DNA of 64,000 nucleotides from contig MU008207.1 in the NCBI GenBank assembly GCA_010909165.1, forward strand, positions 62,001 to 126,000. The letters run 5' to 3'. Positions 1 to 64,000 of this stretch are shown here, piece by piece (within the stretch, counting starts at the first letter, position 1; each line of letters starts with the position of its first letter). The notes beneath the pieces are model-generated. The model had not been told where the DNA came from. It did not search any database and worked only from the letters and a program-made list of their open reading frames with translations. Made by a program: the position numbers and the translations under genes. Source of the stretch: Anthoceros angustus (taxonomy: Eukaryota > Plantae > Anthocerotophyta).

Positions 1-233
1 TGCAATGCGGTCCCTGCACTGGTCACTTTCCGAATCTTGCAACCTCCCTCATGCTCTTTGCCTCCTGTGCTTCTCTTGCACCCCGCCTTCCCCGTTCCGG
101 AACCTCCAAAGAGACGCTCCTGCTTCATCAAAGCAAGATGCTTCCCAGATTGCTGAAAATCATCATCGTCGCTCGCCCCTGCAACAGCCAGAGCCAGCGC
201 CATGGCCGAATCCAGGTCTGTGTCGGCCGCCAT
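1..233 (-). CDS. SNM1: 5' end of a second SNM1-like (SAM/UBZ, beta-CASP nuclease) gene copy, running off the left edge
   Basis: Near-identical to 51924-52156. ATG (cat at 231-233) opens MAADTDLDSAMALALAV. Confidence 0.8.
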   Translation of the reverse strand, partial: MAADTDLDSAMALALAVAGASDDDDFQQSGKHLALMKQERLFGGSGTGKAGCKRSTGGKEHEGGCKIRKVTSAGTAL

Positions 234-1462
234 TCCTCCTGTTGCTTGTGAATTTCAAGCCCGAGACCGAAAAACCGATGCAAATTCAAATATAAGCCCG
301 CCAAGTCAAGTAGATACGGCACTACCTGGTGTGGTCTGTTTGTGAACATACACTTGTAGGTATGTACCACCTACTATATGTAGGTAACAGTATTTCCACT
401 CCATCTCAAAGTTTTACAACATAGAACAACGGGTGTACTTTAGGCATAAAATATAAAGTTAAGATATATTTTATGTAAAAAAATTAAGATAGGTGATTCA
501 TCTACTCGTTGATATGTGCGCAAATGGCTTAGGACAAATGGACACACACATATTTATAAGGACACTGATGTTAAGCTTCTTAAGCTTAGATTAGTAATTT
601 GATGGGGTGTCTCGAGGGAGTGGATGTCCTTAGTGCAAGTAGCTTAGATCCATACCTAGACAGGCTACCTATAGGGAGTGGATGTCTTGGTGCAAGTAGC
701 TTAGTATACCATGGCACAAGTAGTTAAGTACCAAGTCCCACGATAGAAACAATTCCGTCCCATGATAAAAACAATTCCGTCTGAATAGACTTTGATAGAC
801 TTCTTCTTCTTCTTCAATTCTTATAAGCATGTAGCTGCTAAGCATCCTGCACTTAGATTAGTACTTAGATAGGGTGCTTAGAAGGAGTAAATGCCCTTGG
901 TGCAAGTAGCTTATTTAATTCTTAGGATTTCTAGGCGCCCTAGCGAATAGTGCCCTAAATAGGTGAGTATTTTATCATGTCTTAGAGTATTAGGTAGTCA
1001 TTATTTTAGTTAATTGGTTATGTTGGTTGGAACAACCTATAATGACCTAATGTATATGAGCACTTCTGCTTTTCTATTATGAATCTAATGCTAGAAATAC
1101 TTTGAGCAAGTGATGATTCTCATCAAGATAATCATGGTACAAGTTGTTAAGTACTTAATAGGGGTGCTTAGAGGGAGTAGAAACCCAGTTGCCTGAGCAA
1201 GTGATGATTCTCATCAAGATACATCATGGTACAAGTTGTTAAGTACTTAATAGGGGTGCTTAGAGGGAGTAGAAACCCAGTTGCCTCATTTGTTCGTTGA
1301 TGGTCAATCTGCAATCGCTCACCCAAGCCTTCGCTGTCATCCCTACCTGCCGAGGTCATGGCGAAATTGGTAAGGATTGATTGTTGGTTGGAGCTTAGGG
1401 TGGCGGCTTTGAACTATTGCGGCTTTGCTGCCATTTAGCGGCTTTGGTTATGGATTTATGAT

Positions 1463-1823
1463 TGTCGCAAGCCACGATCAAGACTGTGATCTTGGAAGCG
1501 AATGAGCCTGGAACAAGCCGTCTTGGTTGCTGTGGTTTAGAGTACATATAGGGTATTAAAGACGTATGTCAAGAAGTATTTCCTAACTAATATGGTTGGA
1601 ACTATACTAAGCTGATTATTTATCTAAACTGACTATTTATCTGAATATTACGGGATAAACTAACTTATATGGCCTATTACGGGCAGGCGTGCCGTCTTTC
1701 CGCTTGTGAACTCGACTCCCTCTCGGACGCGAAAAGGGGGTGCCCTAGTTGCCCCCCTGCTATGGTGACCTATCTGGTCCCCAGCTTGCCGACTGAGGAT
1801 ACTGAGTGGTCACCCATGTGACA
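1463..1823 (-). repeat. 3' LTR of the gypsy element
   Basis: Direct repeat of 7396-7745. PPT-like tgggggagaa (minus) adjacent at 1824-1833. Confidence 0.95.
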
Positions 1824-2043
1824 TTCTCCCCCACTTAGCGAGGCTGGTCCTCCGGACCTTGGGCTATTCTTGGAGGCGAGGAAATTGTCGACACCGGATG
1901 ATCGGTTCCAGTGGCCAAGGCGTCGGCTTCGTTGCTCCATCCTACCAAACAATCCGTCAAGGTTCGGTTATGAAGCTTGCGATGTCTAACCTGGAGGATG
2001 CGGTCGGGGCCGTGAGGGTGGCGGTGTCGGAGATGGCGGCAGA

Positions 2044-4716
2044 TTAGGTGATGGCGGCGGTGGGGTCCGTCTTGAGATCGGTGGTGTGCGGGATGTAGAA
2101 GCGGCGAGGAGAAACGACGCCCTTGCCAAAGTGCTGGGCGGCCGGTGGGGTGCTGTCTGATGGAACTGGGGCCGCGAGATTGAGTTGATCGATGAGCTGG
2201 GCCGGCGAGGCTGGTGAGTGCTGAGGTTTGTTGGTGCAGGACTCTGAACTGCGGGATGCCGGCTGTTGGGTAGGCTGATTGGAGGGTGTTGCGTCCTGGC
2301 AGAGATGCGGGGCTCGGGAAATCACTGGCTTGAGCATCGAGACATGGAAGGTCTTGCAGATCTTCCAGTCTGCGGGGAGGGCGAGCTGGTACGCCACCGG
2401 GTTGATCTACTTGGTGATCTCAAAAGGACCAGCGAACCTGTAGGTAAGTTTTCCCTTGGACTGGATGAGCGTTGGATAACGGTGAGGACGCATGCGGAGC
2501 CACACCTTCTGCCCAACTGTGTAAGTGACATCTCTGCGGTGTTTGTTGACGCACCTGCTGTATCTGTTCTGTGCTGCAGACAATTTCTTGCGTGCTTGCT
2601 GAACCTCGTGATACACATCCTCTGCCAGTTCTGCGGCGCTAGACCATTTCTCCTGGGCGGAGAGCCATAGGCCGGGAGGCGGCGGGCATGACCCGTAGAG
2701 GAGCTTGAAGGGTGCCACCCCTGTGGCAGCGTGTTTAGAGGTATTGTAGGCATACTCCAGAAGTGGTAGCATAGCCTCCCAGGTGCCTTGCTTCTCATGG
2801 GTAAAGTGTCTGAGCATGTCTTCAAGAACTTGATTCTGTTTTTCGGTTTGCCCATCCGACTCGGGATGGCAAGCCGAGGATAAATGCTGACTGATGCCGA
2901 GGGATTCTGTGAAGCATTTCCAGAATCCTGCAGTGAACTTGGTGTCTCTATCTGAGACGATGCTGGCGGGAATTCCATGCAGCCTGAATATTTCCCGTAG
3001 GAATAGCTGGGCTAACTTGGGTGTTGTGATAGTGCCAGTAGTGGGAACGAAGTGGCAGGTCTTGGAGAGTCGATCCATCACGACCCAAATGCTGTCCTTC
3101 CCCGATCTGGTCCTGGGCAGGTGAGTAATGAAATCCATGGAAATGGATTCGAACCTGCCAGTGGGAATCTGTAGAGGAAGCAACTTGCCTGGCTGGCTCT
3201 GATTGTCGGTCTTGGCCTGTTGACAGGAGGTGCAAGATCGAACCCAGTTGATGGCGTCTGCGCGGAGGCCATCCCAATAGAAGTGCTCCTTAACTCGGGC
3301 GTAGGTTTTATCTACGCCGAGATGCCCTGATATGGGGCTATCATGGAGGTCATGGAGGATCGCTGCCTTGAGGCCTGTGAGTTGCGAAGGGATTACCAAG
3401 CGCCCCTTCTTATACAGGCAAGCATCCTTGATTGTGTACTCTTGCGTGAGCTGTGTGGGGTGTCCTGACTGCACATCCGAGAGTAACTGCTGGTACACTT
3501 GCCATAAGGCACCGCCCCGCTGGGAGGGCTTCTCGTACTGCCGGATGGTGTCTAATCGTCATAAGGGTGCAAGCCCGGCCGAGGGCGTCGGCAACAACAT
3601 TCGAGGTCTGTGACATAGCGGATGTCAAGTCAAGTCCGCCAGTATCGCCAGTCGTTGACGTGCATTCAAATTGGTTGGCTGAAGAAATGCTGAAGTGAAT
3701 GGTGGTCGGTGTGGCAGGTGAAGTGCTGACCCAGCAAGTAATGTCTCCAGAGCTTGAGGGCATGGACGATCGCGAACATCTCCTTATCGTGAACGGCATA
3801 GTTCACCTGCGCCCCTTGCAAATTCTTCGACTCATATGCAATGACTCGGCCATCTTGTGAGAGGACTGCGCCCACGGCATAGTCGCTAGCATCGGTGTGG
3901 ACCACATAGGGTAAGTGTGGGTTCGCAACAGCAAGGACTGGGCGGTACAGAGTGCAGTCTTGAGCTTGAGAAAGGCCTGGTGCCCCTCCTGACTCAACTT
4001 GAATTCCTTGGTTGCGGTGGCGGGTCGTGCTGGGAGGGAGGGCAATTTCATCAAGTCCTCGATCTTAATCTTCAAAATCCAGCCATTCCTAGGAACCCCC
4101 GGAGATGAGTGAGGTCCCGTGGCAGCGGCCAGTCGGAGATGGCTCTAATCTTCCTGGTATCCACCCGAATTCCATCTCCACTGATTATGTGGCCTAGGTA
4201 TTCGCACTCTGTCTGGAAGAATGCACATTTGCTGCGTTTGGCGAACAGCTTGTGTGTTCTGAGTATCTCAAATACTTGTCTGACCAGCTTGTAGTGGCTG
4301 GCAGGGTCTGCGGTGTAGATGAGTATATCGTCCAAGAATACTTCCACGCCATGGCCGAGGAGGGGCCGGAGGAGCTCCTGCATCAAACACTAGAAGGTGG
4401 CGGGCGCGTTTGTGAGCCCGAACGGCATCACCACGAACTCGAAGTGCCCGTGGCGGGTTCTAAATGCAGTCTTGTATTCGTCCCCCTCTCGGATGCGGAT
4501 CTGGTGGAACCCTGAACGTAAGTCAATCTTCGTGAAAAACTTTGCTCCGTGCAGTTGATCTAGTATTTCATCCGCTCGGGGCATCTGGTAAACCTTTCTG
4601 ACTGTGGCCCGATTGAGGCCCCTGTAGTCTATGCAGAGTCGCCATCCCCCATCGGGTTTGCCTACCAGCAGGACGGGCGCTCCAAAAGGTGATACTGAAG
4701 CTCTGACGAACCCTTG
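2044..4716 (-). pseudogene. pol: pol: RT, RNase H and integrase with GPF motif; in-frame stops and frameshifts
   Basis: [41 protein letters not shown]...CTSCQ, SMDFI, SDRD, GQTEKQNQ, GPFEI. Confidence 0.93.
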
Positions 4717-7356
4717 CTAAAGGAATTCGTCCACTTGTCGTTTAATTTCCTCATTTTCCACCGCCGATGTCCTGTAGGGTGGGATGCTAACAGGCTTGTG
4801 GCCGGGGGTCAGCTCTATAGCGTGATCGATGGCCCTGCGAGGTGGCAGCTCCGTGGGCACGGCGAAGAGGTCTGCATAATCCCGTAGCAGTTCCTTCATT
4901 TCGGCAGGTAGGGCATCCTCGTCTTCTTGTGCCTTGGCTGCACGGGACTCGGGGGTGCCCTCCAAAGGTAAGACCTTCTTAAGCCTTGCTACATACAGGA
5001 AGCTGCCTGGGGCAGTTGCTTTATTTAAAGCTGATACTGCAAACAGATGTTTGTCCGGCACGTATTTGTCACCCGACATGACGTGCTGCTGTTGTTCTGT
5101 AGCTAACCTGACGATGTTGTTTGCCCAGTCAATGTTCAGCTGGCCTGAGTGCTGGGCGAGCCAGGGCTTACCAATAATAAGGTCATGGCACAACGTGGGC
5201 ATGACGGTGAACGGAAGGGTCTCCTCATATCCTCCCGGGAAGGTAACAACTGATGAGGTGCTGAACTCTTTGCCCGTGTCGCGGCCGTCCAGAGCCGTCA
5301 CTATCGTGGACTCATGTCCTGTATCCTGTATGTGCAGACCAGCTCTGAGAGCGGCCACTTGGGACATGTAATGGTGGCTGGCGCCGCTGTCCAACAGTCC
5401 TGTGGCGGTGACGCCGTGCAGCTTCACCTGCAGCTTGATGGGCACATGATTTAAGTCACAAGTACCTGACTGGCTGCAGCCGTGGCAGAACTTGGAGGAG
5501 GCCGCGACCGATTTCGTGGTGTCGGTCACCTCCTCAATCTTGACGGAGTGGCCACTCTTTACGCTGGTGCCAGAGGTGGCAGGGGTACGTGTAGTCTGGC
5601 CAGTCTCCTTCAGCCACTTGATGAAGTCGCGGCGGTGAGGGCAGATTTTGGAGCCGTGTTCGGTCGAGGTGCAGGTAAAGCACATGTGACGTTCATGATA
5701 CTTTTTCCTTTCCTCTTCCGTGAGAATCTTGAAGACGGGTTTCTTCTCTGCTGCACTCACGGATGACTGACCCCATCTCGGCTTGGCAGGGCCGGCTGCG
5801 CTTTGCTGTTGTACTTGTTGCTGCCATAGTTTATGGCAGTCTTCATGGCGTCCACCAGGGTTCCGGGATTTGTCTGATTGACATCGGCGCGGAGGTCAGG
5901 CTTCAGTCCGTCAATGAATTTCTCTATCTTCTGCTCTTCGTCGAGGCGAGGCATATCCAGGGTGAGTTGAAGAAACTTGTCGCAGTACTCTTGCACTGTG
6001 CCTTGTTGTTGAATCTTCCAAAACTGGTGATATAACTCCCGGCGGTGGTTTACTGGCAGGAAATGTTCTAGGAAGACCTGGCGGAACGTGGGCCAGGTGT
6101 AGATCGGGGCCTCCATGCCCAACTCGACCGCTTCTCCCGCTGTCTCCACCATCGGTAAGCGTATCCCTCAAGGGACATCACACAAAACTGAATCTTCTGC
6201 TGGTCATCCTTTTCTGTGGCACTCAGGTATTTGTCTAGCTTATCAAGCCAGTCATGCACTGCCTGTGCGTCTTTCTCGTTCCCGTTGAAAGTCGTGGTTC
6301 TAATCTTCCTCTGGAGCTCCTTGTCCGGTGAGCTCGGGGTTTGAAGATGGTATCCTCCCCAACGACTCTACTTGGTCTTGGTAAGCCTTACCCTTTTGGG
6401 CCTCCCAATGTTCAGACGGAGGAGCTGCAGGCGGCGAACAAGGGCTTTGATGTCCTTGTTCTCCCCTTCTCCTGGCAGCAGTTCGACCACCAACTTTCGG
6501 AGGTGATCTTCATCCACGCCCCGGGTGGGTCAAGAGTTTTGCTCTGCGTGCCTTCTCTCACGTTCCGATCGCCGACCGAGCTGTGCATGTCGACATGGTT
6601 GTCTAGCGGTGAGCATTCGCGGGGCAGCGCGCTAGCTGGTGCTGGGTGGGGAGTGACTTCTGGCATTGGTGCTGCAGGCGGAGCGATGCCGGACGGTGTC
6701 GTGTCGAGGGCCTGGAGCACTCCCTCGAGCTGGCGCTCGAGGCGGTTCTGTCCCTCCTCCCAACGAGCTTCTACCCGGTTGAGGGCCGTCTCTACGACCT
6801 GCATCCGGTGTCCCTGGACGGCCAGGGAATCGGACAGCCTTTCACATGTCTTTTCGAGATCCGAGGTGCGTGATTGCCAGCGGGGGTCGTAGTGCAACTC
6901 TGCCGCGTCTGGTTCTTGCTGCACTTCATCGGGTCGTGTCTGATTGGTGGGAGGCCGGGTGTCTGCAGGTGCTTGCGAGGGAGGGCGCGCCATCTCTGGT
7001 TTCTTGCGCGGCCTGCCTCGGCGGCGCGGGGCAGGTTCTGTAGCGTAGTCCGCCATTCCACCTGCGGCGTCCGTCTCGCCACCATCTCCCAGCTCGCCGC
7101 CGCTGCTTTGTCGCCGAGGCGATCTTGTTCCGCCTCGAATCGACTGCTCCGCCGCAGTTCCGTCAGGGACCCGGATCTCTGTCAGCAGATGGCGGCGGGA
7201 GGGGATTGGGTGTTGCCTACCTCTGAGGCGCACCCGATCTCCAATCCCTTCAGAGAGCAAGTCGTCCTCGTTGCCGCTGGAGATTTGCATCTCCACCTCC
7301 CGCGGGGACAGTCGATCGCTCATCTTGGCCTGTAGCCCACAGATTCCCGTCGGCAA
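4717..7356 (-). pseudogene. gag: gag (with zinc knuckle) and aspartic protease, frameshifted
   Basis: TWPTFRQVFLEHF and FIDGLKPDLR gag motifs, CFTCTSTEHGSKIC knuckle, LLDSGASH protease, spread over several frames. Confidence 0.88.
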
Positions 7357-7380
7357 GGATCTGGTTGCCTGGGGACCGTG

Positions 7381-7393
7381 GGCTCTGATACCA
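7381..7393 (-). promoter_or_regulatory. Primer binding site, tRNA-iMet
   Basis: Minus strand TGGTATCAGAGCC, 2 nt from the LTR. Confidence 0.92.
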
Positions 7394-7395
7394 AA

Positions 7396-7745
7396 TGTCG
7401 CAAGCCACGATCAAGACTGTGATCTTGGAAGCGAATGAGCCTGGAACAAGCCGTCTTGGTTGCTGTGGTTTAGAGTACATATAGGGTATTAAAGACGTAT
7501 GTCAAGAAGTATTTCCTAACTAATACGGTTGGAACTATAATAAGCTGATTATTTATCTAAACTGACTATTTATCTGAATATTACGGGATAAACTAACTTA
7601 TATGGCCTATTACGAACGGCGCGTGCCGGGCAGGAGTCTCCTCCGTTCGAGACCTTGAGGGGTGCCCTAGTTGCCCCCCTGCTATGGTGACCTATCTGGT
7701 CCCCAGCTTGCCGACTGAGGATACTGAGTGGTCACCCATGTGACA
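7396..7745 (-). repeat. 5' LTR of the gypsy element
   Basis: Direct repeat of 1463-1823, followed on minus by the PBS. Confidence 0.95.
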
Positions 7746-10435
7746 ATGATGTGCTTTTCGCTGTCATCGCCGCCTTGCAAAGGTCTCGGGAGAATCGGTA
7801 GCGGTAGTTGGTTGGAGCTTGAGGTGGCGGGTTTGACCTATGGCGGCTTTGCTGCTGTTTAGTAGCTCTTGTTGTTGATCCATGATAGGCTTGACTTTGC
7901 CTAGAAGAAAGTATTCTTGAGATAATCCCATTAGAGCTTTTAGTGGGGGCTTCTAGTATTGTTTAACTATTTAAAGGAAAGAGAAGAACGCTAAGAAGGC
8001 GGAAGAAGCTCCTTGATTTAGGAAGCTGCATGAAGCCATTCCAAGATCGAGCCATACAAGCTAAGAGGCAAGTCATAGAGGCTTCGGCGAAAGTGGAATG
8101 GGGCAAAACTGGAGTAATACGGGCAAGGAAAAGGCTATAATACTCTATAGTAAAGGAAAAATTTGGGATCTCGAATTCTACCTTTTGAATTGAGCTACTT
8201 AGCAATGTTTAATAGGCAATTTTTGGTAAGCAAAGTGCACAAATATTGCCAAGAGTTTGATCCTTAACACGCCATAATTAGGACTGTACCGTGCTATTAT
8301 GTTGTTGTAATTGATGAAATAAAAATCATTTGTTGTACTGTTCATTAGGCCTTATTTCATTAGGTCAATGGTCACTTAATTTATTAATGACCAAAGCAGA
8401 AGTTAATTACCAAGGTAATTATAATAAACTTCATTTCATAGATCTTACAATTAAAACTCCATGAACCTTAACTGTTATATTTATTTGATTATCTATTAGA
8501 GCAATCCATGACTCTCATATCAATGCATAAGAGTAAAGGTTGCGACTTTGGAAACTCAAGGATGATAGCATAACCGGGTATAGCCTCTCACTATGCTTGG
8601 CTATATTTCTCCCTGAGAATATTTGTCTCTTGTTCCTATTCTAAATAAGAACATGGTGGCGATAACCGGTGCACGATCCCTTGCTTTACGACAACCCTCC
8701 TATAGTTGCGCACTGAGTATAGTGGATCTGATCCCTTGCTTTACGACAACCCTCCTATAGTTGCGCACTGAGTATAGTGGATCTGATATAGTCGATCTGA
8801 GTGCAACAAAGGGTGTATCCATCATCATAATGAGATACCTCACACCACAAAAGTTCTGTCGTTAGGATCACGTCTTCAGAGATAAAGGTGTTGAAGATAA
8901 AGGTCGTTACTATTAATTTAGATGATCTAGTTATTAACTATTAGAAATCAAGCTTTTGGAGTAATTAGTTACTTAGTTATTTAGTTAACCACTTACCTAG
9001 TTATATATAGAAGTGAAACGAAGTGATAAAAACGAATGAATGATTATTCATTAGGGTCTATTTCATCATGACTAAGCCGAAGTTAGTTGGTAAAGTAGTT
9101 ACAACAAACTTCTTCTCATATCCTACAACTAGATCTACTTGAACATTTATTTTTGTATTTATTTCATTATCTATTAGAGCAATCCATAAATCTCATAAGT
9201 AATGTTGTCCATTCTATGGAGCATAATAAAAAGGGTATCTCGCATTCTCGTGCGAGATGATTGTCATGCTTTAGCCAATCTTGCTTTAAGATATCTTATC
9301 TTATTACATTGGGTAATCATTCCTAATTGTACTTGCTTCTTGCAATTACCCTGGTTCTGATAATGACATTTTGAGAAGATAGGCTCTATGTTAGATATCC
9401 TAAGATCCTCCTCTTTCTATGCCCTGATCAAAATTCTTAATTTCTTCTTCAATTTTCAATCACCAATTATGATTTCCATCATGAAAATTGTTTTGACTTC
9501 TTTCCTGAATATTTCATTCACAAACTTATCAACTGATTAAAAATTAGTTCATTTTCTCTTCATTTCACTTAATTACTGTTATTCATTAATGAATTTAACT
9601 AATGAACAAGTTTGTATTATCAAACATATGAGCATGATTAATTCATCTTTTATTACTCATAAATATGTTAAGAAAAGCAGAAAGCAGAGTGCCTATTCCC
9701 TCGATCATCAATGGCGCTTTCTTCCTGAGGCCCTTGATCTTGCCCTTGATCGCCCTTGATGTTGCTGCAAGTCCTCCCCATATGATCAATCTTGAAAATG
9801 GTGTGGAAAACACCCCGATGCTGGTTGCTATTGTTGCTCGTGATGTAGAAGGAGAGGTGATTGCTCCTACAGGTGTTGAAGATATCCGTGGATGGCAGGA
9901 AACTGCTTCGCACCCTCTGTCACCACCCATTGATTCAAGCAGGAAAAGATGGGTCCACACCGTGCACGGCATTGCTTGGAGATCACGATTTGCAGATTCA
10001 AGCGATGAAGAAGGAAGACTGCTCAACTCTCGAAAAGTATTCATTGTGGACTTGTCCTCCTCCTCATCGTCAAGTTAGGGAAGTTTCAATGCCGCAGATG
10101 CCCAAATGTCTACTGCAGAGATGCTGCCGCACCCTCCAAATGTTGAAGATGTCCCTCACAAGCCATTGGTGTGTGAAGGCAGCCTTAGTTGGAGATCTCG
10201 TTCACTGATCACTTCTGATTTTGCTGATGCCAAGACCGCCAATACCCTCAACAAATTTGCTTCTGGTATAAACTTCTTTTAGCAATCTGAGAACTTTGAA
10301 TAAAGTAGAAATTTCTTGACCTTGTGGTCTTGTAATAGATTTGAAATTTCTTCATTTACTTACTTTTTTCAACTAACACTTTTTGCTTTCCTTTCCATTC
10401 TCCTCTGGTGTCATTGGTATCCTCTAGCTGCAGCT

Positions 10436-11050
10436 TGCCGATATGTAGCTAGTATGTTAAAACGCTTCAACTTGGAGAACGCGCGAGCCGTAGCCATACC
10501 AGGTGCCGTTGGTGTTAAGCTCTCATCTACCTCTTGCCCGTAGTCTAAAGAAGACAAGAAGGAGATGGAGTCTATACCCTATCGCATGACAGTTGATACT
10601 CTCGTATTCTTGAGTAATCAGACAAGACCCGATATCTCAAACACCGTGAACGCTATTGCTCAGTTCTTAGAGAATCCAAGATGGGATCACTGGGTTGCTC
10701 TTAAACGCATTATGCGATACCTTGAGGGTACATCGAACTTTGGCCTCTACTATAAACCTAGTGGATAAAGCGCTTCTACTTTCATGTTACGTGAATGTAG
10801 ATTGGGCTTCAGATTTAGACACCAGGAAAAGTATCTCAGCATACTGCGTTCTTGCCAGCTATTCTGTTGTCATTTGGTCTTGTAGGAAACAATCAGTCAT
10901 TTCACTTTCATCAATAGAATTAGAGCGCAAGGCACTCACTGAAGCCACAAAAGAGACTGAATGAGAATGAAAATTGTGCGAGGATCTAGGTCTGCGACAG
11001 GAAGGGCCAACAATAATTAATTGTGATAATCCATAAAAAAACGAACTCAA
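10436..11050 (+). pseudogene. Ty1/copia RT/RNase H remnant
   Basis: IPYRMTVDTLVFLSNQTRPDIS, HWVALKRIMRYL, YVNVDWASDLDTRKSIS. Confidence 0.85.
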
Positions 11051-11498
11051 ATTATACTAGAAATTTTTACTTCAGGTAGACATATCTCCAAAAGACATAT
11101 TTTGAAGTTGTAGACTCGTACTTTGATAACTAAATCAACATCAATTGGCAACAATATTATTATTTAGTGATAGTTGGGGAACTATAGCACTAACGAGAAG
11201 CCTGGTACTTTTAGTCACACATTAGACATGTTACAGTCATATACAATTAAATATGTGAGATATTGGAAACAAATATGATAAACATAAAAATATTTCTACC
11301 TCGAAGAATGCACGTGATTTACTCACTACGTCCTTGGGCCAACAACTCCACAAGAAACACACATAAGCTATTGGAATTAAAAAAGCACTCATAAGCATAT
11401 ATTTAAGTTAGTTTGCAGAAGGTCTAGTTACCTCTAAATTTTTAACTGAATGACCACTTTAGGCATGGGTTGTTGCGGTACGGTTTTCTCCCTTTCTT

Positions 11499-11711
11499 TT
11501 AGCCAATTGATGACGACCTATCGGAAAATACACTGCTAAATATAGACAGGCAAGTTAAACACATTCTTTTTCCTTGATACTGATTCTTCTCCTCCTCGGA
11601 CAAAATCTTGAATGTGTGTTTCTTCTCAAATGCATCTACTACCTTGTCTAATTTGGGCTTAAATGAGCCCAGCTGCTGTAAGGTGCTTATATTTATTTTC
11701 TCAGAGTGCAC
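11499..11711 (-). pseudogene. Degenerate gag/zinc-knuckle remnant (paralog at ~55404-55620)
   Basis: EKKHTFKILSEEEKNQYQGKRMCLTC resembles EKKPVFKILTEEERKKYHERHMCFTC of the gypsy gag at ~5700. Confidence 0.6.
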
Positions 11712-13706
11712 CTTAGAACTACAAAAGAGTCTTGCACTTTGGCAGGACGAGAAAAGCTATAAACTATAGTTAAAATCAACGCCACCTTTGGTAAGCATAT
11801 CCATCAAGGGACATAACACAGAACTAAATCTTTTGTGGATCATTATTTTTGTAGTTGCCAAGTACTTGTCCATTTACCCTGTGGAAGTAATCGTTCAGGA
11901 TCATAGCAATAATATGATCATAATATGAGGATAGCATATTTGTAACTCTCAGCATTGGTATTTTAGGCATCATTGGCACTCTCATCAAAGGATGTGGGTG
12001 CGCTATTGTGGTGGGTTTTAAGCAGACGTATTTGGGATGATGACGGAGTGCTAGAAGCGGCAGTAGCGTGTTAAGAATGCAACAGCGTGCTAGGGATGGC
12101 AGCTTGGAAAAGGTGTCGTGGATTCTTGACAATAACATAACCTATGGCCAATAATAAAGCATTCCTTTGATATGATTGTCAAGTTACATGCTCTGTGCTG
12201 CACATCACCAGTTCAGCAAAGCATTCTTTTGAAAATAATGAGTCATTAACTGATCTAGCCACATCTTAAGTTGCTTTCTCATCAATTAAATTATAACACT
12301 TTAAATCCATAATTCACAAGGCAACAAACAAAAGCCACAAATTCAATAGAACAATCCTACTTTAAGGTTTTGCATTTAAAGTTACAAAATATGAAAGTTA
12401 TGCTTGCATTGCAATTTTTCTTACACTTATTACGCAAGAATTTTCAAAGAATGTTTTTTCAGATACAGCCAACATCTTAACAATTATTTTCTAACAACCA
12501 ACTGGGAAGATGTACTAAGACGAATCTTGTTAGATCCCTGAGAAGGATTATTTCGATTCTTATTCAAAAATGATTTGTTCTTTTGCTGAAACAAACATAA
12601 CGCGCTCTCCTCCATGTTAAGACGTTCCATTGTTGGACTTCACACCTTCCTCTTATAGGAGAACACCAATAATCTCTAAAATAGTTTATGTTGGGGACTA
12701 TCTCGGAACCCGCTTGAACTGCTTGGTGAACCCGCTCTCACCGTTTGATTTTGTAGAGAGACAAAATTTTGAAAGCTAGCCGGCAAGTTAGACCGAAGTT
12801 AAACCGTAGCTTGAGATTCTGAAATTGAAATTTCACGTGATGCAAGCTGGGGGCGTAATATCTTCTCTTAGCATGTTAAGAAACACTATTTAAAGGTTCC
12901 ATGAATAAAGAATAAAATTTGGTGATGTGGTATCCCAATGTGTGGCCTTTGCTTTTTGTGGATTACTAAACCTGTATGGTTTGGCAGGTAATGACAAATG
13001 TTTAGGAACCATATCTTTTCCATAGAGGATTACCGCAAACCTATTTTTGGCATAAGAGAAGATATAGGCATACTCGAACAGCATTTACTTGCAAGTAGTC
13101 TCACAAAAACTACAAACCTAATCTACCTAGACGAAAAGCAGGATGCTAATGCCAAAGGTCCTATGTCTGCCAAAAGACTGGGATCCACATGGTGTGGCTA
13201 GGATGTGAGCCGTGTATGGAATATGAAGAGTACACTTAACACATCTACCGTAAGTGCCCTAAGTGTCATGGAGTAATTTAAACTAGTATTTAATAATTGT
13301 TTATATTATTTCTTAGATACGATTTAATATTATTTACTTAGCTATATGGGTACTTAACGTGGAAGCTAGTTAATAATATGAGGATTATTTAGAGATAGAG
13401 GATGAAATTGAATATATAAACAAAGTTTGGCGCTAAGATACTAAGGTTAACTTAAGTCTGCTAATCAAATTGTTGATTCTAGTTTGCTAAGTTAAGGAGG
13501 TTTGGACTTAATATCAAGTATACCTAAAGTTTTCATTTACTTACTATATAATTCCCAACCAAGGGATTTAGGGGATGGGGTGCCATCCTCTTGATGGTTA
13601 GAATCATTTGTTGGACGGATCAGTACTAAGACGAGGTACTATTCTCCTGGTAGTTTGAAAAGTTTTTAAATTGTCCCAATGTTTGGGTGCCGGCCTTCTT
13701 AGAGCA

Positions 13707-13906
13707 AGGTCTAAAGCTCAAGATTTCCTACTTGTGAGGTCTGAAGCGCAAGAATTCCTACTTGTGAGGTCTAAAGCGCAAGATTTCCTACTTGTGAGGT
13801 CTAAAGCGCAAGATTTCCTACTTGTGAGGTCTAAAGCGCAAGATTTCCTACTTGTGAGGTCTAAAGCGCAAGATTTCCTACTTGTGAGGTCTAAAGCGCA
13901 AGATTT
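13707..13906 (+). repeat. 30-bp minisatellite, ~6.7 copies
   Basis: Unit aggtctaaagcgcaagatttcctacttgtg. Confidence 0.95.
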
Positions 13907-15479
13907 ATAACTTAATTATGGTTTATGTTTTCCTCAAAGCAATGGACACTACATACATTGTCCATAATTTTATCTTTTCAAGTTCTAAAGTTTTTATTAT
14001 TTCCTTTGATATGATTGTCAGTTACATGCTGCTGCACATCACCTGCAAAGCATTCTTTTGAAAATAATGAGTCATTATCTAGCCACATCTTAAGTTGCTT
14101 TCTCATCAATTAAATTATAACACTTTAAATCCATAATTCACAAGGCAACAAACAAAAGCCACAAATTCAATAGAACAATCCTACTTTAAGGTTTTGCATT
14201 TAAAGTTACAAAATATGAAAGTTATGCTTGCATTGCAATTTTCTTACACGCAAGAATTTTCAAAGAATGTTTTTTCGGACAAACATCTTAACAATTATTT
14301 TCTAACAACCAAGGGAAGATGTACTAAGACGAATCTTGTTAGATCCACGAGAAGGATTATTTCGATTCTTATTCAAAAATGATTTGTTCTTTTCTTTTGA
14401 AACAAACATAACGCGCTCTCCTCCATGTTAAGACGCGTTCCATTGTTGGACTTCACACCTTCCTCTTATAGGAGAACACCAATAATCTCTAAAATAGTTT
14501 ATGTTGGGGACTATCTGGAACCCGCTTGAACTGCTTGGTGAACCCGCTCTCACCGTTTGATTTTGTAGAGACAAAATTTTGAAAGCTAGCCAAGTTAGAC
14601 CGTTAAACCGTAGCTTGAGATTCAAATTGAAATTTCACGTGATGCAAGTCAGCGTAATATCTTCTCTTAGCATGTTAAGAAACACTATTTAAGGTTCCAT
14701 GAATAAAGAATAAAATTTGGTGATGTGGTATCCCAATGTGTGGCCTTTGCTTTTGTGGATTACTAAACCATGGTTTGGTAGGTAATGACAAATGTTTGGA
14801 ACCATATCTTTTCCATAGAGGATTACCGCAAACCTATTTTTGGCATAAGAGAAGATATAGGCATACTCGACACTTGCAAGTAGTCTCACAAAACTACAAA
14901 CCTAATCTACCTAGACAGCGGGATGCTAATGCCAAAGGTCCTATGTCCGCCCGACGGGATCCACATGGTGTGGCTAGGATGTGAGCCGTGTATGGAATAT
15001 GAAGAGTACACTTAACACATCTCGTAAGTGCCTAAGTGTCATGGAGTAATTTAAACTAGTATTTAATAATTGTTTATATTATTTCTTAGATACGATTTAA
15101 TATTATTTACTTAGCTATATGGGTACTTAACGTGGAAGCTAGTTAATAATATGAGGATTATTTAGAGATAGAGGATGAAATTGAATATATAAACAAAGTT
15201 TGGCGCTAAGATACTAAGGTTAACTTAAGTCTGCTAATCAAATTGTTGATTCTAGTTTGCTAAGTTAAGGAGGTTTGGACTTAATATCAAGTATACCTAA
15301 AGTTTTCATTTACTTACTATATAATTCCCAACCAAGGGATTTAGGGGATGGGGTGCCATCCTCTTGATGGTTAGAATCATTTGTTGGACGGATCAGTACT
15401 AAGACGAGGTACTATTCTCCTGGTAGTTTGAAAAGTTTTTAAATTGTCCCAATGTTTGGGTGCCGGCCTTCTTAGAGCA

Positions 15480-15679
15480 AGGTCTAAAGCTCAAGATTTC
15501 CTACTTGTGAGGTCTGAAGCGCAAGAATTCCTACTTGTGAGGTCTAAAGCGCAAGATTTCCTACTTGTGAGGTCTAAAGCGCAAGATTTCCTACTTGTGA
15601 GGTCTAAAGCGCAAGATTTCCTACTTGTGAGGTCTAAAGCGCAAGATTTCCTACTTGTGAGGTCTAAAGCGCAAGATTT
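15480..15679 (+). repeat. 30-bp minisatellite, duplicate of 13707-13906
   Basis: Same unit and same variant order. Confidence 0.95.
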
Positions 15680-16224
15680 ATAACTTAATTATGGTTTATG
15701 TTTTCCTCAAAGCAATGGACACTACATACATTGTCCGCAATTTTATCTGTTTTTCAAGTTCTAAAGTTTTTATTATTTCTGCTTTGAGCTATTGAAATCA
15801 TCGTGATAAACATTACTAACGAGGAGAATGTGGAATAAAGAACAGCTTCAAAGACAAATCAAATCACGAATTTGTATTTCAAAGACGTTACCTTATGTAG
15901 ATGGAGGTATAGGTAATAAATGATTGGAAAGTAGTTATATTATAGATAAATCTTATATTATAATGTAGATAATATTTATTAAAAATATACCAGCAAAAGA
16001 AAACTAAGACCAGCTCACAAGCTTTGCCCTCCTAATCTACTCATTGATAAACAAGCTTTGCTCTTATACTTTTTGATATTCAAAATAGCTAAAAAGTTCC
16101 AAACCACATGGTCCAATTCTTGAAAACAGCTTGACATGATGTATGATTATTCATTATAAGTGCTTTCGATAACTAAGGAGAGCGGATTTTTTCCGTGCAG
16201 GGACCGCCCCATATACATTGCGTA

Positions 16225-16540
16225 ATGGCGTGTCACTCAGGGCAGACCTTTTTTATACTATGGGGAGCAAATTTACATTGCTCATGTGGTTGTCACGGAT
16301 GCCACGAGAGACTTTATATGCGAGCACGAGAGACTTTATATGCGAGCACGTTATCATCAACCCCCGAGCTGGGCGAGAAGAATGCACAACCATCAAGACT
16401 CACAAGTACTCTCCTATGCAAAACGGCCATGTTTTCATCCCCTCGCCTTCGAGACTTATGGGGCTATAGGCAAGGACTTCTTTAGGTTAATTAAGGAGTG
16501 TGCAAAAGCCTATTACAGCCACAGGAATTGGAGGGGCCTC
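16225..16540 (+). mobile_element. Fragment of a non-LTR retrotransposon restriction-like endonuclease (RLE) domain
   Basis: Across frameshifts: LRADL...VVVTD...KTHKY...HVFIPLAFETYGAIG, matching the RLE pattern RxD..DV.V..K..KY..F.P...ET.G. Confidence 0.65.
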
Positions 16541-19500
16541 CCGAAGGATGGAGGGCACAACAGTGACAGCAACGCCGTAAGGTGCAGCCACGGCTGCATT
16601 GTAAGTCACAACACCTTGAGGCCCTACGTTTGTCACAGTCCTCACGACAGTTTGGTTGCCCAGTAGCTGTGACTGTGTGATGGAAGGATAGTTCAGGTTG
16701 AATGCTTGCGGGATGGTCACAGGGCACACCAAACCTGCACAGATAGACAAGATAAGACGGACGGCCACCAGATTAGGTCGTGTACAGTGTTTCCCTGCCA
16801 GCCCAATCCACAGCCAGCAATGTTTACTCCTTGCAGCGGGGAACACACAACTAACTAGGCTGTACCTGCAGAGAGAGCAATATCGGAGCCGAAACTGCAA
16901 AGGTAACTGACGTAGTCGTCAGGAAGAGCGTCATACACAAGTCCAGGCTCGAGGGCCCTGGCAGGGCTCACATGACCTGCTCCAAAGTCGAAGTACCCAC
17001 CAGGGCCACCCGAAGGATATGATGTGATGGTTTCGTTTACGGTGCTGCCCAGCAGGTAGCTGTTGTCCACCTGGTAAGCTGCAAGAAAGCTACATAATTC
17101 AGTTTCCTTAAGCATCAAGCTGTAGCAATGCTCAGAACCTGAGGAGTAGTGCTGCTACCACAGTTGTGAACTTCTGTTACCCGTGGTCACGATAGAGGAT
17201 TTGATGGCAGCAGGACTCCAGTCGGGATGAACGACCTTGAGTAACGCTGCAATCCCTGCAATGTGAGGGGTGGACATTGATGTTCCTGAAAGGATGTTGT
17301 AGTCCTCCTGCCTGAATGCAGTGGACAGGTCTACAGCCCTTGGGGAGTAGGCTGCTAACATGTCAACTCCTGGTGCCGTGATATCAGGCTGCAACCATCC
17401 CGAAAATGGCCAACTCATTTCTGCAGACATCTGGATGAAGAACAGCTTGGAAACAAGTTTCACACTCCTCACGGGGAATCACTCTGCATCATAGCTAGGT
17501 TGGGGTACCTTCAGGATATCAGGATGGACAACGCTGGGTCCTCTGGAAGAAAACGCTGCCACTTTGGGAGCAGGCTTGTAGTCAAAACTGCCTGTGTAGG
17601 AAGGATTTTGCAACCGGGCTCGCTGTGGACTGGACGTAGGCATCAATGGTTGCAGCAGCTGCAAAATCGATGACGGTAACTGGCAGAGGAAACTGTTGAG
17701 ACCCCAGTGGATTTCCTGCATAAATCAGTCCCACTCCCCCAACCCTCTTCACCTCATCAACAGCATCAATCGTAGGATCGTAGTTACAAAGAACAATGGC
17801 ATTCGTTGCACGGGCCGGGTCCAAGCTGTAGCCCGCGCAGTAACTGCACAAGGTGAACACTCCCCAAGTCAGGTGACCCGCAAGCATTTACAAACAAAGA
17901 GACACAGACTTCAAGCTCCATGTGCATCACCTGGCCTGAGTGTTGCTAGAAAATGAGACTGAAGCCCGCGAGCCGAAGATGATCGGAACGAAGTTCTCGT
18001 ATGCGAAAGGATTGACTACCCATCTGCCCTGCAACACCCAACACAGATCCGCTGAGTCCCTTTCAAGGGAAGAATCCATTGAATCCAGAGCAACTTCAAC
18101 AAGCTGGAGGACCACATACTGGAACCAGACTGCCGTCCCCCAGGAGAACATTGGTCACAAATTCACGATCCGTGGTGGATGCACCGACAGTGATGATCCA
18201 GGGAGCAGCATTGGCAACAGTGCTGTAACCCGGCCCCTCGTTTCCACCGGCTGCCACCACCACAACCCCTTGCCTGACGGCGTGGAAAGAGCCCATGCCC
18301 AGCGCATCGGTGAGCACAGGCTCGTCCCCCTTAGGCCCAAGAGACACAGATAGCACCTGCACTCCATCAGCAATGGCGTCGTCGAAGGCTGCCAGGACAT
18401 CTGCATCGAAGCAGCTCCCGCTGGGCTTCCAGCACACTTTGTAGATAGCCAATCTGGCTCCTGGTGCACCACCTGTGACGGTGCCATTCCGCTGAGGTAC
18501 AAGCCCACATTTGGCACTCTGCTGCCAGCAGCCACGGATGCGCAGTGGGAGCCGTGCCCGTCTATGTCCCGAGGAGAAAGCACGTCCTGTACAGCACCCG
18601 ATGCAGCCGCTGCAGTGTAGTAGTAACGAGCTCCAATCACCTTCCTGCATGTGCAAGATCCAGAGCCTGTCATGTACATGCTTCTGGTCTGGACAGCCTG
18701 TGCAAAAATCGTCTTGTTTGATGTAAGCTGTGTTGAAAAATCTACAAGCCGCTTACTTGTTGCAAACATCAGCTGCGAAGGAATCCCCGGGCACGCATGC
18801 TCCCCTCCAGCTCAGAGGAACAGGGGGCATGTCCAAGTCACCGAAGCTGGGTGATTCTGGCCAGTAACCTGTCGTGCCAGTAGTATCTCCATGGATTAAT
18901 AGAATCTCGACCATAAACATGCTAAGTCGGCTACACTGAACGAGAGCAGTATTGAGAAATCCGTCACGAATTCCGATGGAACAACGTTATAGCCTCCATA
19001 CCTGAGTCGATGACACCAATAACAACATCCGACTGGTTGATGAAAGCAGGGAATTGATACGAGTTTCCAGTGACATTGTTGTTGATGCCAAGGAAGTCCC
19101 AGGAATGTGTGGTCTGGAGTTTACGAGCCTGGCTGAGAAACACAAAGCGGACTTTCTCCGACTCTGCAACGACATATCATCCATGCTGGAGCCCCAGTGC
19201 ACAGAATCCGACGCGCGAATGACATGCTTGAATTCTAAGACAAGCGTTTCCAGTACCTCTCAGAGCTTGTGCGTGATGGGAGGTCAGCTTGGCAGCGAAG
19301 CCCTGGAAGGACCTGTGATAATGGTACAGAATAGCGTCCAGGGCACCAGCCGTGCTGCACAACAGCACGATTCCAAGACTCACATCCCACGCACATTGAA
19401 GACGGCAGGAAAAGCTCTCAACGGATAGAGCCTTTGAATCTGGATTCAAGATTCAACAGTTCGGCCGAATCTTACGAAAATGGTGCTCGGAAACAACCTC

Positions 19501-19800
19501 CACTTCATGTCTGAGGGACTTGGCTCCAATGTACACCACGTACACCTGCCAGTCAAAACAGCTCCCAACTTCCATCAGCAACAAAGTTTCCAAAATCCTG
19601 CCGGACTAGGATTGGGGCATTCTCCTGAGTCCTGTGCACAGCACGGTGGCGGATCGGATGCACAAATCTCGGTTGGAGGAGCCCCCTGGACGTGCAGCTC
19701 GTTCAGGACGTGGCGAAGTAGCAGCAGCAGGAAGATCGCCGTGAGGAGGCTGGAGGAGCCAGCCGTCGCACCAGTTTCCGTCTCCTCCAATCCGAGGCCG
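16487..19800 (-). pseudogene. SBT: Subtilisin-like serine protease (S8A subtilase), multi-exon, frameshifted near 18495, Fn3 domain truncated; start approximate
   Basis: Signal-like LLTAIFLLLLL, I9 VYVVYIG and YHYHRSFQGFAAKL, triad IGVIDSG / HGSHCAS / [11 protein letters not shown] domain, [15 protein letters not shown]. Confidence 0.9.
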
Positions 19801-21305
19801 CATCGATGTAGAGAAGTGGACGAGGAAGTGCGCGAGAGCGCGGGCCGCGAAATCGGGCTCGGGTGCCCGCAAATCCGGAAATCCTTGCCCAAGTCTGCGT
19901 CGCTGCGTCTCGAAATGCGTCAGCGCGTCTCAGAATTCGTCACGGCGTCTCAAAAAGCTGCCAGAAGGCAAGCCATCCAACCGGGCTGCCTCGCCATAAT
20001 TTCTATCAATAGTCCACCAGATAGCCGTCATGGAAGGCAGCCGGAAAGAGCGCCCTCTGTTTCTGTTCCTGTTCCCGGGTCCGGACTGGAGCTGCCCGGG
20101 CCCACCATTCCATGTTGCTTCCAAGGTAGCCAGGCTTTCACTGGAAGCTCACGAGCTTGGTGAAGCACGCTGCTGCAGGCACAGGCACAGGCACAGGCCT
20201 GTGACAGGCACAGGCAAAGGTTTCCGGATAATAAATTTTTGAATAATAAAAAACAAGAAAGAATGAGGGAAAATCAAATTCGTGCATTGCATGTTCTGCA
20301 GATGGGAAAGGGCCACTGTTCACAAACAACTTCCTGGCCGTATGATCTATGAGGGCGAGGCGAATAACATTATTCAGTATATTGTAACATGAAGAATGAG
20401 CTCTCCACCCATTTCATGAGGCAAGAGCTGTGGGTTGGGCAGATGAGAGCCTCTCATAGCTATCCCCGGCTCTCAAGTTCCGCATAGCCTTGAAAGTAAC
20501 AACAACCACATCTTGTTTGCCGTTCATGACCGTCTCATTGTTGATGACCGTCTCATTGTAACTCAAGGCTTCCATTTTCTCTTTGAACTCGTCGACGATT
20601 CTAAATGCGAATTGCAAGATAATTGACAAGCGACTTTCTTGAAACTCTAGCGATAAATTTTATCTTGGGGAAGCACAAACTTTGGCCCGTCCTTATGTCA
20701 AAAGAATTGACATCGGACATCCTTGATATGATGCATTCAAATATCCCAGATTTTGATGTCCTTGGCGCGATAGGCACAAGATTGGCGACAATGGGGTTAA
20801 GACTATTCCCTTTTCTTTGGGGTAGAAAGATATTCCCATCTCTTTTTTATGGTAAAGTCTCCAGGTCAAATGCTGCATCAGTGTTTTTATGGGTGTCACC
20901 CGATGGAAGAGTGTTTTTATGGGTGTTGCCCATCCACCCATCCCCAGTTCCAGTTCCATGGATTGGGCGTCACCCATTCCCAAACTCCACAGTCCTATGG
21001 GGTCGCTTTTTATAAAAAAAAACTTGCCGTCGTCCCAACAGTGTGCGAGGATGCCTCTTATTACCCGTCCTTACGGAACTTTAAGATACATCTTTTATCT
21101 ACAAAGTCATCCGATACGCTATAAAAAAAAAATGAAACTTTGGCCCCTTCCTCGGAGGTTCGACATCATCAAATAAGAACGGTTCATCCTAGAGTATCAA
21201 ACCTCCAAGCTGCAAGGGATGACAGAAATTTGCATTTGTTTCCCGTTTTCCGGGTAGGTAATAGCATTTTTTTCAATTATTAAATACAAGAAAGAATTAT
21301 AGATA

Positions 21306-22262
21306 CCGTACCCCGAGGGGTGCTTCAATAGGATAATGCCGAAATAATTATTTTTTTGAAAAAAATAAGATTCAATATAAATATTTATATTTTCAAATTT
21401 TCAACATTTACTAAAAATAAATTTATCAAATTTCAAAATTTATTAAAATACATAGGAATATATATAAAACTAATGAATATGTATAAACCTCTCCTAAACA
21501 GGTCCTAATTTTCCATACAAACAGTAACAAACCTTGCATGAGAAGCATGCAGCCCTGGATCTAGTTAGTAAGTTGTAAATAGTGGTGGTAAGACTTAGCT
21601 TAGGGCTTAAGGAAGAAAGTCTGCTTTAGGCAGTTACTTTAGAAATGTTGTAAGCCTCTCTATAAAAGGAGATGAGGCTAGCCCTAGGAAAGCATCTTGT
21701 GATCCTAGCATGGGGAGCTACACTCTTGAGGATAGGACTTTGGTGCCTAGAGGCCTTGGGAGCCTAGAGTGTGAGCATGTCTAGAAGGATCCTAGCACTT
21801 GGGAGCTACACTCTTGTGAGGATAGGACTTTGGTGCCTAGAGGCCTTGGGAGCCTAGAGTGTGAGCGTGCTAGAGGAGAGCTGTTGAGGAGGAGATCGAG
21901 GGGAGAGAGCTAAGCTCCTAGCTTAGGCAAAGATGGGGAGCTCTCTCTGATCTCTCATGTATTCTTGTTGACTCTTGCTGGAATAAACAGCAGCGGCAGA
22001 CGTGCTGACTGCGAGTCGTCCCGTGGAAGGACGGCGGGCTACTTGGAGGCCTAGTGCTGGTGGCTGGTGATGTTTTTGTCACTAACTGGATGACTGTCCC
22101 ACCTCGCTAGAAGGGGGGTGTTACTCAAACCCTAGTTTTCTTGTTTTCTGCATCTTAAACTTATAAATTTTTATATATTCAATATTTTAAGTATAATAAT
22201 TTCCAAGTTTTCAACTTTTAGTAATTTTAATTAATTAACGCCGAATCACCCTCGGGGTACGG
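21306..22262. mobile_element. Possible AT-rich MITE hosting the solo LTR
   Basis: Inverted ends ccgtaccccgaggg / ccctcggggtacgg around an AT-rich interior. No clear TSD. Confidence 0.4.
21523..22125 (+). mobile_element. Solo LTR with AGTAACA...TGTTACT termini
   Basis: 5-bp TSD CAAAC (21518-21522, 22126-22130), 7-bp perfect inverted termini, tataaaa at 21661, aataaa at ~21982, internal ~88-bp tandem repeat. Confidence 0.75.
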
Positions 22263-22304
22263 GAGTTCAAGTTGAACTACCCTGCACATCGTACCTGGTG
22301 CCCA

Positions 22305-25300
22305 TCATGAACTTCCGACAATCCAAGGACTTGTCACTGTATGGGCACCATCCGACCATATCAAAGATCCCGAATAGAAGGTGGTAACACCTCCAGCAAC
22401 TGGTGTTGTGAAAGTAACTGTGAATGACAAAGTCTGTCCTACAGATTGGAAGGAGAGGGCAAGAGGATCAACAGTTACCAAAACCGAAGGATCGGGTGCG
22501 ATGACTGTGGGCGTGTAGGTTACAACTCCAACTGCCCCCACATTTGTCACGCTTCTCGTCACTGTCACAGAGGTCACTAGATTAGATACTTTGATGGCTG
22601 GATAGTTGATATCATAGTGCGCCTTGGGAAACAGTGGACAGGCAGCAGAAGGATCTCCTGTAAAAGAGCGGAGGTCTGCATCTGTCATGCCGAAGTCGCA
22701 TATGAAATCATTGTAATCGGCAAAATTGACATCATATACAAGTCCGGGATCCAGGGCAGCAAATGGATACACGTGACCAGATCCAAAGTCCAGAGGGCCT
22801 CCTGGGGTAAGAGAAGGATACGTTGTTATTGCGCTGTTGAAGTTATCAATTTGGGTCGCTGCAGACACAAGGCAGATCGTTAGGATGGAGAACGCTAGAA
22901 CTGGAGGAGGAGTTAGTTCACATGATTCACAAGAAAAAATCGCAGAGCATTGGAGATGGCGTGCCTGTTGTCATGATGGCGGATTTGATAGCTGCAGGAC
23001 TCCACTTTGGGTGGACAATCTTGACGAGAGCAGATATTGCAGAGATGTGAGGGCAGGCCATAGATGTGCCGGACATAATATTCAGGGTCAGCGATCGACC
23101 TCCAGTTTCAGAATCATCTAGTTGGAGAGGAGAGAAAGCAGCCAGAATGGCTTGTCCTGGAGCTGTTATGTCAGGCTGCAGCCCACACAGGAGTGCTATA
23201 TCAGATGATGGACTAGTCTAGGCAGACTTGGAAACCTTAGAGACAGCAGCCATGGGGAAGCCCCTCACCAGATTACAACAAGTAACCTACACAGACAAGC
23301 TTGGGGCATTTCATCAGTGTGGGCAACGGGCCATACCTTAGGGATGTCAGGGTTACGAAGGCTGGGGCCTCTGGAGGAAAAGGTGGCCACTCTTGGTGCA
23401 GGTACTTGCCCGTAAGTTGCTGCAGTAGGCAGGATGACACCGACAGGAGTCCTGCAAAAGCCATGACACCCAATCTCATCAAACACCTCACTGAAGTTCA
23501 ACCAAGGCTGCACTCAGCAACACATGACAGAGAGTGGAGAAAGCTTACGGTGTGCTCTGAAAGTACGGCAGCTGCAGGGCTAGGTTGGCGGCGTCTTCGG
23601 AGATGTATGTGGCAGGCCCGACAAACTCTCGTGGCACGGACGGAGTGCCGACGAGAATGATACCCACTCCACCGGCTCGTCGCACCTCATCCTCTTCAGC
23701 CACGCTTGGACCATCTACGCACACCACGATGGCTCCTGTCACAATCGAAGAATCCAGGCTGGAGGGGAAGCAGGCACTGCGACACATACAATCCAAACAC
23801 GTATTAAATCATTGCCGGCATATACTTTCCAGTGCTTGCACTCCACACTGTTGAACGAGCATGTTTCACAGAAATCTGCGTCCAGATTTGACATACTTGG
23901 CTTGTTCTACCAAGGCTCCAGGTGCTATTGCATTGGAACCCAGTACGATGGGGGCCGGGGTTGTAATCGGGAAGGGGTTGAAGACCCAACCTCCCTGGGG
24001 CAATAGGGCACAGAGTCCAAGGTCAAGAAGCAGTGACGTTAAATCATACAAGAGAGTCAGGTCAGGTGAAGATCCTTCCCCATCCAGGAATGACTGGCAT
24101 CAAGGCACTTACAGGGATGATGCTGCCATCTCCGAGCTGCACATTGGTGACGTATTCACGATCTGTGGTGCTCGCAGCAACTGTGACAATCCAAGGAGCA
24201 GTGTTGACAACAGTGCCGTAATCCGGGCCGTTGTTACCAGCCGAGGCGGACACCAGGATGTTCTTCTTGACAGCGTAGTAGGCTCCTATAGCAATTGAGT
24301 CATTGAACAGGGAGGAGTCCCCTTCCCCGATGCTGTTTCCGATAGAGATGGAGATGATATCCACGCCATCAGCAATGGCGTCGTCGAAAGCCTTAAGCAT
24401 ATCGGCATCGGTGCAACCTCCACCTGTGAAGCAGACCTTGTAGATGGCCAATCTGGCCCCGCTCACACCCCCTGACACTATGCCCTCTCCGATGCCGTAG
24501 GGTCCCGCATCGTACCTCGCTCCTGCTACAGTGGATGCTGTGTGTGAACCATGGCCGATTGTGTCTCTGGGAGAGAGAACATCAGTCAGGGTTTTGCCGT
24601 CGGCCCGCGCAGCTGCTTGTGCTCCCTCGTAGTAGTAGCGAGCGCCAATCACCTTGCTGCATTCCGGAACACACACATCCCATGAGCCATCTGAGGAATC
24701 AGTTTCAGCACATGAATTGAATCGAGAGTGTTTTCTTACTTGTTGCAGAGGTCGGCAGAAAATTGGTCGCCTGGAATGCATGCTCCCTTCCAGCGATCAG
24801 GAACTGGTGGCATACCCACATCCTGGAAGCTGGGAGATTCGGGCCAGTATCCTGTGAACAGCGGCAACAGCAAACACATTTCAGCGTCCAGCTCCAAGTG
24901 AATAATGCCATAGCATGAAGATCACAAATTTCCCCAACACCGTGCTCTCTGAGAACTGTACCAGAGTCGAGCATCCCGATGATGATATCAGTTTGAGAAG
25001 CGGGAGGAGGGAAATAGAAGTTGTTGGTGCCTGGCAGGAGAATGTCACTGCTATCGCGGTTCAAAACGCCCAGAAAATTCCACGAATGACTTGTGTGCGG
25101 CTTGTGAATCAAGCTCTTAAATACGCCGAGAACCTTCTCTGACTCTGCACACACCAGGTTCCTCCATCTGGGTCAGATCGGATTTCGCAGGGGTTCGGAC
25201 AGAAGAACTTCTAATTCAAGGAGGGATCCGGAGCTTGCCTTTGAGTTTTGCAGCATGACTGGCGTCCAGTTTGGCAGCAAAGCCTCGGAATGTCCTGTGG

Positions 25301-25706
25301 TAGTGGTACAAGATTGACCCAGTTGCAGCCTCGACACTGCGAACACAGAACTTCACACACTCGATCTCATGTTGCTTCCAGATGAATGGGCACTCTACGG
25401 CCACACAGCCCACATGGAGAAGGATCCTCGTGGAAAATTCACCTTCCCAAAACCGTAGCAAGAAGAGCTGTGTTCTCCAACAACACGTCCAACTCATGGC
25501 CTGCAGGGATGGCTCCCAAGTGCACCACATAAACCTGTACCGAGCATCAAATGGTGAGCCCAGTCTGCCGAAAAAAAACAACTGTGACCCAACAAATGTG
25601 GTATGATTCGGACGTCTAGAGCAGGCTCGGTTGCAGAAATCGTGGACAAGGGCATCAGAAGCAGCAGCGCTATGATAAAACAAGCACCCATCCTGTAGAT
25701 CGCCAT
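22305..25706 (-). CDS. SBT: Subtilisin-like serine protease (S8A subtilase), multi-exon, apparently intact
   Basis: Signal peptide [19 protein letters not shown]9 domain, [33 protein letters not shown], full Fn3 ending [21 protein letters not shown]. Confidence 0.93.
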
Positions 25707-25795
25707 GGATCGAATCCAGCCGACCCGTCTGCTCAAGATTCGTCGGGCGGCGTTTGTGGGCGGCTGGGCTTCGAAATGACCAGATGGACAAGGCC

Positions 25796-26498
25796 TCAAG
25801 GTTGCTCGAGTTGCAGCAACTAGTTCTTATAGAGAGTCATGTATGTACGTATGCAGGAAGCTTCTCCCTAGCTTCGTCCGGGAAGCGAGCATCTCTTCTG
25901 TTCATATGGTCTGACACACGGCGAGGTGGGACTTGGGACCAGGGTGTCATTTTGACCGAGTACTAGCTCAGTCCCCGGGACCGCCTAGCCTGGCTACGCT
26001 CGGTCCCGGACCGAGCAGGGACCGTGCCTTTTTGCGACCCTTGGTCATTAAATATAATAAATAATAATATAAAAGACTGCAGACTGCGGAGTCCGCAGAC
26101 TGCAGCCCAACCGGCAGACTGTAATCTGCGTCCATGATAAGATGTCCATGTGTCCATAATAAATATAAATCCTTGGATATAAAATTAAGTAATTTATTAA
26201 TTTTAAACCGAACCTTTTATGAACCCTCGGTCCCCGAGGGTAATAGGGGACCGAGGGTGATATAAAATTAAGTAATTTATTAATTTTAAACCGAACCTTT
26301 TATGAACCCTCGGTCCCCGAGGGTAATAGGGGACCGAGGGTGAGGACCGGACTCTTGAAGAACCTCCGGTCCCATGTTTTTTTTAACACATGCCGGGACC
26401 GGGACCGAGCTTGGGACGGGGTCAAAATGACACCCTGCTTGGGACGCGCTTTCTCTTTCCCGTGCCGGCTTCAGTGGAGTAGCTTGGACTGCAAGGAG
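25796..26498 (+). repeat. Left copy of a 197-bp direct repeat (interrupted by the MITE); right copy 48017-48213
   Basis: tcaaggttgctcgag...ggactgcaaggag occurs on both sides of the TIR element with one SNP. Confidence 0.93.
25940..26437. mobile_element. hAT-type MITE (498 bp)
   Basis: 18-bp TIR CAGGGTGTCATTTTGACC, 8-bp TSD CTTGGGAC, empty site at 48153-48160, internal ~82-bp tandem duplication. Confidence 0.93.
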
Positions 26499-27480
26499 TA
26501 TGGCATACCAAAGAGGACAGAGGGGACGGGGCATTTTTTTCACGCGCAAAACTTTTGTTCACACCACACGTCTTTTCGGTGTCGGTTTGGAAACCCGACC
26601 GAAATGGGGTAGCCCAAACCGGACGCACCAAAGCGGCCACTTCGCGCTCACCGGTACACAAAAAAGGGAACTTTTTTTTCACCCCAACATCAGGTTTTTC
26701 TCGCTAAGAAAGAACTTTTTTCACCCCAACATCGTGGTTTTCAAGAAAGAACTTTTTTTTCTACGCGTCGCTGTCTTCTACTTTAGGGTTTTGCGAGGTG
26801 GTTTGGGCTTAGGCAACCCACCTGCCCGTTTTTAGGGTTCATCTCTTACGAGGGTGAAGTAGGGTTTAGGGAACGGGCGGCTTTGCGGGGCTGCTTTGGG
26901 CGACGCACAGCCGCTGCTCGGGGCGACCAGCGGCGAGCCAGGCACAGAAGACGCGGGAAGGAGGGGCGAGGTCCGCAGGCGGGGCGGGGCGTCAAGGTGG
27001 GGCGTGCGCCCGCCGAGGCAGGCAGCAGCGCGGCCCACCTGTGCGGCCCGTGCGCGCCAGGCGGGCGGCGGCGAGGCGCGGCCGGGCGGGCACGTAGGTG
27101 GGCGGGGCGCCCACCGGCCGACGAAAGGTGGGCGGGCACCGAGGCGAGGCGAGGCGGCAGGCGCGCCTGGGCCGCGTGGAACGCAGCGGGCAGGCGGGCC
27201 GCAATGGGCGAGGCGAGGCCGGGCCGGGCGGGGCGAGGGTCGAGGCCGGGCGGGGCTCGGGCAGAGGCTCGGGGCGGTCCACGGCGGGTCGACGCGCATC
27301 GACGCGGGCGAGGGCGAGGCGAGCAGGCGGCGGGGCGAGGCGGGCCGCAGGCGGCGAGGCGCGGCGGCGGCGAGGCGAGGCGGCAGGCGGGTCGAGGCGA
27401 GGCGAGCGGTGGGCGGGCGAGGCGGTGGCGGGCGGGCGGCAGGCGGCGAGGCGGGCGGGGCGAATTAGGGCGGGGCGCCA

Positions 27481-30400
27481 GAGGCACCAGAGGATGAGTC
27501 CTCCCCATCCGCACCAAGCACCTACTAACCTTGTCCCCATTTCTTGCACATGGTGATGCCAAATTGTTTGATGCTCCTTCTCTTCCAAATGTCCGACTTC
27601 CACACGGCCGCCCATGCGATCAAGTATATACTGCAGCTTGTGGTGGGATGGCGTGCACCGCCCACCTCTCCTCCTCACATGCCGCAGCCAGCCTCCCACG
27701 GCATGTCCGGGCGGTGGAGGAGGGTTGCACGCCTCCTCCGACCTCACCCGATCCTAATATGTGGAGTGAGTTGTTTCTGTGTCTTATGACCAAGAAGCCA
27801 ATGCATCCTCCGTCAGACGAGGAGCTTGATGTCAAAGATGCGGAGGACTACAACGACCTCATCTCGCCACATAGAGAACTACCCTTGGACTTTGAAGTTC
27901 TTTTCGAATGAGGGAACGTGGTCGAAGGTATTTGACCGACTCGACTTCATATCGCGAGAGTGCCTTCCGTGGAAGCACTATTTCATTCATTCTCATTTTG
28001 ATGGGTGGCCATTGGGTCCTAACGATCACTGGGAGGCCTCGCGGTCCAAGCACCCGGAGTCACTGGAGGACTTCAAGCTGTGGATGGCCAAGTTTCACTA
28101 CGACGGCTTGACTCACAAGCTGCACGGCTGGCCTCGACGGTATCGCTCCCTCCTGGATTTCATCTCAACGTCTTCCACGAATTGGACTCACGCCAACCAT
28201 GTCTTGTAGGAGGAGATGAACGACCTCTACATCATCGAGGACAGTGACCATGGGGGTTAGGACTGCTGGTCATGTGCTTTAGGCACCGTGGAGCAGGGGT
28301 TTTGATTTAGGAGGCCTTCACGATTTACATTTGTAGGTTTCTTCAGATCCCGCTTCCCACAGTGGTGACTTGACCAAATTTTGACGCTTCCCTCCTTGGA
28401 TATTCCCACCACTGGGCCAGATATCTGTGCCCCCTTTTTTCAACTTGGCCATCGGTTCATGCTTGCCGCCACATAGAGAACTACCCTTGGACTTTGAAGT
28501 TCTTTTATTTGAGGGCGTGGTCGAAGGTATTTTGGACACGGACTTCATCTGCGAGTGCCTTCCAGGTGGGCGCACTATTTCATTCATTCTCATTTTGATG
28601 GGTGGCCATTGGGTCCTAACGATCCTGGAGGCCTCGCGGTCCAAGCACCCGAGTCACGGAGGACTTCAAGGTGGATGGCCAAGTTTCACTCGGCTTGACT
28701 CACAAGTCGCACGGCCGGCCTCGGTCGCTCCCTCCTGGATTTCATCTCAACGTCTTCCACGAATTGGACTCACGCCATGTCTTGTAGGAGGAGATGAGCG
28801 ACCTCTACATCATCGAGGACGGTGACCATGGGGGTTAGGGCGCTGGTCATGTGCTTTAGGCACCGTGGAGGCGAGGGGTTTTGATTTAGGAGGCCTTCAC
28901 GATTTACATTTGTAGGTTTCTTGATCCCGCTTCCCAGTGGTGACTTGACCAAATTTTGGCGCTTCCCTCCTTGGATATTCCTGCTTTGGGCGGATATGCC
29001 CCTTTTTTCAACTTGGCCATCGGTTCATGCTTGCGCATCGTGTTCCACGTGCCTAAATTGATGGACCGCTTTCCATTTTCCCTTGGCCTTCTCGGCCCTA
29101 CCCCGGCTTTTGCCCCGGCTTTCCATGTCGTCACACTAGCTTATTAAGTGAGAACCCATACAGCCGGGCTTCTTTCATTGTCTTTTGGCATCGCGGACCT
29201 CGCTCTTGAAAGGTTTGTTGATTTCATAGTTGCCGCAACCACTTCAAAGGGAATGCGGTTCCTAAGGTGCCCACACGCTGCCTCCACAATTTCCCTCCGC
29301 CATTCACGGAGGTCGTGATGATCTTGCGAGGAATGTCTGCGCCCATGCGAATCTTATTGCGGCATCTTTGTGGTGGGATGGCGCCTCTCCTCCTCACATG
29401 CCGCAGCCCGCACCTCCGGCCCACGGCATGTCAGGCGGCGGTGGAGGAGGTTGCTCTCCTCCGACCTCACCCGATCCTAATATGTGGAGTGAGTTGTTTC
29501 TGGTCTTATGACCGAAGCCAATGCATCCTCCGTCGTGCGAGGAGCTTGATGTCTTTGTTGCGGCATGCGGAGGACCTAGCGACCTCATCGCCACATAGAG
29601 AACTACCCTTGGACTTTGAAGTTCTTTTCGAATGAGGGAACGTGGTCGAAGGTATTTCTGGACTGGACTTCATCTGCGAGTGCCTTCCGGTGGGCGCACT
29701 ATTTCATTCATTCTCATTTTGATGGGTGGCCATTGGGTCCTAACGATCCTGGAGGCCTCATGGTCCAAGCACCCGAGTCAGGAGGACTTCAAGTGGATGG
29801 CCAAGTTTCACTCGACGGCTTGACTCACAAGTCGCACGGCCGGCCTCGACGTATCGCTCCCTCACAGGATTTCATCTCAACGTCTTCCACGAATTGGACT
29901 CACGCCAACCATGTCTTGTGGGAGGAGATGAGCGACCTCTACATCATCGAGGACGGTGACCATGGGGGTTAGGGCTGCTGGTCATGTGCTTTAGGCACCG
30001 TGGAGCGGGGTTTTGATTTAGGAGGCCTTCACGATTTACATTTGTAGGTTTCTTGATCCCGCTTCCCAGTGGTGACTTGACCAAATTTTGGCGCTTCCCT
30101 CCTTGGATATTCCCTCGGCCGGATATCGTGCCCCTTTTTTCAACTTGGCCATCGGTTCATGCTTGCTTGGCGCATCGTGTTCCACGTGCCTAAATTGATG
30201 GACCGCTTTCCATTTTCCCTTGGCCTTCTACCCCGGCTTTTGCCCCGGCTTTCCATGTCGTCACTAGCTTATTAAGTGAGAACCCATACAGTGGGCTTCT
30301 TTCATTGTCTTTTGGCATCGCGGACCTCGCTCTTGAAAGGTTTGTTGATTTCATAGTTGCTGCAACCACTTCAAAGGGAATGCGGTTCCACACGAAGGTG

Positions 30401-33048
30401 CTTCCGACACGCGTCTCCACAATTTCCCTCCATTCACGGGAGGTCAGGACAGATCTTGCAGGGAATGTCTGTGCCCATGCCTTCATGCCGGCCCGCGGTA
30501 GAGACCGAGTGCACCATGAACGACGCTATCCCTGGAGCCCCTCTGTTGTGAGGCCATGCGGTGGTCCCTCCGGCCAATAGGTTCATTTCATACCAGCGGG
30601 GATGCCCTCACTCCCTCGCCTTTCCTATCCATGTCTACCTGTCTACCCGCTTGCGGTACCACGGCCGGCCCGTCGGCAGGTGGGCGGGGCGCAGGCGGCG
30701 AGCGGCGTGGCCCGGTTTACCGTGGAAACGCGGGCGGGCGGCGGCGGCGGCGAGGCGGCAGGCGGGGCTGCGGTCGAGGCGGGCGGGCGGGCGGGCTGCG
30801 AGCTGCGGTCGGGCGGTCCGCAGGCGGGCGAGGCGGCAGCGCATCGGCGGCGGCGGGCGGGGCGTGGTGGCGCGGCGGCGCCAGGCGGGCAGCACGGCGG
30901 CGGCCTCGGGCGCCCGGCGGGCGGGCGGCAGGCAGGCGGGCGGTGGCGGGCAGGCGGCGGCGGCCGCGGGCGGCGGCGGGCAGGCGAGGCGGCGGGCGGG
31001 CGGGCGGGGCGAGGCACCAGGCGCAGTATGAGTCCTCCCCATCCCTACACCAAGCACCTACTAACCTTGTCCCCATTTCTTGCACATGGTGATGCCAAAT
31101 TGTTTGATGCTCCTTCTCTTCCAAATGTCGACTTCCACACGGTACTGCTTGCCCATGCGAGTCTTGTGCGGACCTCTGCTTGTGGTGGGATGGCGGGCCC
31201 ACCTCTCCTCCTCACATGCCGCAGCCCTGACCTCGGCCACGGCATGTCAGGCGGCGGTGGAGGAGGTTTGCTCCTCCGACCTCACCCGATCCTAATATGT
31301 GGAGTGAGTTGTTTCTGGTCTTATGACCGAAGAAGCCAATGCATCCTACGTAAATACGAGGAGCTTGATGTCTTTATTGCGACAGGAGGACCTAGCGACC
31401 TCATACATACATAGAGAACTACCCTTGGACTTTGAAGTTCTTTTCGGTGAGGGCGTGGTCGAAGGTATTTTGGACTGGACTTCATCTTGCGAGTGCCTTC
31501 CATTTGGAGCGCACTATTTCATTCATTCTCATTTTGATGGGTGGCCATTGGGTCCTAACGATCCTTTGGGAGGCCTCGCGGTCCAAGCACCGAGTCAGGA
31601 GGACTTCAAGTGGATGGCCAAGTTTCACTCGGCTTGACTCACAGGCAGCCTCGGTGTCGCTCCCTCCTGGATTTCATCTCAACGTCTTCCAGATTGGACT
31701 CACGCCAACCATGTCTTGTGGGAGGAGATGAGCGACCTCTACATCATCGAGGACGGTGACCATGGGGGTTAGGGCTGCTGGTCATGTGCTTTAGGCACCG
31801 TGGAGCGGGGTTTTGATTTAGGAGGCCTTCACGATTTACATTTGTAGGTTTCTTGATCCCGCTTCCCACAGTGGTGACTTGACCAAATTTTGACGCTTCC
31901 TCCTTGGATATTCCCACCACCGGGCCGATATCCGTGCCCCTTTTTTCAACTTGGCCATCGGTTCATGCTTGCCGCCACATAGAGAACTACCCTTGGACTT
32001 TGAAGTTCTTTTATTTGAGGGCGTGGTCGAAGGTATTTTGGACACGGACTTCATCTGCGAGTGCCTTCCAGGTGGGCGCACTATTTCATTCATTCTCATT
32101 TTGATGGGTGGCCATTGGGTCCTAACGATCCTGGAGGCCTCGCGGTCCAAGCACCCGAGTCACGGAGGACTTCAAGGTGGATGGCCAAGTTTCACTCGGC
32201 TTGACTCACAAGTCGCACGGCCGGCCTCGGTCGCTCCCTCCTGGATTTCATCTCAACGTCTTCCACGAATTGGACTCACGCCATGTCTTGTAGGAGGAGA
32301 TGAGCGACCTCTACATCATCGAGGACGGTGACCATGGGGGTTAGGGCGCTGGTCATGTGCTTTAGGCACCGTGGAGGCGAGGGGTTTTGATTTAGGAGGC
32401 CTTCACGATTTACATTTGTAGGTTTCTTGATCCCGCTTCCCAGTGGTGACTTGACCAAATTTTGGCGCTTCCCTCCTTGGATATTCCTGCTTTGGGCGGA
32501 TATGCCCCTTTTTCAACTTGGCCATCGGTTCATGCTTGCGCATCGTGTTCCACGTGCCTAAATTGATGGACCGCTTTCCATTTTCCCTTGGCCTTCTCAC
32601 CTACCCCGGCTTTTGCCCCAGCTTTCCATGTGCGTCACACTAGCTTATTAAGTGAGAACCCATACAGGCTGGGCTTCTTTCATTGTCTTTTGGCATCGCG
32701 GACCTCGCTCTTGAAAGGTTTGTTGATTTCATAGTTGCCGCAACCACTTCAAAGGGAATGCGGTTCCTAAGGTGCCCACACGCTGCCTCCACAATTTCCC
32801 TCCGCCATTCACGGAGGTCGTGATGATCTTGCGAGGAATGTCTGTGCCCATGCCTTCATGCCGGCCCGCGGTAGAGACCGAGTGCACCATGAACGACGCT
32901 ATCCCTGGAGCCCCTCTGTTGTGAGGCCATGCGGTGGCCCCTCCGGCCAATAGGTTCATTTCATACCAGCGGGGATGCCCTCACTCCCTCGCCTTTCCTA
33001 TCCATGTCTACCTGTCTACCCGCTTGCAGTACACAGCCAGCTCCCCGT
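27481..33048 (+). repeat. Complex tandem array with ~5 copies of an orphan coding-like block and two GC-rich tracts
   Basis: Block catagagaactacccttggactttgaag...gaccatgggggttag recurs near 27870, 28470, 29593, 31410 and 31978. Confidence 0.85.
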
Positions 33049-33399
33049 CGTTGCCAACAGTGCCTCCCGCGATGCACCTCAGATGACAAGTGTTCTGAAG
33101 AGGTTAAGGGCTCTCCATGTCCACAGTGCAGGTCTTCATTCCACTCCCACACCATCTGCTGCAGTGGGATCCCCCGTCGCCTGCAATACAAGCACACGGC
33201 TGTCACCGCTCGATGCAGGCGATACATGTCCGGGAGGTAATTTGTACATTGCAAGCCTGCCTCGTACGCCATGTCCCTCGCCACTTGCATGTCCTGCACA
33301 CAACCTTTGTCGTCAACAGCAACTGTTGGTGCTCACATTCACGACGGTCTTGGCCTGACGTTCACTTACCCACATCGGATGCAATTGGAGGCGGTGCCA

Positions 33400-35060
33400 C
33401 CTCGGTGCAACGTTGCAGGCGTCGTGGTCGGGGACATAGTAGTCGTTGTCGTCCTCCTCGTCTACCCCATAAGCGGGCGGCCCTACCGAGCCGGCCGCTC
33501 CTCCTCACGGAGGCCTCATGCGAGGCGTGGCTGCTATGTCATCGTCCCCGACCTCATTTTCCTCACCATGCAAGTTCCACACCCGAGCGAAAGTCGACAG
33601 CTCTGTCCTCATGGTGGGCATGAATCTTGCGTGCAAGGAATGTATGCCAAGGGTTCGTGGTATACCAAGGCAAGAGCGGGAGGCGGCGGACGAAGAATGG
33701 CGGAAGGGGCGGAGACATCGATCTGACCAAACGGCGGGTGCATAGAACGGTGGTGGCCTTGGCGCAGCCACCGATGTTGTTGGCGATTGGTGTGGAGGTG
33801 ATTATGCGTGCGATGGACACCTCCGATTTAGTCGCGGGTGTAGGGTGTGCGGAACCGCGGTGGATGTGGTTTCTTGCCGCAAGTGTGAAGGATGGAGAGG
33901 GAAGGAGCGGCGTCACGAGTGCGCGTGCTCGAGCGTGGCACCGGGCGTGGGCAATCGCTTTTCCGCATATTCGCACATCCTTGGAATGGAGGCGGAGGAG
34001 TTTGCCTCATGAGTGGCTAGTGGAAGCGAGGAGGTGGTGCGGAAGGTCAAGGAGGACTTACAGTGCAGCTTAACGATCACAACACACGGTAGCCGAGAAA
34101 GGGACGGTTGTGTCCGGTAGCCAGTGCCGTCCAGGGAGGTGAAGCTCGGTGGGACAAAGGGCAAGGAATCGGGTGAGCTGGCCGAGGATGGCCGTTGTGG
34201 AGCGGAGGAGGCGGTGCCAGTGATTGTCCAGAAAGTGCAACGCTTGGAGGAAGTGCCACCTCCGGTGCAACGCGTTGCGGCACGTGTCCGGGGACATAGT
34301 AGTCGTTGTCGTCCTCCTCGTCTACCCCATAAGGGCCCTACCAGCCAGCCAGCCGCCTCCTCCTCTGGAAGGCCTCCGCGGACGTGGCTGCTATCGCCCC
34401 GACCTCATTTTCCTCACCATGCAAGTTCCACATTTAACGAAAGTCGGCAGCCCGTCCTCATGGTGGGCATGAATCTTGCGTGCAAGGAATGTATGTGCCA
34501 AGGGTTCGTGGTATACCAAGGGCAAGAGCGGGAGGCGGCGGACGAAGAATGGCGGAAGGCGGAGACATCGATCTGACCGACGGCGGGTGCATAGAACGGT
34601 GGTGGCCACGCACGCCACCCCGGCGTTGTTCGTGGAGGTGATTATGCGTGGACACCTCCCGCCAGACACGGGGTGTAGGTAACTGTGGATGACGAACACT
34701 GCCGCAAGTGTGAAGGATGGAGAGGGAAGGAGCCACGATGTGGTGCGCGTGCTCTGGCCGATGGCACGGACACAGGCAATCGCTTTTCCGTAGCCTACAT
34801 CCTTGGAATGGAGGCGGAGGAGTTTGCCTCGCAGTGGCTAGTGGAAACGCCGAGGAGGTGGTGAAGGTCAAGGAGGACTTGTGCAGCTTAACGATCACAA
34901 CACACGGTAGCCGAGAAAGGGACGGTTGTCGCCCAGCCGCTGCGTCGGCACGAGGAGGTGAAGCTCCGGTGGGACAAAGGGCAAGGAATCAAGTGATGAG
35001 CCGCCCAAGCGGGGATGGCCGTTGTGGAACGGAGGACGGTGCCTGCCAGTGTCCGAGAAA
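33400..35060 (+). repeat. ~0.86-kb imperfect tandem duplication
   Basis: gggacatagtagtcgttgtcgtcctcctcgtctaccccataag at 33431 and 34291, with colinear downstream sequence. Confidence 0.85.
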
Positions 35061-35543
35061 CACGCGAGGAAGGGGTCTAGCAGGACCATTTTGTTTCTTG
35101 TTATTTTTGCTTACTATCGATCGATTATGAGCTTGCCATGGTGTGCATTAGTGGCAATGGTAATATCTGGCGGTGGCAGCGCGGCCATTGTGTGGACGAG
35201 GCAGGTGACCGGTCGGCGTCATTATATGCAATTGGTAGGAAACCCCCAGAAAATGATTCTGAATAGTGATGTGTTTTAGGCGGTCCAGTATACGCTCCAC
35301 TACAAGTGTCATGTGAAGAGGAAAGGGGTTGGCGGTTAAGGACACGAACACAAGGAAGGCCAAAAGGGTTGACAAATCGCTAGTGGACATAAATGTCATG
35401 GTTGCCATGCGGGTTAGGCTGTCGAACTGGGGTGGATGACAATTCGAGTTCATGACAGGCAGAGTGGCAGGCACGCGGCACGAGAACTGCAGCTGCCAAT
35501 TGCAGTCTTGGCATGCAGAGAAAATTCGCGATCCCGTCAATGG

Positions 35544-36212
35544 GGCGGTGTCGCGCCACGGCCGCATAGCGGACATGGCAGCATGCCATCCTATCAAAAT
35601 CCACAAAACAAAAAGTCTTTCAACTACTTGCTATCAACTCGTAACCTTGGGCCACATGCGTCATCACCTCCGTCTCACTGCGTTTACAAATGGCAAAATT
35701 TATCGCTTGGGATGGTTGTCCTCTGCACACACCACATGAAGCATCACAAGGTGCTCAAAAGTGCTTGGGATCCGTCTGGCGTTTCTATTGAATCGACATC
35801 AACAATCCGCCTCAATGACGGATTGCCGGACTTTGTAGCCTACACCGCCGATCTTAATTATCGCCCGAATTCAAGCGTGATCACACCCGCACATGTCGGA
35901 GATCTTCGCCGAGCCTTAATTGCGCTTGGCCGTATTGCGCTTGTATGGTCCACATAACCACGACACCATCCTATTTCCATACCCATGCCACTCATCATGC
36001 CACCACACACATAGCACACACACCATCACACTCAGTTCTTATCTACCTCTTTCTGCTGCGTGCCATGGCGGTGTCGCGCCACGGCCGCGCATAGCGGACA
36101 TGGCGCATGCCATCTATCAAAATCCACAAAACAAAAGTCTTTCAACTACTTGCTATCAACTCGTAACCTTGGGCGTCATCACCACCTCCGTCTCACTGCG
36201 TTTACAAATGGC
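35544..36212 (-). repeat. 3' repeat block (B1-A2-B2 in element orientation)
   Basis: X-Y-X' on plus. X starts ggcggtgtcgcgccacggcc and ends tttacaaatggc. Confidence 0.85.
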
Positions 36213-37964
36213 CCCCAAAGTTGGGCTTTCGTATGGCGGCGTCATGTTGTAAAGCACCACTTTGGCACTCTCAAATGCCGTAGAATCGTCGGTAAAACCT
36301 TGAACATGCCATCCCTTAGTTGTGGTTCCGGCGGTTTATCGTGATCCATTCTCCACATGGCTAATACGCGACCACCGTCGCTCTTCCGGATCGAAATACT
36401 CATCAACTTGTGCTTTGCCCAACCGTGCCGTTCTTTCGCTCGATGCGCGCCATGAGTTCTTCTTCTTCATCGCTATCTAGTTCGGTCTTCACCCTAGGCG
36501 GTTGCCACCCATTCAAACCATTTACATAATCTTTTTCGATACATGCCTCGGATAATCACCCACATTGTCGTTCGAAGATACCAAGATTCGGTGGCTTCAT
36601 CCCATTCCAACACTCCGTGCGTAAGCAAACACCACAGAAAGCTCGTGGGTACCCAGGTGGCGAAGCGTCACCTTTTCTCGTGCAAGTGACTTAGCCAAAC
36701 TTTCGGACTTCGTGGGTCGGTGGTTTTCCTTGTGCAGTACATTAAGAACCCTTGGTGGGCGGTGATCAAACACGATGCATGAGCGGTGATGTTCCGATTT
36801 TGAAAGGCCCTTCACGATGGCGGTCCACACGAGCTTTGCTGTTCATGCCCCTTCACCGACTCAAAAGATCTCTATGATCATAAGGAAAACTCTCTATGTT
36901 GCAGCCCTCATGGTGTGATTCCATATACAAAAATGCTTGCAACTCGAAATGTCTCGGGTCGTTCGGGTTTACCGGTGATACTTCCTTACCAACGGTGTTT
37001 TCCACTTGTCTTCCCATGGCTGTCACGGAAATTGTGGAACACTTGTGCTCATTCTCCGGAAGCATGATTTGCAAGTGTGGTGCCTTCCATATCCATGTCA
37101 ACCACCGTGTTGTCCCCTAGCAGAACCCTCTTTGATGCTCTCGAATTTGGAAAGCGGGTGTTGTTAGTGTTGGTCAAACAACCATATGGTAGTTGATTCT
37201 GAAGACTACTTATGTTTGCAAGCGGCCTTGCAAAGCGAGTGTCTTGCTTGTTAGTCAACACAAGGTGGCACGATTACAGCGAATGTCACTTGGTCTTACA
37301 TGGATCGTCACCGCCTTCTCACTTTTGTCACTTGCCGTCTACATAACAAACATACCATGCACCTCTCGCCGTGCTCACATCCGGATACTTGATGCCATGA
37401 CCACCTTCGCGCTTGTTCTTCACCCCAATTCTTCCGTGATCACCGCCTTCTCACTTTTGTCACTTGAGCTGCCTCTTATCCCTATCTCAAACTACCGCCT
37501 TTATTAACAACTCGATTACGCTCGATCGTGTGCTTGCTACGATGTTCCATCGTCGCCGCCTTTCCTTCACCGCAACAACTCGTTGTTGATGTCGGATCGA
37601 GCCGCCTTCCTTGCTTCGCACCCACAGCGGTCACGCACAATTAGCTTTCTCTCCACATGCCTTGTGACGACCCCCGTTCACCTTTTCTACACTTCTGCGG
37701 ATCGATGCACTCACACTGTATTTCTCCGGCAAAATTGTCGGGCCTTCTCCAATGGATCGCTGAATCCTCCAGTCTATTGTAGAATCCTCCTTCGTGCCCA
37801 ATCCTCCGTCCACACCTTTACTTCCTTGCGCTCGCCAACCCAGACGTCTCACACAACCCGCATATCGATAAGGCAAGTAACGGGTTTTATAGACCTTCCC
37901 TTTAGTGACTCTCTTCCCGCGCCCACACCGTGAGTCGCGTTTACAGCCCCCAGCTTCTTTCCGC

Positions 37965-38110
37965 CCTAACTTTTTCGTGCATTTGTGACAAAACCATTCT
38001 CCTTAGGGATCGCTTTCAGCGGTCGAAGACAAAAGACATGATGTCCTTGGTTGCCTTTGGTCACACAACCCGCATCGATTACGGGTCGATGATTTGACCA
38101 CGATGTTTGC
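37965..38110 (-). pseudogene. PHD finger at the integrase C-terminus (frameshifted)
   Basis: LCD..GNQGHHVFCLRP-LKAIPKE.WFCHKC across a 1-nt shift. Confidence 0.8.
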
Positions 38111-38199
38111 GGCGGATCAACGGTGGCTTCCATGCTTGTGGTTGTATGCGTATCAAGATTCGGCAAGTGGCAGGGCGGATGTCGCATGTGCTCCTTGCA

Positions 38200-39250
38200 T
38201 CGGCGCCCATCTTGCCCTTCAACTCGATGACCCTTGCTCACCAGCGTTCACCACTCTCAAAATCAACCGTCCGTGTTTACGTCCAAAGTGCGGAAGGGCG
38301 ATGTTGAAGATACGAAATCACCCGAACTTTCGGCCTTTGGCTTCCATGATCCTCCTCGTGTGAATGCATACCTCAATTGATCTCGTCATGCGATGGCGGA
38401 TTGTCCATCGCCATGGGTATCACTCGTTGTAACAACTTGGCCCGGTTTCGTAACTCGAGCAACACTCATCCACATCTTGTGTCGATCCGGTTTGGAATAT
38501 GTATGCGCCACTATGTTGGGCAACCGGCATTCTGCCAAACATGATATGTAAGGTGAAGTTGCCCGGGGCTGCACATGCGATCAGCGGCGGGGCAGCGTGG
38601 TAGCAACTCATCCCAACAATTGGGCTCGATCTCGTGCGGCTTGCAGTGAATCCTTGAAAGTTTGCACCGGCCTTTACGCTAAACCATACGCACGAGGATG
38701 ATCCGTGGCGTGCGTCGTGATCTATCAAACTCCGATCCAACAACGCTTGGAACTCTCCTCGAATTCGTTTCCTTGATCATCGGCACCTGCGCACGACTTC
38801 CATATCCGCTCAAAACGCCGTAAGAAAGCTCGTGCGTGAATTGGGAAGTTCGATGGAAGGAATGCCAATTCCACCCACTTGGAGAAGTGTTCTATCATGA
38901 GCATACAATGCTTGTTGCCTTGCTTGGTCAATGGTAGCTCGGCATGAGGTCAACGGACCATCGAAAGAACAGACCCGAATAGGCGTGAATGCAACACCAC
39001 ATCAGGCTGTTGAACCTTGCTTTGGCGCATCACAAGCACATCTCGACACCACTCGCTCGGCGTTACATTCCGGACCAAAAATAGGCACTCTTGACATGAT
39101 CGTCCTTTTACAAGTGCCCAAGTGTCTTGTGCACTTTACTCACTATCTGTTCCGTTCCTCTATGGGAGGGACCATTTTACACACTCCACGATCATCACTA
39201 ACAATTTGCCATCCCTCGGTATACCTCATGACCTTAGTCGACTTTTGAGC
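38200..39250 (-). pseudogene. DDE integrase (frameshifted)
   Basis: VHKTLGH, WSVDL, IEHFSKWVEL, DQGNEF, LLDRSLIDH, IMFGR, GDFVYL, in order. Confidence 0.85.
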
Positions 39251-39449
39251 AGTGCGGCATCTGAATCAACTACTTGTCCTTCCTTCAATAGTGAATAGCA
39301 TGCCCATATTTCCATATGTCTCGTCCTCCCTCATTGAGTTGTTTTCTTCCTTCGACTTGTGGCCATGAGAGCCATATACATGCTTGGCATGTATAGAGCA
39401 TGATCAAAATCTGCCGGCAGTCCATCTTTGTCATCAATCTTGGGTTCTG

Positions 39450-40700
39450 CTAAGTCCATCCGCATTGTGATGTACTTTTGCCCGCATGCTATGTGCATAT
39501 CATACTCGGCAGCGCCCACCTTGCGAGCTTGCCACTCAACTTCATGTTCGTCATTAACGATTACAGCGGCGGTGATCGATCACGAGTTGGAAGCTCTGCC
39601 GAACAAATAAATTAAATGTAGAAGCGCCCCACGCGCGACCAAACATTCACCCTCATACGACGAATAATTGGCTTCCACGGAATTGTTCGACCTACTCGCA
39701 TACGCAATCACTCTTTCTTTTCCTTCACATCCACTGTGCAAGTCTCGATTCGATTGCACTCGGTCGGTATCTGAGTGAACGGTTTTTCAAAATCAGGCCG
39801 TTTGAGCATGGGCCTTTCTGACAATTGATCCTTTAACTCCCAAGCATGTTCATGTTTGCTCCCCATTGCATGCCCCTTTTCATCAGATCATACAATACCT
39901 TGCAAGTGCTGCTCATGTTCCTGATGAATCGGCGATAATAGTTGACGAGTCCCAAGAATGCTCTCAACGCGGCTACGTCCCTTGGTCTTGGCATAAGATT
40001 GATAGCCTGCACCTTCGCCAGCTGCGGCAGCACGCCTCCTGGCACAATCTTGTGACCCAAATATTCTATCTCCTTGTAAGCAAACTTACACTTCTTTGGA
40101 TGTGCCTTGTTGAGGGCATCTCTGCGGAGCGTTTGAGGTGTTGAATGTGTTCCTCAGGGCTAAACACCAAAATGTCATCAATGTAACACCTCACGAATGG
40201 TAATCCTTGCAACTCCAAGTCGCCACCCTCGAAAGTAGATGGAAGCGTTTTCAGCCCAAAAGGCATCGTCCCATTCCCACAACCGTTTTGCCCCGAGCCG
40301 CTTTTACACTTGTCTTCTTCTTGATGACAATTTGATTGAATCGAGCGGAATCCAACGTCGTAAAATACTTGGCCGTAATCGCGTCAAAGATTTCATCTGG
40401 GGTAGGCATGGGATATCGCTCCATAGGCGTTACCTCATTCAGCGCCCGATAATCTCCACACATCCGCCTGTCCTTCCATTCGCCGTTTTTGTCTTTCTTT
40501 AGCGGAAGGACCGTGGCCGCAGCATACTGTGAACTTGATTTCCGAATTAATCCAGCTGCAGCAAGTTCCCTACACCGTTTATCCACAATGTCCCACTCTG
40601 CTGGGCTCAACTTGTCGTCTTCGGAAAACCGGCTCGTTGGTAGTAGTGATGATTTTGAACTTGATGCGCTCATAACGTCCAGCTCTTGCCGGTGAGCAGC
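39450..40700 (-). pseudogene. Ty3-type reverse transcriptase and RNase H (frameshifted)
   Basis: RRMCGDYRALN, YPMPTPDEIFD, MPFGLK, CYIDDILVFS, LRAFLGLVNYYRRFI, VIAYASRSNNSVEANYSSYEGE. Confidence 0.92.
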
Positions 40701-40929
40701 GAAGGTACCCGATTCTTCTCCGGCATCTCCGGATCCATTGATCCTCGCTATTCAAGTCCTCACATATTTGCCATACATGAGTTGAATGCCCACTCGTACT
40801 TTCCACTCGCGACGATACTTCTTCTGCACTATTTACCGCATTTGGGTACTTGTCCTGACGGAGTAAACTCTTCCCGTCACCCATCATCATACCGACCTTC
40901 CTCTATCGACTTGCATTCAATTGTGTGGC

Positions 40930-41855
40930 TATTCCACACTCACCAACCATTGCACACAGTCGGTCAAATGCTTGTCCCGGTTTGCATCCGAAAGCTTGAC
41001 ACACCTCGCGTATAGGTGCTGCCATCGTCAAAACCCATCGCTCGTTCCTGCTCTACAATCGTGGGTTCCCCCATCTCCTCACCATTCATGTTCAATACCA
41101 TGCCCGCACCACCTCGGCGAAAGGCATATGGTGGCCGTCTTGACGATGTGGGCCAAGCTCTCCTGGGCTCTCCCACAACATTGACAGGATAGTGTGGCAG
41201 CCTATCCATCCTGCTCACCTGTTGCGACCGCCTGCCCTCCTCAAGGATCCCATCCAGGTTCCGCTTACTTGGTGTGGTTAAACCTCGATGCTGCCTGAGT
41301 GTTTCCACACTTGCAATGTTCGTCTAGAAGCTGCGGAGACGATGAGCGTACGACCCTGTTTGTACCGCGTCAATGATGAACTCCTCGCCCGACTCGACCT
41401 TTTCATAATTTCTCTCACATGACCCCGTTTGTCAAAAGCTCCGCAAACATTCTCCAGCAAGTACCAACATGCCGGATTGCATCGCTGCACTTCTCTCAGA
41501 ATCCTATCACTTCCCCCGCCAGTCGCACTCCGTTGCCTTGACCACGTCCAGCCTTGGAGAAGGTCTTGCACTCCCATCCTGCAATCATCATGTCAACCGG
41601 GCATCTCATTGCCTGTAGCTGTGCTTTTCCCACCAGCATCACATCAGTGGGCAGTTTGGTCTGGCACCCTCTTATGGCTTCCACACTCAGCAAGCTCGGA
41701 TGCATTTTTTGTAGCCTGATAATCCTGGATTTGGCCACTGCCCGAGTCTTCTCATCAATTTCTACACATGTATACTTAGTGCGAATCCCACATCGCAGAC
41801 ACACTCCGGTCCACTACTAATTCCACGAACACAACTCCATGAGATGGATGCCTGT
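40930..41855 (-). pseudogene. C5 cytosine DNA methyltransferase domain (DNMT3/DRM-like sequence, canonical motif order) within pol
   Basis: Motif I MELC..GISSG, II CVEID, IV MIAGWECKTFSKAG, VI YLLENV, VIII GSYAHRLRSF*TNI, IX EQERAMGF; motif X region degenerate. Confidence 0.88.
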
Positions 41856-42199
41856 TCATGCACTCGCCACGAATCACTTGGTTGTCGATTTGTAACCCCA
41901 GTTTCCTATGATTTCATTGTGGCGAGCTTCTTCCGGACAATTGCGGTGATTCGCCATATTTGCATCCGCTGCTGTCGAATACGCTCTCTTTCCAAAGCTT
42001 CCTCTACGGGTGGGGTGACTCACGCGCACATCATTCGATGTTGTGCTTTCTTCGACACCTCGTGTCGTGCAGTCTTGTGTCTCTTCCCACCTCCCTCGGT
42101 GAACACTTTTACTGCGCATCGTGGCATACTTCTTGATCTTTCACCATGCCTCCTCATGTCCGGAGGAATTCGCGACATGTGTGAAATCTCCATCCGCCA

Positions 42200-45000
42200 C
42201 TTTGGCCTATAAAATGCCACAGTGCGGATCCACCCCATTCTTTGGCCCGTCGTAGCATCTGCACCCAACACACATCATAGTTTCGTGCATAAAACCAAAC
42301 AATGTACTTCCACCACACGCATCTGCTGTTCACGGCTTATACTCTATCCGAATCGGATCGCGAGTCATCCCCATCACACTGTTCTTTGGTGCTGCGGATG
42401 TGGTGATCCGTACCTCCTGCTTGACTTGTCTCCATACATTGCGGTGCTTCTTGCACCGTGCCCCAAGCAACACGGATCGCACGGTGTCTACTAACACACT
42501 CCGGTGCAAAGCCATTGGCGGTGACTTCTCGTTCGCGATTCTTCACTAACGCTATTCCACCTTTCCCCTAGCTGGCTTTAGATGATCACCACGTGGTGAC
42601 AAGCCGGACACCATGTTCAACTCGGTGGCTTCCTTCTTAATCCATGCCGCATTGCTTGCTTGAGCGGTTGTGTCCGGATCCCGGTCCGCAAACTTACCGG
42701 TACATCCATGGCTTTTTCCAGCAGAATCTACGTAGGAACAACCTCATCACGATGTGTGGCGTCGTCCTCGTCTGGATGCACGAATGACTTGGGCATTCTC
42801 AAGCGATTCTATCCCCATCGGTCTTCACTTTTACACCCTTGCGAAATCAATGCTTCCCACTTTGTGCGCCTTGACCTTTCCGTCATCAACGCAAACACAT
42901 CATAGTTTCGTGCATCCGAAACCAAACAATGTACTTCCACCACACACGCATCTGCTGTTCGGCTTATACTCTATCCGAATCGGATCGCGAGTCATCCCCA
43001 TCACGCTCTTTTCTTTGGTGCTGCATGTGGTGATCCGCACTCACACCCGCTTGTCTCCATACTGCCAGTGCGCTTCTTGCACCGTGCCCCAAGCAACACG
43101 GATCGCACTGTCTACTAACACACTCCGGTGCAAAGCCATTGACGGTGACTTCTCGTTCGCGATTCTTCACTAACGCTATTCCACCTTTCCCCTAGCTGCT
43201 TTAGGTGATCACCACGTGACAAGCCGGACACCATGTTCAACCTGGCTTCCTTCTTAATCCATGCCCGCATTGCTTGCTTGAACGGTTGTGTCCGGATCCC
43301 TGTGTCCCGCAAACTTACGGTACATCCATGGCTTTTTCCAATGTAATCTCAGATTAGGAACAACCTCATCCTCGATGTGACGTCGCCCCTCGTCTGGATC
43401 GCTCGAATGACTTGGGCATTCTCAAGCGATTCTATCCCCATCGGTCTTCACTTTTACACCCTTGCCGAAATCAATGCTTCCCACTTTGGTCCCTTGACCT
43501 TTCCGTCATCAACGCAAACACATCTTCGTCCGAGTCATAGGTTTCGGCGCGCATGAGTCCTTGTTTATGCTCACGCTCATAGCCGGTTGCTCTTGCGGCC
43601 TGCACCTCACTAAGCGATTGCCTTCAGTGTAGCTCGCACCCGATTCTGCTTGTCCATTGCTCGGTCTCCTAGGCCCTTGGGTTTGAGTTCGGGATGGGCT
43701 TGCCGAGCGGCTTCCGTATGTCGGTTTTACCACATGCCACGCCTCTTTCTCCTTTGACCCACCAACACGATGCTCACATTCATCGCCTTGCGGCCTTGCC
43801 GTAAACACTTTACGGATGTCTTGAAGCTTACGGTAGCTAGCCGATCCTTTGATGGCGACTCTGCGTTGGCGTTCACCGCACATGCTCGCGATAATGTGAC
43901 TTCCAGGCTACGATATGTTGAGTCTTTGGTGTGACCTCCGATCACATTGTGCTCCTCCCGATAAGCATTGGTGGACATCTCCTTCATAACTCTTTCGGCC
44001 ATCTAAATACTGCTCCAACTCATAATCGCCCCATGTAGCATATCACGAGAAAGTTGGCGATCACCCTCCTCTGTCTTCCAGCGGCGAGCAATGTATATTT
44101 GCGCCTCCTCATAGTCTTCACCTTGGTGTCTTCACCACCGCCTCAACCGTAGATATGCACGGATCTTAGAGGCTCATTGACTTGATCACAAACTTTGACA
44201 ACTCTTGGATTTTCTCAATGGAAGATCTGGAACATCTCACCAAACTTGGCGAACATCTCGTCCACCAAATAAGTGATGACCTCGGTTGCGATGAACCCGA
44301 TGATCCTGTTCTTCATCATCGACCTTGGAGCCTTTCCTTGCCGCTTCATTCGCGGCGACATGTGCATCCTGCGGTATCTTTTCTTTGCGATCACGATAGC
44401 GAGTTAAAGCTTCACCGGCTAGAAAGCGTGCTCATCTTTACGAGTGCCATCTCGGTGTGAACTCGGACTTGTATTTGAGCACCATCTCATCAATCGCCCA
44501 TCGAACTTCTCTTCAAAGTCGACCAAGAGACATACTACCGTGTCTACAGTGAACACATCATTTCTTTGGGGTTCATAATCCATCCCGGCGCCACCACGAT
44601 TTTCTTCAAAGTCAATGGATCGATAGGGTGTGACTCCTCAAAGCGACCACTTGTCCTCACGGACGAAGGAAGGCATGCCCGGGATTGTAAGCTTAGTTGT
44701 CGGTGTGCTTTCGTTAAATCCACCACGGGTAACAACACCATCACTATCAATCCCTCCCCTGCGAGACTATGTAAGGCATTAGTCAAAGTTGGTGTCGATT
44801 CCTTCCAGCGTCGATCCGCCAACCATGCCGACTTGTCAATCACCTCACTCGAGCGTTGCCAAAATGCCGCTTCCGGCTCCACCGGATCGGCCCACTCACG
44901 AATGGATCGCACGCATAAAGCAGTAGTGAATAATCCAAGGTGTTTTCTCGGTCTACCATGGACTTATACGTGGTTCCGGCTTGGGATCATTGACTTCCTC
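42200..45000 (-). pseudogene. Putative gag region and aspartic protease; ~0.62-kb internal tandem duplication (42270-43530)
   Basis: VLVDT..SVLLG and LGAD protease motifs occur at ~42250-42500, with a repeat at ~43100. gag is assigned by position only. Confidence 0.6.
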
Positions 45001-45086
45001 TTCTCCGTCTTCCGCTCGAATCTGGGCCCCTCTCGGACCCTTGAGTCGCGTTGCTACCTTGTTGTACCGCTGCGGATTGTTGATGT

Positions 45087-45463
45087 GCAAAATTCTTGAC
45101 TTATGGTTGTCCTCTGCACACACGGTGAAGCATCACAAGGTGCTCAAAAAGTGCTTGGGATCATGCGGCTGTTCTATTGAATCGGACATCAACAATCCGC
45201 CCTCAATGATGGATTCTTTGGACTTTGTAGCCTACCGCCGGTCTTAATTCTTGGCCCGAATTCCGAGCGCCGTGATCACACCGCGCACGGGAGATCTTCG
45301 CCGAGCCTTAGTGCGCTTGGGTATTACGCTTGTATGGTCCACATAACCACGACACCATCCTATTTCCATACCCATGCCACTCATCATGCCACCACACACA
45401 TAGCACACACACCATCACACTCGATTCTTATCTACCTCTTTCTACCTGCGTGCCATGGCGGTG
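45087..45463 (-). repeat. 5' repeat (A1 in element orientation)
   Basis: Matches 35693-36073 (gcaaaatt...tggttgtcctctgcacac...gcgtgccatggcggtg). No X copy precedes it. Confidence 0.85.
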
Positions 45464-47190
45464 GCGGCGGCGAGGCGGCGGGAGGCGAGCATTATGGCAA
45501 AAGCGGGGGCGTCGCCACGGACGAGGCAGCCATCCCGCAGGCCGCGGTGGAAACTACGGAGTGTACAAAGCGCGGTGGCGGGCGGGCGAGGGGAGTAAAG
45601 GAGAGGTCGAGTGAAGGAGGCGGGGAGTGATGGAGAAGGAGGCGGTGGCGGGAAGCGGCGGAGGGGAGGCCCGGCGGATGGCGGCATGGTGCCGTGCAGC
45701 CATTTGTGGAGGCATTGCCACTCCGGCATGGCGGAGGCGAGCTAGCGAGGCGGCGGCCCGGCGGAAGGGGATCACGAGGGCAGCGTCCCTCCCAGCCATG
45801 GCGGCAGAGGCGGCGCGAGGCGGCGGGGAGGGACTCTGCCCTCCCCATGGAGAAGGAGGCGGGCGGGGATGGCGGGCGCCTCCCGGCGATGGCGGCAGTG
45901 GCGGCGGCCCAGGCGTGGCGCGGGGAGGAGGGGCCTCTGCCCTCCCCATGGCGATGGAGGCGGGAGGCGGGCGCCTCCGCCTCGAAGGAGCAGGGGCAGC
46001 TGTGGCCTCCCCACAGCGATGGCGGCGAGGCGGCGGCGGCGGCGGAGGCGGGCGGGGAGGCACTGCCTCCCCATGGCGATGGGCGGGGAGGCGGGCGCCT
46101 CGCCTCGAAGAAAGGGGCAGCTGTGGCCCCCTCGGCGATAGGCGGCGGTGGCGGAGGACCCAGGCGTGAGCGCGGGCGGGAGGCGATGCCTCCCCATGGT
46201 GATGGAGGTGGCGGTGGGCTCGGCGGAGGAGCTGCTGGAGGAGGCAGGGGAGGCGGTTGCCCTCCCCCAGCGATAAGCGGCGGAGGAGGCGGTTGCCCTC
46301 CCCATGGCGAGGCGGAGGCGGGGAGCATTGCGCCGAGGCAACCCGCCTTTGGGGCAGCGGGGTCGTTGAGGACCCAGGCGAAGCCGCCGCCGAGGCGAGG
46401 AGGAGGGATGGCGGCGAGCTGCCTCAGCCGCACGGCGGAGGCCGAGCTCGGGCATGGCGGTGGCGATGCCATGTCTGCCGCCGCCATGCCCGAGCCGGAG
46501 GTGGAGCATAGTGGCGGGGCGTGAGCGCCACCGCCGAGGCCGAGGCCGGCGGAGGGCTGGCGATGGCGGGGAGCAGGCGAGGGATGCGGAAGGCGCGGAT
46601 GGGGGCGTCCGTCTTTGGGAGGCGAGCCAACGCCACCGGTCTTGGCCCGATCGCGGCGAGTGGGAGCCAGCGCCCGGTCCGGTTGAGAAGGCTGTATGGG
46701 AGGAATAACCCGGTTCCATCGGTGGCGGCATCTCGGCGTGGGCGGAAGCGGCAGTTAAGCGAGGCTCGGGAGGCGGGCTGCGGAGGAGGCGGGGAGGCGG
46801 AGGCGCTGCTGCGAGCTCACAGTGGTGGAGCCGGCATCCGGCGGCACCGTAGGAGGAGGAGGAGGAGGAGGAGGAGCAAGCTGCGGTGGCGGTGGCGGGC
46901 GGAGGCCATGTCGGAAGAAGAAGGAGGCGGTGCGGCTCAACCCCAACTCCGCGGAGCACAAGGGGAGGAAGCGCGACTCAGTCGGACACGGTGTCCGAGT
47001 GGGGCGGCGGGAAGCGGCGGAGGAGGCGGTGCGGCTCCAACCCCAACTCCGGAGGCGGCGGCTTTCTTTGGAGGCGGGGACGCGCCAACCGGACAGGAGA
47101 GTCTTGAGCAGCGGAATGCTCTTGAAGTCGAGGCCATGGAGGCACAATTAAGGTTCTCCGGATGATCAAGCGCATGGACGAGGAGAAGTA
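45464..47190 (+). other. Very GC-rich low-complexity tract of the TIR element, possibly a degenerate ORF
   Basis: Recurrent ccccatggcg and ggcggcgg motifs. Ends in coiled-coil-like LEQRNALEVEAMEAQL. Confidence 0.45.
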
Positions 47191-48720
47191 GGCGGCGTCG
47201 TCATCCCTTGTCTTTGAGAGATGCATCGGCCGGTTTTGGTTTTGCATAGGGGCGAAGCATGCGCCGTGGGAAGGCGCGATGGGAGATAGGGTTTGATGCT
47301 AGGCTGCAATTTTGCGATGTGCGGTGGACATCCTTTTGATCAATGGAATGGCACCTTGTGAAATTTGGCTCTTTGCACGCAGCATAAACATTCTTGGCGA
47401 GGTTGATGGGTAGACGGCGGTGGTGGTGGGTCGCCATCCCCTCTTCCTGTTTCGAGCCGCATCGTGCTTCTTCTTGTTTGAAAGAGGATCGTGGCTCTCA
47501 TTGTTTCCAGCATCGCGGGTTCCTTAAGGAATACATGGTCCCAAAGTCCATAGCTGCGAAGACGAGGAAACGGCCGTGGGCTTGTGCATGGTTCGCAAAC
47601 CATGGCCGTGCCCGCGGCCGCGGCCGTCATTGCCTGCGATACCCATGCCAGCGGCTGTGTAGGGTTTGTCAATCAAATGGAGCGGCCGCCGGCGCAGCGG
47701 CCACGTTAGGGTTTGGCGGCCATTGGATGCCCTCGAAGAAAACTTTATGGTACAAGGTAGTGCAGAAACATTCGAAAACATAGTGTCCCGTCTCTTTGTT
47801 TTCAAAGGTGAAAGCACTGAAAATTTTTCAAGGACACCCGTTTCGAGGACATTGTGTGTGTCCCCTTTGGTGCTTGGCCGCTCTTGGTTAGGGCGCCAAA
47901 GCGGCCATCTGGCAAACCGTACTGGAATGTAGGGTATATTCCTCAAGATCCCCACGCCTTGCATGGGTTTCGCGAAAAAAAAAATGTCCCATCCCCTCTG
48001 TCCCCTTTGGTATGCCTCAAGGTTGCTCGAGTTGCAGCAACTAGTTCTTATAGAGAGTCATGTATGTACGTATGCAGGAAGCTTCTCCCTAGCTTCGTCC
48101 GGGAAGCGAGCATCTCTTCTGTTCATATGGTCTGACACACGGCGAGGTGGGACTTGGGACGCGCTTTCTCTTTCCCGTGCCGGCTTCAGTGGAGTAGTTT
48201 GGACTGCAAGGAGCCACTGGATAACGGCAGGAGAAGGAGCAGAATTTAAAACAGGAGGAGGAGAAAAAGAATTTTATTCCAGTCCTGCATCCTTGAAGCA
48301 AAAAAGTGTGCACAAAGGTCTCCACCAGTCGCAACCTGACCTTGTCAAACCCAGAATGCTGAACGGCGAACACAATAACTTCGGACACTGTGTAAGATCG
48401 GACCCAGTCCCAATTGACTTCGTACACTGTACGAACATTATCTCCCAATTGCTGACTCCGTCCATGTGTATACCGTCTCTGCACCTCAGAATTGTCCTTC
48501 CACATCAGAAGTTCCGAATGCAGAGGCACAATCCATGGCAAGTTACCCGGGGACGTGGGCCAGCAGGCATCACTACAGAACTTACACGCTTCTGATCTGA
48601 GTGGGACACCAAAAATTCAGTCACACTGAGAGTTTTTGTGGGAAATGCAGTGCCTACATTTCACTGACCCAAATACAAATGTCACGAGGGAGCAGAATTA
48701 CAGAGCCTGCGGCCTGCGGG

Positions 48721-51700
48721 TTAAGCATTTGGAGCATGTGCACTGCCATCGTCGTCAGCTAGCAACCGCGCGACCAAGACATCTGCCGGATCGTCTTTGA
48801 CGACACTCAGGATCACAGTTGCCGGGACTACTAGCTTGATGAACTTCTTCAACTCCGAGAAGCTGGAGTGCTCGCTGTAAGGAACTTCGTAACTGCGGCA
48901 AATCCATTAGACGAGTCATGCACGGGCGTGTATATGTACAACAAGGATGGCAGTCGTTGGCGAATGGGGACCCACCGTATGACTGCTCCTGCTGCTTTCT
49001 ACGGCCCGTGAATCGTTTCTTGTCTCGACCAAAGTTCCAGCCGGTGAGAGAATGCAACCACAGAGTTGTACCGCCCCTGCGTCAAGTAACTAACGGTCAT
49101 TCATGCATCCGGGGACCTCGTTGTGGGTGTAGAAGGGAAGCGTAGCACTCACATGATAGTGCCGAGATATAGAGCCCATTCTCTTGAAGCTTGCAATGCT
49201 CCATAACGGAACCACGTGAATCTGACTTTCATGGTCGTTGGAGGTCAGCCATCTTGTCTCGTCTTCGTGCAATGACATGCATGACAACAATCTCCGCTTA
49301 GCTGCCCCAACATAAACCTTCTTTTGGAGTGCTCAGGCCACCTCCAAAACACTCGCTCCTTCCTAAACACCACAAAGGCTGAAACCTGTTCAGGAGACGA
49401 AGCTTGTTCGAAACACACTACAGCTTTGTGTTGGGGCTTACCTATTGTGTAGGTGCCGATCAGAAACAGCGTCTTCGGATTGAATGTTTCTGCTTGAATA
49501 GCCTCGATGACAAACTGGACAGCAGCATCCTGTTCCGGAAAATCGTACTGGACGAGGCATGCTTGTCAGTCTGAGAATTGTTGAAAAATACGTCAGCTCG
49601 CTCACAGAAATTCAGACTTACCTGGGGATCACAGTACGTCGTGTCCAATATCAAAGTGTGGATTTTATTAGCCAGAAGCGCTGGGTCACTGGCCATCTTT
49701 GTGCAGTATCGAAAATCTCCAGTATGCAGAACATTCTGGAAACCACAGAATCAGATCACATACAACAAACATGAAGCAAGTAAGAGCTCAGACAGTGATC
49801 TTTGTCAAATCAGGATACCTTATTGTCAGCAAGCTGAAATAGAATCATCACAGATCCTGGACAGTGATTTGCATCGATGAACGTGACTTTGACTCCATCA
49901 ATAGTGACCGCCTTGTTCAGATCGATAACCTCAATGTAGCTCAATGGCACACCAATTTGCATGTTAACAAGGGCTGCAGTAATCGCTGAGCAGTATATTT
50001 TGCCATGTCTGAAAGCCCTAGTGAGCCCTTGGTAGTCTGCCGCAGCAATCAAAATCAAAATCTGAGGTCCAACACCAGGAAAGCTTAGTATCACCTATCA
50101 CCGGGCTCTTCGGCTCTGCTCACAAGCAGGAGCAAGACAGAAACGATTTGAGTTTCAAACGTGAAAACTTACGATCAGTGTGGAAGTGGTGAGAAACCAG
50201 TGAGAGCATTCTGTAGTTAAGTGCCTAAACGAATCCTGCAGCAGTTCACATACAAAGGTGTGATGCAGAACAGCATGGATGCCCATTTGCCACAACGATT
50301 GTACAAGCAAGCAGAGGTACCAACATACATGTACAGCAACCACGCACCACCCAAGACAATGCGCGGACGCTCACCACTCTGAAGGTTGTGCCAGGGATAC
50401 ACATCCAAGGCTGGACTGGAGGACTGATCCTCCGAGATGAATTCCTGTTCAGAGATGCAGAAGCGTTGGCTCGAGGAGGGGGCATTCGTGCAGCTTTGGT
50501 AGAACGTGATGTCTGTTGAAGAGTGGCATGTGGAGTCCTTGATGAACCTGCGGTATGTCCGAAAAAGTCGGTGATGCGTTTTGCGCTGGATGAGGTGGTG
50601 TTACCGTTCAACTTTTCCTGGCTGCCAACCTCACTGTTCTCAGCTGTGGAGAGATCCTTTGCTGATTTTAAAACTTGTATCTCAGAGATGATCTTCCTCC
50701 TTGGACCGAGAGCTGCTACACCCAAACCCAGCAGATCCTGTCTCCGAGAATATGACGAAAATGTGAGCAGAACAGACATAATGAAGGAGGAACTTTAAGT
50801 TTTCTTCACAGGATCAGCCAACAGACGACCAGATTGATCAGACAAGACAGTCAATTCAGTGTACCAAAGGGGTGCACATGCCTGACCTCTTCTTTGAGCC
50901 ACTGCAGGGTATCCCAATCGATCTCTTCCTTGATGAAGATATGAGCATACTTTGAGAGGTTCAGTTTTTCCAGCCATCGCAAAACAGGAGCCAGGCCAGC
51001 ACCTGGCGAGCTCGTCCCCCCATTCACTTCCTGATCAGACAATGGACGAGGGTATCAGAACCACATTCCACATCCAAAGCTGGTGCCATCATTGTCCAGC
51101 AAGTGCCTCAGTCTCGCTGTACCTGTTCCCTGTCCAGCTTGTCCAGACATTCATTTGTGTGTGCTTCCCGTTGCTGTAAAGGAAGGCCTCCCAGAGACAG
51201 CTGACATATGGGGCACTCAGGAGTGAACACACCACTGGACACGGAGTCAACATTGAGGCAACCATCAGCAGGTGCTGCCTCCTCTGCGAACTCTCCCCTG
51301 CAGCTGTCGTTCACCTCTTCGGAAGCCCCAACCAAATCGCCAAACATCGAGTGGGGTGCAAGGCCCCTGCTATCGTCTGAACCGGAGACCCCTGACACAA
51401 CATTCGTAATATCACCCAACGGCGGCCTCGAAGCTCTGGGGGCATCTCCCTTGTGTCGCTTCCCTCCCTTTCCTCTCGGGGTGCTCACTTGCGTCAAAAA
51501 TCTAGTTATGTCTTCCTCACAGAGAGCACTGTCTCTGTCTCCGTTGCTGACAACCGAGTCAGAAGGAACATTTCCGCCACCTCACTAGCTGCATGCTCAC
51601 CAGCATGTAAAAGACCTGCAGTTTCCGAATCCCCTGCTTCCCTAGCAGCTCTGCTACACAAGCTCAGCAGAGCATTCAACTGACTTTCCTCGCAGACTCC

Positions 51701-52156
51701 TTCCGCCCCTGCCACTGGCGCAGACGACAGGAAAACCGGCTCGCCAGATGCATCAGCAGCTTGAGTCCCGAGAACCGACTCCACATCCGCTTTCACCTCG
51801 GTTCGCGCGGAATCCCGGTCACACAAGCTCGTCATCCTTCCTGCATTGCTTTCCAGCCGCCTATCCCTCGGCTGCGATGCCGTACGAATCCTACCTTTCT
51901 GGACACTAGGCACTCCTGCCTGATGCAATGCGGTCCCTGCACTGGTCACTTTCCGAATCTTGCAACCTCCCTCATGCTCTTTGCCTCCTGTGCTTCTCTT
52001 GCACCCCGCCTTCCCCGTTCCGGAACCTCCAAAGAGACGCTCCTGCTTCGTCAAAGCAAGATGCTTCCCAGATTGCTGAAAATCATCATCGTCGCTCGCC
52101 TCTGCAACAGCCAGAGCCAGCGCCATGGCCGAATCCAGGTCTGTGTCGGCCGCCAT
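48721..52156 (-). CDS. SNM1: SNM1/DCLRE1A-like DNA cross-link repair nuclease (UBZ, SAM, MBL/beta-CASP), multi-exon, with apparent frameshifts
   Basis: CPICQ...HTNECLD, SAM WLEKLNLSKY...GPRRKI, KRITDFF, HFHTDH (1-nt deletion), DANHCPGS, ILDTTYC, YEVPYSEHSSF; stop at 48721-48723. Confidence 0.9.
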
Positions 52157-55100
52157 TCCTCCTGTTGCTTGTCAATTTCAAGCCCGAGACCGAAAAACCG
52201 ATGCAAATTCAAATATAAGCCCGCCAAGTCAAGTAGATACGGGACTACCTGGTGTGGTCTGTTTGTGAACATACACCTGTAGGTATGTACCACCTACTAT
52301 ATGTAGGTAACAATATTTCCACTCCATCTCAAAGTTTTACAACAAAGAACAACGGGTGTACTTTAGGCATAAAATATAAAGCTAAGATATATTTTGTGTA
52401 AAAAAATTAAGATAGGTGATTCATCCACTCGTTGATATGTGCGCAAATGGCTTAGGACAAATGGACACACACATATTTATAAGGACACTGATGTTAAGCT
52501 TCTTAAGCTTAGATTAGTACTTTGATGGGGTGTCTCGAGGGAGTGGATGCCCTTAGTGCAAGTAGCTTAGACACATACCTAGACATGCTACCTATAGGGA
52601 GTGGATGTCTTGGTGCAAGTAGCTTAGTATACCATGGCACAAGTAGTTAAGTACCAAGTCCCACGATAGAAACAATTTTGTCCCATGATAAAAACAATTC
52701 CGTCTCAATAGACTATGATAGACTTCTTCTTCTTCTTCAATTCTTATAAGCATGTAGCTGCTAAGCATCCTGCACTTAGATTAGTACTTAGATAGACTGC
52801 TTAGAAGGAGTAAATGCCCTTGGTGCAAGTAGCTTAGGCACACCATGATACAAGTCGTTACGTACTTAGATGGGGTGCCTATAGGAATGAATTGGTGCAA
52901 GAGGCTAAGACATGATAAAATACTAGTCTGGCACCCTACGGGGTAGGTAGGCAGTCTAGAAATCCTAAGAATTAAATAATTCTTAGAGTATTAGGTAGTC
53001 ATTATTTTAGTTAATTGGTTATGTTGGTTAGAACAACCTATAATGACCTAATGTATATGAACACTTCTGCTTTTCTATTATGAATCTAATGCTAGAAATA
53101 CTTTGAGCAAGTGATGATTCTCATCAAGATACATCATGGTACAAGTTGTTAAGTACTTAATAGGGGTGCTTAGAGGGAGTAGAAACCCAGTTGCCTCATT
53201 TGTTCGTTGATGGTCAATCTGCAATCGTTCACCCAAGCCTTCGCTGTCATCCCTACCTGCCGAGGTCATGGCGAAATTGGTAGCGATTGATTGTTGGTTA
53301 GAGCTTATGGTGGCGGCTTTGAACTATGGCGGCTTTGCTGCCATTTAGCGGTTTTGGTTATGGATTTATGATGTGCTTTTCGCTATCATCGCCGCCTTGC
53401 AAAGGTCTCGGGAGAATCGGTAGCGGTTGTTGGTTGGAGCTTGAGGTGGCGGGTTTGAACTATGGCGGCTTTGCTACTATTTAGCAGCTTTTGTTATTGA
53501 TCCATGATAGGCTTGACTTTGCCTAGAAGAAAGTATTCTTGAGATAGTCCCTTAGAGCTTTTAGTGGGGGCTTCTAATATTTGTTAACTATCTAAAGGAA
53601 AGAGAAGAATGCTAAGAAGCGGAAGAAGCTCCTTGATTTAGGAAGCTGCATGAAGCCATTTCAAGATCGAGCCATACAAGCTAAGCAGCAAGTCATAGAG
53701 GCTTAACCGAAAGTGGAATGGGGCAAAACTGGAGTGATACGGGCCAAGGAAAAAGGCTATAATACTCTATAGTAAATGATAAATTTGGGATCTCGAATTC
53801 GACCTTTTGAATTGAGCTACTTAGCAACGTTTAATAGGCAATGTTTGGTAAGCAAAGTGAACAAATATTGCCAAGAGTTTGATCCTTGACACGCCATAAT
53901 TAGGACTATACCGTGCTATTATGTTGTTGTAATTGATGAAATAAAAATCATTTGTTGTACTATTCGTTAGGCCTTATTTCATTAGGTCAAGGGTCACTTA
54001 ATTTATTAATGACCAAAGCAGAAGTTAATTACCAAGGTAATTATAATAAACTTCATTTCATAGATCTTACAATTAAAACTCCATGAACCTTAAAGCATTC
54101 ATGATCTCTTAGAGCAATCCATGACTCTCATATCAATGCATAAGAGTAAAGGTTGCAACTTTGGAAACTCAAGGATGATAGCATAACCGGGTATAGCCTC
54201 TCACTATGCTTGGCTATATTTCTCCCTGAGAATATTTGTCTCTTGTTCCTATTCTAAATAAGAACATGGTGGCGATAACCGGTGCACGATCCCTTGCTTT
54301 ACGACAACCCTCCTATAGTTGCGCACTGAGTATAGTGGATCTAGTCGAATCTGAGTGCAACAAAGGGTGTATCCATCATCATAATGAGATACCTCACACC
54401 ACAAAAGTTCTCTCGTCAGGATCACGTCTTCAGAGATAAAGGTGTTGAAGCTAAAGGTCGTTACTACTAATTTAGATTATCTAGTTATTAACTATTAGAA
54501 ATTAAGCTTTTGGAGTAATTAGTTACTTAGTTATTTAGTTAACCACTTACCTAATTATATATAGAAGTGAGACGAAGTGATAAAAACGAATGAACGATTA
54601 TTCATTAGGGTCTATTTCATCAGTTCAATTACCACTTAATAAATTAATGACTAAGCCGAAGTTAGTTGGTAAGGTAGTTATAACAAACTTCTTCTCATAT
54701 CCTACAATTAGATCTACTTGAACATTTATTTTTATATTTATTTCATTATCGATTAGAGCAATCCATAAATCTCATAAGTAATGTTGTCCATTCTATAGAG
54801 CGTAATAAAAAGGGTATCTCGCATTCTCAAGGGTATCTCGCATTCTTGTACGAGATGATTGTCATGCTTTAGCCAATCTTGCTTTAAGATATCTTATCTT
54901 ATTACATTGGGTAATCATTCCTAATTGTACTTTCTTCTTGCAATTACCCTGGTTCTGATAATGACATTTTGAGAAGATAGGCTCTATGTTAGATATCCTG
55001 AGATCCTCCTCTTTCTATGCCCTAATCCAAATTCTTAATTTCTTTTCAATTTTCAATCACCAATTATGATTTCCATCATGAAAATTGTTTTGACTTCTTT

Positions 55101-57484
55101 CCTGAACATTTCATTCACAAACTTACCAACTTATTAAAAATTAGTTACTTTTCTCTTCGTTTCACTTAATTACTGTTGTTCATTAATGAATTTAACTAAT
55201 GAACATGTTTGTATTATCAAACATATGAGCATGATTAATTCATCTTTTATTAATCATATATATGTTTAGAAAATGGAAAGATAGCCGCGCCGCGCGCCTA
55301 TCCCATCTGATGCTGTCAATGGCGCCTTCTGTGGGGGCGCCCTTGATGCTGCCCTTGATGCTGCCCTTGGTGCTGCCCTTGGTACGGTTTTCCCCCTTTC
55401 TTTTAGCCAATTGATGAGGACCTATCGGAAAAGACTCTGCTAAGTATAGACAGGCAAGTCAAACACATTCGTTTTTTCTTGATACTGATTCTTCTCCTCC
55501 TTGGACAAAATCTTGAATGTGTATTTCTTCTCAAATGCATCTACTACCTTGTCTAATTTGGGCTTAAATGAGCCCAACTGCTATAAGGTGCTTATACTTA
55601 TTTCTACTATAGTGCACCTTAGAACTCGCACAAAGGAGTCTTGCACGCCTGAGAACTGGGACGAGAAAAGCTATAAACTATAGTTAAAATCAACGCCACC
55701 TTTGGTAAGCATATCTATCAAGGGACATAACACAGAACTAAATCTTTTGTGGATCATTATTTTTGTAAGTTGCCGAGTACTTGTCCATTTACCTTGTGGA
55801 AGTAATTGTTCAGGATCATAGCAATAACATGATCATAATATGAGGATAGCATATTTATAACTCTTAGCATCGGTACTCTAGGCATCATTGGCACTCTCAT
55901 CAAAGGATGTGGGTGCGGTATTGTGGTGGGTTTTAAGCAGACGTATTTGGGATGATGACGGAGTGCTAGGAGCGGTAGTAGAATGTTAAGAATGCAACAG
56001 CGTGCTAGGGATGGCAGCTTGGGAAAGGTGTCATGGGTTCTTGACAATAACATAACCTATGGCGAATAATAAAACATTCTTTTGATATGATTATCAAGTT
56101 ACATGCTCTGTGCTGCACATCACCAATGCAGCAAAGCATTCTTTTGAAAATAATGAGTCATTAACTGATCTAGCCACATCTTAAGTTGCTTTCTCGTCAA
56201 TTAAATTATAACACTTTGAATCCATAATTCACAAGGTAACAAACAAAAGCCACAAATTCAATAGAACAATCCTACTTTAAGGTTTTGCATTTAAAGTTAC
56301 AAAATATGAAAGTTATGCTTGCATTGCAATTCTTCTTACACTTATTACGCAAGAACTTTCAAAGAATGTTTTTTCAGATACAGCCAACATCTTAACAATT
56401 GTTTTCTAACAATCAAATGGGAAGATGTACTAAGACGAATCTTGTTAGATCCCTGAGAAGGATTCTTTCGATTCTTATTCGAAAATGATTTGTTCTTTTG
56501 CTGAAACAAACATAACGCGCTCTCCTCCATGTTAAGACGTTCCATTGTTGAACTTCACACCTTCCTCTTATAGGAGAGCACCAATGATCTCAAAAATAAT
56601 TATGTTGTGGGCTATCTTGGAACCCGCTTGAACTGCTTGGTGAGCAAGTCTCACCGTTTGATTTTGTGGAGAGAAAAAATTTTGAAAGCTAGCCGGCAAG
56701 TTAGACCGAAGTTAAACCGTAGCTTGAGATTCTGAAATTAAAATTTCACGTGATGCAAGCTGGGGGCGTAATATCTTCTCTTACCATATTGAGCAACACT
56801 ATTTAAAGGTTCAATGTTTAAAGAATAAAATTTGGTGATGTGATATCCCGATGTGTGGCCTTTGCTTTTTGTGGATTACTAAAACTGTATGGTTTGGTAG
56901 GTAATGACAAATGTTTGGGAACCATATCTTTTCCACAGAGGGTTACCGCAATCCTATTTTTGGCATAAGAGAAGATATAGGCATACTCGGACAGCATTTA
57001 CTTGCAAGTAGTCTTACAAAAACTACAAACCTAATCTACCTAGACGAAAAGCGGGATGCTAATGCCAAGGGTCCTATGTCTGCCAAAAGACTGGGATCCA
57101 CATGGTGTGGCTAGGATGTGAGCTGTGTAAGGAATATGAAGAGTACACTTAGCACACCTACCGCAAGTGCCTTAAGTGTCATGGGATAATTTAAACTAGT
57201 ATTTAATAATTATTTATATTATTTCTTAGATATAGTTTACTATTATTTACTTAGCTGTATGGACATTTAACGTGGAAGCTAGAGAATACTATGAGGGTTA
57301 TTTAGAGATAGAGGATGAAATTGAATATATAAACAAAGTTTGGCGCTAAGATACTAAGGTTAACTTAAGTCTGCTAATCAAATTGTTGATTCTAGTTTGC
57401 TAAGTAAAGGAGGTTTGGACTTAATATCAAGTATATCTAAAGTTTTCATGTACTTACTATATAATTCCCGACCAAGGGATTTAG
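51924..57484 (+). repeat. Segmental duplication copy B
   Basis: Paralog of 1-13571 lacking the gypsy insertion. Confidence 0.93.
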
Positions 57485-57659
57485 TTAATAAATCAGTTGG
57501 GTTTTCTTGAGTTTGGACGTAGTTAATATCCAGAGTCTTATTTTCCAACAATTCACTTTACTCTTAATTCAATTGTATTGTAGCACTTTGTGCCTAAGAG
57601 CTATTGATTCTCTTCAATATTTATCGTCATGGATGGGTCCGTTTTGTAGTAGTGGATAT

Positions 57660-58400
57660 GCTTCACCTCCTACTCCAGCTCAATGACTTGTTTATGGCTT
57701 CATCATCATCTTCTCTGCAAGTTGAAATTAAGGCTTGGTTAAGTGGTCATTTTGAGATGACTAATTTAGGAGAGATGGCATACACACTTGGCGTTAATAT
57801 TATTCAAGATAGAAGCAATAAAACTTTAGATATAGTTCGAACTAAGTACATAAAGGACAGCTTAGACAAATATGTACTTGAGGACGTAAAGCATGCCCCT
57901 ACTCCTTTTGCTAGCAGTATACGACTTACCTCATATATGAGTCTTAAGACGGAGGCGGATAAATTGGAGGTGTCAATAGTTTCATGCAGACATGCTATCA
58001 ACACTCTCATATATTTAAGTAATTTTACAAGGCCAGACATATCTTTTGAAGCTAACTCTTGTTCATAATTTGTGGAGATTCTTGGATGGGAACATTGGAT
58101 GTTAGAAAAACGCATATTCAAATATCTCAAAGGTACTATGTACTAAGGGCTAATGTACAACCACACACTTGACATAGATAAGCTAATTTTAACAACATAT
58201 GGTGACGCCGACTATGTTGACGATCCCGACACACGGAAATTCGTATCAGGTTATGCGCTTTTTCTAGGCAAGGCTCCTATCTCCTCCTGGTCAAGTAAGA
58301 AACAAATGATCACTTCCTTATCTAGCAATGAGTCAGATTATAGAGTACTGTCTTCAGTTGTCAAGGACATTGTTTAAGGTAGGTTAGCCTTAAGTGAGCT
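57660..58400 (+). pseudogene. Ty1/copia RT/RNase H remnant
   Basis: FEMTNLGEMAYTLG, TRPDIS, YGDADY, WSSKKQ. Similar to the minus-strand pol at 60343-61605. Confidence 0.85.
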
Positions 58401-58925
58401 TAATCACCCCCAAAATAGTGCAAGCCTTTATATAGGCTAGGTGGTTAGGTGGTTAAGTGGTTACAACCATAAGTTGTTGTAACCACTAGGTAGTTGCAAC
58501 TAATATAACAACTAACTGCCTAGAGCAACTAATTATGTGACTACTTAATGCCCTAGATGGAAACTAATGTTTAAGTAAAGGTGCCCTAATGAATAGTGCC
58601 CTAAACCTACATATATTTCATCATTCCCACTCACTATGAATGTAGGGGTGAAAACTAGCTTTAAAATGAGGCCTATAACATAAGTAGGCTCTCACTAAAT
58701 CAAAAGTTATAAGCTTAAGAAAAATAACTAAATTCTACTTAAGGATTTAATAACCCAAGAGAGAAATAAGCCTAAACTAAATGCTGAATAAGCAAAGTAA
58801 ATAGGCCAACCATCATCGCTACCCGCTACCACGGGCACCTCGCGAAGAGTGGGCGCGCCCACGCGCACGCCGCGCGCGCTGTATGGTATCACGCGCCCAC
58901 GATCCGGACCTGGCCATGATTTTGC

Positions 58926-60167
58926 GTGGCCATTCACTGATGTCCATGCCGATGCCGGGCTCCAAGCTTCCGCAAATGCTGGTGCTGAAAATCCTGGGAG
59001 TCCCGTGTATCAAGTTGGTGACGAAGCCGAAGATGCGGATGCCGAGCTTGATTTTCTCAATATCCAGACCAGAATCTGCAGATCCGAACTTGTTGTAGAA
59101 AATCTTGGAGCTTCTCCTTCCAAAAGTGAGTTCCATAAAATACCTTATTTTGGTATTTCGTAATTACCAAAAATTGCCTTACATTTTCCATTTTTATTTA
59201 ATGCCTTCTCCTAATGTCGTTTGTCGATATTAGGTGTTACCAAAAATGATGGCGTCGGTGTCGATACTCCTCGGGTTCGTCCGCCCCGGTACCTTGCTAA
59301 TGGTGATCTGTTCCTATCGGATGATGAAGTCTCTTGCCAGCAATCTTCGCCGACGCCATCAAGGAGTCAAAGTGAAGATAATCTTGTGCCGGACCTGCCC
59401 TATTTTCTCAGGCTCCCTACTTCTCCGTCTAAGTCACCAATGTCGGCAGATCCGCATGGGTATGATGACTTCAATGTGGAGTTTGATGAGGATGAATTTA
59501 CCGCTGATTCGATGAAGACCGGAGTGACTTCTCGCCAAGCAGTGTGTGAAGGCAGCCCAAGTTGGAGGTGTCTATCATGTGCTGATGGAGAGTTCGGGGA
59601 CGCTAGTAGAGCCGACGCCCTCAACAAGCTTGTCTCAGGTAAGCCTGCTTGCATGGTTATGAAAGCATAGAAACATAACACCATGTTTTCTGATGATGAT
59701 GTCCATTGCAGATTGGGAATCTGGCAGGTCTCAACCAGAAGTGGCCAAGAAGATGATGGACATAGGAGCATAGTGTAGTGAGAAGATATGTGAGTGCAAA
59801 TGCTGGGAGTGAAGATAGGAAATGGTTGCCTTCATATGTAAACTGCTAGCATCCCATAAATAATGGAAAAACTATTTTGATTGCAGATGTGGATAAATGT
59901 GTTACAAGCCACGTGAGGTTTGCTATCCCACTACGTGCATCCCATGAAGAGGCAGGTACAGGGAAGAAAGTACCTGATTCCTATCTACCAACCGGGAATC
60001 TATTTAAAGCTACCTACCTTATATTCCCAGGAAGTCCTAAAGATCATGAGGCTCCCACTGAGTACATATGCCACAAGAAGGGAATAAAAATGGTGTGGGT
60101 AGGTGCTTCCCCATGTGAAGAGTATGAAGGACATTCCAAGCAGCTTTATAGTAAGTTGACTAACTAG
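58926..60167 (+). pseudogene. Putative spliced antisense gene of unknown function within the copia 3' region; start uncertain
   Basis: GT-AG introns 59126-59233 and 59639-59711 join open frames in matching phase 1. A further acceptor at 59887 leads into ORF 59877-60167. Stops are present in exon 3. Confidence 0.5.
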
Positions 60168-60342
60168 TTAGTAACTTAAGCATTTTATATTATTTCCAAA
60201 CTTGACCACTAAGTTCTATGTATAGGATCTGTTTGGGCATTGGAGTGGGAAGCTAAGGAGTACAGTGAGGACTACTTAGAACTAGAGGCAGAACTTGAAA
60301 TGTTGGATCAACTTTGTGGCTTGTAGTATTACATTAGTTCCA

Positions 60343-61605
60343 CTAGCTAGCTAAGTTAATCTTGACCTCATGTATTCCTAAACTTTTCATGTGTTTGAGA
60401 TGTAAGTCCCTGCCCAATGACTTGGTTAATAAATTGGCTGGGTTTTCCTGAGTTTTTATGTAATTTATATCTATGGACTTATTTTCTAGCATTTCGCGAA
60501 TGTAATGATACTCAACTGCTATATGCTTAGTTCTTGAGTGGAAGACAGGGTTTCTAGCTAAGGCTTTAGCCCCCTGACTATCACTGAATAGAGATGTGGG
60601 CTCATTTTGAGGATAGTTAAGCTCGCCTACTGCTAACCTACTCCAGACTATATCTTTTGAGACTGAGGTTAGAACCCTATACTCTGACTCAGTGCTTGAC
60701 AAAGCAATAGTTGGTTGTTTCTTACTTGACCATGAGATGGGAGCTCCTCCAAGCAATAAGACGTAGCCGGATACATATTTACGGCTGTCTGGGTCTCTGG
60801 CATAATCAGCATCAGGATATGCTCTTAAGTTTAACTTAGATATGCCAGATGTATGCTTATACATCAATCCTGTGTGCATGGTCCCCTTGAGATATCTGAA
60901 TATCCATTTGACGCATTGCCAATGTTGTCTTCCAGGATTCTCCAAGAATTGTGAGACTGCACTAACTTCAAAAGATATGTCTGCTCTAGTGAAGTTGCTT
61001 AAGTATATTAAAGTACCAACATCATGTCTGTATGGTATTGCTGACATTTCTTCTTTCTCAGCATTTGTCTTAGGGCTCATGTCTGAAGTGAGCCTAGTGC
61101 CACTAGGAAATGGTGTGGCAGCAGGTTTAGCGTCCTCAAGTCCAAACTTGGCTAAACTTTCTTTTATATACTTTGTCTGAACTAGGCTGATGGATTTATT
61201 GCCTCTTTCCCTTATGATATTGACGCCAAGGGCATAAGTCAGCTCTCCCAAGTCCGTCATTTCATAGTGAATGCTTAACCAAGCTTTGACTTCAGCTAGG
61301 TGGGAGAGTGAAGATGAAGCTAAGAATAAGTCATCCACATAAAGTAAGAGGTAAAGTGAATGATGTTTTGACTTTAAGATATACATACTTGCATAAGCTT
61401 TGCTTTGTATAAAACCATATTTGATAAGCTTGTCATGTATATCCTTGTTCCATTCCTTTCCAGACTGCTTTAGACCATAGAGACCTTTGATTAGCCTACA
61501 GACCATATCTTCTTTGCCTTTGACCTCATAACCCTCAGCTTGTTTCATGTATATTTCTTCTTGAATGCGTCCATGCAAATAAGCAGTTGTGATGTCCAAA
61601 GGCAA
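60343..61605 (-). CDS. pol: copia pol fragment (RT-RNase H)
   Basis: LDITTAYLHG, LYGLKQSG, YVDDL, YPDADYA, SDSQGA, RTKHI. Frameshifted continuation to ~61940. Confidence 0.93.
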   Translation of the reverse strand: MPLDITTAYLHGRIQEEIYMKQAEGYEVKGKEDMVCRLIKGLYGLKQSGKEWNKDIHDKLIKYGFIQSKAYASMYILKSKHHSLYLLLYVDDLFLASSSLSHLAEVKAWLSIHYEMTDLGELTYALGVNIIRERGNKSISLVQTKYIKESLAKFGLEDAKPAATPFPSGTRLTSDMSPKTNAEKEEMSAIPYRHDVGTLIYLSNFTRADISFEVSAVSQFLENPGRQHWQCVKWIFRYLKGTMHTGLMYKHTSGISKLNLRAYPDADYARDPDSRKYVSGYVLLLGGAPISWSSKKQPTIALSSTESEYRVLTSVSKDIVWSRLAVGELNYPQNEPTSLFSDSQGAKALARNPVFHSRTKHIAVEYHYIREMLENKSIDINYIKTQENPANLLTKSLGRDLHLKHMKSLGIHEVKINLAS

Positions 61606-61942
61606 TTATTATTCTTAAGGAGGCAAATTTTGCTACTGGAGCATGTAAGTGGCTCAGGGTATGTAATCTAAACCCGGTATTTGGGTGAAGCCTCTGGTTA
61701 CTAGTCTTGCTTTATATCTCTCAATGGAACCATCACCCTTGCATTTGATCTTGAATACCTATTTGCTCCCAACAACTATTTTTCTCCCTTTGGGTGGTTT
61801 GACTAATTCCCATGTGGAGTTCTTAATTAGGGAGTCATACTCAGAGTCCACTGCGGCTTTCCATAAGTCCTTCTTAGGAGAGGAAAAAGCTTGTTTCAAG
61901 GTTTGTGGCTCTTCAGGATCAACTGTGGCTTTGTAAACAGCT

Positions 61943-62203
61943 TGATGAAAATGGAAGAAAGGTGAGGATGAAGGATCGTGTGGCAGCACATGATGGTGGA
62001 AAGAGGAGAAGAGAGGAGGAGGCAAGTGTAGCTCTCTCACATTGAGATGAGGCTTGGAGGGTATTTATACCTCCAATAGGGCTCCACAGAAGGAGCACAA
62101 GAAGCTTCCTAGTGATTAGCTTGCTAAACTAATGATACTTAATCGACACCTAACTTAGACTAAGTGTATTAGTCTAAGTACATTGGGCTTTAATACCCTT
62201 ACA
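61943..62203 (-). repeat. 3' LTR of a second copia element nested in the first
   Basis: TG...CA ends. PPT aagtgggaggt (minus) at 62204-62214. Interrupts the first pol. Confidence 0.75.
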
Positions 62204-62248
62204 ACCTCCCACTTAAAAGCCAATTTACCTTCAGGAGAATGGACTATC

Positions 62249-63395
62249 TCATGCCCATCGTCCGAGCTTGTGCAAATTGTCTGTAGAGAGTCCCTTGGTA
62301 AGAATATCTACAGGGTTCTGGCTGGTGTGAACCTTGACAAGGTGTACCCTCTTGTCATCTAACACCTCTCGAATGAAGTGATACTTCACATCCACATGTT
62401 TAGTCTTCGCATGAAACATCGGATTCTTTGCCAATTGATAGCACTGCTATCACAATGCAACACCGGCAACCAACCTTGATCCCCAAGTCTCCCACTAAAC
62501 GAGCAAGCCATATGGCTTCCTTGCAAGCCCCGCTGTCGCAACATACTCTGTGGTAGATAGCGAATGCACGATCGCAAACGAGATCGCCATGAGATCGCCT
62601 CCAAAGGCACATGAAGACATAACTCGATGTGGACCTCCTTTTGTCCATATCCCTGCATAATCGGCATCATGTACCCAACCACATGCATCTTCACTACCAA
62701 AACATATGCACAAAGCTTTTGTACCATTCGGATACCTCATAACTCCTTTTATCGCCTCCCAATGCTTCTTGCTGTGGTTTGACATAAACTCGCTAACCAC
62801 TCCCACCGCAAAGGCAATGTCGACGTAGCAATCATTGCATACATCAAACTCCCTACATGATGAGTATGGGACCTTCTCCATTTCAACTTTGTCCTCCTCG
62901 TAGCTTGGGCAATCCGCTTGAAAGTTTCACATATGGAGGCAATGGAGTACCCAATGGCTTCCCCTTCTCCATGTTGAAACGTTGAAGCACCCTGTTAATG
63001 TATTCCGTCTCGAGACAAATAAAGCGACGCTATGTCTCGAATACGCATGCCAAGTATATGGCTCGCCTCTCCCAAGTCTCGCTATTTCAAAGTGAGCATT
63101 CAACTTTGACTTCAACAAATCTCATCAAGATCGCTCCCAAAGAATTAGCATATCATCCACATAGAGGATCAAAATGAGCAAGCTTTGATCCTTAGCTTGC
63201 TTCAGATAGAGGCAATGATCCTCATCGCCACGCTTGTAGCCTTGAGAAAGCATAAATGAGTGGAACTTGTGATACCACTGGTGCCTGCTTCAAACCATAA
63301 AGGCTCTTCCTCAACCTCGCACACCGATGCTCTTTGCCCTTCTCAACAAAACCTTCCGTTGTCGCAGACGCCCTCTTGAAGGTCACCATGCAAGA
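62249..63395 (-). pseudogene. Second copia pol remnant
   Basis: LYGLKQA, LYVDDMLI, HWEAIKGVMRY, HAKTKHVDVKYHFIRE, NPVDILTK. Confidence 0.88.
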
Positions 63396-63419
63396 ATATT
63401 ATTCAAGAATATCTCCTTT

Positions 63420-64000
63420 TCATAAGTGGGGTACTTCGGCTTGAGATCGATATTGCAATTGGCGGAGTGCTCATGCAAGAAGGTAGGCCGGTGGCTTACG
63501 AATCAAGGAAGTTGCATGAACATGAAAAGGAAGTACCCACTTATGAAAAGGAGATGATCCGCCATCAATTGTCTCAAGATTTGGAGACATTATCTTCTAG
63601 GAAGATCTTTTGCCGCATACGACAATGTAAGCACGAGCTTCTTTACAAATCAGCGACTAAGCGCAAGGCAGCTAGATGGCAAGATTTCCTAGCAATGTAT
63701 GATGTGTCTATCAAGTACAAGCCGTGGAAGGAGAATCTCGTGGCGTATGCTTTGAGTCGCAAGGTAGTTTAAGTTTGATAACCGCTTATCAAGAGGCCTA
63801 AGCTAGCCGCAATACGTATGGTGATTGAGCCAAGGACACTCACACGCAGATCAAGGAAGCTTATCTGCGAGATCCATTAGCATGTGATTGGATCAATGAA
63901 GTGGAGCAACCAGGATCTAAGTTTAAGCTTAGGGATGGCTTGTTGGTGTTCAAGCAAAACAGGATTATAATTCCTGATCCTTATGTGTTGAGAAGGAAGT
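63420..64000 (+). pseudogene. Ty3/gypsy RNase H remnant, running off the right edge
   Basis: GVLMQEGRPVAYESRKL, TYEKEM, ARWQDFL, IKYKP..N.VA.ALSR. Confidence 0.85.

Follow-up and report, generated by a model that had tools for sequence, protein, structure and literature searches.

The window, as we call the whole 64-kb stretch of DNA analysed here, contains on its minus strand a Ty3/gypsy retrotransposon that carries a cytosine methyltransferase: the region 41853-40941 was confirmed at the level of sequence as a DNMT3-like C5 methyltransferase (DNMT) domain located between the protease and the reverse transcriptase (RT) of the element. Taken as a whole, the data make it reasonably probable that this is a copy of the kind described as KnitGypsy-Dnmt3, likely young and misread at methylated cytosines and likely residing in a non-seed land plant, whose DNMT would act on CG sites of its own cDNA and which would integrate through an internal att site.

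The domain was recovered in two parts by searching the window in all six frames with a profile built from five homologous proteins, the window itself being excluded. Matches were obtained at 41852-41535 (E 2.9e-19) and 41398-40994 (E 2e-35) with scores of 57.9 and 111 bits, compared to -0.8 bits for the best of 20 shuffles, and no further match to this methyltransferase profile was detected anywhere else in the 64 kb. A frameshift-aware alignment to the relative P0049, with X placed at the breaks, yielded 106 identical residues in 279 columns at the cost of four frameshifts and one stop (score 396; eight shuffles gave 28-41). Motifs IV (GWEC, 41579-41568, with the catalytic Cys kept), VI (ENV, 41454-41446), VIII (HRLR, 41344-41333, with the stop just behind it) and IX (AMGF, 41043-41030) follow one another as the original prediction had stated, and an X-like motif, GQAFD, is found at 40977-40963; motif I (about 41850-41810), which had been claimed as well, is broken at about 41828-41799 and uncertain. 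In motif IV the window reads WEC and not PC. Since the motifs run from I to X and are not circularly permuted, DRM, the plant RdDM methyltransferase, was rejected as a candidate. The stop-free piece 41798-41499 had clusters with PF00145 as its top ESM Atlas matches (score 0.93). Single-frame DNMT pieces of the window gave no PF00145, dcm, NCBIfam or PDB match, and none of 36 candidates matched when the first DNMT piece was used in a word-based search. The silence of Pfam, NCBIfam and PDB is explained by the frame breaks, because single-frame pieces of the RT and the integrase of the window likewise missed their own families.

The features of the element are compiled in Table 1. The placement of the DNMT between the protease (42558-42293) and the RT (from about 40680) was borne out, and the domain order PR-RT-RH-INT with a DDE integrase is that of Ty3 elements. 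The Ty3 polyprotein of the original prediction was thus recovered, together with four features that it had lacked, namely a duplicated protease region, a PHD finger, split repeats and a self-priming signal. Matches of the second-copy protease to the protease domains of P0014, P0070, P0071, P0091, P0129 and P0148 were weak yet colinear. Neither the putative gag region nor the extra 1.75-kb region matched any of 232 proteins, 80 loci of relatives or Pfam, and the latter region is missing from the related family. A G-run followed by TGTAAACGC occurs twice on the minus strand, at 37951-37941 right after the PHD finger and at 36216-36200 before B1; the 1.75 kb between the two G-runs may represent an additional ORF or another LTR-like unit. 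Searches of Rfam gave no match in the window or in the 7 of 80 relative loci that were scanned. GC-rich simple repeats (45450-47000) adjoin A1, and identical 147-bp direct repeats at 25793-25939 and 48014-48160 bracket a 22-kb repeat-rich block that holds the element.

Table 1. Features of the DNMT-carrying Ty3/gypsy element, listed from its 5' to its 3' end (window positions).
Feature	Positions	Strand	Basis or remark
Predicted RNA 5' end/self-primer	45186-45200	-	pairs perfectly over 15 nt with 45072-45086 (inverted repeat)
Repeat A1, 5' end of element (presumed distal U3 + R + U5)	45083-45480	-	86% to 35690-36089 over 414 nt
Predicted primer-binding site (PBS) at A1/internal boundary; Tf1-type, not tRNA	45072-45086	-	inverted repeat
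Putative gag region	43600-44700	-	position alone
First copy of 636-bp tandem duplication, with protease (43182-42896)	42889-43524	-
Second duplication copy	42263-42901	-	aspartic protease 42558-42293, VLVDT motif, broken
DNMT3-like C5 cytosine methyltransferase domain	40941-41853	-	unpermuted motifs I to X; 4 frameshifts and 1 stop
Reverse transcriptase (YIDD)	40037-40680	-	
RNase H	39443-39860	-
DDE integrase with H2C2 finger and C-terminal region	38150-39178	-
PHD finger at end of pol, broken	37976-38110	-	colinear with PF00628-bearing ends of P0049, P0018, P0007
Extra 1.75-kb region between pol and B1	36217-37951	-	begins with G-run + TGTAAACGC
G-run (polypurine-tract-like, PPT) before B1	36212-36216	-	sequence; same position in relatives
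Repeat B1 (presumed proximal U3)	36067-36212	-	92% to 35544-35694
B1/A2 junction, candidate internal att site	36060-36085	-	resembles CGACA-NN-TGTCATG of relatives
Repeat A2	35690-36070	-
Repeat B2, 3' end of element	35544-35694	-

The repeats are arranged as A-coding-B-A-B and do not form an LTR pair. All three repeat junctions in the window share ACCGCC, and the ends of the element and its TSD cannot be fixed in the window. The 15-nt inverted repeat pairing 45200-45186 with the A1 boundary (45086-45072) is perfect, and in 14 of 14 relatives a self-priming match of 10-12 out of 12 nucleotides lies in the same place with a sequence unlike that of the window (controls, 6-10). This suggests that the element primes itself in the manner of Tf1, a mode known for Tf1/Sushi and Tcn1, in which the PBS is complementary to the element's own RNA (PMC6317226). 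An assignment to the Tcn1/Tf1 chromoviruses was nevertheless rejected, as the window element lacks a chromodomain, with the PHD finger in its place, and its RT falls outside the group of P0030-P0035. A tyrosine-recombinase element of the DIRS/PAT type was rejected on the basis of the DDE integrase and of TSDs in relatives; no recombinase family was found in any frame scanned, although a small ORF in the extra region could be masked by frame breaks.

The many frame breaks raise the question of the state of this copy. Between A1 and A2 there are 14 substitutions and 22 indels, and 25 of these 36 events fall no more than 1 nt from a CG (background 0.23); the two copies of the protease duplication differ by 20 substitutions and 29 indels, with 33 of the 49 events at CG (background 0.26). 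The repeat differences of the window therefore comprise more indels than substitutions, are clustered at CG/CHG and leave long error-free stretches in between, unlike the repeats of the relatives, which differ mostly by transitions. The multi-copy repeat block at 27114-33050 shows the same CG/CHG-linked differences. In the longest contigs of X1, one DNA sequencing run (share 0.08; no RNA run was listed), most differences from the window are gaps, as in a 273-nt stretch with 9 gaps and 1 substitution. The DNMT (40939-41872) is not covered by X1 contigs, nor are 39538-40004 (RNase H), 33467-35334 and 46543-47000. Among the joints listed, none spans the DNMT; given the coverage gaps elsewhere, this is no evidence for or against DNMT-less copies in this host. 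Basecalling errors caused by methylation are known for nanopore data (PMC7501810), and the assembly appears to be of the nanopore type and error-prone at methylated cytosines. The frameshifts of the window look like sequencing errors at such cytosines, and the copy is thus probably young and methylated. The broken motif I, the stop after motif VIII and the duplicated protease may indicate that it is dead.

The surroundings of the element comprise genes and further repeats. A second, less broken Ty3 element (1463-7745, minus strand) has ordinary LTRs (1463-1823 and 7396-7745) and a Tf2-type SH3 domain, and sits inside a repeat that recurs at 51924-55376. Copia RT pieces are present in opposite orientations at 60343-61605 (minus strand, CpG o/e 0.22) and 57598-58416 (plus strand), and 30-nt tandem arrays at 13617-13973 and 15390-15746. 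Two tandem, intron-bearing subtilase genes of plant type (I9, S8, fn3_6) are located at 16400-19400 and 22305-25650 on the minus strand. The best 120 matches to a subtilase exon consisted of 119 named angiosperm proteins at 45-57% identity, one unnamed protein and no alga, in a search that scored 7996 candidates from a database crowded with angiosperms. None of these is closely related, and the host that fits best is a non-seed land plant with sparse database coverage. An intron-rich gene at 48700-52200 (minus strand) has a SAM domain according to Pfam and is presumably SNM1-like, judging from its motifs.

Homologues of the element form a family. Among 35 RT matches, PF00145 is annotated in the database for 5, and the family profile shows a DNMT upstream of the RT in 12, most of the others being ORFs that start at the RT. 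A search with the second DNMT piece against 1.84 billion representatives gave 184 matches, of which 150 were listed; in these and five cluster mates the DNMT occurs together with protease, RT or integrase in 70 of 155 proteins. PF00145 scored above cut-off on the relatives P0002, P0049, P0070 and P0224. The Klebsormidium nitens protein GAQ93235.1 (CCHC-PR-DNMT; PF00145 1e-15) is identical to the window domain in 95 of 262 positions, and GAQ80425.1 is a further homologue from this alga; we infer that both belong to the elements of PMC5890265. The original prediction had pointed to Klebsormidium, a link that is upheld by these homologues and by the shared A-coding-B-A-B layout. Named members come from Klebsormidium nitens, Closterium, Scenedesmus and Cymbomonas, and known and found members are mostly algal. 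The order PR-DNMT-RT was observed in the window, Klebsormidium, Closterium and P0049, and the order RT-RH-DNMT-INT-PHD in the Scenedesmus group (support 99). In P0087, P0090, P0099, P0107, P0228 and other relatives of chlorophyte type the DNMT likewise lies between RNase H and integrase, and these different positions in pol argue that the domain has moved within pol. A scan of viral contigs with P0018 gave no match.

With respect to land plants, an RT-RH protein of the liverwort Calypogeia fissa is 81-85% identical to the DNMT-bearing P0049 and P0002; it starts downstream of the DNMT position, so that this member is known from RT-RH alone. In a quick tree the RT of the window grouped with the liverwort-like group of P0049 and Calypogeia (SH-aLRT 93), with identities of 51-52% to this group and 50-51% to the Coleochaete group. 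The DNMT of the window was placed on a long branch beside the K. nitens group (support 0.86) in a tree built without rows for host DNMT3 and DRM. Near-duplicate rows, RTs under 150 profile positions and DNMTs under 180 positions had been left out of the trees, and we consider both placements weak. Judged by its sequences, the family ranges across chlorophytes, Klebsormidium, Closterium and a group close to the liverwort RT. For the window element, whose host is probably a land plant, this broad spread fits better with persistence of the lineage in a land plant than with movement into one, the two histories offered by the original prediction. A streptophyte alga as host, which would make the window element one more algal relative of KnitGypsy-Dnmt3, is less likely. 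The mostly algal membership, the position of the window DNMT beside the K. nitens group and the equal RT identities to the Coleochaete and liverwort-like groups speak for it; the matches of the subtilase exon, 119 of 120 angiosperm and none algal in the angiosperm-crowded database, speak against it.

The type of methyltransferase was read from the relatives. The family DNMT profile matched DNMT3A (4e-22) ahead of DRM (3e-15) and HhaI (9e-9), and for the structure model of relative P0113 (pLDDT 96) the first matches were DNMT3A/B; as judged from profile and model, the family domain is DNMT3-like. The catalytic Cys is present in 80 of 80 DNMT rows with a residue at this position, preceded by E in 44 and by P in 31 relatives, and across 95 relatives Cys, ENV and RxR hardly vary. 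All 28 metagenome loci with enough sequence upstream of the RT contained the DNMT, a count that is biased by a query that held the domain and includes repeats of one site. The many breaks and the lack of Pfam matches on the pieces could also be reconciled with an old, decayed copy bearing a host or bacterial methyltransferase captured once, or with a motif string arising by chance. Profile and alignment scores far above those of shuffles, and repeat differences consisting of CG/CHG-linked indels between long error-free stretches, argue against this, and at the level of the family it is refuted by the same domain in the same place in many relatives. The one-off capture that the original prediction had named as its own counter-case is contradicted in particular by the nearest RT relatives (12 of the 35 matches), and we regard an explanation of this kind as hardly credible.

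What the methyltransferase does is the weakest step of our interpretation. The paper on KnitGypsy-Dnmt3 proposed CG methylation of new cDNA and demonstrated that SymbioDIRS domains are capable of it; in yeast, no activity was obtained with the K. nitens domain, a result that the paper calls inconclusive (PMC5890265). By analogy, we favour a DNMT that would methylate CG on the new cDNA of the element. CpG o/e is 1.0 in the element compared to 0.22-0.76 elsewhere, and thus there is no footprint of self-methylation in it, whereas CAG/CTG o/e is 0.46 in the element compared to 1.03-1.12 in genes and the other Ty3 element. The domain might instead serve as a DNA or chromatin binder or a decoy, or methylate the target site or non-CG contexts, as could be argued from the inactivity in yeast, from WEC replacing PC in motif IV and from the depletion of CAG/CTG without that of CpG. 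These depletion figures may, however, be distorted by sequence errors; moreover, Cys, ENV and RxR are conserved in the family, the KnitGypsy DNMT is reported to be under purifying selection and DNMT3-type domains of SymbioDIRS methylate CG (PMC5890265). We therefore consider such other roles unlikely, albeit worth keeping in mind, and prefer methylation of the cDNA.

The ends were analysed in relatives: P0049 had 577 matches in metagenomes, of which the 80 best were used. Seventy-one loci with B and flank represent 56 distinct sites; B-A-B forms terminate 32 of these, a single B 23 and B-A 1. Wherever the 5' end is present (14 relatives), A stands there by itself (7 ABAB, 7 AB). A-B-A-coding-B was seen in none of these 14 loci. 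L027 and L030 have a shortened A between two Bs, and L001 and L070 have interrupted B-A-B ends. The elements end in TG and CA and are flanked by a 4-bp TSD that is exact in 8 of 14 cases, agrees in three of four letters in 4 and is absent in 2. Their B1/A2 junction is a near-palindrome, CGACA-NN-TGTCA, whose 2-nt spacer reads [AG][CT] at 28 of 31 att sites, a pattern that possibly reflects GC decaying by deamination. A G-run directly before B1 is conserved, as is the PBS directly after A1. The A2/B2 junction is exact in 14 of 32 sites, has lost 2 nt in 7 and differs otherwise in 11. Extra junction letters fit the PPT or PBS in a few sites (L007, L009, L041 and L072). The TG/CA ends, the 4-bp TSDs and the CA-NN-TG palindrome inside the LTR point to integration via an internal att site and not via the ends of linear cDNA, in a family about 51% identical to the window element in RT.

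In standard LTR reverse transcription the positions of PBS and PPT set the form of the linear cDNA, and a PBS after A1 combined with a PPT before B1 predicts linear B-A-coding-B-A. In the cycle that we propose, the RNA would start inside A1 and fold back onto the PBS for self-priming, and plus-strand priming at the G-run before B would complete a linear B-A-coding-B-A cDNA with an LTR of B+A. Joining of the cDNA ends would create the A2/B2 junction, whose variability is the trace expected from such joining. The integrase would then cut the palindromic CA-NN-TG between B and A of the left LTR and insert the DNA with a 4-bp TSD, giving A-coding-B-A-B; the integrated form would be a circular permutation opened at B/A, where a 2-nt spacer separates the facing CA and TG, and a staggered cut would leave the recessed CA ends that integrase needs. 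One-LTR circles, use of both sites, recombination or collapse during assembly might account for copies with one B. Within the particle, the DNMT would be set free by the protease, so that on arrival the copy would already be CG-marked like host DNA, and the PHD finger might tether the integrase to chromatin. A plain 2-LTR circle also predicts A-B-A-coding-B, and its absence stays unaccounted for in this model.

This asymmetry (7 ABAB compared to 0 ABA-coding-B) would be more easily understood if the split repeats were copied as a unit and inserted by a recombinase as in DIRS/PAT elements, or if A2/B2 were inherited and not remade in each cycle; the same repeat layout in DIRS elements (PMC5890265) and the ACCGCC shared by all three junctions in the window fit with this as well. 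Both variants are improbable in view of the DDE integrase, the recombinase-free frames scanned, TG/CA ends with random 4-bp TSDs in relatives, the conserved placement of G-run and PBS, and the junction extras that fit PPT or PBS letters at the four loci named above. Integration at a joined junction has precedents: for retroviruses the circle-junction model was dropped and linear DNA is the accepted substrate (PMC11054761), and foamy virus integrase cleaves 2-LTR junctions (PMC1180852). As proposed here, integrase acts in these models on a palindromic CA..TG junction, which in the circle-junction model lies at the LTR-LTR junction and here inside the LTR with a 2-nt spacer. Our most far-reaching proposal is put forward tentatively: self-primed Ty3 elements equipped with an active DNMT3 and a PHD reader might form an old clade of the green lineage that survives as young copies in land plants and, once its cDNA ends are joined, integrates by cleavage at a palindromic att site within the LTR and not from linear ends, hence A-coding-B-A-B.

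The kind of element is already known. KnitGypsy-Dnmt3 of Klebsormidium nitens, described in 2018 (PMC5890265), has A-coding-B-A-B repeats with Gypsy domains and shares with the window element the Ty3/gypsy pol and an unpermuted, intronless Dnmt3-like domain. The window element differs by its probable land-plant host and the extra 1.75-kb 3' region, and it has signals of a PHD finger, self-priming and an internal att site, which are absent from the running text of that paper. SymbioDIRS-Dnmt3 combines a cytosine methyltransferase and the same repeat layout with a tyrosine recombinase (PMC5890265), and EpiLTRs also carry a cytosine methyltransferase, but with DAM, a DNMT4-sister domain and a chromodomain (10.64898/2026.05.21.726589); the accessible part of the latter work mentions 'streptophytes (Gypsy-DNMT3)'. 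Phygy and Selgy are Ty3 elements of non-seed plants that, like the window element, lack a chromodomain (PMC6317226). The elements of that survey have ordinary LTR pairs, unlike the window element, and the words methyltransferase and PHD are absent from its accessible text. A 2019 paper holds that land plants such as tracheophytes lack transposons encoding methylases (PMC6338049). The literature searched, which covered neither the supplements of 10.64898/2026.05.21.726589 nor the figures of PMC5890265, described no land-plant member, no PHD/DNMT pair and no internal att site. New are thus the Tf1-like self-priming signal and, in the related family, the TG/CA ends, the TSDs and the internal CA-NN-TG site.

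Taken alone, the window provides one noisy copy of a published kind. The repeat anatomy accounts for the DIRS-like layout of KnitGypsy-Dnmt3, and the use of an internal, uncut junction by a DDE integrase becomes testable. Were a member established in a land plant, next to relatives in chlorophytes, Closterium and a liverwort-like group, this would argue for an ancient lineage and not for a capture in a single species, and it would provide cultivable hosts for asking what the transposon's own DNMT does.
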